A stretch of 64,000 nt of DNA from positions 22,148 through 86,147 of the forward strand of contig NW_021834582.1 in NCBI RefSeq assembly GCF_006345805.1, read 5' to 3'. Every line of letters starts with the position of its first letter. The stretch's first letter is position 1. This document shows, in pieces, positions 1 through 64,000 of the stretch. The DNA is from Octopus sinensis (Eukaryota). The position numbers were made by a program, and so were the translations under genes. A model generated the notes under the pieces. The model was given only the letters and a program-made list of their open reading frames with translations. It was not told the DNA's origin and did no database searches.

Positions 1-893
1 ATTAAGATGGAATTGTTAACCATAATGCTCCTGTCTTGTATTGGTGGAGGATTTCCATGGCTCTGTCCTTCGTAACGAGTGCTTTCTAATCCGCTAATGT
101 CGTGATCTTGGTCATTTGGGTGGATTTGGGTTTCTAGTTGTTTAGAGCAGAGCAATTACCGTCAGGGAGAAGAAGCTTATGCGTTTTTTTATTTCCAAGT
201 TCCTTTAATATTCTTTTTTTACTAAAAGTTGTTGTTATTTGACATTATTTTTGAAGATTAAAATATAATTAATATTAATTTTATACAATCGTCGGTCCAT
301 TGTTGCTCTGAATAAACACACAAGTTGTTGTTGCGTAATAAATTAATATGCGCCAGTATATATTTGGTTTATATTTATTCTAAATTTAATATAATATAAA
401 ATAATTAAATTCTCGATTCTGAATGCTTCAAAATTTTATTTATGTGATTTACGATAACGTTGGTGAAACATGGAGGAACGTCAACAAACTCGGCTCCCTA
501 CTTGGAGACAGTGAAGATATTTCCTGCAGAAAGATGCTTGCTACCGCGGCTCTGAGCAGAATACGTAAAAATGGCTCCAATTTTTGTAAAAGCTGTGCCA
601 TCAAATTTAGCATTTTTTGAAACGCGTGCACTTTAGCAAAGTACAAATCTATTAAGAGAAGAGTGTAGACGACTTAGCGAGATGAACTGGCTGAGAAAAG
701 TGGATTTGATTTGGTTTTTGAACATTCCACTGGGTTTATGGCAATAGGCGATAACACTTGAATCCTCATTACACTTGGTTGTCGTTGTCAACCTAGTTGA
801 GTGACTATCTAGAATACTATTTTGTATTTTATTTCTAAATACCTGATAATTTTTGGAAATTGTTAGAAATAATTTTTTTAATATTTTTTGCAA
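1..893 (-). CDS. Multi-exon gene of unknown product, partial (runs off the window start; 5' exons may extend to ~1600)
   Basis: Successive minus-strand open frames (633-893, 449-646). A 26-nt GT..AG intron (gtaattgctctgctctaaacaactag, ~75-100) joins ...KLLLPD to an open frame ETQIHPNDQDHDISGLES... No recognisable motif. Confidence 0.35.
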
Positions 894-1942
894 GATTAAG
901 CTTTTTTTTATTCAAGGTGTAAAAAGAAATTAGTTTAATACTTTTTTGGAAAGCAATTTCAATAAACAGTGGTAGCCACCAGCAAGCAAATGAGAAATAA
1001 CTTTAAAGCAGGGGCCAGCTAGAAATCTTTCGTGAAATTGACATAAATATATCTTAGAATCCAAATTTTCGACGGATGTTGAAATTGTATTTTGTAAAAT
1101 AGATTTATTATTCTATGCTTGTTGAATGTTATCTTAATTTTATACAATTATGTTTTTATTTTCAATTTTTGTAAAACTAATCGAAGAATTGCTTATATCA
1201 ATTTGTAATATAGAATATTGAAGGAAAAAAACTTATTAAAGAGACTATTTACTTGTATATTTTATGTCAGAAATTGTAGTACTTTCACCAAAAAACCAAG
1301 ATTCTGATAAATTTTTATGTTGAGAAAATCTTTTTTGCTTCGGTTAAAAATAATGTTTTGAATACTCAATTAATTGGGAAATTAGATTATTTTATCTGTT
1401 TTTATATATGAATACATTAATTATAAAATCAAACAATAAACAATTAAATTATCTAATTAAGAGTTTGGCTTATATTTTCAAATATTTCTATTCTTCGCTT
1501 GGAAAAAAAATTTGTCTCAAAGTTTTTTTTGCTATTTCTTTATCAAAGTCTGCTACTATTTCTTTATTTAGCTGAGTACCTTGCGACATTCCAGCTCCGC
1601 AAGTTTATTTGCATCAGAGGAATACCTATCGTAGTCAATTTTATATTAAACAAATAAAAATTAATTTGCGACAAAGAATCAATTTAAAATAATATTTTCT
1701 CTATTAGACCGATAAATAAAATATTTTAAGTCCATTTGTCAGAAAATTGTTATAAAAAATTTTGGTTAACGTTAAAAATACAATACTAATTAGTTGACAT
1801 AGAAAAGTATCAAATTGATTCATGAAATGCGTATGTAAAATACTGATTGTTAGATATTAGGACGTCTTTGAATCTAATTTAGCAAATTTACTATATATTA
1901 AATATGTAAGTTTATTTGTATTTTAATTCAGTTTTTAAATAA

Positions 1943-2886
1943 ATGAGTTACTTACATGTATCAAAACAAAGAATTGGATTTATCATCTCAATCATATTTG
2001 GATTTTTGTTTGTATCTATAATTCTTCCTGTTCTCAACAAAGAATATTTTATTGCAATTTCTATGGTATTTTTATTTATTATTTATTTTATAATAAAAAT
2101 TTGGAATCGGTTTATTTAGGTTTATCTTCCTCAATATATAATTTATTGGTGTCTTTACATTCGAATTTCATTTTTTAATCACAAAAAATCACAATTCAAC
2201 AGAAATAAAATAATTGACATAACAAACAGCATAGTTTACGTTTATTGCTTATTTTGCGAAGAGAATGTGTTCTAAATATCTATACTATAATTTTTTAGGT
2301 ATAGAAATTCAAAACACTGTCGAGTATGTAATACTTGCATTATCGGGTTTGACCACCACTGTAGTTGGGTAAACAAATGCATTGGAACTAGAATTTATCG
2401 GTAATTTGAAAAAATGATTGTAGTTCATTTTTTGCATTGATATCCTTGGCATCGTTTTGTAATCTTTTCAAATTGACTATTATTTTCCTGGAAATTTATA
2501 TTTTTTTTGCAAAAAGAGAAGAATCAAATTTACTTTGTATTGAAAAAATAATTTAAATTATATTTAGTTAAACAAGATGGTCTCGTGGATCTACAAACCA
2601 CCAGCGATTTAAAAAATAGTTTTTTTAAGTGATAAAAATAGGAGTCTATTTTACATATTCTGGATTGAAAATCTGTTGGATCAATGTTCATGATTTTTAT
2701 TGGATTTTTTGTGCACTGATACTTATGTTTTTGGTAGCATTGGTTACGATCCCAATTCTCATGTTGACGTTGTTCCACATTTATCTCAGTAAATATTTAT
2801 TATTAATACATTTAGTTAAAAATAAAATGAGTACGTATTACTTTATAAAAAATCGGGTGGTAGACTGTCCGGCTTGCCTTTCTTAG
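1943..2886 (+). CDS. ZDHHC: DHHC-type palmitoyltransferase (multi-exon)
   Basis: After removing a 30-nt intron, 2250-2400 reads [35 protein letters not shown] (GAC CAC CAC TGT at 2351-2362). Hydrophobic TM segments lie upstream (from ATG 1943) and downstream (2629-2886). Exon boundaries approximate. Confidence 0.85.
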
Positions 2887-3020
2887 ATTATTTTAATATT
2901 TTTAAATTTAAATTTAAAGTATTTCTGGTTTCATAAAATAAATAAAATTAATTTTTTCTAAATCATAAATTCACGTTTTTTAATTTGTTGTGTACACTTT
3001 ACACATATAAAAATATATAC

Positions 3021-6000
3021 ATGAACACTCATCGCCCTCCAAATCAAATGGCTCGAATGCAAAATTTTGATGCCTTTATTCGGACATTTGTCCACTGCCG
3101 GTCAATCTGCACTCTCCACGAACTAATAATCGCCTACAATAAAACGACAGGAGTCTCTGATTTCTCACAAAATCAAATTGGTCCTTTCACAACATACCCA
3201 ACAGTGATCGAATTATTCCACGTATTTCCCCTTCTTAATATTAGATCAATTATGGAATGCCCCATGTTGCTCAAATAACAACATCCGACGTCTTAAATTT
3301 CTTAGAAGAGTTCATTAAATTGGGAAATTTCAGAACTCAGTCAGTTTTTGACTTTGTTCAGTTTGTTGTCCATAAAACAAGGTCACAAAGTCCTTACGAA
3401 CTGGGTCTTGTGATTGCAAACTTCCCAGCTTTAATCACGGTGTATTCTTAACCAATTATTGTTAGTATTTAAATGCAAACAGAGGAAACCAACCCGAAAT
3501 TGGACTTTCATTTTTAAGACTGTTATGTGGAAGGTTAAAGACTTCAGTTATCCAATTGGAGGAGAGCTTCTTTAATGAAGGAGTGATAGACAAACTAAGG
3601 TTGTGGTATTCCACTCAGCCATTCAATGTGGTGGCTTGTGATGTTTTTGACAAACTGAGGAGGCTCATGCAGGCTGCTGTCACACAGGCTCCTCCTCGTA
3701 TTAGAACGATGGTATTTCTTTCCAACATTTTTCAGTTAAATGTGGCCAAAGATGCAATTGTTAAATTTGACCGGATCGTACGTTCTCATGAACTACTACA
3801 GCTTATTGTTCAATATGCAGTTTGTGTCAGTAAAAGTGACTTCGATGATGACTTTTTTGTACATTTTTTGTCAGCTCGGATAGACAAACCTGAACTTTCT
3901 AGGGGTATTGTGTCTTGTTTATGATTTTAGAATATTTAATTGATTTGATATCTAAGGAGGTGAAATTTACTGGTTTTTCTGCGTTTATAAAATGTTTGTC
4001 ACAATTGGAGAAGTCTCTAAAGAAAGAGTATTCCATCAAGTCTTTCGAACAACTCGGATTTGGGTCACTAACGTCATTTATGGATGAAAACGGAATTCAA
4101 ATGCCAGTAGTTGTCTATAATCAATATTTAGAAGGATACTCCGCCAGAAATTGAGGAGGAACATATCCCTCGAATACTCTTGGAGGGAATAAAGGAGATT
4201 GTACAGCAGAGAAAGGATATAAATCCAAATGTATGTTAACTTGTTTATTTAAGCCTGTTAGTGGACAAGTCATTGCAGATCAGTTGTGTTTAAGAGCAAG
4301 TCACAGTGGTGATGAGATTGACGAGCTGTTAATAAGTGTTGGATTGGTGATAAATTCTCTTCTGAAAGGAATCGCAGTGGTTCTGATAATCACGGGCTTT
4401 TAAATAAGTATAAATTATCCGACTATAGTCAATCACCTGTTGTTTATGAATGTGTTTTACTTGATAATGATAGGTTATTTATGATTTTATATAATCTAGT
4501 CTTTTGTCTATTATCACATGTAATTCGTATGTCAATCTACATGAATTGGTCTCCAATGTTATTGTAGAAATTGAGGAGTGTCCATACATGACTAATATTA
4601 TTGAGTATTGCTCTTGGCAAGTAAAATATCAGCAGAGTTTGGGTTCTTTCACAGATTTTGTACGTTTTCATGGTTTTTTGTATGATTATTCAGTAATAGA
4701 TGTGAATTGTCGGTTTATTGAGTCGTTCCCTCAAATTATATACAAAATTCCTAAAGAATATTCGTTTGGTCTATTGGAAAGTTCGTTACAAAAGTACAAC
4801 TCTCGTTTATTTTGTGCACACCTCATGTCATTCCTTGCCAGTCCCTCATGTCCCCAAAAAATAGAAATGTTAGTTAAAATAACCAAAAAGCACTTTTCTG
4901 AATTCGATAAGTACGAGGGAATCGAATTTGTATTGAAATGTATTGAGATACTCCCTTGGCGTACATGTGCCACACTCGCTTATAAGGTTGAGGATATTTG
5001 GTTGTCATTTTAGATAATTCTGTTCCCATTCATTGAATGTGGTCTTGCCGTGTTGGACGATTTATTTATCTTTGACTCTATAAATGTTCAACAAAGACTC
5101 AGACTTCGTATGATTTTAAGGATGTACAGACCGGACTACATTCCAATAGAACATATTAAAACACAAAAATACATTCGTTCTCCTACTAAAGAGTCCATCG
5201 TTATAGAAGAAATTGAAAAAAATCACATTGAAGAAGAATTTACAATTCAAACTGATTCACAAATAGAAACAAGTTGGTAGTATTTAAGTGGAGTTTAGGG
5301 ACTTTGGATACTCGTCGTGGATTGTCATTGGAAGAGTGGAGTCAAGAGGTACATGATTTGAGAAGAAGTCAATTTGGAATTGGAATTGATGTCTGTGATG
5401 AATTGACAATGAATGTTATTCAAATGCAGCAAAGAAGATTGTCTCGAACAATCCAACAGCTTTCATCTGTATGACCAGATTATTGATATTAAAAGGACTT
5501 GTATTCGAATGATATTCATTTTGTCCTGGAATTAATCCAAAATGCGGACGACAACCAATATGAGAACGACCGTCCTACAATTTGGTTTAAACTGTCTAAA
5601 AATATAGTTTGTTTATGTCTGAGACATTTTAGGTGGAAATATGGAATAATGAATTGGGTTTTACTGTGGGGGACTTGACAAGCATATGTGACGTGGCTTG
5701 TAGTAACAAGACAACGTCGATAGGTAGGAAAGGGATCGGGTTCAAGTCAGTATTCAAAGTAAGTGACTGTCCGCAAATCCACTCAAACAATCTCCATATT
5801 GAGTTTTCAAGTCAATCTGAGCCAATTGGTTATATTGTTCCTGGTTTGTTATCTATTTTTACAAGTCGAGTAGAATTGGTGGAGAACGTGCCATCACTCC
5901 CTAATACAAGGATTATCCTCCCGTTGAATAGAGATATTTCTGTTAAAGACAAGTTATGTGATGTTGATGGAAGTGTTCTGTTATTCCTTAACAAATTGAG

Positions 6001-9000
6001 GCATATTGTGGTACAATATGAGGTTATATGTGATTACTTAATATTTCAGAATGAAACAATTTCCGATTTTTATCGGAAAGATCAATCGGATAGACTTATA
6101 AGTATAATTTCGAAAGGACAGTCAGTGATTGGCTTGTTGTGAGTAAAGAAGTTGCACATAGTCGTACTACGACAATAAAATTAGCTTTTCCACTTGATGA
6201 TGGACGAGGTCAACAGTCGGTCTATGCCTTCCTTCCAGTTCGTAGCTATGGACTTCGATTTGCTCTCCACGGGGACTTTGATTTGTCGTCGTCTCGTGAG
6301 GACATTTTATGTGACAGTGCTTGGAATCAGTTTTTATTGGCTCATTTCCCTCGAATGTTTGTTTCTGATGGTTTTGAGTCGTTTTCGCGACATTATTCGG
6401 AACATGAATCTATTTTGAATTTTTTAAAATTTGTTCCGAGGAAATCTGAAGTCAATGTTGTATTCAATCAATGGCTTCTTCGATTTCGGTTTTGATTCGG
6501 GAAATGCCCTTAATTCCTGTCATTGGCCAGGAGGGTATGCAAAAAACAGTTGAATGTCTCTTATTTGATGATCTGAGACTTCATTCTGATTTTTCGCCAA
6601 CTTTTTGGTCTGATGTGGCCCAACTGTCACTTGTCGATGTCTGTTTTGCTGGTAAAGTAGACAAGACTTTGTTGTGGGAGTTAGGGGTGAGGCGATTCTC
6701 TGTTGATTTAGCACTTCAAGTGTCTAAATCATTGGCTATATGGCCAAAAGAAGTTATTCTTAGTTTGGTTTTAGATGCTTTTATTTTATAGATAATTTAT
6801 CTAATATTTGTGCTCTATTGGCTTCAATTTATCAGCATATCACTTCATTCGGACTTGTAAGTGGTCATATGATGAATTACGTCATGCAATTGCCTTTATT
6901 TCCATTAAAGGACTGCTCTCTTGTGTCTTTGAATGAAAAACGGGTTTATTTTCATGAGACATCCTCCCCTGAATTCGAAGAGGTCAATTCTTTTAAAAAT
7001 AAAGGTTCGTTTCTTTTTAAAGTATTTTTAGAGATCTTGTCTCCGTTTTTTGAAAATCTCAGTTTTATTCATTCGGATTTGTTTAAGGACTCTGATTCTG
7101 TAGTAACCTCGCAGGCACAGCAGCTTCTTATTTTACTTGGTATTGAATCTGTGTCGATGATTCGACTACTTAATTCTCATATTATACCCTCGATATCTCA
7201 TTTGAATTGTTTATTGGAATCAGATCGAGAACTGCTGGTGGCAATTACTGTTGTTTTTTTCATTTTATGGAAAAAGTCGTCCAATGAAGTTGATTTGAAA
7301 CAACTCCCAATATTGGATGAGAATAATCAACTAATCAGAGGAGAAATGAGAAGAAAAGTACACCTCCGACCATTGGAGGGGCAGTCAATTGTAAACGTGG
7401 GACAATTCGCAGACCAAATAAGTCCACTATATTTCAATAAACATTCCATATCCGTAAATTTGTCATTATTTGTTGATTTTTTGTCACATTGTGGCGTTTC
7501 TAATGGGTTTTATTTTGAAAGCAAAACAATTAATGTATTTTTATTTAATTTTATGTTAAGGGGGTCGTTGATTTTGAATGTCCTGAAGTGACTAGCATAT
7601 TCAAAACATGCCTTGAGTCGTCATCTCCTGAAAAACGTTTCAAGCTAAGAGCTCTTTTTGAGCATATTGGAGAAAATTGGATGACCATTTATTCTAAATA
7701 TTCTTATGTATGTTTTGCGTTGATATTACAACTACAGATGTCGGACAAGTCCAAGTTGAGCTCGTTTGGTAGTAGTTTGGTAGACGAGAGTTGGATTCCT
7801 GGTGTGAAATTACCAGTCGGGGCAGATGATGGGGAATGCCCTAATCTTGTTCTTATGAGGCCGAGTCGAGTGTTTCTTCCTTTGAAAGAAATTGAAGACA
7901 TGTTGGGGAATCACGTGGTATATTTGGAATGTCCAGCCAATTTGCCACAATGTAGGAATTTTTATGATTTTTGTGGAATTGCCTCTTCGATATCTGTTTC
8001 CATATTAATGTCTCTACTTTCCCTTTGGGGACAAAGAGAAACAGATGTACCTAAACCATTTCTATCCTCAATATCATCAATGACACTTATTTATTCATTT
8101 TTGATGATTAAGTGTCCGCTTGATGATATTCGAACGTTTTTTAGGAAAGTGTCGTGTATATTTGTCCCTAATTTGCCCTATGATGGTACTGATGTAGTGA
8201 GTGGTGTATTTCTGCATGTTGGAGAAGTGTGTTGTCACGCCAATGCTCAACTGCTGTCCAGATATGGACTTTGTTGTGGAATTTCGCTACAAACTGTATA
8301 TCCGAAGGTTCGAGTTTTGGGTCATAAATTCAAGCTTTTGAGTTTTTTTGGAATTTTGGGATTGGAGAATCGTCTTAGTGTTAGTGAATGTGTGTCTGTG
8401 ATTAAACGAATGGGAGTGAATGGAGAGTGTTGTCTCGATGATCTGGTGGTAGTCCTACCAGCGTTGTTTGACGCTGTCGCCAGTGAGGGAGTTACATGGG
8501 AGAGACTAAGAAATGATCTCCTCCATATTCCATTTATCCCTGTGATGGATGGGGGCGTATGTAAGGTTAATTTTTTGTTTTTTCTTTAAATAGTTGTCAG
8601 AAGTGTTCATTGGAGACTCCTCTGACATATTTCCATTTATCAAGATTGTGGTTAGACGTTTATATTCTGGAAATGAAAGTATTTTCGTTTTAGTGACTAT
8701 TGATATAGAAATTGAAGGGTTATTGACTAATCTTGGTGTCCCAAGACTGAGTCAAAGCATTTTTAGTGAAGTCGTTGGTATTGAGGGACCTGTGTTTGAA
8801 TTTGAATCTCTCTACGTTTACACAAATCGAGTTCTTCCATTAGTCCGACAGTATTTGGCGGGTAGATTCAAAAAAGAGATATCGAGGGTTGAGGACTGTG
8901 CTCGAAAGATACCGAATCTTCGTATTAAAGCTGTTTTTAGCATTTTGTAATTCAAAGACTTGTGGCTTCTCTGTGGAGTATAGACTGGTGGCACAGGGAG

Positions 9001-9832
9001 TCGACAAGCGTGTGGTCGTATCAGAGTTGGTTGGTGTGTCTACAATGGCGAATACTATTTATTGTCAAATGGATTCTATGGAGGCAGTGCACAACATTGA
9101 GGAATTTTACCGAAGGACAGACTGTGTAGAGTTATTGAGTGAGTTCAATAATGCACTTGCTGGTCACTTGGTTGACGATTCTGAAGTTAGAAAGGAACTA
9201 TCTCAGTTTATGGATAGTCTTATTCATAGAACTCCTGAGTAAAGTTGCGCTTATATAATTTCAGGATGGTTACTAATTCTTTGGTGGATGCTCCCTCCAT
9301 TTCTAATCGGACAATATCAGTAAAGCCTGAAAAACGTGGAATTGGAACGTCTTTGGTGTCTGGTGGGAATAAAAAGATGTCATTGCCTAATAAAAACGAG
9401 TATAAATTGCCTTCCTCTATTCCTGACGTGATGAGCAGTCAGAATGCCTTGGACATTGGGTATCGAGGAGAGTTGTTTGTATTTGAATATTTGATGGGGA
9501 AGCTGAAGGCAGGAGAGGACGATTTAGTGCATGTTGAATGGCTCAATCAAATGCACGAGTCCGGGCTGCCTTACGACTTTATTGTGGAGAAGAAAAATGA
9601 AGAATATTGCTATATTGAAGTCAAGTCCACAGCTTATGATAAGAAGGATTTTATGCCTATTTCTTTAAATGAGATAAAGACTGCTATTTCTATTGGATCT
9701 GCATATCATCTTTATCGTGTTTATGGATGTTCTGAACAGGGGGAACGTGAGCAAACAATGTCTCTTAGAATTATTGAAAATGTACAGGCTTCGTGCATTT
9801 ATAAGAAAATTCGTCTTTTCGCAGTCATTTAA
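3021..9832 (+). CDS. NO VEIN-like / sacsin-type GHKL ATPase with C-terminal DUF3883 PD-(D/E)XK nuclease domain (multi-exon)
   Basis: Spliced DLYSNDIHFVLELIQNADDN (~5496-5560), WNNELGFTVGDLTSICDV...IGRKGIGFKSVF, AFLPVRSYGLRFALHGDFDLSSSREDI, and C-terminal GYRGELFVFEYL...WLNQMHESGLPYDF...YIEVKST. ORF breaks are mostly 23-29 nt GT-AG introns; one apparent 1-nt frameshift near 6470. Confidence 0.85.
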
Positions 9833-9933
9833 TTTGTCAATATTTTTGTTTTTTCCAGTAAAAAAAACATAATTAGAAAGAAAGAAAAAAGTAAGCAATT
9901 GGGTGGCTAAGGGAATTGTCGAGGGCCTGAGGG

Positions 9934-12831
9934 TCAGCTCAACGATGCCGCGCTGCGTATTGAGTGGCAGTTTCCGCGGAGCACAGCAACCGAGATTCGC
10001 TGGAACAGCCAGCTCGTCTCCCTCCGGTCGTTTGTTTTTGTGGAGATTTTTCTACCAATGGCGGTGAGGAGTTGAGTCGCAGCCTTTCCGACGATTCCAG
10101 AGGTTTCGAAGGCGAGGGGGGCAAACTCAAAAGCGTCCGAAATACACCGGTATTTCGTCATCTTTGTCTCTTCAGCCAGCGCACTGGCGGAACCCGGGTT
10201 TGCGACAGTCCTGGGAAGCATTGTCGCCGAAAAAGAGTCGACACACGTGGCATCCCAAACCAGGGACTTGCCTTCCCTAAAAGGAAAGGTCGTCATCCCG
10301 TCGGGACGCTTGCCGTCGCTCCGGGAAAGGCCGACTGGCTCTAGGGTGGAAGGGAAACCAGCCGACTCTAGAGCCCTCCTCACAACGTCATTCAGATGAG
10401 TGTGACGGGGAATTCTCCCGGCACTCTTCTTACACGACAAGGCGTGCAAGCCGTTTGACGAAATTGAGGACCCGCACCGGCAAGGGTGGGGCTGGCAGAT
10501 GTCCAAACCCAATCGTAAGCTGATCCCAATCCGCAAGGATTCGTCGTCCAGTAGTAACCCCGTACTAGGAGTGGGGAGAGCTTTGAGCCAGTCACCCGTG
10601 TGCGGCTGACAGGCGCAGTTAAGGGTGGCCAGCTGGAGTTGGTCCGACTTGGAGCGAAGTTTTCGTAATGTGTTCGAGCAGAGAATTTCGTCCCAGCCCC
10701 TTTGAACTGAAGGGATCGTGGGAAAATCAAGGTCGAGTGAGCACCACGTACGGCATGCAGATGAGAATTCCGAGAGCTCATTAAGTTCGAGAGAGGGAAG
10801 TAGAACTGAGCAAACGGAATTCCTGAAAGCCGACATGGATGAGAGATAGCAGGGTAGGGCCAGGTCCGCACAAGAGCGGATCCCGATCCCCCCGAAGCGA
10901 GTTGGTAAACTGGCACGGGTAAAACCGTCACCAGTGAACCTCAAATTGAGGTGGAATGTTAGCGATTGGTGGACAAGATTATCGATTCTGGATAATGAGT
11001 CTGTGGCAGCGAAACACGGGGAGGAACGGAGAATATAGGTCAGTCTGGGGACGAAAAGAAAGTTCTTCAACAAGAAAAACGCAAGATGCGAGCCAAGCCC
11101 ACGGATCCGATCAGTGAGTAGTTTAATTTCGTCCCATTTAGACGATAAGGCATTTTCTATGCCTTCAGCGGAAATTGGAGAGCCCAAGATAACTAGATCG
11201 CTGGTGGGCGTTAGCCTTAACCCAACGATCAGGCTGCTGAGAGAGGAGAATGTGTTGCGGAGAGCGGCGGGGGCAAGAGAAATGTTTACGAGTTCGCATT
11301 TTTCGCCGTTAAGAGATAGTCCGATCTTGGAGAAACCGGAAGTGATTCTCTTAACGTCTTCCATAACGACCTCTGTAGGTCCACCGATCGTCACGTCGTC
11401 CAGGTACCAGAAGTTAACAGTGGAAGAAAGGTTCCGTGCAATGTGGTCAACGGAGAGGGCAAACAGCAATGGGCCCAGTGGGTCACCCTGCTGAATGCCG
11501 CATTCTGACATGATGATCTGATCATGGATCAGAAGGCAGCTTGGGGCAGAGTATGCCAGCTTTACAATTGGGAAGAGAACGGGGCAACGTGCCGAGACCA
11601 CTTCGAGCAGATGGTCCCGGCGGACGCAGTTGAATGCGTTGCTGACGTCCAGCTTCACGATGAACTTGCAGTCTTCTGGCTTTGACTGGACAAGTTGGCG
11701 AGTGCCGTGCGCGAGAATTTCGCAGGCACCTTGGACGCCGACACCGTACTGGAAAGGGAGAAACTCCAGACTCAGGGGGGGAACCACCCTGCGGGACATT
11801 ATCTTGGCCGAGAGTCTCCTGAAAACGTTACCGACCGCAATGGGCCTCACGCCGCCATCGGCTTTCGACAGGGCAATGAGGCCAGCAGAGAAAAGAAGAT
11901 CTCTGGCGACGGTTGGAATCTCGCCCGAGACAATGTGCGAACAAAGACGAGTGACAGAAGATAGCAGGTCTTTTCCGGATTCGTGGGTCAATGGGCTCAG
12001 GAGATCGCGTAGGTGGATGGGCTTTACACCGTCTATCCCGCCGCTGCTACTGGGCGCAAAAGACCCGAGAGCGGCCGAAACCTCAGACGAGGTTATCGGG
12101 TTGGACGGAGCCGAAACTAACGTCGGTGTTGCACGGAGGTCGGTGGGAGCTTGGGGGTGTTTGCTGCGGAGTTGATTCAGGACAGCATCACACCGAGGAG
12201 CCACAGAGGAGTTGGATGAAATTGCGCGCACTGCTCCAGAGATATCGCCCTGGAGGAGTTTGCTTCGGACTGCCCGGGAAAAGCGCAATTCTGCGAGACC
12301 GGGCCGTTTTGAAGGTGCCTCCTTACAAGGGGGCGTAAGAGAGACAGACAGCCAATCAGAGTTGAACTCTGAGTGGACGTAAGATGTACAACGGTCCTTA
12401 ATCCGCTGGGCAGAAGAAACGTGATTAGCAGCGCATGAGCGCATAGGAGAAGAATTGAGGCAAACGGGAAAGAAAGAGAACAGCTTGAACCAAGGGTCAG
12501 GAGCGCTGGAAGCCAGCGCCTGGTCGATCAAGGCTGCGAGGGACTTGGCCACAGTGGGTCTGGCCGATTTTGGAATCCTTACTGGGATGAATGATTCGCT
12601 TCGGAAAGCAGATAAGGATTTGAGGAATTGAGAAGGGGTAAAATGGCTCCCGGGAATTGGGGATATGCGTTTGGGTAGACCAAGGCAACTCGGGCACTTC
12701 CAGCATTGGATAACGGCCGAGCTGGCCCTGGAGAGCCCGACGCAGGATAGATGGAAGTACAGATCGCAAGAGGAGCACAAGCGGCCCTTCTTGCGGGAAT
12801 TGGATGATTTACAAGAGGAACAAGTTGCCAT
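9934..12831 (-). CDS. PHD finger - reverse transcriptase - CCHC - RLE endonuclease polyprotein
   Basis: N-terminal CxxC...CxxC....HxxC...WxCxxC (PHD-like). RT motifs GVRPIAVG, KLDVSNAFN, QQGDPLGPLLF, YLDD. Zn-knuckle CRCG...LHALSC. RLE RH..LND...KRPDG...WDAT...K..KY...PLAFETSG...FQRISVAVLRGN. Confidence 0.93.
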   Translation of the reverse strand: MATCSSCKSSNSRKKGRLCSSCDLYFHLSCVGLSRASSAVIQCWKCPSCLGLPKRISPIPGSHFTPSQFLKSLSAFRSESFIPVRIPKSARPTVAKSLAALIDQALASSAPDPWFKLFSFFPVCLNSSPMRSCAANHVSSAQRIKDRCTSYVHSEFNSDWLSVSLTPPCKEAPSKRPGLAELRFSRAVRSKLLQGDISGAVRAISSNSSVAPRCDAVLNQLRSKHPQAPTDLRATPTLVSAPSNPITSSEVSAALGSFAPSSSGGIDGVKPIHLRDLLSPLTHESGKDLLSSVTRLCSHIVSGEIPTVARDLLFSAGLIALSKADGGVRPIAVGNVFRRLSAKIMSRRVVPPLSLEFLPFQYGVGVQGACEILAHGTRQLVQSKPEDCKFIVKLDVSNAFNCVRRDHLLEVVSARCPVLFPIVKLAYSAPSCLLIHDQIIMSECGIQQGDPLGPLLFALSVDHIARNLSSTVNFWYLDDVTIGGPTEVVMEDVKRITSGFSKIGLSLNGEKCELVNISLAPAALRNTFSSLSSLIVGLRLTPTSDLVILGSPISAEGIENALSSKWDEIKLLTDRIRGLGSHLAFFLLKNFLFVPRLTYILRSSPCFAATDSLSRIDNLVHQSLTFHLNLRFTGDGFTRASLPTRFGGIGIRSCADLALPCYLSSMSAFRNSVCSVLLPSLELNELSEFSSACRTWCSLDLDFPTIPSVQRGWDEILCSNTLRKLRSKSDQLQLATLNCACQPHTGDWLKALPTPSTGLLLDDESLRIGISLRLGLDICQPHPCRCGSSISSNGLHALSCKKSAGRIPRHTHLNDVVRRALESAGFPSTLEPVGLSRSDGKRPDGMTTFPFREGKSLVWDATCVDSFSATMLPRTVANPGSASALAEETKMTKYRCISDAFEFAPLAFETSGIVGKAATQLLTAIGRKISTKTNDRRETSWLFQRISVAVLRGNCHSIRSAASLS

Positions 12832-12962
12832 GTAAAGAATGATGCAATAAAGCGAAAGAAAAAGGAAAAGGAACGATTAATAGAATGATAACGACAGGAT
12901 AGATTAATAGATGATAGAATAATGAAATGATAACAAAAATAATAAAAATAGAAACAGCTTTT

Positions 12963-12991
12963 TTTCTTTCTAATTATGTTTTTTTTACTGG

Positions 12992-13041
<50 letters not shown>
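12963..13041 (+). repeat. Inverted copy of the element's 3'-terminal 29 bp followed by A50
   Basis: tttctttctaattatgttttttttactgg (12963-12991) is the exact reverse complement of ccagtaaaaaaaacataattagaaagaaa (9855-9883), followed by 50 A. Confidence 0.9.
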
Positions 13042-13045
<4 letters not shown>

Positions 13046-16000
13046 GTTTTTTTACAGTTTAAAGTTTTATCAGTGTTTTCATTCATTTATTAAAAGAAAC
13101 GAGGTTATGTGAATTTAATTCGTAGATTATTTATATATTTAATGGTTTTCAGTTGTGGATATTGTTTATATGTTTGATAGTCGATAAATTAACATGCTGC
13201 TCGTAACCAAAAGTGTTCCAATTAAAATTAGTTACAATTTTTACACATTTATTTTTGGCACATGTACAGTTATATTTTTCAAAGAGGGTTGGTTCGAGTA
13301 AATATTAAAAAATCATATTGTGTATGCCAAATGTTATCTCTATTTTAACATTTGATTTTTAAACCTATAAAGAAGTCAAAATAAAATTAGGTTCATCTGA
13401 AAAGCCTGGTGTTTGATTTAGGACACTTCCTAAATTAACACCGCGATCATTAACGCAACAAGTTAATTTTTTCCGTACAGCGGACACCTTTAGAACGAGC
13501 GAAAAAAGGAAACGTACATAAGACACAGTTATGGAAGAAAAGCTATGTAGTTATTAATCCCCGATATAGAAGCCTGGCGGCTAAACGGGAAGCTATTATT
13601 GATTGCTCCAAGAGATCCCGAGGGCTGATGTTGATGGTGGGTTTGGAGAAAAAATATATTTTTATTATTATTAAAAGCATTTTATTATGATTTATGAAAA
13701 TAACACCAATCATTTTAGTGATTAATCAAAACACTTCTATTATTTTTATTTTTAATCAAAAATTTTTATGTCTCTAAATTTTAATTTAAAATGCAAGTAT
13801 CTATTCGATTATCGCTAATCTCAAAATTATTCACCAAAATTTTCTAGTTGATCGTACATCGCATTGCCCGATATTGAATTTCTGTCTTTGTTTGAATTCA
13901 ATTATTTAAAAAAAACAATTTATTTTCGAATTTACAGTCGGCAATTCATTATTTTGACTATTCTTAAATAAGACCGTTTAAAACGTATTACTGATGTCTT
14001 ATGTCAAGATAGATATCAGAATTATGTTTCATAAATTCATATTTTCATTTTTTAGACTATAATGTGACACATCCTGGTTTTAATTATTTATGTATCAATA
14101 GATGGTTGTATCAAATTACAGTTTACCCTCTATTGCTCGCCAATTCTATTGCTCGCCATTTCTATAACTCGCCACTTTTTTGGAAAAAATGCCATTTTTA
14201 CTAAGGAAATTCCATTGCTCGCCAAATTCTCTTACTCGCCACGTTTTAGTATTAAAAAATTAAAATTTATTATTAAAAAAATAATTTTTTCAAATATTTA
14301 TACCGCGTGTTTTTTTTGTAACATGAGGAAGTGCTCAAGATTATTTTATGATCAAAAAAGAGAAATTATAAATTATCTTATTGATAATTCTTCTCTAAGT
14401 CTAAGGCAGGGGTGGCCAACCGGTCGATCGCGGCATGTTTCGTGGTCGATCGCTCGATATATAAATTGCTAATTATTTTTTTTGTATTTAAATTATTATA
14501 AAAAAAATATTTATCAATATTAAAGTAAGTATTTTTCACGTGTCTTGTTATGAGGTGTAACAAAAAGTCCAAATCATATAAATTTAATGCCAAATGGGAA
14601 AAAGACTATATTTTTACGATGCACATGGAAAAATGCACATGTATGCTATGCAATAAAATCATTTCATTACCAAAAAGGGGAAATCTTTGTCGGCATTTTA
14701 ATTCTTTACATCCCGAGTTCAACAAACACTTTCCTTTAAATTCCTTATTACGGGAAGAGAAAGTTGAACAATTAAAAAAATCTTTTTTTTTCACAACATA
14801 CAATTTTGAAAAAGTCTATTAATTCGTCCAGATCTGCAACAATTGCATCATTGCGAGTGACTCGTCTCCTCGTAAAACACAAAAAACCTTTCACTGATGG
14901 GGAAATTTTAAAATCTTGTTTTTTGGAAGCTGCCGATTCACTATTTGATGGTATGAAAAATAAACAGGAAATTTCAAATTGCATCAAAGAGCTTCAGCTC
15001 TCAAAACAGTCAATTGTCAGAAGGGCTGAAAGCATTTCTGAAAATCTTCTTTCGCAGTTAAAAAAGGATCTTTACGCATGTTCGTGTTTTTCTCTACAGT
15101 TTGACGAATCAAACGATGCTATTGATGTCGCCCAACTATGTGTATTTTCCCGTTTAATCTTCCATGATCTAACTGTCAAGGAAGAGTTATTTGCTATTAT
15201 ACCTATGAAAGAAAGAACAACTGGTGAAAATATTTATAATTCTTTCAAAACGTTTTTGTTATCATTCGAATTATTACCGTTAATGAAGAAACTTGTATCC
15301 ATAACAACAGATCGAGCCCCTGCAATGATTGGGAATCAAAATGGATTTATTGCATTTTGTCGGAAAGATGAACATTTTCCGAAATTTTTATCATATCATT
15401 GCATCATTCAACAACATGCATTATGTGGGAAAATGTTAAATTTCAACTATGTTATGGAGACAACAGTTAAAATTATTAATTCCATCAGAGCCAAGCCCCT
15501 ACAAAGAAGATTATTTCGACTTTTTCTAGAACAAGTCGATGCAATCTATGGCGATCTACCTTTACATTGTGACATAAGATGGTTAAGCAAGGGATTAATT
15601 CTCCGTCGTTTCAGATAATTATTATCATACATTAAAGAATTTTCTAAAGAAAACAACAAGAATTGGCATTTTCTTGAAAATCCTGATTGGCTAATAAACT
15701 TGGCATTTTTAACCGATATTACCAGTAAACTGAATGAACTCAATTTAGAATTACAGGGAAAGAATAGATATATTATCGATATGATCAGTTCAATAAATGC
15801 TTTCATAATGAAGTTGGAATTATGGATATCTCAAATCAGAAAAGAAAATTTTACCCATTTTCCTAACATTGAAGATGAATTCACAAAACAACTTGTGAAT
15901 AAAAATCATTATGTCAATGAATTTGCTATGGTACTAGAAAAAATAATGAACGAGTTTAATAACAGATTTAGCGATTTCAAGAAAATTACTATATTATGCA

Positions 16001-16289
16001 GTTTCTTTGTTTCTCCGTTCATGGATGTAGACATCGAAAATATTTCAGAAGAATTTAGCAAGATTTTTGACGTTGATCGAAGAAAAAGTCAAATCTTAAT
16101 AATAAAATGGTATGGTGTGTGTCTGTCTGTGTGTCTGTCTGTCTGTGCACACCCACATTCAAATTGTTACAAACCAGATCAAATTGTCAAAACCTTCCCT
16201 TTTGTAGTTATTCGATAATGAGGCACAATAAAAGGTTGATATCCTCTAAGAACCTTCCTGTCAAAAAATTTTAATAAGAAAGAATATCC

Positions 16290-17072
16290 TCGATGATGAG
16301 GTCCCCCAAAACCTTCAAGTCAATTTTCTGCGTTTTTGTTAAAATGAACAACAAGAAAGTCCTCGACTCACATGATGTGGTCCCCCAAAACCTTCAAGCC
16401 AAAAAATTAAAAAAAATTATTTTCTGCGTTTTTGTTAAAATGAACAACAAGAAAGTCCTCGACTCACATGATGTGGTCCCCCAAAACCTTCAAGCCAAAA
16501 AATTAAAAAAAATTATTTTCTGCGTTTTTGTTAAAATGAACAACAAGAAAGTCCTCGACTCACATGATGTGGTCCCCCAAAACTTTCAAGCCAAAAAATT
16601 AAAAAAAATTATTTTCTGCGTTTTTGTTAAAATAACAACAAGAAAGTCCTCGACTCACATGATGTGGTCCCCCAAAACCTTCAAGCCAAAAAATTAAAAA
16701 AAATTATTTTCTGCGTTTTTGTTAAAATGAACAACAAGAAAGTCCTCGACTCACATGATGTGGTCCCTCAAAACCTTCAAGCCAAAAAATTAAAAAAAAT
16801 TATTTTCTGCGTTTTTGTTAAAATGAACAACAAGAAAGTCCTCGACTCACATGATGTGGTCCCTCAAAACCTTCAAGCCAAAAAATTAAAAAAAATTATT
16901 TTCTGCGTTTTTGTTAAAATGAACAACAAGAAAGTCCTCGACTCACATGATGTGGTCCCCCAAAACCTTCAAGCCAAAAATTAAAAAAAATATTTTCTTC
17001 TGCGTTTTTGTTAAAATGAACGACAAGAAAGTCCTCGACTCACATGATGAGGTCCTCCACAACCTTCAAGCC
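16290..17072 (+). repeat. 96-bp tandem repeat array (~8 units) inside Helitron copy 1
   Basis: Unit ttttctgcgtttttgttaaaatgaacaacaagaaagtcctcgactcacatgatgtggtcccccaaaaccttcaagccaaaaaattaaaaaaaatta recurs at 16324, 16420, 16516, 16612, ~16707, 16803, 16899 and ~16997. Confidence 0.95.
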
Positions 17073-17797
17073 TCGTGAGGCCATTAATTAGCTTAGCTAT
17101 CTTTTTTCGATGACATAAATTCTTTTTTGTTAAATTTTCGTTAAAAAAATAAAATAAAAGCTCTAATTGTTATCGACCATGAATAGACTGTGCAATTATC
17201 AGATTTTGAAAACCACTAAAAAGGAAAAAGCAAAAATTATTAGAGATTTACATAATTGATTCTTTTTAACTGCCGAAACTGACAAATTCGATTATGCTAC
17301 TGTTTAGATTTCTTAAAAGATAGAGGCAAATAAAATTTAAATTAGTCATGTAAATTTCAATTTGCCTATATTTAAATCTCCTTGATTTAACAGGCTTTAA
17401 TTTTTTTCCTTATAATACTACAAAGATGAAGCTGATTATCATTTTCTTTACCGAAACAGACAAGTTCGATTATGCTAAAGTTTCAATTCCTTTAAACATA
17501 GAGGCAATTAAGTATAATGGCTTTGATTGGATAATACACTTTACATAAATTTCACTAAATAAATTTACGTAGAAAATTTAATATAAATTACTGATTCGCG
17601 TTTACAAAATCATAAGAATGTCCTATAAAGAGAGATCTGAGAATGTTAACAAACAAGAGAATATGAACCATATAACAAAAAAAGAGAAACAAGGGAAGAT
17701 GTGCTTAAATGGTGAGGGAACTTAGACAACAGCTGAACAAGGTCAGGACTGCTGTTAGACTCAACTACGGGTAATAGAATTATGCATTCTAGGTTAA

Positions 17798-18590
17798 TTG
17801 TTTGGGATGAATGTACGATGGCTCATAAAGGCGCATTCAAGCAGTTGACCGAACATATAGAGATATCAAGAATTGTAGCGACCATTTGTTTGGGGGAGCA
17901 TTAGTTGTATTGGCAGGTGATTTTAGACAGACGCTGCCAATTATTCAAAGAGGGACGCCTGCGGATGAATTGAATGCCTGCCTCAAATCGTCATATTTGT
18001 GGACACACGTGAAAAAGGTAAGCTTAGATGTAAATGTACATGCACATTTACAAGGCGTTAATAGCATATTCCCACAAATCCTTCTAGATATTGGAAATGG
18101 GGCAATCACTTCAGAAATGCACGACCAGAAAATTAGGCTACCGGAAGAATTATGTATTTTCGTAGAAACAGCAGAAGAATTATTGAATGCCGTCTATTCC
18201 GAACTATCTGAACACTACGTGAATTTCGACTGGCTGCGTGAACGAGCTATATTAGCTCCACTTAATGATGAGGTACTTAATATAAATTTAGATTTATTAA
18301 TGAAAATCCCTGGCAGAGAAAGAATATATAAATCGGTCGACGTTATTATGGACCATGAAAGGGCCTGCGATAGATTTAAGAGACTACAATTTCCGCTGAA
18401 GATAAGTTTTGCTATGACAATAAACAAGGCCCAGGGACAGTCTTTAAAGGTAGTAGGCTTATTTTTAGAGAACGAGTGCTTTTCACATGGCCAGCTGTAT
18501 GTGGGGTGCTCAAGGGTAGGTAGAAGAGAAATTTATTTATATTTGCCAAGGATGGACGGACTGCAAACATCGTTTATCCACAGGCCTTAG
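17798..18590 (+). pseudogene. Helitron PIF1-family helicase fragment with internal deletion
   Basis: IVWDECTMAHK, FGGALVVLAGDFRQTLP, RAILAPLN, then jumps to RFKRLQFPLKISFAMTINKAQGQSL...FSHGQLYVGCSRV. Confidence 0.85.
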
Positions 18591-21249
18591 AATAAGGTTA
18601 TATCAAAGCAGGTCGCATTTATATATCTACATAAATTTATAGTTATTTAAGGAAACTGCGAGCGTAGCGAGCAGGGCCTCCGCAGGAGCTAGCTCGCAGT
18701 GAGCGAAGCGAACTGCTGAGCTAGTAGAAATTATAAATCTAAAAAATGACATCACTTTAAAATTACATTCAAATGTCAACATGTGGAAATTTATGTCTCA
18801 GGAAAAATATCCAATTTTGATTGATTCGTATCAACGAATTCTTTCATGCTTTGGAAGCACATATTTATCCGAAACATCATTTTCAAGTATGAAAATGATA
18901 AAATCTCAATACAGGACACGTTTAACGGATGACCATCTTGGGGATTGCATGAGAATAGCAATAAGCTTATACGAGCCAGAATTTGAAATAATCGCAAGTG
19001 AATTACAATGCCAAAAATCGCATTAATTTTTAATTGTAAAATAAAATTTTTGATATTAAAATATATAAGTCGATCTCCAAAAAATCGCAAAATGAAAAGT
19101 AGCTCGCCGGTGAAAAAGGTTGGCCACCCCTGGTCTAAGGCGTGTTTCAGAAATTTTTTCGTCGCGTTTCAAAAAATCAATTTCGAGACGTGCAATTAAC
19201 GATCTTAAATTGAACAAACAGAAGATTCTTGGAATTAATCCAATTTATGGGAGAAGTTCTCGTTTTTCGAAACTTAGATATTCAGCAATTGATTCTGAAA
19301 TCATTGCCTGGATAGATTACATGGAATCTATTGGAGTTTACCTCAATGATGAGATAATTTTGTCGAAAGCAACTGAAATTGCTGCGTTAAACGGTCTCTT
19401 CAAATTTAAAGCCAGTAAAGGATGGCTTGAAAAGTTCAAAAAAAGGCACAATGTAAAACTAAGAATTTTTCATGGTGAATTGGGATATACTGCGGATGAG
19501 TTCAAAGATCAAATCGAAGACTTTAAAAAAATTATCTCTTCTAAAATAAATGAATATGGTTCAGAAAATGTTTATAATGCCGACGAAACCGGCGTATTTT
19601 ACAAGACCATTCCATCAAAAAGTGTCTGCAGGAAACGCCGACCAGGACAAAAATTACTTAAAGATAGGTTTAACATTTTTAGCCAATTTTCAGATTTTCA
19701 TTAATGCTTTGCGCAAATATGACTGGATCCGATAAAAGAACTCCTTTGATGATCGGGCAGTTTAAGAAACCAAGGTGTTTTGAAGCTTGAACGTTGATGA
19801 ATATTTACAATACCGGAATTCTTCAAAGGCTTGGATGAACATGGAAATATTTAACGAATGGTTGTATAATTGGAACAAGACTCTCAAACAAAAACAAAAA
19901 AAGATACTTTTGGTTGTAGACCATTGTCCTTCGCATAGAATAACAATCGAATTAAGTATGATAGAAGTTTTATATTTACCAAAAAACACGACTACTGTGC
20001 TTCAACCGATGGATCAAGGAATCATTAGATCATTTAAATCTCATTTCAACAAATTTAAATTTAAACATATAATTGAACAAATAAACTACGGTGACGCAAC
20101 TATTGAATGCTATAAAAAATTAACCCAGAAAGATGCAATCTTATTTTCTTATCTAGCCTGGAAAGATGTGTCAGTGGATACAATATCAAAATGTTTTCAG
20201 CACGCCAAATGGGAAAACAGAATTGAAGAACCTATTATGGGAGACCATAAAATAAAAAATTTCGAACAAATTATAGAAAAATTAATGATCACAGATCCCA
20301 TAAAAGAGGAGGAGTTTATAGACTTTACGTACTCTGAAAATGACGAACTTCATGAATTTGTTCAAAACAATAACTATGAAAATAACGATGAAAATGCAAT
20401 TTTAGACAGTTCAATTACTGAAGATTGTGAAAGAAACAACTGTATTACACATCGAGATGCGATAAAATGTATTTCGGACCTCAAAAAATATTTTTCACAT
20501 GACGATAATTTTGATGTGAATATGCTAGAAAGATTATTAAAAATGCAAAAAAATATAGTGAAAAGATCATACAAAAAAACTATAAATGATTACTTTACTT
20601 AAAATTTTGGTTTTTTAAATAAATGTTTCGGCTATTTATTTAAATGTTTAGATAGTTAAAAATTATAGAAATTTTTTGTTGATAGAAAATAGGATATTGA
20701 TTATTTCTCTTACTCGCCAAATTCTCTTAGTCGCCAATTTTGGCTTGGTCCCAAAAATGGCGAGCAATAGAGGGAAGACTGTATAAGGGGTATTCTATTC
20801 CATGATTTCATTTTGAATTTATATCGGAAAAAATAAAAATCAATTTAAAACAATAAAAAGGTATCTATATTAATTATTTATTCAATACAGAGGAAAATCT
20901 GCCCAATTTTTGCTTTTTCATTCAAATGTCGCCAAGAAATAAAAGTACGTTAAATTATATTTTTTGTAAATAATTCATATATTTTAAATTATAAAAACTG
21001 GCAGTCGAGACGATAGAAATCCGGGTCGAGCATAAATTATTATTAGACTAACGATGCCATCGATTGTGACATGTGGAACACAATAAGTCAGATCCCTGGA
21101 CAACCTTATCATTTCGTTCTATTTCGAGCTGGCTTCCATAACACTTCGAGATCCTCTTCCTTTTTAAGCTGCTTCAAAATGATTTCGAAATTCTCTTCAA
21201 ATACAATTAAGAATGCTATCCTTATCTAAACTGTGGTGCGTGTTTAAGT

Positions 21250-21838
21250 CAGCAGGTCTCAACCATGGTCCCCAGAAAATTTTTAGTGATCCCAGGAATT
21301 TTGAAAAAATAAAAATATATTAAAGTTAAAACTAATTTTGTATTTAAGTATAAACCTAAAACGTTAAAATTAACCTGATTGAATCGTCGTCTTTGATCGG
21401 ATTCTTACATTGAATTTGGATTGACTAAATTCACTTCCTCAAATAATAAAATAAATGCAAAATGCATGATTTTCTATAGAATTTTGGGAAACAATTAACT
21501 GAAACCTTTCAACTTAAGTACCACAAAGAGTCTGTACAGCCAGAAACTTGTTGCTCACATGAATATTTTAAAGTCTAAAAATTCCCAATTTTTGAAGATA
21601 GAGTCAGACATAAGTAAAATTATTTTTAGCAAACAAGATCAGAAATCTCACTGAATTACTGTTAAATTGTCTGTTATGTTCATTTTATTTTAATATATTA
21701 AATAGTCAAGCATGTCTAAACCTGCTCCTGAAAAGGTCAGAAATTGTGCGGTAATAGCAAAAAATGTTTATTTTATTTAAGGTAGTCCCCACAAAATTTT
21801 ATAATTTAAATGTGGTCCCTAGTCTAAAAAAGTTTGTA
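21250..21838. mobile_element. Degenerate hAT-derived non-autonomous remnant
   Basis: Left end cagcaggtctcaacc...ggtcccca and right subterminal gtggtccctagtctaaaaaagtttg resemble hAT ends; internal minus-strand YSCEQQ-like remnant. No clean TIR pair or TSD. Confidence 0.35.
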
Positions 21839-22134
21839 AAGTAATCCTACATAGTTGCGTTTGCGAGGCCATCCATGTCCAGAGATCTAATAACTAAATT
21901 TCCTAATCAAATATTTTGAATTAACAAAAAAAATTATGTCAGCTACAATCGAAATTAATGTGAGCTCTGCGGTTTCAAAATAAATGAATAGATCAATTGA
22001 GAATAGTGAAAATGAATAATAAATTCAAAGGTAAAGGCCAGATCTCTTAACTAAATTTATTTAATTATTGAGAAATTAACAAAAAAGTCTTAAAATAACA
22101 TTTTATAAATCAATTTTACTAAATATCAAAGTTA

Positions 22135-24184
22135 ATGTGTTATATAGTGGCTTTTTTATTGGTTCTTTACTAATAATAAATAAATAGCTAAATTTGATTA
22201 AAAATGAAGAAAAAGTATCGATAAACTATGAAAAAAATTGTTTTACCAAAAATGAAGTTTGCTTCCAATACGTCTCCGGGACACTCCATTATTTTCGAGT
22301 GACCCAAGACCAATGGGAAGACCGGATCATCAGAATGAAAGCAGGTGGATTAAACGCAATTCAAACGTTCGGCCCCCCAAATCATAGCCAAGATACATCG
22401 CATGGAACTACCACGAAAAATACCGCGGATCATATAATTTTGCTGGAAATAGAAATATTTCAAACTTTTTCAATTTAATTAAAAAACACCAAATGCTCGC
22501 CATCGTCAGACCAGGTCCCTACATCGATGCAGAATGGGAATTTGTTATTTTCCAATCCTCACTGTCTAGGGTGGACTTCCCTACTTTTTGCTTTCAAATC
22601 GGACTTTTGTGAAGCTTCGTTCATCCAAAGACAAATGTAAAGACATGTATTGAAATGTCTAGTTTACATGCAATGTGTAAAGGAATGGTACTCTGTATTA
22701 CTCAGAGAACTACTTCCCAGTACATACCAAATGGGCGGACCAATTATAAGTGTCCTCTTTACTACTGACGGTGACTGGGAGTCTGCCTTGAAAAGAGGTT
22801 CTATTAAAGGTGTCTACACTGGAGTCGATTTTGGTCCTGGAGATATTTTTAAGGCATTTTTGGCCATGAGGAGAGTGCAAGAGGACGGGCCTCTTCTAAA
22901 CAGTGAGTTTTATCCTGGATGGTTCACTACTTGGGGAGGTATTAAAGTCAAACAAAATGTAAATTCTGTCACAAAAAGCTTTAATCAAATGCTTTATATG
23001 AAAGCAAATATTAATTTGTAATTTATTAAATTTATAATATAGTTATGTCTACGAAGGCGGAACCAATTTTGAATATTATAATGGTATGTCTGGTGGTGCC
23101 AATGACTTGATACAGGAGGCTATTACAGTGGGCAAAGACTGAGTCCTATAATTACAAGCTATGATTATTCTGCTCCACTGGGAGAAGGGGGAACCTACAC
23201 GCCACTCTATTACTCCATTAGAAATAGTATAATCAAATATTTGGGCTGGAATCCCCCAGAAGTTCCCCCTCCTGTAATAAATATAAAATACCCCAAAATC
23301 AGTTTATCTCAGGTTTATTGTAGGTGATTGTTACTATAGCCAATTTCTTTCTTTAATTTGCTCCAATTTGTCCAAAATGGCTCAGTCCATTCAAAATATC
23401 CACTTAAATTTGAAGACATAGATCAGCCTTATGGATTTGTTTTGTACACTTTTTCTGGTATTTGGAACTATGGGAATAACTTTACTTTAAAATGTTCAAA
23501 AGTGGCAGATATTGCTCAAATCTATATTAATGAAGTTAAATCACTGTTTTCTATCGATAGATATATTATGGAGATATTAATGCCACCTCTCCGGTTATCC
23601 ACGTTTTATACCCACAGAAAGTACTCACATTGAGTTTGCTTGTGGAGAACCAAGGAAGAAGTTGCAATGCTATTGATATTGCATTTAAAGTTTAAATATT
23701 TATTATAATTAAATAATAATATTTAATATTATATTAAAAGGGATTACTTTCCAATGTTACTGTGGCGAATAAAAAGAGGAAAAGTATATTGGAAGGATGG
23801 AAGATGACCAGAATTGAATTTTCTGGTTTATCGAACAAAGATATGGAATTTTACCGATCGAGGTTACCTCCAAGGTATAAAATGGACTGTTCTGGACGTG
23901 GTATATACTTTGGGTCACTCGAAATAACGGGGAATATTTCGAGCACATTTCTGGACATGTCGATGTGGGGCAGAGTAATATATTTGGAATGAGTTTAGGG
24001 GGTTGTGTTTGTTAATGGATTCAATCTTGGGAGGTTTTGGAATATAGGACCTCAGAGGTCCCTTTATCTTCCTTATCCGTTTTTATTTGAGGGGATTAAT
24101 CGTTTTGCTGTTTTGGAACTGTCTGGTTTGGCTGGAATGGTCAATCGTTACTTGGAGTTCTCAGATGTAGCAATTTGGGATTAA
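22135..24184 (+). CDS. GLB1: Glycoside hydrolase family 35 beta-galactosidase (GLB1-like), multi-exon, lacking the ENEY segment
   Basis: Spliced signal peptide MCYIVAFLL|LNLIK, SGTLHYFRV, MKAGGLNAIQT|YIAWNYHE, RPGPYIDAEWEF|GGLP, LLNSEFYPGWFTTWG, ITSYDYSAPLGE, FEDIDQPYGFVLY, GFNLGRFW..GPQRSLY. Several 26-nt introns. Confidence 0.9.
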
Positions 24185-25125
24185 ATTAATTTTTATAATC
24201 CTTGTTAATAATTGTTGGGTTATCTGAACTTTCTTTTTTTAAATATATTTGTTTAAATAATTGAAAGTTTATTGATAAGATTGGTTAATAAAAATTTTGT
24301 GGACCTAAAGGCATATTGAATCAGTGTAAGCAGGCTGTTTTACAATATAGTGAGGTTTTTATATCATATTTTAATATTTTTAGTACATGTTATTTGGAGG
24401 GTATTCTTATAGTTGGGTTTTATATCTATTGAGTTTAATTCACATTGAATCAATTTTAAATAACCAAAACAGCTTTTGATTGTTCAGTTTGTTTCCATTC
24501 CAAATGAGTAAAAAAGGACCGTCTTTTAAATTTATTTTCCTATAAGACTCGAATTGATTTTATTTATTTTCGATTTTTTTCCATATAGTAAAATTTTAAT
24601 TGATTAAAATGTCCTTTAAATTCATTTGTTGTAGAATTGTAGTTTTGTTGTTTGAAAATAGATATAAAATGGGCATTGTTCAACAACTAAAAGAATTTTT
24701 CTTCTGTGTCACATGAAAAAGACTGTTTGAAAATTTTATTAGATTAATAGTTAAAGTTATATTCAATTAAATTTGATAAGAAACATTTTTTACTAAGTTT
24801 ACATTTTTTCTTTTTTATAGACCTGAGGAAGATTATTTTTTGGCAGGTCAAATGACATTTAAGATTTTTGCTTTCTCGATAATATCAGCCTTCAATTTAG
24901 CCAAACTATTTTTCAAAAAAATTAATTTTCTCTAATTATTCATATTTATCATTACTAAATTTTTTAACTGTTTTGTTTTTAATCACAAGTATCATCTTTG
25001 CTTATATTGCGGTTATTATTAAATTGATAATAAAAAAATATCAAATTATGTTTCTAATAGATACAATTTATGGTCTTTAATGCTGTAATTAAATATTTTT
25101 TATTATCAAAAAGAATTATTTGTAG

Positions 25126-26324
25126 ATGAATTCTAATAAAGAATTATCAAAGTTCAAAAAACTAACAAGAAAAATTAGAAATGATCGAATAAGTTGAATC
25201 GAATTAATAATAATTTTAAGATGAATATTTTAAACAGCAAACCCTGCCTTCAAAAAAATATTTGCTCACGTTGTTCCGTCTTGGGAATATTTTATTAATA
25301 AGTTCTATTTTTTGTTTTATTCTTGGATCAGTACTTCTTTACATTAATTTAAATGTAAATACTATATTTTCATATAGAGCAGCTTGTAGAAATGATATTT
25401 GAATATACAGGTTGCAGAGATAATACCACAAAAATTAATTGTGGTCATTTTCGTCAAATAAACAGAACGGACAAATCATCATGTACATGTTATATATATT
25501 TTAATTTACAGCACAAAATGAATGTATGATTAAATTTGTTTTGTTCTAGAAAAATGTATATATTTACTACATTTTGAGCAACTACAATCAAAACCATCGA
25601 TTGTATGCAAGCTCTGTGAATTGGAAACAATTGAGTGGGTCGACCGGGAATATTGGAAGTGAATGTGAACCATATCGGCTAAATCCGGCGGGATTAGAGT
25701 ATGCCCCGTGTGGAATAATAGCAAACAGTTTATTTAACGGCATTTATACATTATTTATCAACTTATAGATTCCATAACTCTCGAAAAAGAAAGCAATTTC
25801 ACATATCACGAGGTCCCCTTGATAAAAACAGGGATTGCATGGAATTATGATAAAGAAAAATTCAAAAACCCAGCACGTTTGTTGAAATACTAATTATAGA
25901 ATGGAATAATACAATTCATCCTCCCAATTGGCTTAAAAATGTGTGGGAACTTGATTCTAATGATTCCTCTAATAATGGATACGAAAATGAAGATCTTATT
26001 GTGTGGATCAAAGTATCCGCCACTCAGAATTCTAAAAAATTTTATCGCCGTGTAAATCATAGCGTTAATACTTTCACAAATGGACTTCCTGTTGGAATGT
26101 ATCGGTTCAGAATTGAATACAGTATTGTATTTGTACCAAATATTTTAGATTATCCTGTACTTTTATTTCATGGTTCTAAAAAGTTGGTGTTAACAAACAC
26201 AAGTTTTTTTGGTGCTCGGAGATTGTTTTTACCAATCATATTTTTAGTATTGGGAGTAATTACTCTTATATTGTCATTTATTATATATTCTTTGAATTAT
26301 GGAATAAATAAAACATTTTCTTAA
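25126..26324 (+). CDS. TMEM30A: CDC50/LEM3 family P4-ATPase flippase beta subunit (TMEM30-like), multi-exon
   Basis: YFKQQTLP plus first TM; LSNYNQNHRLYASS; YAPCGIIANSLFN; NNGYENEDLIVWIKVSA; C-terminal TM FFGARRLFLPIIFLVLG. Confidence 0.88.
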
Positions 26325-26472
26325 TCTCAAATAAAGTTGTTCAAATCATTCAATTTTGACCAGTAGCTAAATTATGATAAAGGACTCTGACTCAGAAAAG
26401 CGGATTATCAAAGTCAAACGAATCTAATTAATGATTTATTGTTAAATTTGTGTATGTTAGAATATTAATTTT

Positions 26473-29400
26473 TTATTTATATTCATTCAACCAAATGACC
26501 TTAGCCTTTATCGGCAAATACAATTTTCTGAATTCGTCGACTATTTCCAGTTTGAAATTTACACAATCCTCGTCGACAAACTCTTCCAATTTAATATAAA
26601 TTTTTACTTCTTTACTCAGTCCAGGGAATATCTAAATATATTAAAATTATCATACAATTCCGCGAGGATAGGAGACATAAATTCCAGTATTCTTAGGAGG
26701 GGGAATAACTTTAAATCGCAAAATGTCAGTCCCACTATTAATAGCAAATACAGTCCTGCTGTATTCTATTCCATACGCGATGGTGCCAAAATCAATCAAA
26801 TTCTTTGATATACGGAGACCTTGCATGTCCAAGAGATTTTCCGGAGTAAATGAACCAATCGTAGAAATATTTTTAGTTCTAAGAACAATATCTTCTTTCT
26901 TTATAAATTAATATTCATATACGAAAATTACTTTTTTGTAATCGACAGTTTCATCAGGCCTGCCGTAGTTAAAATAGTGTGGAAGTGGGATATTAGTATT
27001 TACACATTTTTGGTGATAATAATCAGATTTAGTTACATTAGTATTCTCCTTGTTAATAAATACTTTTTCTTTCATTTATTTAATAATAGTTTACCAGAAC
27101 AAATCTTAATACTCTCCGGATCTTGGATAGTTTGACTCATATCAATTTGGTTTAAACTCTCTTGGTAATTAGATAAATTCTTCTTTGATTTAATTTTCAC
27201 TTTTTCTTTAGTTGAATGATTTAATAATTGAATTCCATTTGAACTCTTAATTGTCAAAATACATAAATCACCTTTTGGAGCATTTCTAGTGAATATTCGT
27301 TCTCAAAAAATGTAGGAATAATTCTATTTTTAAGAATTTCTAAATTTCTTTTTTCCAATATTTTTTCTAGATCTGACATTATTTGAAATAACCAATCCCA
27401 ATAGTGCACTCTTTCTCAACAATGTTAATTTGATTTTTATTTTGAGGACTGTCTTTGAAGTCATTATTCTCAATTTGAGAATCATCTTGTAGAGATTGTT
27501 TTGGCAATTTCTGAAGCGTCCTCATTAATTTGACCCTCTGAGCAATTTCAGTTTGTTCTTGGTCTTCGTCAATCTTCGATAAGCCAAATGAATCTCCTTC
27601 CTCGTAAGACTGTTGGAGATATATTCCAATCACTTCTTTAAACCTTTTAAAAGCAAATAAATAATTATTGATACTTTTTAAGTAATTTATCAGTCAGATC
27701 TTCATTTATGACCAACCTTTTTACTTGCACTGCCTGGGGAGACTTGTCAGTTTCAAATACTATGTCTTCATTAAAACTATTTTGAGGCCAATTCTTAAAG
27801 TCCCGATCACGTAGTCCAGGAGGAATTATTTTAGTGGGAGGCATAATTTCCCCAACAAACAGAGGTTTATGGACAGTCAAAAAATATGACCCTAAAATAA
27901 ACAGAAATAAAGAGACCAGGGATATTTTCAATGTCATTTCTGTATATTTGAGAATTAGCATCCATCTGAGAAATGAATTCTTCCACTTCAGAATAACGAA
28001 TTACTTCATGTCCTGACCCATCTGATTTAACAACAAAATATCGTCTGAGAGGAGAAGGAAAATCGTCCTAAAATCACCAATTTTAACAAATAAACAGATT
28101 CAGGACTCATAAATCCTGCTAGTCTATCGACATGACATTCTCCTTCAGAATTTATAGAAAATACGTTCTTATCAGAGTCCACAACCTTGGCCAAGTCACA
28201 TTCGTGAGAACAAAAAAAGGTATAAATGCATTCTGACTGAACAAATGGTGTTTCTTTGACAAATGAATAAAATATTTCTCCGTCTGGACTAATTCGCAAA
28301 CAATCTCTTCCATTTTGAAGACTGTATCCATCATTGAAAGTGTGAGTGAGCAAACTTTTGTCAGGAAATCTTAATATGAATTCATTAAACTAACATGGAC
28401 ATCAGACTATTGGTTTGTTGGTTAAATAAGACTGTTGCGTAATCTGGGTGTTCAAACTTGACGAATTTCACCAAATCGCTATCACCCTCAAAGATTTCAG
28501 TATATGATGTAATCCTCGTCTTGTCTGGGAACTCAGAAATACACGTTCCGTCTGGAAAATTTATAATTACAGTCCCGTCTTCACGCGTTGTCATTTTCTG
28601 AATTATTATGTAATAATTAATGATAACTTGTCCACTTTCGGGGTCGGTCACTTCATGGATGGCCAATTTTGTAAATGAAGGAGGACTGTCGTTTGAGAAT
28701 GAGACAATTTTGTCCCCATTAACACTCGTCGCTGTCCATTCTGTGATTGTTTCATAAGTTATGTTCTCTGTCGGTTCGTTCTGGATATTCTTACGCTTTG
28801 AAGATGCTAATTTTATAAGAATCATTTAGTCACATTTCTGCAAGCTTAATTTTCTGCCCTCTGTCTCCTTGACTACTTTCGGAATCGCGATTTGTATTTC
28901 TTTTTTTAAATAAATATTTCCTTGTAGTTCATAAAACTAATAATTCACTTATATTTAAATAGTCACCGTCATTTCTCCATTTTTATACTTTTTTGTTAAA
29001 TTCCACTTTTATAAAATATTCTTTCGTATTCTCCATTTTGATTTGATAAATTACTATTCAAATTGATTTTTGGAAAAATGGTTTGTCTCACAAAAATTGA
29101 TTTTGATTGATCCTGTTCAACTTTAAAAGATAATCCAGTTTTTGTAGAAGCACAGAGTTGTATAAAATTGGCTGATTCTTTGAAAGATTTTTCTGAATTA
29201 TTTGAGTTTATTTTTTCCTTTATTTTAATTACTGAATAGAAAAACCTCAAAATTCTCTATTTGTGCATCGTCTATACTCAGCATCTCGTTATTAGAATTG
29301 TCTATTTGTACTAAATAATGCTTATTTATGAATACAGGAATTATCACAAGGAACAGATATTTGATCAGATTTGACTGCAATATTCAATCCGTTAGACAAA

Positions 29401-32352
29401 AGAGCAGTAAAAATCCGTTCATCTAATTGACTGGATGAACTTTTATAAGCTGATTCATCTTTATTTATAATGAATATATTGTCGTTCACATTTACAGAGA
29501 CGTTTATCATTCTATTTCCTTAGAAAAAGTAAATTAAATAGTTTTGAACCCATCAAATGTTCCTCGACGACAATCTTGATATTCCCTCCGTCGACTGGAT
29601 ACCAGTTGGATGTTGAACGGGTCACACTAATAAGATGGTTTCCAAAATCATATCCGTTGAACTATTAAAATAGAAATTAATCATATAGTGTTAAAATTTT
29701 ATCGATTATACAAATACCATTAAAGATTTTATTTCTGACTCGTTGTTTTCTTTGACTAAATTTTCAAAGTTTTCGGGGACATTTAGATTTGCACAGCTGC
29801 TAAATTTTTGACTTTTTTTACGCTATATTTATAATCTATAGGAAGAACAACTTTTCCAGAATTTTGATTCTCATGAAGGTCATTATTTTTTAACGATAAA
29901 GATTTAAGTGAATCTTGACAAACATACGATTCTGTTATTAGTCGTTCAGTACTTCTACATACTGTCTATATTACATTATTGATATACTTTTGGACGATTC
30001 CCTTGACAGCTTTTCCATTTGCATTTTTTCTGCTAATTTGAGTTCTCTATGACGAGCCTTGACTGTTTCCATCCACGGGGATATTTCTTCTGATACGTGC
30101 TCAACGTAATTTCTGTTTATTTTTAGCGATTAACTTGAGACCTTAATCCGACACGAGTATGTAACCAAAAATCACAACAGTCGTAACTAAACATTTCTTG
30201 ATTGAATGGAGCACTAAACACCACCAGTGTGCTTCCATCAGTTCTGCATTCGTGTTTATCAATTACAGGCATTTGCTGTACTAATTCACTGAATATCTAA
30301 AATATAATCTATGATTATAAACCTGCATTAAAGTATATCTGTCATATAACTCACTACAGCAATGTGAACTGAGGTTTCGTTTTCTGTACTTCTCTACTAA
30401 ATCAGTTTCTTCCTCTCCGCTCAAACTGGTCACAAACTTCACGACTGATCATTTTAATCAATATTATTGTAATACTTGAATTCTTTGAACTTTGTCTTGA
30501 GTTTTGATTCTTTAAGTTTGTAAAAATATCGTCCCAAAAAAATGTTCTTTTAAATCCTTCACTGGATACCTTAACTAGGCGACCCGAAGGGTCCACTGAT
30601 GATAAATTCATTGATTCAAACATTAGCTGTTTTAATAATCTGTCAGCTTCTGTAATATAAACTTTTTATTCAAAATCACCATAAGAACTGATGTTTTTGT
30701 CTTCAAACAATTCAAAAAGTCTTTGGGTTCGATTTAAGGTTTCCAATGAAATTTGTGTCGATTTTGGAAATAGCACTTGGCACTCGGGCAGTAGTGAAAG
30801 AATTGAGAATTCTGCTTCTCGAATTGCTTCAGTGTCCACTTTGTAAGTGGAAGGTACTTTAGCTTTGAATCATCTCCGTAGTTTATAATTTCCGGTGAAT
30901 GGAGTGCTTTTTTCTCAAATTTAATTTCGGGTGAAATGTGCTGCCTTAAACTCTTAAAATTAGATTTTATCTTCTAACTTGAATTTCAGACTCATTTAAG
31001 CCTAATTTTTTTGTTAATGATTCAATTTTATTTGCAGTATCAATGTCAAATAATCTTTTTTCGCGATTATTATTGTAGGCTTCTCTCGGTGATATGTCAT
31101 TTTCCAAATCCAGAACTACCTAATTAAATGAATCTTTTCAATATACATGTTCAACAATGCAGTGAATCATGTAAGGGATGCTCACAGAATCGACAGGGAG
31201 CGGCTCGAGTAGTTCGGAGTAAAATGGAAATGTATTTGAAACATTATCATCTTAATATGTTTATATAATTACCTGTGACCGTTATATATTTAATATTATT
31301 CAAATATTGTTTATGCTCCCATTCAAGGTCGATTATTCGATAAATCAACTCTGCGACTTGATCAAAAATATTATTAAATATTTCCTATTAATTTTATACA
31401 AATAGAATTAACTTTCAGGTCAATCTCATCTTTGTTCAAAAACAAACTTTCTTCGATCGTATAATCAAATCTTAATGTGTCCTTTATGATAGATTCAGAT
31501 TCATTTTTGTCAAAATAGTCGTTTAAATCATGCCAAAAATTGTCCAGCATTTGGTTTTCCTGATCGATCATTTCTGGAGACGGTGGATTGAGGAATTTTG
31601 TGGCGCATGCAATCACTTGGTTAGCAGTTGTTTGCGACTCAGGAGTGATCTTTAAAACAAGATCTACAGAGATTCCTAATTCTGTCAATTTTTTTATCAG
31701 TTGGACATTTTCCATTCCTTGTATGAAAATGTAATGAATACGACCATCAACAGGTTCGTCATCTGGGAATTGTTAAAATAATTTACTAACCGACAGTTTT
31801 TATTTCACCCCCTTCTTCCCCTCGTTTTTTAAGAGTTGTCCCTGATTTTGGAGGCGTACTCTCGACGGTTTTTGTGCCACCTTTTTTCGCTGAACCTTTT
31901 CCTTTTGGTTTATCTTTCGGCTTTTGGACAGCCTAAAAATTATTTGAATTATTCTCGCCTTTTTATCTGATGTACTTTGTATTTCTTTTTGCGACAAGAT
32001 TTGTGAAATACATTCTGATATAATCGAAGCTTGTGTTTCTATTAAAGCTTCATTATCTGGAAGCTCTCCCGTTGTGTTAATTTCCTTTACGGTTTTCATT
32101 CCCTGTTGTGTCATTTTGATCTGAAATAAATTTTAATTTTTACATTTTTTAATATTTCTTCTTTAGTGATTGCTGTAAAAAGCTTTCTTCGTTTTTGGTT
32201 TACTGAAATGCATAGCTGTTTGACTATATCGTTGTTTTCGGCTTTATTTGGAGTAACAAATATTATCATCGGTTTGTTAATTTCCTGAAATGTAATTTTC
32301 GTAATACATTTAAAATTTCTGTTTTTATTAATGACTTTTTCCTTGTAACCAT
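26473..32352 (-). CDS. SPAG17: SPAG17/PF6-like ciliary central-pair projection protein, many short exons
   Basis: N-terminal KPMIIFVTPNKAENNDIVKQLCISVNQKRRKLFTAITKEEIL; central IHEVTDPESGQV|TTREDGTVIINFPDGTCISEFPDKTRIT...FEHPDYATV; C-terminal IDFGTIAYG...RFKVIPPPKNTGIYVSYPRG. All three resemble SPAG17 segments as I recall them. Ends approximate. Confidence 0.75.
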
Positions 32353-32519
32353 TATTAGTGCTGTAAGCTAGCAACAGTGCCAATAAATATAAAAAAATTA
32401 AATATAAAGTTTTTTCCACTTTTTGAAATCTGGTATTAAATAGCTTTTAGACTTACTGCTTATATCAATAACAAAATATTGTTAAATAAATGTTTAGGGT
32501 GTCATATTTTCTTATATAT

Positions 32520-33500
32520 TTAAAAGTCGTCATTTAAATCCTCCCGACCAATGTCTACTTGTTTATTATCCTTGAGAACTGCGAAGAACAATATTGAATA
32601 AGATATTATGCAAGTTAAAACTGAAAGTATAATGCTCAAAGTCGTCTCCATATAATCTATAATAACCAGAACAGTCATCAACTGCAATTTTCATCACTTC
32701 CATCAGGACAGTTGTTTATCCCATCACAGTGATTATGACTAAATATACAAGAAATTTTATTTTTGCATTGGAAATCTTCAAATCCCCTACATTCTCCTTA
32801 ATTTTAGTGTTTATGTAGAAAACCTGTTCGAAACGGCGTTATTATAAGCCGGAATCCACGACTGAATTTAGAGCCGTGTTTGCTTGTAAATGTAATCTTG
32901 AGATTTCCGTTTTTAGTCATCAATCCATGCCTCATTATGGAATGTCCACAGAGTACTCGGAATTATTTATATAAGGAATTCTTTACCAGAACTGTTAATA
33001 TCTCCGTCTGTTAGTTGTAGGAATTCATCACTGATTGTAGCCCCGCAAAAGTTAGAATCGGAATTGAGGTCGATAAATTCGATATTTATGATAAATCTAA
33101 TATCGAGTGGCATTTCTGAAATAATCATGAGGACACATGAAATATTCTTAGAATTTTTTGGAAAATATATACAGTGGGGGAATATCCAGAATTATATGAG
33201 TAAAGAACATCGAGGGAATCAGTGTAGGAAAGAGATATCGTTGAATCACAGGCTTTATTCATATAAACTGTAATTATCCAATAAATGATTAAAAATACCA
33301 ATTTTATGATCCTTAATTGTAAATATCCACCTTATCAACAGGACTAAAGGGATCAAAATCATTTTAAATTATCGGAACAACAATCAAATATATCGACAAA
33401 ACAACATATGCGGCCGTTACCTTGATGTCAATAATTCAATTCTGACAACTCAATGATAAATTATGGCAATTAACATCACGATTGAAAGAGACAGGATTAC
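32520..33500 (-). CDS. CUB + LDL-receptor class A domain type I membrane protein
   Basis: LCGHSIMRHGLMTKNGNLKITFTS...GFRLIITPF (CUB-like); ECRGFEDFQCKNKISCIFSHNHCDGINNCPDGSDENC (LDLa); a 26-nt intron, then TM LSIILSVLTCIISYSILFFAVL and a short tail. Start uncertain. Confidence 0.7.
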
Positions 33501-33578
33501 TCATCACACCTAATAAAGAATAATATATACGAAATAAGACGGGAAAATATCAGAAATTAAAGTATTAATTAAAATAGA

Positions 33579-34766
<1,188 letters not shown>

Positions 34767-37065
34767 TTAGGAACTTTTAATAGCACTTGATTGTCGGTAA
34801 ATTATATTTATTGACAGAGATTTATTCATGTATTAAAAATAATTTAACTATATAAATTAATTAGAAAATGATATTACTACCATATATTTTTTAGTATTTA
34901 TATAACTTAATTCAGAAGAGAGAAGTTATAGATTAGTATCATGGTCTTTTCTGCGTAATTTATATTATATAAACATGTAATCCAATTTTCTTTACTCTTC
35001 AATTTGGATTTATCGATTTATATTAAATTCCAGATAATCGATTAGATTGTATGTTATCAGGCAACCATAAAAACCAATTGTTGCTGAATTACAGCCTAAA
35101 ACTTGTCGATTAATTTCATTGATATTCTGTTAAGTACTTAGTTATTAAATATAAGATGCTCCGACAGGTCCTTTAGACACAAGAAGATTAACGATTTTGT
35201 CACTCGATTTAAAGTCAGTCCAGATAGAAAAAGACCAGATAGCATAATTGTTTCCCATGGTCAGTCATGAAAGAAGAGTTGCTGATCCCTCAAAGTCCAT
35301 GAAATATGATTGTAAATGTAAGAATAGAACAAAAGCGCATTACAGCGATGTAATAAAATGGCCAATATTTTGATAATTTTAAGACTGCAAAGAAAAGCAT
35401 CTCGGGTTTGGCTACAGCGTAAATAGGCGACTTATTTCTAAGGAAGAGATTTGCTTTAATGTGGATCTAATATGTATCATAAAAATGTGCCATTTCATTG
35501 AGCATTTGAAACCTCAGTCGTAACAGATAATCCCATCACAGCTTTTATTATTGACCTCTATTAATAGCTTAGTGGAAAATAAGTTCAAGGCTATTTAAAG
35601 GAGGTTCTCTCGGGTTTAAATCAGCATTACCTCGAAGAATGCTCAGATAATTTTTTTTAGAAAATCACGTGATTTTAATTTAAATTAATTGATCATATCT
35701 GTCCATCTGTGACTCGTTTACATAAATTTTTACGTTGTATAATTTGTTCGAGATTTACAATCAAAAACGCTTAATATGAAATATGAATTGCCTAGACAAT
35801 TTTAGTTTAGTTTCCAACAAATTTCCTACCCTCTCAGAGTCATGAAAAATTAACATTTTATTTAACAAATGTTTAAGAAGATAATGAGATAATATTGTTA
35901 AAAGATTTCTATAAAAGAATGATTTTCAAAATTTTATAGCAAGAAAATCTTTTCAAATTTTATTCAAAACTTCAAATACATGTCAAAAAAACAGTTTTCT
36001 TAGTTAAATCTGTTTTATTGTTCTTTTTAATTTTAAGATAAATAAATTTTATTGCTAAAAAGAATTTTACCATGGTTTTAATAACAATCAAAATGATTTT
36101 GATTGAGGCCCTAATTCTACTAGTGAGAATTCAATTCAAACATATTTCACTGATGAGTATTCAGACTGTTTCTTTGATATTGTTCTAAACGTTAGATTTC
36201 GATATTAGACGTAGTACTCACGCTAAAACCAAATAATGGGTTAAATTCTACAGTTATTAAACAGTACGAATAGAAATAAATTTATAGAAACCAATCAAAT
36301 TTTATAATTCCCCACATGGTACTGTTAACTAGTCAATAATAAAATGTTATGTATAAAAAATTATTACAATTTAAAATTACAAAGTCTTATGTTATCGAAA
36401 TCGTATTTTCATTAAGTTATCCTAGTTTTTCAATTATAGAGTGGATAGCAATCAGTTGAAATCTTGATTATCCATTTTTTTGTTGAATAAATTGTTCTTT
36501 AATAAAAGTCTGGTAGACATAGATTATTAAATACAAATATTGGTATAAAATGATTTTGGTTTATTTTAGCCTTCTAATTCTATCAAAGATGACCAGATCA
36601 AAAAGATTAACAATCTATTTTTGAAGTTTAAAGAAGTTAATATGTGAGATTAATTGTTGAAATTTCATATTTTTAATATTATTAAATTTGACATTGCTAA
36701 AAACCTTCTCAGTTCTGATGGAACCCACCCTTATTGCCAATTCATTAACTCAAAAAACAACCAATGCTAAAATACTCAATAAATATCACAAATTTTGTAT
36801 TCATTATGTTTTCTGACATGATACAGGGGAAGACCTCAAATTGATTTTTTTACTCCATAAACATATTCTTTTAACAATCTCAATATAAGTAAAAGAATAA
36901 TTCGTATCATATAATTTTTTCCGCCTATTTATTTTTCATTCAAAATCCAAAGTGTGTTCCTACAGCACTGAGGATCTTTTTAGCACTGTAACATTTAAAT
37001 TAGTTTATTAATAAAGAAGTTCGATAGTTTTATTTTTTCAAATGTAAAAATATTGTATTTATAAA

Positions 37066-38320
37066 TTAATTATCTGGATGAGTTGCCAACCAGTATGTCT
37101 CCAAATAGCTGCACATATGGTTTCCCGCCTCCTCCAATTCATTCTCAATTAGGACTACGTCAAACATCTATAAATACATCTGTTACTCTAACCTCACTAC
37201 TCCCATTTAATTTTTCTGCTGCAACTAACTGTGCTCCCAAATGTTTTTTTTCAGATTTTCCACGAGATTTTATAAGTTTTTGGAGAACTTTCTGCGAATC
37301 TATTTTTATTTGTATTTGAATGGGGGCTAGTGGAGTCCTCATAAGTTGTGATGGGTAATTGATGTGAGGACAATCCACCAGTACCAACTGAAGCAGTTTG
37401 GCTACTTCAAATATTCCCTCTACTTCTCTCTGCACTTCTGACATTCCTAAAAGTAACTTATTTCAAACATACTATCACCGCCCTTTGTTTGAGTTTTTGC
37501 CAATGACAGATCGACATTAATTCGTTTAGTGACTATTCTAAACTTTTATCGCATACAGTCAAAACCTGCCTTCAAACCTTCTTTGCACGTGATCTATCAA
37601 AGCCTTTTGCATTAATTCTGTCACAGCATAGCAACGAAGAGAAGGCCCGAGTATGAATATTGGTCTCATCGCAGGGACTATTTCATATGGAGGAGTATTT
37701 TCGGACTACTCTTACTGGATTTATTTTACTTTTTTGAAAAAATATTTCCATATATTTCGAGAATTGATTAGTTTATTGTATTCTTGATTTCCGTGGTCTT
37801 CATCTACTATTTTATTTGTATCCTTCATTCTAAAAATTAGCCTTTGTTCATACTTTGTAAATTTAGTTTTTAATGTCATATTTTGTTGTAGTCTTATCTT
37901 TTCTATCCTTTGGGGACTGGGAACAAATCCCACCTTTGCCCCTTCTTTGACTAACCGACCTGCCCACCATTCATCGTTGATTTTCTGGTTTAAATTAACT
38001 TAGTTTTCACCTCTTTTATGTGAATAAACTCAAGTGAACGAAAAGAGACCGCTTTATCTCTCACTGGAACTCCTTCGTCCAAACTTGAGTCGTAGCTGAC
38101 TTTTGTTATAACAGCAAATGCCACAGGTTTTGTCTTTTCGATAAAAATTGATAGTAACCTGACATTCTCTGAGTATTTGGAGATAAGATTTTTTGTTTGT
38201 TTTATTTTTGAGAGTATTTTGGAAAATTTGGGATATTTCTAGCGCACGATTTTTCTTTCTCAAAGTTGAATCACTCGGCTGAAGTTTGCTGATATCATTT
38301 ATGGACTCTTCATTGTTCAT
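37066..38320 (-). CDS. CACNB: Voltage-gated calcium channel beta subunit (SH3-HOOK-GK), multi-exon
   Basis: Spliced [15 protein letters not shown]...FIHIKE|[24 protein letters not shown]; [19 protein letters not shown]...ELMQKAL; [22 protein letters not shown]; [12 protein letters not shown]; [30 protein letters not shown]. Confidence 0.92.
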
Positions 38321-39350
38321 TATAATTTGTATTCTTACTTTAATATTTATAAATATACTTGCGAATGTTAAGATTCGTGACGATAATATTAATTACTATT
38401 GATTTCTATATTCCATGATCAATACCAATATGTCACTACTTTATATACTTCAAATTAAAAAAAAATAACCGACGTTAAAATCTGGTTTTGTACAATATCG
38501 TAGTAAAAGTTCTAGTTCTAAAAGTTCTATTTAGAACTAATTATTTTTACTTTCAATTCTACTACATGTTTGATTCTCGTTAAAAAATGTTCAGTAAACA
38601 GCTCAATTTTTATTTTATTATTATGTCACAGGCGCTGGGCGTTACCGAGCGCTACGGGATACCCGAATCGACTTAGAAAATAATCAAGAAAAAATACTTG
38701 AAATTTTATTTTCAAATAATAATAAAATCAAATTAACAACGTCAGGAAGTGAGCGGCCAAAAGATTAAATGTAAATTTAAATGACGTGACTTCAAAATCA
38801 AATGTTAATGAAAACCTGCTTGCTCATTTTGCCCAAAAGCAATGTCGGCACAGTTTTCATCATTTAGTGTTTCTTCACAATCTAAAAAATTTTTATTTAT
38901 CTCATTTAAACTACCAATATCTCTATTAATCTCAATGCTGTTGAATCCATTGATCCCACGATATTTGTAAAATGGAGTATTGCCTTAAAATATTTTTTAA
39001 ATGTTACCTGTTGAGGAATGGGTAGACAGATTATAAAAATACACTTCTTCCTTTATGTTCTTTGTCCAACACTTATCTTCGGACATCATCTTAGATAATG
39101 ATCTTGTGATTGTCTGATTGAAGTGTTCAATAATTCCCTGGCTCCTTAGATTGTTAGGTCTACTATGAATTTGCTGAACATTGAAGCGATCACATGATGC
39201 TCTAACATAGGAATTTTTAAATTCCGTTCCATTGTCAGAATGCAAGAATCGGCATGGTCCAAAATCAAAAAAAAATTTCTTTAAGATTTTCTGCAACTTC
39301 ACTTCCACTCTTAGTTTTCAAATTTTTTGTGAATCCATATTTTGGATATA

Positions 39351-39886
39351 CAGTGCGACCTCGAATTGGGGAAACTTTTCCCCAATTTTAAGGTTTTTCC
39401 AAAAAAAGGTTTTTCATTAAATTTAGGTCTCTCCTGTTTGATATCCTACCTTAATAATATAACCGAGACGAATAACTACAATTTTTATTTTTTAATAAAA
39501 AAATCAGTTAATTTAATCGAGTTTTTTGTTTTTTTCGCATTGAACTCATAATATTTGCTTTGAATCTGAATACATCAAGTACATTTTCCGAAGTCTCTTG
39601 CTTAATAACATTTAGCAACATTGTGAATGCGCATTCCGCATTGTTTATAACTTTACAAATTATTGATTACAAATTTGGAAAAACAGGTTACAATAAATAA
39701 TAATAAATCAAAAGTTATACAAATATATTAATGAATCGTTTATGATAATATAAAATTTTTCTCTAGTAGGGGGTTTATTTCATCGTATTTTATAGGGATG
39801 GCGAAAATATTTCCACAAAAGCAAGGTTTTCCCCAAAAAAGAGGGTTCCCCCGCTACTTGGTTTTTTCCAATCCGGGGTCGCACTG
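39351..39886. mobile_element. pogo/Tigger-type MITE (536 bp)
   Basis: TIRs cagtgcgacctcgaattgg / ccaatccggggtcgcactg with TA duplication; excision restores the integrase frame. Confidence 0.85.
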
Positions 39887-40070
39887 TAGATCAATGAACG
39901 TGAGAAGCCATTTAATAGATTGGTTTTTTTTACTAAACCTTGAATTTATTTAATACTAAAGTCTTACCTTTTGAGATCAATCAGATCTATCTGAAATCTC
40001 TCATTTGGTTGCAACGCTATTATGTGATTTTCAGGATCAACTATTTTTAATGGTGTCGCAAATCGACATA

Positions 40071-40421
40071 CAGTAAACATCGGTTAATTGCATAACATTT
40101 GTCCACGAAAAATCTTATGCAATTAACCGATATATGCAATTAATCGATGTTTTAATAAAAATCAATAATTTTTTTAATAGTCAAGAAAAGAAAATAATCA
40201 AAAACGTTTAAAAAAATCATTAATTTTGGACTGTCTAGTCTTCGGCAAAGGCGTAGGACGCTTTTTTCTAGTTCATAGAAGTTGTCCATATGCAATTAAC
40301 CGATATGCAATTAGCCGATATTTTTTCAATGGAAACCATATAAGTTATGGTTTTAAACATGAATTTATGCCATTAACCGATTTATGCAATTAACCGATAT
40401 GCAATTAACCGATGTTTACTG
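40071..40421. mobile_element. pogo/Tigger-type MITE (351 bp) with internal tatgcaattaaccga motifs
   Basis: 24-bp perfect TIR cagtaaacatcggttaattgcata / tatgcaattaaccgatgtttactg; TA duplication; splits the ECD|ICR codons of the integrase. Confidence 0.9.
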
Positions 40422-42920
40422 TATATCACATTCCGATACTACTTTCCTGATAATTTCACGTTTAACAAACAAATATCTTTAATTACAAAACTTTTCCAAC
40501 GTGTTATGTCCACAATGAGTCAGTTGATGAATTTGCGTAGCCACTAATTACATCTCCTCATGATTGTCTGCAGAAATGACTATTTTATGGTTTCCACATG
40601 AGTCTTTAAGATATAGCCGTCCGGTAATGAAAGTAAAATTCTTCGACTTTTGAATTAATTTGTATTTTTTGTTTAGATATTCCAATGATCCCCTGCTCTT
40701 CCAATATTTTAACTATATCATCATATTCTTGGACAGTTTAGACAAAACAGCGAGGCATCAAGAAAACTTTATAGAATACGCATGTTAAATCATCAATTTA
40801 AAAATTATCAAATGCTGCGCCTTTTAAAAATATTGAAATTATATATTTCTTAATTTAATATAATAACTAAGAAAATTTAGGTTTAATTTTTATAAAAAAT
40901 GCTTAAAATGTTAAATTCGAGCATTCGGTAAACCCGCAGCGCTAGCGCCTGTGACATTAAAACTTTGAAAGTTATTCGAAAGGTGTTTAATCGAGTTTTC
41001 CAGTACTTTATTTAAAATCCTATTAAATGAAAAGTAAAACTTCACTGTAACTGTATTTTATTCAATACAAACGTTTTTGATTAAAAAAACAAAAAAATAA
41101 TTTTTATTAAAAAATTTAACTATTTTAATTTTAATTAAAATTACATTGCTTATTCAGAACATAATTTCTGGTTATTGGTTTTTCCTGTTTTAAGTGAAAA
41201 ATTGAATTATTTAAAGAGTTATAACCCCCTAATCACATGCTGTTATTAATTTCAATTTTGAAAATTGTTTAAACTATATTCAAGCCGTTTTAATTTTTTT
41301 AAAAGAATTTCGCATTAATAAAATCTTAAGTTTTGATTAAATCATTGTCGGAGTTTTGCTATTTCAATCTGATTAATTAGAAACATTTTTTCATTTGAAA
41401 ATAACCTTATCCACTTTTGTTAAGTTTTAGTGAACTTGAAGATTGAAAGTTCTGTGAAAAATATATATTATTTAAGAATATGTTTTAATCAAGAAAGATA
41501 TCTGACCTAAGGAAAATAAAAACCTCAAACGACAGACATTTTGTTGAATGCTGGCATAAACGGACATGGATTTGTTTTTTTCTGAAGGAGGACTAAAACC
41601 AAATCGATTTTTTGGAACATTATTTCTTGTTCAGAAATCAAATGCACTTGAAATATCAAATCTTGCTAATTTTAAAATTTCTTTTTATCGTTGCCATAGA
41701 ACACATATTTACATATACCATAAATAACATATGGTAAAGTTAACGAAAAGCTTATGAAAATAATCATGAGGCTAGATTGAGTAAGCCACAGTTTGGACAG
41801 TTCAGAGTTTTATTCAGACCATATTTGAAAGTAGGTTTCTAGTCCATTGTGGTGGCAAAAGCGTTCTTGAGTGAGGTTTAGCCGCAATTTCTGTAGAAAG
41901 AACGCTTGGAACGATAGAACCTTCGAGTGAGTAAGTAGGATGTTGTTTGCAAAAAATAATTTGATCGCACGAATAGATATATAATCAGGATGGCTTGAAA
42001 CTTGTTTGACATAATTTTCGATAACATTCTTTTAACTTCGCTATACACTTTGATGATTTTTTGTTTGTTTTAAAAACTCGTTAGGCCGTGGAAAAAATAA
42101 AATTGTCCAAACCAGAAAGGAAAACACAAAATCTAATTTTTATATGGTCGAACGTTGACTTCTGAGATCTTGTCGTCTCTCAGTGATTTTTCGCTGTATT
42201 TGCTAATGTGGTTAGGTTCAATTTTTAGATATACTCAAAAAGATTCCAGTACGACTCCGTGATCACTTGAATCTAAGGGTCTGTCGATTAAATACTTTAA
42301 AAGTTAGAAAATAGACTTCCCAGGTGCTAGAATTTTAAACGGGTTTCATAAATGTTTTATAAATTCTTATTTGGAGCAGAAACCTGAAGGGATGTCTGCA
42401 TCAATTTGACCGATTTAGAAAGCTTTCCAGCATCTCAATCAGTCCCCCCAACGTAAAAAAGTCAAATTGGAAAAGTCAATTCCAAAAATAGTCCTGGTAA
42501 ATCAAAAAAGCTACTGTTTCAACCGTAGACAAGAAACAAATATAAGGCAATGTCAAATATTAGTAAATGAGCTAAATATTGGTTCGTTGGGTATTAGACC
42601 CATTTAAAGACAAAGTTCAGTAAAACAGATTCCGTAAATCAAGGAGAACTGATTTGAGGTGATTTTATAAAAAAAAATGAGAGACTTTGATGTGTGCATC
42701 GAATCAACTAGAAAACGTGTATAGGCTGACTAATTAAAGAACGAGACTGAGTGATAGACAAAAATAAGCCGTGCACTTGAGAAGGCAGTTGTTATAACAG
42801 AAAAGTAACTGAATGATTTATGATCAGTAAATTTGATTTTCCTTTACTTTATTTTATTATTATTTCTATTAATATAAAACTAGCAGATATTAATACAGTA
42901 TTTATAAATAATAAACTACA

Positions 42921-46849
<3,929 letters not shown>

Positions 46850-47599
46850 TTTTTTCATTTCGGTTTCTATTTATAATTTTTGATTTCTTTGAATGGATTT
46901 TTGTTTTTAGTAGATGGTTGCAAGCTAGCTGTGTATTTATTTTATGCTAATCCATAATCATGTGAGGGTCTTTGACTTTCGTCTCTCTTAGTACCAGGTG
47001 ATATGTTGTAGAATCCATACTGGTTTTCGAAACCTTAAAAATATTTTAGAATTTCTATAAATAGAGTTTTCGGGCCAGAATTTTTTGGTCGGTTCCTAAA
47101 GAGGATTACGAGTTTCACGTATAAGAAAGAAAAAATTACCTCAAAAATAATTTACATTTCATAATTTTTTCTATTCATATGTTTCTGAAGAGAAAAATTA
47201 AATCGATTTGCACTAATTGACAAACCAAGAACACTCGCATTAATTATTTAGAACTATTCATGTTAGTTTGTAAGAGAATTAATTGCTAATCTTGATGAGT
47301 TATAAAATTTCATGCAAAATGGGAACATTGAGAAATAAACATAATTCAATAAGTGAGTTTTTTAATTCATTTAAGTATTTTGGACATGGGTTACATGATT
47401 AGTCTTAATAATAAAATCGTATGGTGTGTGTCTGTCTGTCTGTCTGTCTGTTTGTGTGTGCACACCAACTTCAAATTGGCAAAGTACAGATAAATTGTCA
47501 AAATCCTTTCCCCTTATTAGCCAATAATGGGGAACAAGCTTAAAATCATGAACTCCTCCAAGAATCTTCCACCCAAAAATCTAACATATCAAGAATATC

Positions 47600-48650
47600 C
47601 TCGATGATGAGGTCCTTAAAACCTTCCCGCCAAAAAAATCAAAAAATTTTTTTCTGCATTTTGGTTAAAATAAACAACTACGATGTCCTCGACTTACATG
47701 ATGAGGTCCTTAAAACCTTCCCCCCAAAAAAATTAAAAAAAAAATTTCTGCATTTTGGTTAAAATGAACAACTACGATGTCCTCGACTTACATGATGAGG
47801 TCCTTAAAACCTTCCCCCCAAAAAAATTAAAAAAAAATTTCTGCATTTTGGTTAAAATGAACAACTACGATGTCCTCGACTTACATGATGAGGTCCTTAA
47901 AACCTTCCCCCCAAAAAAAAATTAAAAAAAAATTTCTGCATTTTGGTTAAAATGAACAACTACGATGTCCTCGACTTACATGATGAGGTCCTTAAAACCT
48001 TCCCCCCAAAAAAAAATTAAAAAAAAATTTCTGCATTTTGGTTAAAATGAACAACTACGATGTCCTCGACTTACATGATGAGGTCCTTAAAACCTTCCCC
48101 CCAAAAAAAATTAAAAAACAAATTTCTGCATTTTGGTTAAAATGAACAACTACGATGTCCTCGACTTACATGATGAGGTCCTTAAAACCTTCCCCCCAAA
48201 AAAAATTAAAAAACAAATTTCTGCATTTTGGTTAAAATGAACAACTACGATGTCCTCGACTTACATGATGAGGTCCTTAAAACCTTCCCCCCAAAAAAAA
48301 TTAAAAAAAAATTTTCTGCATTTTGGTTAAAATGAACAATTACGATGTCCTCGACTTACATGATGCGGTCCTTAAAACCTCCCGCCAAAAAATCAAAAAA
48401 TTATTTTCTGCATTTTGGTTAAAATGAACAACTACGATGTCCTCGACTTACATGATGAGGTCCTTAAAACCTTCCCCCCCAAAAAAAATTAAAAAAAAAT
48501 TTCTGCATTTTGGTTAAAATGAACAACTACGATGTCCTCGACTTACATGATGAGGTCCTTAAAACCTCCCGCCAAAAAATCAAAAAATTATTTTCTGGAT
48601 TTTGATTAAAATGAACAACGTGAATGTCCTCGACATTCATGATGAGGTCC
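47600..48650 (+). repeat. 92-95-bp tandem repeat array (~11 units) inside Helitron copy 2
   Basis: tttctgcattttggttaaaatgaacaactacgatgtcctcgacttacatgatgaggtccttaaaacc... starts at 47651, 47745, 47838, 47933, 48028, 48123, 48218, 48313, 48405, 48500 and 48592. Confidence 0.95.
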
Positions 48651-49094
48651 ATTAAAACCTTTGAGGCAAAAATCTCACGTTCAAGAATATCCTTGATGAA
48701 AACGACAGCGAGAATATAAACAATGATGAACTCCCAATTATTTGCGATAAAGAAATTCAATTCATCTTGAGATTTTCTCTTTAAAATTAAATGCATATAT
48801 CATTATCGACCATGAATCAAAATTAAAGCTATTATCATATTTGACTTTGACAGAATGTGCAATTACAGATTGCACGACCTTGAATAGAGTGTGCAATTAA
48901 CAGATTTTGAAAAACACTTTGATAGTTGAAACCACATTAGCACAATCATTAACACAATTTACCACCAATTGACAGCGCAATCAGAAGAATTTGCGTTAAA
49001 ATATTAACTATTTATTTAAGTTTTTCGTAAAGATAGAATTTATTTTCGGTATGCCTCTTTTTTCCTAATATTTTTTATTATTCAAAAATAATTT

Positions 49095-49280
49095 TTAAGC
49101 AGAGGATAGGATGGAATGGCATTTCCCACGCAAGATGGCTATTGATATGCGTTGGAAAAGCCATGTCCATTCCCGATGATCGTTTCTCCTTCTGCTTGCT
49201 AGGTCCCCCAGTTTAATAAGAAATTTTTTAGTTCTGGGACCGAGGACTCCCGACGTCTCCATTGCAAACGGGCCAAACAT
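49095..49280 (-). pseudogene. CRE retrotransposon RLE C-terminal fragment inside Helitron copy 2
   Basis: PFAMETSGVLGPRTKKFL...WLFQRISIAILRGKCHSILSSA matches the C-terminus of the 965-aa ORF. Confidence 0.85.
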
Positions 49281-50807
49281 GTGATAGTTATCTATTTGAT
49301 TAATGTGTTTTATACATCTACATAAACTTATAGTTGTTTGATGAAACAGGCCCTCCGCAGGAGCTAGGTCGCGGTGAGCGAAGCGAGCTGCCGAGCTAGT
49401 AGTCTATAAGCTCGTTTAAAGTCATATTCTCTTTAGGTAGTGCAAGAATAAAAAAATCAGATCTTATGAAATAAAAATAAATTTAATATAAATTCGAAAA
49501 ATTTGATATTTCGCTCTTAAGCTCGCTTAATTTTTGAACTGATTTAAAAGAATAATTTATTTTGTTAATTGCAACTTTAACACATTTCGCAGTTAGAATA
49601 TTTTAATATTTATAGCGAATCTCTGATTAAGATTAAATGAAATTTATAATTCTTTTTTGTAAAATATCAACTGTGTAGTTGTATGTTCATTGCTACAGTC
49701 TATGGTTAATTTAGAAAAATTTTGTTCAAATATAACCACCACTGTAAACACCACTACAGGTACAACAAGAAAAATCAACTCAAAAACCTGATCTATGCCA
49801 AAAAAGTTTTATTTATTTTTATAAATTCGTAGGTTTTGTTTTAGTGTTGATAATGACTGTATATCAGTTATTCTGCTAGATTTTAATTATCATAAAAGCT
49901 AAAATTCTTGATTTTTAATTTTTGGTTTGAAATATAATAGTCCTCATAGTTTAACTTTGATGGAATTTTGTTAAAAATGCAAATCAGAAATTTGCAATAT
50001 AATTCCTTACAATTTCTTAGATAGTGTTAAGAACACGATAAATAAAAATTTAGATCTATAAAAAGTTTGCTTATTCTTTAACAAGCTTTTCGGAATTGCA
50101 AATTATAAATAATAGCTTCTTCATTCTAAAGAGTAAGCCAAAAATATTCAATCATTTTTATATTAGTTATTTATAAAAATCGACACGCTTCTTAGAATTC
50201 TTATTTTCTGCAGGAAATGCCGATTCTGTGAACTAGTATATGAAAATATCTTTCTGAACAATGATATTTAATGTCATAGGACAACTAGTAGATTATCGCG
50301 TCTAGTGGGGAACTGTTGGATACAATTTTTGAATAAAATCTTAAACTACAGTTCAATCTACCAGTGACTCAGTTATTCATAAGTTTTTTGAATTATTTAA
50401 AATTTTTACTAATGTTCTAATTTCGTTTGATTTTTATATAACAATATGTTCTTCAGTGTTAAGTACTATTGAAACGCTTTTCTAGACTTTTATTGCAACA
50501 GCACGAAGGAATTAAAATTAAATATTATTATTTCTCAAATTTTGTATGAATAATATTTGGCCCTCTTTCTTCAGAGATGTTGCATTTTTTTTAAAAACCT
50601 GTAAGCATCAACAAACGATTATATTTATGTTCTAGTCGCACAAAAATTCCGTAAATAAAGCTGACGGTAATTATTTATAGCAACATGTTGAGATGATAGG
50701 TCTTAGTAGTAATTAGCGCAATTTGAATCAGATCGCCACAATAAAGTTCAGTCAAAACTAAAACCAAAATGTTAGAACAAACCTAATATGAATTCATATA
50801 AAATATA

Positions 50808-51485
50808 CAGTAAAACCTCTCAAATTTACTGATTTGGGAGCAGAGCAAAAAATTTGCGGAAACATGAACTTACAATATTTATTTAATTATTTAATATTCA
50901 TAACAATTCCTCAATTTACATAATATTTTCGTGATCATCTTTATCTTAACTTGCCCGAGAAGCATGGGTTTTATCGTCAATTTAAAATTTCTTAATTGTT
51001 TCTTCATAACTATTTTTGTAGTTCCTAGATTCACTGTTAATTGTGATTGTTTCACATTTTATCCATTGAGCATGACGGAAACAATTTTAATAGTCGTAGG
51101 AGTTACTTTATTTCAAGCAAAGAATGTTGATGTCACACCAGTCATATAAGTGATTGCATTAATTGCGTTCTGACAATTTCTTCTGCCTCAACCTTTTCAA
51201 TTATATCATTTATTTTTAAACTTGTAAATTCGGATTTAAAGCATTTTGTAATTCCTTGATCCATTGGTTGCAAAACCGAGGAATTCTCTTTATGTTTATT
51301 GATATCAGTTCGATTCAAAAAGTCAGATTTTGATTTGAGGTTTTTATAGTTCTTAAAAAAATTTTCTTCTTTAATCGTAAAAAAAATCCTGGAAATTTGA
51401 GGTGTAGAAACAAATGGGTTATATGAAATATTTTCGTTAATAGAAATAAACGGCGGAGAAATAGCAGATTCGAGAGATTTCACTG
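50808..51485 (-). mobile_element. Internally deleted pogo/Tigger element
   Basis: Imperfect TIRs cagtaaaacctctcaaatttact / agcagattcgagagatttcactg; TA flanks; VLQPMDQGITKCFK remnant. Confidence 0.75.
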
Positions 51486-51548
51486 TACTTTATTCACAAA
51501 CTGTTGGGCTATTATGTTAACAGGTTTGCCATATATCAATTAGTCGTA

Positions 51549-52949
51549 CACTAGGTGCAAAAAAAACCGTTTTTTTAAATACGGCATATTTTGCAAAGAT
51601 AACCGTAATTTTTCTTTGTCGATATCGAAAGGGATCATTAAATTAACTCTAAATCAATTTTGTTATATTTTTTTTGTATTGTGTTATATGTCTAAATTAA
51701 AAATTTTAATTACACGAGCGCAATAAAAAACCGTTTTATTTTTGATTATTTAAAGTTAGTATTCAATATGGTCCCCTTTTGCCTTAAAAAGCTTTTGTGC
51801 TCTATTCGGCATGCTTTCGATTAATTTTTTTATAAAACTAATCGGTATTTCGTTCCAAATATTTTCGATTTTTTCTTTCAATTCCGAAACATTCTTTGGA
51901 TGAAAGGTGTTTAATTCCCTCTTCATATGAGCCCATATATGTTCGATCGGATTTAAATCCGGTGATTGAGGTGCCCATGGTAAAAGGTTTACTTTCTTTT
52001 CTTGAAAAAATCGCATAGTCATCTTGAAAGTATGACATGGTGCCATGTCTTGTTGGAAAATAAAGTCACTAAGCTCCATTTTTTTTGCAGATTCCCATAA
52101 ATGGTTACATAGTGTGTTGATATAAAGTGCGAAATTCATATTCCCGTGTATAAAAGCAAGCGAGCCCATTCCGTAATAGGAAAAACAGCCCCAGACCATA
52201 ACTTTCCCCCCACCAAATTTTACAGTAGGCGAAAGGTTGCTTTTTTGAAGGCCTGTATTGTTTTTCCGATAACAATATTGCCGTTTTTTAATATTAAAAA
52301 CTTCGAAACTGCATTCGTCACTGAAAATTGTCCTCATCCATTCAGTGTTTGGCACAGTAATGAAATGCTTTGCCATGTTATAGCGTTTTTCACTATTTAT
52401 TTTGTTCAATAATGGTTTTTTTCTACATACACGAGCATATATTTGCTCCCTTCTTAAATAATTTGCGATGGATCTTTTACCGACTGTTCTTCCGGTTATT
52501 TTACGGAGATCATTCCTTAAGCAATCAGCTTTTTTTGGGGGTCCTCTTTAACCAGGTTGAGTAAAATAAGGATATCGTCCTTATTAAGAATTTTTGGTCT
52601 CTTCGAACCTTTCATTCTTTCAGTCGTACCATATTTAAATGAATTTTTGGATGAAGTCAGCGATAGTTGATCGCGGGATATTAAGCTCGTCAGATATTTT
52701 TTTAGTGGTCCAATTTAACGCATTCAAGCTTAGAATCACTCATGTCACACTCACCAGAATAAACGGTTTTTTATTGCGCTCGTGTAATTAAAATTTGTAA
52801 TTTAGACATATAACACAATACAAAAAAAATATAACAAAATTGATTTAGGGTTAATTTAATGATCCCTTTCGATATCGACAAAGAAAAATCACGGTTATCT
52901 TTGCAAAATATCCCGTATTTAAAAAAACGGTTTTTTTTTGCACCTAGTG
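51549..52949 (-). mobile_element. Tc1-family (DD34E) transposon with ~190-bp TIRs
   Basis: cactaggtgcaaaa...aaaccgttt (51549-~51736) is the near-perfect inverse of ~52761-52949; TA flanks. Confidence 0.93.
51756..52409 (-). pseudogene. Tc1 transposase DDE domain (upstream N-terminal HTH region has stops/frameshifts)
   Basis: IFSDEC, VMVWGCFS, FQQDMAPCH...SPDLNPIE with 34 residues between D and E. Confidence 0.88.
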
Positions 52950-53270
52950 TATATGCTTGAAAGAAAGTTCATAAACCACTGCAAGAAAACCAAAAAATAT
53001 ATCATCGTCTAAAAGATTTCTAATTAAATCAGAAACTTTAAATCCATAAAAACCAAGGCTTTCATTAAATAATTAAAACAAGATTTTAAATTCATTAACT
53101 TGGGTTTGTGCACGACTTTTTTGGTACACCAATCAGTTAGAAATTTTCTATAAACTTGTCTTATAGAGGCTTCTGCTAATAATTTACTGTCAAATTTAAT
53201 AAATATATCATCCAGTCACTTTATTCCAATTCGTTATGTAATACTTCCTGAAATGTAACGAAAAATTAAA

Positions 53271-53560
53271 TTTTTAATTTTAAAGAGCAATCTTACGTAG
53301 TAGTGTCCTCAATAATTCAAATTATTGTATTAATTAAAAATTTCTAAATAATATTTTATTTGTTAAATTTTATCTATATAATTACTTTAGATTTTTAATA
53401 GTAAAATGTAAATTATTTGAAAACTATATTTTTAAAGCATTAACAAATCCTTCCAGTTATTGAATTACTTAATTTTTTCCATGAGCCTACCAAACCTAAC
53501 TTCTTTGGTCCAATTACCCTTTAAAATTCTAATTTTTGTGTCTGCTTAGCAGGCTTATTT
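53271..53560 (+). repeat. Interspersed direct repeat block A (290 bp), second copy at 58077-58366
   Basis: Colinear, highly similar AT-rich sequence from tttttaatttta..gagcaatcttacgtagtag to aggcttattt. Confidence 0.9.
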
Positions 53561-53575
53561 TTTTAAAGTAATTTT

Positions 53576-53920
53576 TTGTGCTGGCGCAAACTTTTGAACA
53601 TAAATTGGTACGACAAAGTGTCAAATGTTGTTCTCGAAAGGATTAAACATACACTGTCGCTTGTGGCGAAAGTTTGGAAGCAACATTTATCATATTTGGG
53701 GCACGTGCTTCGGGAGTATGGGATAGGAAAAGAAATCCTTCTGTTTTCGTTCGCTGGAAAAAGGAAGCAGGGTAGACCGAAACTAAACTGGACATCTGAA
53801 GTAGTGAAACTTACCGGACATCATTTGTCGGAAATAGCAGAGCTGGTGGAGGATAGAGTTTCGTGGAGGGACCTGTCTTACAGAATCGCCAATGGCCGGA
53901 ATCGGCTGAATATGGCTTAA
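53576..53920 (+). pseudogene. RTE-like LINE ORF2 C-terminal fragment
   Basis: CWRKLLNINWYDKVSN...LSYLGHVLRE...GKRKQGRPKLNW...DRVSWR, typical of RTE-clade post-RT tails. Confidence 0.75.
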
Positions 53921-53978
53921 CTTTAATTTTTTGTATATTTTCGTACTTTTTTTTTATTACGAAAAGTGTTCGAAAGCT

Positions 53979-54338
53979 TCATGGACGGGAAACCGACGCG
54001 ATCGAGAAAGAATTAGAGCGTACTATCGCAAGGGATATCCGCTCGAAAAACCATCTTGATTCGCGGGCGTCACCTGTGATAGCAGACATGCGGGACCCGA
54101 TCTCCTGAACGAAGCTGATTGCCTTACTGCCCAAAAAACCGGAATTCTCAACTGCGAATGGGAGGAATTGGAACTTTTCCATAAGTGAGGAGTACTTCCG
54201 CATCTTTTTGCATTCCGTGGTTGTGACAATAGATGCAGGGGCGGATACGGACATTCTGCATCGGCATTGGTGTCTTGCCATAACCGGTAGACAGATTCCG
54301 ATTCTCATTGTTTCGGCAATCACAGGAGCTATAGTCAA
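53979..54338 (-). pseudogene. CRE retrotransposon C-terminal fragment with internal deletion
   Basis: ETMRIGI...HQCRC joined directly to KMRKYSSL..FLPFAVENSG...WFFERISLAIVRSN. Confidence 0.8.
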
Positions 54339-54618
54339 TAAAACTTGGAAATTTTTTTAACTCATTTCCACACACAAGATTGAAGACTATCTTGAACCAA
54401 CACACAAGAAAAAAAATATGTAAAGATCATTCCGCAACCCTACCTACGATTAGCTAAAATAAACAACCAAATGCTTGGTTTCGGACACATAAGAGCGTCC
54501 CTGTCCGGTAAAGGAGACGCCGTTCAGAGGATGTTGGCCACCACGAGTGCGGAAATTCTGGTGGTCAACGAAGCGAAGGTAAAGGAGGGTCCGTACGTAG
54601 TTGATGGCTACAACTGTT
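54256..54618. repeat. Interspersed direct repeat block B (CRE piece + APE-endonuclease-like piece), second copy at 60971-61336
   Basis: Colinear similarity from ctgcatcggcattgg to ggctacaactgtt. Plus strand 54494-54618 reads SLSGKGDAVQRMLATTSAEILVVNEAK..YVVDGY, resembling an AP-endonuclease N-terminus. Confidence 0.85.
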
Positions 54619-54623
54619 AAAGG

Positions 54624-55115
54624 TTACCCATTCCACAAAGTGTCGTGCATTTAAGTAAGAATTTGACGACGTTACTATATACGCGCGTCTCAACTATTAT
54701 TTTTCCTTATTGCTTGCTAACACCATTTTATTTGATGATATTTTTTTAGAATATTTCAAATGAGTTTAAAAACGATGTAGTAGTAATTGACCCAAACTGC
54801 TATCTTTGACCTCAAACATTCTCTCAATATTAACCATTTAAATTCTCACCAATCAGAGATCATCTTCCATGGGCATCCTTCCGAACATAGTTTTGGCCAC
54901 ATTCACCATCTCAGCTCAATGAGGCTTTTCACAGTCAAGTCCATAAAAATAGTATTATTACATTCGTTTAAACCAGCATGATTCTCTCACGCACATTTAA
55001 AAAACTTAAATTATATATTTATTTATATTATTGAGTTTAGCCTATTAAATGGTAAACCTAAAACTGTATAAATTCACATTGCTTAATTAACTACGTCAGC
55101 GATTTGTATGTTCTT
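54624..55115. repeat. Interspersed direct repeat block C (~490 bp), second copy at 62967-63459
   Basis: Colinear, highly similar from ttacccattccacaaagtgtcgtg to gtatgttctt. Confidence 0.9.
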
Positions 55116-56075
55116 CGACTCGGAGTCCATTTGGCTATTCTCTCGTGGGTGGACTGAGCTCATGATTGCAGCCTTCTACGGTCTAACTGAGTACTCCAAG
55201 AATGATTTGAGACAGAATGACAAAGCTGTTGCTGGCTGCCGGTGCTGATCCCAACATTAAGAACGAGTTTTCGAGTGTCATTGAATCATTATCATTTTTC
55301 AGACCTTTCGGTGGCTTTACGGCCCTTCATTACGCAGTAAAATCAAACAGAATCCCGATTGTGGTAGCTCTGCTTGAAGCAGGTCTCATCCCTCAGTCAT
55401 GACAGGAGCGGACCCTTTCGTAGAGAACGAACTCGGCCACAAACCGGCGGACTACGCCAGTAGTAAGAAAGTTAAGAAATGGTTGGAAAACCACATAAAA
55501 GAGGTTAAAAGCGGAACCCAAATGATAGGTCATTAAAAAACGGAATTCCAAAGCTGCGGAAGAGCGACGTAAGCATCTGATAGAGTATGTGTTGAGAGAG
55601 TCGATTGTGGGGCAGGAGAGTGCCATTTCCACGGTATCCTCAGGTTCTTCCTTCCGTTGATGTGGTAGCTATTAGACGGAAGCAGACTGGTTGGATGGAC
55701 CGAGACCATCCACTTGTTTTTCTTTTTCTGGGCTCTTCGGGGACCGGCAAGACAGAATTGACCAAACAGATGGCAAAATATCTTCACGGAGACAAGAAAG
55801 CCTTTATTCGAATGGACATGTCTGAATTCCAGCATCGACACGAGGTGGCCAGGTTCATAGGGTTCCCTCCTGGGTACTTGGGTCACAAGAAGGGAGGACA
55901 GTTGACGAATCTACTAAAGGAGTGTCCTGATCCGTCGTCCTCTTTGATGAGATAGAAAAGGCTCATCCTGACGTTCTGACTATAATGCTCCAATTATTCG
56001 ACGAGGTGAGTATATGGGGGAATGTAGGGGAGACTGACTGACGGAAAGGGCAACACAATCGAGTGCAAGGACGCT
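55116..56075 (+). pseudogene. CLPB: Ankyrin-repeat AAA+ disaggregase CLPB/Skd3, intron-containing fragment truncated at both ends
   Basis: [46 protein letters not shown]|[70 protein letters not shown]|GRLTDGKG. Introns 22-25 nt; 1-nt frameshift near 55930. Confidence 0.88.
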
Positions 56076-56742
56076 AGCAATTTCAATTTTAAGAAACGTT
56101 ACATTTCCAAATGGAGAAATATTCTCGAATTTAACAAACTTGGAGCAATTGTAATCAACATTTTATTAACACTAGTCTTTGTGATGGAGACTCGCTAAAG
56201 AGAATACTAAACAACTCATTTGATAGGTTGATTCACCTACACTATATGTACATTCAAGTATTTTGAATCATTAGATCACTATATTACTGTAGTGACCTTC
56301 GTTACTTGAATGTAGATGCTTTTTTAAGTCTAGGCAGTTTAAGTGCTCTGTACAAATCTTATTCTAACATTAAAGTTACATGCCATCAAATGCCATTTTT
56401 CGGTCGCCAAAAATCAGTCGTCCCCTCAACCTGGAGTATTTTAAATTACTGACTGTGTAGTATGCAGATGGGTCAGAAAATGTGCATATTCAAAAATGGG
56501 TCCCAACCCACAATGTATACTTAGATATATATTCTCATATAAGGATTACGACAATGACGGATAATCTAAATATCTTTTTAACTGATAAAAGTGTAGCAAT
56601 AAATGCAGATACATCTTGAGAGGCAACACTAATCACTGGGGAAGCATATGGTGTGTTAGTTTACTCACAATAGATTGCAACCTCTGCCGCCATCCCGCAT
56701 CAAGTAATATGATATGCAGATGGGACCATTCATTCTAAATTA

Positions 56743-58075
56743 TTGGAAGGGGGAATACGCTCGGCTTTGAGACTGCTCTCCAGTGATAGTCCATTCCTGA
56801 AGCCTTCAATTGAGACTCATGAAGCTCTCCTGGATCGACATCCGGCCGCTCCAAGCGACTCACGAAATCCACCTCTCCCAGGGATTCTTCAGCCATTGTC
56901 TGTCTCGGACGATGACATTAAAGCCGGAATTTTATCCTTCGCTCCAAGCAGCGGGGCTGGTCTAGACGGGCTGCGACCAGGACATTTTAAGGACCTAATC
57001 TCGCCGGACATTGGAAACTCGGGATCACGGCTTCTTTCGTCGATCTGTTCTCTTATCAACAGAATGCTTTCGGGAGATCTTCCAGAGCTAGTCCGTCACT
57101 TTTTCTTCTCTGCAAAACTGATCGCCCTAGAAAAGAAAGGAGGGGGTGTTCGACCCATTGCAGTTGGATCTGTCATCCGTCGGCTAGCTTCAAAGATGGC
57201 ATGCAGGGCTGTTATCCCATCATTAACTCCGCTAATGTGCCCTATTCATCTTGGAGTTGGTACCCCAGGAGGTTGTGAAGCTGCAATACACGGAATCCGT
57301 GCATTTAACCACATAAACAACAATACCCCCCATATTATTGTTAAATTGGACATCCGTAATGCATTTAACACCATCCGCCGCTACTCTATATTGGAGAACG
57401 TCTTGAATTTTGTCCCGAAATATACAACTATGTTCTCAGCTCATACGCGAAACCATCCACCCTCGTCCATGGCCCTTACCATATTTCCTCGTCCTTGGGG
57501 GTTCAACAAGGAGACCCATTGGGTCCTGTTCTCTTTTGCCTTGGAATTAATCACATTGCTAATAGCTGCTCAACCCCGCTGAATGTTTGGTACCTTGATG
57601 ACTGCACCCTCGGAGGTCATCCCGAAGCTGTCTTCAAGACGCTCGTTGACCTAATTCCGAGACTTGAATGAGTTGCTCTTATACTGAACACTTCAAAAAG
57701 TGAAATCATTAATTTTGGGTTCCGTCGTGATGAATTCGAGGTTATTGTTTCCACTTTCAGTGAGATAATTCCCGGAGCGTCCATCACGCCTAGTATCAGT
57801 CTGGAGATATTAGGCTGCCCATTGACAGATGGTGGAATCAAGGACGCTCTTGAAACTAAGGAAATGCTACTGGAAAAGAGCCTTCTTCCTGCTCAAAAAT
57901 GCCCTTGGCATCCAAATATTAAATCATGTGCTACGAGGGTCACCCTGCTTCTTAGAAAATGATCAACTTCATTCTATTAATGTCCTTTTCCGGAAAACAA
58001 CCGAACGCATCATAAATATCAAATTCGACGACCAAGGCTGTAAACAAGCTTCCCTTCCTGTCTCCTTTGGAGGTC
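56743..58075 (+). pseudogene. CRE retrotransposon RT fragment, frameshifted, truncated by block A'
   Basis: GLDGLRPGHFKDL, GGVRPIAVG, KLDIRNAFN, QQGDPLG (shifted frame), WYLDD, ASLPVSFGG. Confidence 0.88.
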
Positions 58076-58461
58076 ATTTTTAATTTTAAGGAGCAATCTT
58101 ACGTAGTAGTGTCCTCAATAATTCAAATTATTGCATTAATTACAAATTTCTAAATAATATTTTATTTGTTAAATTTTCTCGATATAATTACTTTAGATTT
58201 TAAATAGTAAAAAGGAAATTATTTGAAAACTATATTTTTAAAGCATTAACAAATCCTTCCAGTTATTGAATTACTTAATTTTTTCCATGAGCCTACGAAA
58301 CCTACCTCCACTGGTCCAATTACTTCTTTACATGCTAATTTTTGTGTCTGCTTTGCAGGCTTATTTCCGTTATTAGAGTTTTCCTTAAATTTTTGTTATA
58401 GAATCACCATTTCCGTTATAGAATCACCAATTCACCACAGTCCCGGTGGAAACCTCTGGAG

Positions 58462-60633
58462 CAGACGTCACCAAACTACGGCCCGCGGGCCGGATCCGGC
58501 CCGCGACAACATTTTATCCGGCCCGCGCACTATTTCGAGATATTCAATTAATACCTTAATAATTAACTTAAATAAAAACTTTAATTAAAAAATTAAACTA
58601 TTTTGCAAGATTTAATTCGAAAAAAAACTTATCAGCATTAACGTTAAATTTTTCTTTGTTGCTATGTCTAATATGAAAAGAAAGGTTGACCGCGAATGCC
58701 GTGTATTCAATAAATTATGGGAATTGAAGTATTTTTTTGCGAAAGATGAATTAAAGCAGAAAGCTTATTGTTTAATATGCCACGAACATCTCTCTGTTAT
58801 GAAGGAGTATAACATTCGACGTCATTATGAAACGAATCATGCTCCGATATATTCCAAGTACACTGGAAAGCTACGTGAGGATAAAGTTGAATCACTGAAA
58901 CGCACTTTACAAATTCAACAAGGCCTTATAAAAAAAAATTTTGAAAATAATGAAAATGTAACAAGAGCTGGATACGAGATAACGAAAATTATTTCACAAC
59001 ACGGGAAACCCTTTAGTGATGGGATGTATATCAAAAATTGCATTATTGAAGCAGTTAATTGTTTGTGCCCACTAAATTCTTCCTTATTTGATGGAATAAG
59101 TTTGTCGGCGAGTTCTGTATCACGGAGAACTGAAGAGCTTGGAAAAAATATATATTTACAAATTTGTGAAAAGACAAGTAATATGTTGTGGTATTCTCTT
59201 GCATTGGATGAGTCAGTTGACATTTCGGGAACATCGCAACTTCTTATTTTTATTCGTGGAGTTGATGAGAATATTTCCATAACTGAAGAACTGGCATCTG
59301 TTTGTTCTATTCATGGAACAACCACTGGAAAAGATATTTTTGATGAATTGGAACAAACTATAAGTGACTATAACCTTGAATGGGAGAAACTGAGTTGTGT
59401 TACGATTGACGGGGCAAAGAATATGGCTGGTTCTAAAAAGGGTCTAGTTGGGCAAATAACTAATAAATTGGAGGAATTACATATTTCAAACACTTTGTTC
59501 ATTCATTGCATCCTTCATCAGCACGCACTATGTGCGAAGGCTCTTATATTTCATGTGTGTTGAATCCAGTTATTCGCATAATAAACTTTGTTCGAGGGAG
59601 CTCACTTAATCACCGTCAGTTTAAAGTTTTACTTGACGATTTTGGATCTGAATATTTTGACTTACCATATTACACTGCAGTTAGATGGCTTAGCTGTGGT
59701 AATGTATTAAATAGATTTTATAAACTCCGAAGTGAGATTGATATTTTTCTAACCAGTAAAAATAACTATTATCCCGAATTATCAGATCTTGCTTGGCTAT
59801 CAAAATTATCATTTTTGGTTGATGTTACAACTCACATGAATGAGCTAAATCTGAAATTACAAGGAAAGGAAAACTTAATTTGTGATTTCTACAGGATAAT
59901 TAAAGCATTTCGACAAAAATTGATGTTATTCGAGTCACAACTTGGAGTACGTCAGTTTTCACACTTTTCTTGTTTTAAAAGTTTTTGTGAGGCAAACTGT
60001 AATGAGATCGACATTACTTTCCAAATTGGAATTATCAAAGAATTAAAACATCATTTTTTACATAAGTTTTCTGAACTTGACAAAATTGAAAGCGATATAA
60101 TTTTGTTCGAAAATCCATTTTCTTGTAATGTTGAAAATGTTCAACATGAATTACAATTAGAAGTTATTGACTTACAATCAAATGAACAGCTCAAAGATTG
60201 TCACAGACGGACCAAACTCGCTGAGTTCTACGAATATCTCAAGGATGATGAGTTTCCGAGACTAAAGAATTTTGCGATAAAGATGATTTCTATATTTGGC
60301 ACAACTTACCAATGTGAGCAAACGTTTTCGAGGATGAAATATGTTAAGTCTGCCCATCGTGCAAGATTGACTGACGGACACTTAAAATCAATTCTCATGA
60401 TAGGATGCAGCAATTTAAAACCAAATATTGATGAACTTATCAAAAAAAGATCACAGTTCCATAGCTCTCATTAAAATTTTTGTTTACTTTATTTTTGTTT
60501 AAATTAGTTTTTATTGTAAAAAACACACTTATGAATTTCTAGTAAAATTATAATCCTATGCACGTGCTCCGGCCCGCGTTCATTGTGTTGGGGTCAATCC
60601 GGCCCGCGAGTGCAAAAAGTTTGGTGACCCCTG
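58462..60633 (+). mobile_element. hAT (SPIN/GTF2IRD2-like) DNA transposon, near intact
   Basis: 16-bp TIRs cagacgtcaccaaact / agtttggtgacccctg (2 mismatches); 8-bp TSD ctctggag (58454-58461, 60634-60641); ggcccgcg subterminal repeats. Confidence 0.93.
58664..60474 (+). CDS. GTF2IRD2/SPIN-like hAT transposase with one apparent 1-nt frameshift near 59540
   Basis: KRKVDRECRVF..WE..YFF, CLIC...RRHYETNH, SLALDES.D, TIDGAKNM, HCILHQHALC, VRWLS.G.VL.RF, FGTTYQCEQTFS.MK..K...RARLTD. Confidence 0.85.
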
Positions 60634-61515
60634 CTCTGGAGTCATCGGCCCGCAGACGCTATCGTTTCTCCGCCGCCTTGGATCTAAGCTCGTAATTGCC
60701 ACGAAAGATCCCAACGAGTCGATCAGACTCTTTCAAAGGATCTCATTGGCCATCATGCGCGGGAATTACCAGTCGATCCGCTGCGCATTTTAACTCTTCT
60801 CGTTTATTAACATAAAAATAATTTTTCGTACTTATTTTTTATATTGCAAAAGATTCTCCGCCACCACGTGAAGTAAATCAAAGTTCTAAGATATTAACAG
60901 ATAATCTAGTCTAGAATCTGTGATGTTACGACATGAGAGGGAGTGGTAGTTAAACTTGGCTGTACGTGTGCTGCATCGGCATTGGTGTCTTGCCATAACC
61001 GGTAGACAGATTGCGATTCTCACTGTTTCGGCAATCACAGGAGCTATAGTCAATAAAACGTGGAAATTTTTTCAACTTAATTCCACACACAAGATTGGAG
61101 ACTATCTCGAACCAACACACAAAAAAAAATAAGTAAAGATCATTCCGCAACCCTACCTACGATAAAATAAACAACCAAATGCTTTCGGTGTCAGGGTTTC
61201 AGACACATAAGCGCGTCCTTGTCCGGTAAAGAAGACGCCGTTCAGAGGATGTTGGCCACCACGAGTGCGGACATTCTAGTGATCAACGAAACGAAGGTAA
61301 ATGGGGGTTCGTACGTTGTTGATGGCTACAACTGTTGTCACATACCCTGGAAACAGGGGTCAGGGGAAAAAGAATTATATAATCAAACACCCGGAATAAC
61401 CGTTCATTATGTCGACAACTGTCATTGCTGCAATCTAAAATTGAGTTAACATTCGTAATCAAATCATTAACATTTCGTACTTTCTTGAAATTCCAGAAAG
61501 CTAATTTATTATAAA

Positions 61516-62932
61516 CTAGCTCGGCAGCTCGCTTCGCTCACCGCGACCTAGCTCCTGCGGAGGGCCTGTTTCATCAAACAACTATAAGTTTATGTAGATG
61601 TATAAAACTACCTGGTTTAATGAATAAATTTTCTCTTCTGCCTACCCTCGAGCATCCCACATACAGCTGTCCATGTGAAAAGCACTCACTCTCTAAAAAT
61701 AACCCAACTACCTTTAATGACTGTCCCTGGGCCTTGTTTATTGTCATTGCAAAACTCATCCTCAAAGGAAATTGCAGCCTTTTAAATCTAAATGGTAATT
61801 CATCAGTAATTATCGGAATTCGTGGAATATAAACATCCTCACCTCTATACTTACCTGTTAATATCGTCGCCTCTATTACGTTAGCCATCAAATTTTTGAT
61901 AACTAACCTCGTTCCGTTGCATAATTTAGGTGGCGCAAGATTTCGTAATAAAACCACTGGAACGCCTATCTTTAACTTTAAAGATGATTCGGCATTCCAG
62001 AGGGATCTAAGGAGTTTAAAAATTCAATCCGGTTGAATTTTTAGAAAATAACAAAAAAATAAAAAAAACAAATAAAAATAAATATTTAAAAACAAAAAAA
62101 TAAAAAAAAACTAAACAAAAAACTTAGCAGCAGCCAAAAAAGCGACACACAAAAAGATTTAATTAATTACCCTAAGCTGACCGTTTTTCTTCAGCTTCGT
62201 TTTTCCTCCTTCGGTTATCTATTTAAAAAATTATTTTTGAATAATAAAAAATATTAGGAAAAAAGAGGCATACAGAAAATTAATTCTATCTTACGAAAAA
62301 CTTAACTAAATAGTTAATATTTTTACGCAAATTCTTCTGATTGCGCTGTCAATTGGTGGTAAATTGTGTTAATGATTGTGCTAATGTGGTTTTCAACTAT
62401 CAAAGTGTTTTTCAAAATCTGTTAATTGCACACTCTATTCAAGGTCGTGCAATCTTTAATTGCACATTCTGTCAAAGTCAAATATGATAATAGCTTTAAT
62501 TTTGATTCATGGTCGATAATGATATATGCATTTAATTTTAAAGAGAAAATCATAGGATGAATTGAATTTCTTTATCGCGAATAATTAGGAGTTCATCATT
62601 GTTAATATTCTCGCTGTCGTTTTCATCAAGGATATTCTTAATACGTGAGATTTTTGCCTCGGAGGTTTTAATGGACCTCATTATGAATGTCGAGGACATT
62701 AACGTTGTTCATTTTAATCAAATGCAGAAAATAATTTTTTGATTTTTTGGCGGGAAGGTTTTAAGGACCTCATCATGTAAGTCGAGGACATCGTAGTTGT
62801 TCATTTTAACCAAAATGCAGAAAATTTTTTTTGGGGGGAATTTATCTCTACTTTGCCAATTTGAAGTTGGTGTGCACACACAGACAGACAGACAGACAGA
62901 CAGACACACACCATACCATTTTATTATTAAGA
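61516..62932 (-). mobile_element. Non-autonomous Helitron (copy 3)
   Basis: On the minus strand: 5' tcttaataataaaatggtatgg + (GTCT)n, <2 repeat units, and a 3' end identical to copy 2 ending CTAG|t. Confidence 0.9.
61574..62025 (-). pseudogene. Helitron PIF1 helicase C-terminal fragment
   Basis: EFLNSLDPSGMPNH, VLLRNLAPPKLCNGTRL, RFKRLQFP..SFAMTINKAQGQSL, HGQLYVGCSRV. Confidence 0.88.
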
Positions 62933-64000
62933 AGGGTTAATCGTCATTTTATTTTTGGGATAAACTTTACCCATTCCACAAAGTGTCGTGCATTTAAGTA
63001 GGAATTTGACGATGTTACTATATACGCGAGTCTCAACTATTATTTTTCCTTATTGCTTGCTAGCACCATTTTATTTGATGATATTTTTTTTAGAATATTT
63101 CAAATGAGTTTAAATACGATGTAGTAGTAATATACCCAAACTGCTATCCTTGACCTCAAACATTCTCTCAATATTAACCATTTAAATTCTCACCAATCAG
63201 AGGTCATCTTCCACGGGCATTCTTCCGAACATAGTTTTGGCCACATTCACCATCTCAACTCAATGAGGCTTTTCACAGTCATGTCTATAAAAATAGTATT
63301 ATTACATTCGTTTAAACCAGCATGATTCTTTTACGCACATTAAAAAAACTTAAATTATATATTTATTTATATTATTGAGTTTAGCCTATTAAATGGTAAA
63401 CCTAAAACTGTATAAATTCACATTGCTTAATTAACTACGTCAGCGATTCGTATGTTCTTTTATTGCATATATTAATTTTTTATTCATAATTATTATTATT
63501 TCGATTCAAGGACTTGATGCATATTAATATTTGCTCAGAACCTTCCATGAATTAAAAAATTGTTGGTTATGAGTTTTTTTCACAATATTGTGATATGTAT
63601 TATTCCTTTGTTTTAAATTTGAAAATTTATTATTTTCATTCATTTCTATGAATATTTTTAATTACCTAATTTTTAAATTCCAATTGTCAAATCGATTCTT
63701 GATTTGATCTATTTATAATTTTATTTTTCAGACAATTTAATAATTTATTTTTAATGTTTTTGAGTGGTATTACGTTAACAACATTACTTAATGATTATTA
63801 GTGTTTTTTATACTTTGGTTGTATGCCGAATTTTTATTTTATTAAATAAAACAATTTCTATTATTTGATTTTACCTTATCCACTTCTTCAATGGACAATA
63901 TCCGAATATTTAATTAAGCACAATCATTTCTTTTCATCGTGACTTATTTTAAAGAAGTAATTTATTCATTTCCTGGTACCCGAAAACTATCTTTCGGATC

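What the first reader, a model, noticed from the sequence alone, without database searches (positions are those of the whole stretch)
9844..13052. CRE retroelement with its 3' end at both termini: inverted 29-bp repeat, poly(A) on the antisense strand, candidate TSD
Seen: the ORF runs on the minus strand and its 3' UTR ends in ...tttctaattatgttttttttactgg at 9855. The identical 29-mer reappears inverted at 12963-12991 beyond the ORF's 5' end, followed by A50 on the plus strand. The 11-mer ttttgtttttt flanks both ends (9844-9854, 13042-13052). Established: ordinary TPRT gives one 3' end with the tail on the sense strand, and twin-priming inversions do not duplicate the 3' end. Inference: either both nicks of one staggered cut were primed by two element RNAs (a full-length and a ~30-nt copy joined head to head), or this family has true terminal inverted repeats/panhandle RNA reminiscent of inverted pseudo-LTR arrangements. 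I do not know either as a described feature of CRE-clade elements.
Basis: partly seen in the sequence, partly recalled or inferred. Interest (0 to 1): 0.8.

Follow-up and report, generated by a model that had tools for sequence, protein, structure and literature searches.

The report
Octopus LINE copy primed from both nicks
A young jumping gene in an octopus genome carries a short backwards copy of its own tail plus a 50-A tract at its head. This is most likely a one-off insertion accident in which both cut DNA ends started copying element RNA, not a built-in feature of the family.

Summary
The 29-mer sits at 9855-9883 and inverted at 12963-12991. A50 is at 12992-13041, and the 11-bp duplication ttttgtttttt flanks the whole.

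The host is Octopus. The element is a non-LTR retrotransposon with a single 965-aa ORF holding a PHD-like finger, RT, CCHC and a restriction-like endonuclease (RLE). It is 'CRE/SLACS-like' by name only.

A second copy of the same family, 99.8% identical with an intact ORF, lies in an O. sinensis contig (L003 4634-7716). It has its own 13-bp TSD, no terminal inverted repeat and a 5' UTR motif shared with a sister family. A family-wide TIR or panhandle is therefore rejected.

The window copy lacks that 93-nt 5' end. In its place are 86 nt of filler, the inverted tail piece and A50.

Sister families in other octopus loci show the same class of accident inside single TSDs: a classical twin-priming inversion (L006), and a full-length copy preceded by a 133-nt inverted duplicate of its own ORF (L007).

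Best reading (about 0.6): an extreme twin-priming variant, with the second nick primed at the poly(A) end of element RNA. Main rival: two successive insertions at one site. Interest is modest, because this is a variant of a known process.

The parts
9844..9854 (.). Left copy of the 11-bp target-site duplication ttttgtttttt. In the model it is the 3' end of the plus-strand primer (P1) for the long cDNA.
   Evidence: Identical 11-mer at 13042-13052; 4 occurrences on the + strand in 64 kb.
9855..9883 (-). Last 29 nt of the 3' UTR of the direct copy (...tttctttctaattatgttttttttactgg on the minus strand). No A tail follows; the T-rich primer abuts it. This stretch is absent from the second genomic copy (L003).
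9884..9933 (-). Part of the 3' UTR shared with the L003 copy.
9934..12831 (-). Intact ORF of 965 aa: PHD-like finger (aa 4-49), RT (aa 323-516), CCHC (C784, C786, H796, C800) and RLE motifs (R809 H810 N814, E831, R842 P843 D844, D860, K890, K893).
   Evidence: It differs by 2 aa from the L003 copy.
12832..12873 (-). 42 nt of 5' UTR shared with the L003 copy. Identity to that copy ends at 12873.
12874..12958 (.). Filler of about 86 nt (12874-12959, the last base being ambiguous with the inverted piece). It replaces the family's canonical first 93 nt. It is A-rich on the + strand and has imperfect internal duplications that include the core/filler boundary (12869-12884 vs 12896-12911; 12875-12892 vs 12917-12934). 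It has no significant similarity to the canonical 5' UTRs or to anything else held.
12959..12991 (+). Inverted copy of the element's 3' end: an exact 29-mer at 12963-12991, and 33 nt if one TTTC unit is allowed to be missing. In the model it is the cDNA made from the minus-strand nick (P2).
12992..13041 (+). A50: the poly(A) tail belonging to the inverted 3'-end piece (T50 on the ORF strand).
13042..13052 (.). Right copy of the 11-bp target-site duplication.

Best explanation
This is a single aberrant insertion of a young Octopus RLE-type, CRE-like non-LTR retrotransposon. It is an extreme variant of twin priming.

The element's endonuclease made two nicks 11 bp apart.

- The plus-strand 3' end (...ttttgtttttt-3') paired with the start of the poly(A) tail of element RNA. 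It was extended through the 3' UTR and ORF to 42 nt upstream of the ATG. That is why no A tail is visible at 9855.
- The minus-strand 3' end (...aaaaaacaaaa-3') cannot pair with poly(A). It was extended from the very end of a poly(A) tail of element RNA, either a second molecule or the same one re-copied with strand displacement. The product was T50 plus about 33 nt of the 3' UTR, after which synthesis stopped.
- The two cDNA 3' ends were then joined with 86 nt of filler and filled in. The result is one 11-bp TSD around a nearly full-length copy with an inverted tail piece and A50 at its head.

Shown: the anatomy, the single TSD, the absence of the inverted repeat in a sister copy, and the same class of structure in sister families. 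Inferred: the order of events, the number of RNA molecules, and the origin of the filler.

The copy keeps an intact ORF but has lost the conserved 5' terminal motif, so it is probably not an autonomous source copy (inference).
For: (1) The whole composite is enclosed by one exact 11-bp duplication. That length sits in the range seen for relatives: 13 bp (L003 young copy), 11 bp (L004), 15 bp (L006), 12 bp (L007).

(2) The inverted repeat is not a family feature. L003 4634-7716 is 99.8% identical over about 3.0 kb, with 5 substitutions and an intact ORF differing by 2 aa. It has no terminal inverted repeat.

(3) That copy's extra 93 nt at the 5' end carry CACGTTGTTGTTGTTGTGGTG plus a T-run. These align significantly with the 5' UTR of a different family in L004 (local score 62 against shuffles of 21 +/- 3.3, 0 of 500 reaching it). 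The window filler does not align (26 against 23 +/- 4). The window copy is therefore 5'-truncated with filler.

(4) Related Octopus families end in poly(A): A13, A16, A35. The element RNA is therefore expected to be polyadenylated, as the inverted piece shows.

(5) Second-nick priming occurs in this group.
- L006 has aa 232->162 inverted at 9570-9779, next to aa 251-935 direct, inside a 15-bp TSD. This is classical twin priming.
- L007 has a full-length direct copy (8848-11983) preceded by a 133-nt, 99% inverted duplicate (8715-8847) of its own ORF segment 10615-10747. The two are joined through CACGTTA microhomology at the element's 5' motif, and all of it lies inside one 12-bp TSD AATTAAAATACT. 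Two ordinary insertions do not easily account for that structure.

(6) The inverted piece shares 8 further nt (c-tttttt-c) with the core 3' UTR beyond the 29-mer. It therefore derives from element RNA, not an unrelated RNA.

(7) The pure A50 and the 29/29 identity fit the youth of the long copy.

(8) Precedents in L1:
- a reciprocal end extended by reverse transcription of a different mRNA (bioRxiv 10.1101/2024.12.14.628481).

(9) For R2, another RLE element, a second protein subunit makes the second nick (PMC13486585).
Against: Only two copies of this family could be obtained. The normal 3' end is therefore not settled: the L003 copy lacks both the 29-mer and a tail. I read that as internal priming by its A-rich primer on the U-rich 3' UTR. 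The alternative, that the 29-mer is a 3' transduction, is not excluded.

The inverted piece has one TTTC unit fewer than the direct copy. That requires slippage or a second source RNA.

The T6 just left of the inverted piece can equally be read as a 6-bp TSD of a separate second insertion.

The 86-nt filler has no identified template.

No reads, empty site or allele could be examined.
Confidence: 0.6

Rival explanations
1. Two independent, successive insertions of the same family at the same nucleotide.

First, a severely 5'-truncated copy (about 26 nt plus A50, + orientation) with the 11-bp TSD, its 5' junction resolved through tttttt/aaaaaa microhomology.

Later, a nearly full-length copy in the opposite orientation nicked at ttttgtttttt/c. 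This one gave a 6-bp TSD (tttttt at 9849-9854 and 12960-12965).
For: The sequence fits base for base. This model explains the T6 at 12960-12965 without invoking loss of a TTTC unit.

In L005 a CRE-like copy lies about 20 nt from the A-rich tail of another CRE-like fragment, so insertion next to older tails does occur.
Against: The four TSDs seen in this group share no consensus, so the elements are not site-specific. Two hits at one nucleotide are therefore a priori very unlikely.

Both pieces are very young (pure A50, 29/29 identity, long copy 99.8% identical to its sister).

The second event would have a 6-bp TSD, against 11-15 bp in the relatives.

L007 shows that an inverted duplicate plus a full-length copy can arise inside one TSD, in a case where a two-insertion reading does not work.
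Confidence: 0.15
2. Double priming as in the best explanation, but the 29-mer plus A50 belongs to an unrelated polyadenylated RNA X. Both nicks would have primed on X, and the plus-strand cDNA would have switched to the element RNA after 29 nt. On this reading the family's true 3' end is ...cttacttttttc, as in L003.
For: The 29-mer begins exactly where the L003 copy ends. The filler next to the inverted piece contains an AATAAA and could be upstream sequence of X.
Against: The homology between the two arms continues 8 nt into the shared core 3' UTR (c-tttttt-c).

Relatives have poly(A) tails whereas the L003 copy has none, which suggests that L003, not the window, has the atypical 3' end.

This model needs an extra template switch.
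Confidence: 0.07
3. The structure was inherited. On this reading a source copy already carried it, and a transcript starting upstream was retrotransposed as a whole.
For: None directly. It cannot be excluded with two copies.
Against: The RNA would have to start exactly at the first U of a U50 tract that abuts the TSD. The model only moves the problem back one generation. The 29-mer occurs nowhere else in about 155 kb of Octopus sequence held.
Confidence: 0.05
4. Assembly artefact: a false join or collapse at the long homopolymer.
For: A50 is a classic trouble spot for assemblers, and its length is uncertain.
Against: The exact 11-bp TSD directly after the A tract, and the contiguity of both unique flanks, are not expected from a chimeric join.
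Confidence: 0.05
5. The family has true terminal inverted repeats, or a panhandle or pseudo-LTR-like design.
For: Only the window copy itself.
Against: The L003 sister copy, the L004 copy and three further relatives have no terminal inverted repeat. There is no GIY-YIG domain and no Rfam ribozyme. The window copy lacks the conserved 5' motif.
Confidence: 0.03

Closest known systems
Twin priming of LINE-1 (Ostertag and Kazazian 2001, cited)
   Same: Both 3' ends of the staggered target break prime reverse transcription. The product has an inverted piece on the 5' side and one TSD around everything.
   Different: In classical twin priming the second primer anneals inside the RNA. The inverted piece then comes from upstream of the direct piece, so the 3' end is not duplicated and only one poly(A) is present. 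Here the second primer copied the poly(A) tail and the last ~33 nt, and the direct copy is almost full-length. The enzyme is also an RLE-type protein, not an APE-type ORF2p.
Twin-priming variants and reciprocal-end reverse transcription in L1 (bioRxiv 10.1101/2024.08.27.596794; 10.1101/2024.12.14.628481)
   Same: [quoted passage not shown]
   Different: The two-tail cases described there join two different chromosomal breaks (translocation bridges) in tumours. Here both tails belong to one 11-bp staggered cut, in a germline copy of an invertebrate RLE element.
R2 integration mechanism (PMC13486585; PMC6895275)
   Same: A single-ORF protein with RT, CCHC and RLE. For R2, a second protein subunit makes the second-strand nick, which would put a second RT (and possibly a second RNA) at that nick.
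   Different: R2 is strictly specific for the 28S rDNA site and has no poly(A)-dependent priming. The octopus elements insert at varied AT-rich sites and end in poly(A). The RT-region similarity to R2 is only E ~1e-6.
CRE clade sensu stricto (CRE1/CRE2, SLACS, CZAR of trypanosomatids)
   Same: One ORF with RT and a C-terminal RLE. One homologue (P0025, 41% identical) is named 'Retrotransposable element SLACS protein' by its source. CRE-type LINEs are reported almost only in cephalopods among molluscs (PMC10294476).
   Different: Classical members insert at one position of spliced-leader genes. The octopus copies have unrelated target sites. No phylogeny was made here.
Penelope-like elements with pseudo-LTRs
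   Same: Terminal repeats in direct or inverted order around an RT ORF.
   Different: PLEs have a GIY-YIG nuclease, and pLTRs are a regular family feature. Here the nuclease is RLE and the repeat is confined to one copy.

Membership tests
RLE-bearing non-LTR retrotransposons (R2/CRE/NeSL/R4/HERO group) | Reverse transcriptase domain of the non-LTR type in a single long ORF | tested here: met
   Pfam RVT_1 E=1.5e-17, aa 323-516. The best solved-structure matches are R2 proteins.
RLE-bearing non-LTR retrotransposons (R2/CRE/NeSL/R4/HERO group) | C-terminal CCHC motif followed by a PD-(D/E)XK restriction-like endonuclease; no APE domain | tested here: met
   Invariant in 16 aligned homologues: C784, C786, H796, C800, R809, H810, N814, E831, R842, P843, D844, D860, K890, K893. 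No APE family hit in Pfam. Reading these residues as the RLE motif rests on established knowledge of R2.
RLE-bearing non-LTR retrotransposons (R2/CRE/NeSL/R4/HERO group) | Insertion by TPRT: target-site duplication, 5' truncations, no LTRs | tested here: met
   TSDs of 11-15 bp in five copies; 5'-truncated fragments with poly(A) tails.
CRE clade sensu stricto (CRE1/2, SLACS, CZAR) | Site-specific insertion into spliced-leader RNA genes | tested here: not met
   The target duplications are ttttgtttttt, gttacgtgaaaaa, aatgtaacaat, ataaa[c/t]attggtgag and aattaaaatact. They share no common site.
CRE clade sensu stricto (CRE1/2, SLACS, CZAR) | Phylogenetic placement of the RT with CRE/SLACS/CZAR | not tested
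   The only pointers are a source-given name 'SLACS' on homologue P0025 and a RepeatMasker-style report of CRE types in cephalopods (PMC10294476). No reference sequences were available for a tree.
Twin-priming product | Inverted piece on the 5' side and direct piece on the 3' side, enclosed by a single TSD | tested here: met
Twin-priming product | The inverted piece derives from RNA upstream of the start of the direct piece (no duplication of the 3' end, one poly(A)) | tested here: not met
   The inverted piece is the last ~33 nt plus the poly(A) tail, and the direct copy also holds that sequence. Hence 'variant', not a classical case.
Twin-priming product | Microhomology at the junction of the two cDNAs | tested here: inconclusive
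   86 nt of filler lies between them in the window. The L007 analogue does use 7-nt microhomology.
Element with genuine terminal inverted repeats (DNA transposon/MITE, PLE with inverted pLTR) | The inverted termini are present in all or most intact copies | tested here: not met
   Absent from the 99.8%-identical L003 copy and from the L004, L007, L002 and second L003 relatives.

The most novel reading that the evidence does not exclude
Octopus CRE-like RLE retrotransposons may routinely use both nicked strands as primers for reverse transcription. Of the five copies with resolved ends examined here, three carry an inverted piece inside a single TSD (window, L006, L007). The window copy shows that the second nick can start at the very end of a poly(A) tail without base pairing.

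If this is frequent genome-wide, it would be natural in vivo evidence that the second subunit recruited for second-strand nicking in RLE elements is itself a loaded, RT-competent RNP. The inverted pieces would then record where second-strand synthesis normally begins.
Probability: 0.2. Interest if true: 0.55.

Novelty: new variant of a known kind. Interest (0 to 1): 0.35.

Why it matters
The copy itself is a by-product with no likely function. It still shows three things:

- An RLE-type LINE can undergo twin priming.
- The second 3'-OH can start on a poly(A) end without complementarity.
- The tail-primed cDNA can still run almost full length.

How the second strand of RLE-LINE insertions is made remains an open question (PMC6895275, PMC13486585). 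A genome-wide census of such 'double-ended' copies in cephalopods would give in vivo data on it.

For annotation, the case is a warning that an inverted terminal repeat on a single LINE copy should not be taken as a family feature.

Tried and rejected
(1) Family TIR or panhandle. Rejected by the L003 sister copy.

(2) MITE or DNA transposon with 29-bp TIRs into which the LINE inserted. Rejected because A50 lies between the 'TIR' and the TSD, the left arm is contiguous with the 3' UTR, and the 29-mer has no other copy in about 155 kb.

(3) Penelope-like element or ribozyme. There is no GIY-YIG domain and no Rfam hit on either copy.

(4) Fold-back of the RNA poly(A) on the U8 tract as self-primer. 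This predicts arms separated by the A tract, not by the whole element.

(5) The long cDNA switching onto its own 5' part. This predicts ...actgg followed by aaaaaacaaaaatattg (the flank), not A50 followed by the TSD.

(6) The filler as a diverged 5' UTR, or as a copy of nearby sequence. Similarity is no better than shuffles, and no match of 15 nt or more was found anywhere.

(7) Searches for more copies of the family.
- The exact protein is not on record.
- Two protein searches gave nothing above 64% identity.
- Five Octopus loci plus one non-Octopus locus were fetched, and only L003 held a copy.
- A metagenome scan with a 3' UTR 21-mer gave 0 hits.

(8) Empty site. There is no paralogous site in the held sequence. 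The search with the flanking sacsin-like ORF returned nothing at E<=1e-10, so no orthologous locus could be fetched.

(9) TAATTA as a conserved 3' UTR motif that would make the 29-mer canonical. It is present in 7 of 16 3' regions against 8.5% of background windows, but at variable positions, so the support is weak.
Full report
**What is there**

The window is AT-rich (flanks 33% G+C). It holds a 3.2-kb island of 54% G+C at 9855-13041. On the minus strand an intact ORF runs 12831->9934 (965 aa).

- The 29-mer CCAGTAAAAAAAACATAATTAGAAAGAAA occurs only at 9855-9883 (+) and 12963-12991 (-). None is expected by chance.
- 12992-13041 is exactly A50, the only homopolymer of 12 nt or more in the window.
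- ttttgtttttt abuts both ends, at 9844-9854 and 13042-13052. This 11-mer occurs only five times in 128 kb of both strands.
- With one TTTC unit removed, the inverted homology extends to 33/37 nt and runs 8 nt into the 3' UTR core.

**What the element is**

The ORF has a PHD-like finger (below Pfam's cut-off) and an RVT_1 domain. Its best solved relatives are R2 proteins.

In an alignment with 15 homologues the CCHC and RH..N / E / RPD / D / K..K residues of a restriction-like endonuclease are invariant. It is therefore an RLE-type, single-ORF non-LTR retrotransposon.

The nearest named proteins are uncharacterised Octopus sinensis proteins (64% over 62%). One barnacle protein is named 'SLACS' by its source. 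CRE-type LINEs have been reported almost only in cephalopods among molluscs (PMC10294476).

The window shares several other repeats with O. sinensis contigs, so the host is Octopus. The insertion lies 12 nt after the stop of a sacsin/NO VEIN-like ORF, in the opposite orientation.

**A second copy settles the family question**

By chance, the locus fetched around an O. sinensis homologue holds another copy of the same family (L003 4634-7716).
- It matches window 9881-12880 at 99.77%. True identity ends at 12873, with five substitutions.
- Its ORF is intact and differs by 2 aa.
- It has its own 13-bp TSD GTTACGTGAAAAA (4621-4633 and 7717-7729) and no terminal inverted repeat.
- At its 3' end it stops exactly where the window's 29-mer begins, and it has no tail.
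- At its 5' end it has 93 nt that the window lacks.

Those 93 nt contain CACGTTGTTGTTGTTGTGGTG followed by a T-run. They align significantly with the 5' UTR of a different CRE-like family in L004 (score 62 against 21 +/- 3.3 for shuffles). A similar motif heads the L007 element. The L003 copy therefore shows the normal 5' end.

The window copy is 5'-truncated. In place of the normal 5' end it carries 86 nt of filler (12874-12959).
- The filler has no significant similarity to those UTRs or to anything else held.
- It contains imperfect internal duplications that include the core/filler boundary.

A built-in TIR or panhandle is thus rejected.

**Tails and targets in the group**

Other CRE-like copies and fragments in the Octopus loci end in poly(A) after short 3' UTRs:
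- T16 at L003 18490-18505;
- A13 at L004 12835-12847, with TSD aatgtaacaat;
- T35 at L006 16890-16924.

The element RNA is therefore expected to be polyadenylated, which is what the inverted piece shows.

The TSDs are 11-15 bp and unrelated in sequence, so the elements are not site-specific.

At each 3' junction the primer shows short complementarity to the template.
- The T-rich window primer fits the start of the poly(A) tail.
- The A-rich L003 primer fits the U-rich 3' UTR. This may explain that copy's missing 29 nt by internal priming (inference).

**The same class of accident in sister families**

L006 holds a classical twin-priming product. Amino acids 232->162 lie inverted at 9570-9779, directly followed by aa 251-935 in direct orientation, inside a 15-bp TSD.

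L007 is closer to the window.
- A full-length element (8848-11983) is preceded by a 133-nt, 99% inverted duplicate (8715-8847) of its own ORF segment 10615-10747.
- The junction uses the 7-nt microhomology CACGTTA at the element's 5' motif.
- One 12-bp TSD AATTAAAATACT (8703-8714 and 11984-11995) encloses everything.

An internal 133-nt fragment without a 3' end is not an ordinary insertion. The L007 composite is therefore best read as a single event in which the second nick primed and the tail-primed cDNA nevertheless ran to the RNA's 5' end.

**Mechanism proposed for the window**

Two nicks were made 11 bp apart.

P1 is the plus-strand end ...ttttgtttttt-3'. It paired with the first A's of the tail and copied the RNA to 42 nt before the ATG.

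P2 is the minus-strand end ...aaaaaacaaaa-3'. It was extended from the tip of a 50-nt tail through about 33 nt of 3' UTR. The template was either a second RNA or the same RNA with strand displacement.

The two cDNA ends were then joined with filler and filled in.

This is twin priming taken to its extreme position on the template. Related L1 findings:
- A reciprocal end extended on a different mRNA has been described (bioRxiv 10.1101/2024.12.14.628481).

For R2, a second protein subunit makes the second nick (PMC13486585). That makes a second loaded RNP at that nick plausible (inference).

**Rivals**

The main rival is two successive insertions: first a 26-nt+A50 stub with the 11-bp TSD, then the long copy with a 6-bp TSD (tttttt). 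It fits the bases and explains the T6 without slippage. Against it:
- it needs two young insertions of a non-site-specific family at one nucleotide;
- it needs an unusually short TSD for the second event;
- L007 shows that such composites arise in one event.

I give it 0.15. Lesser rivals are an unrelated poly(A) RNA as the template of the 29-mer (0.07), inheritance from a source locus (0.05), misassembly at the A tract (0.05) and a family TIR (0.03).

**Limits**

Only two copies of the family could be obtained, because the tools hold no searchable Octopus genome. The exact protein is not on record, and no near-identical protein fragments exist in the collection. A metagenome scan found nothing. 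No empty site could be found. No reads were available.

The canonical 3' end of the family therefore rests on indirect arguments.

**Verdict**

The 'double priming' reading is supported and the 'family TIR' reading is refuted.

This is a new variant of a known process (twin priming), seen in an RLE-type LINE of a cephalopod. It is a curiosity with some mechanistic value, not a new kind of element. Interest 0.35.

Noticed in passing
L007 8703-11995 (O. sinensis VCDQ01006093.1): A full-length CRE-like element is preceded by a 133-nt, 99% inverted duplicate of its own internal ORF segment. The two are joined through CACGTTA microhomology, inside one 12-bp TSD AATTAAAATACT. This looks like twin priming with complete duplication of the second cDNA.
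   Followed up: yes
L006 9558-12059 (O. sinensis VCDQ01013100.1): A classical twin-priming 5' inversion in a CRE-like, RLE-type element: aa 232->162 inverted, then aa 251-935 direct, with a 15-bp TSD ATAAA[C/T]ATTGGTGAG.
   Followed up: partly
L003 7682-7702 (-), L004 9705-9725 (+), L007 ~8842-8900: A conserved 5'-terminal motif CACGTTGTTGYTGTTGTGGTG followed by a T-rich run is shared by different CRE-like families of Octopus. It is a candidate promoter or protein-binding site. It gave no Rfam hit.
   Followed up: partly
window 9934-12831 versus flanks: The element's ORF is 54% G+C in a genome region of 33% G+C. Two copies are 99.8% identical with intact ORFs, so the family looks recently active.
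   Followed up: partly
window 4504-9832 (+): A series of ORFs in different frames has Sacsin and NO VEIN C-terminal domains, ending 12 nt before the insertion. This is either a split or broken sacsin-like gene or an intron-containing one. The last ORF found no homologue at E<=1e-10.
   Followed up: partly
window 33579-34727 (-): A complete actin (Pfam Actin E=3e-147) lies in one uninterrupted 382-aa ORF. It may be an intronless gene or a retrocopy. No long A/T tract lies nearby.
   Followed up: no
window 14806-20602 and 51756-60474: A cluster of other mobile-element remnants:
- hAT-like (DUF4371; zf-BED/Dimer_Tnp_hAT at 58664-60474)
- PIF1 helicase fragment, Helitron-like (17886-18590)
- pogo/Tc5-like (HTH_Tnp_Tc5 19120-19704; DDE_1 19787-20602)
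- DDE_3 (51756-52409)
- another RT fragment (56743-57582)
   Followed up: no
window 16323-17072, 47604-48661, 62663-62833: Tandem arrays of a ~95-nt unit (7.8, 11.2 and 1.8 copies). The arrays at 47604-48661 and 62663-62833 also match O. sinensis loci L005 and L006 at about 85-95%, so they look like a dispersed satellite-bearing repeat.
   Followed up: no
L005 12512-14957: A short 3' fragment of one CRE-like family (aa 932-964 plus a short A run) lies about 20 nt upstream of a 5'-truncated copy of another family. That copy is flanked by a ~24-bp near-perfect duplication aaacttcaaatgtc[a/g]tctgcaaaa. This suggests insertion next to older A-rich tails.
   Followed up: partly
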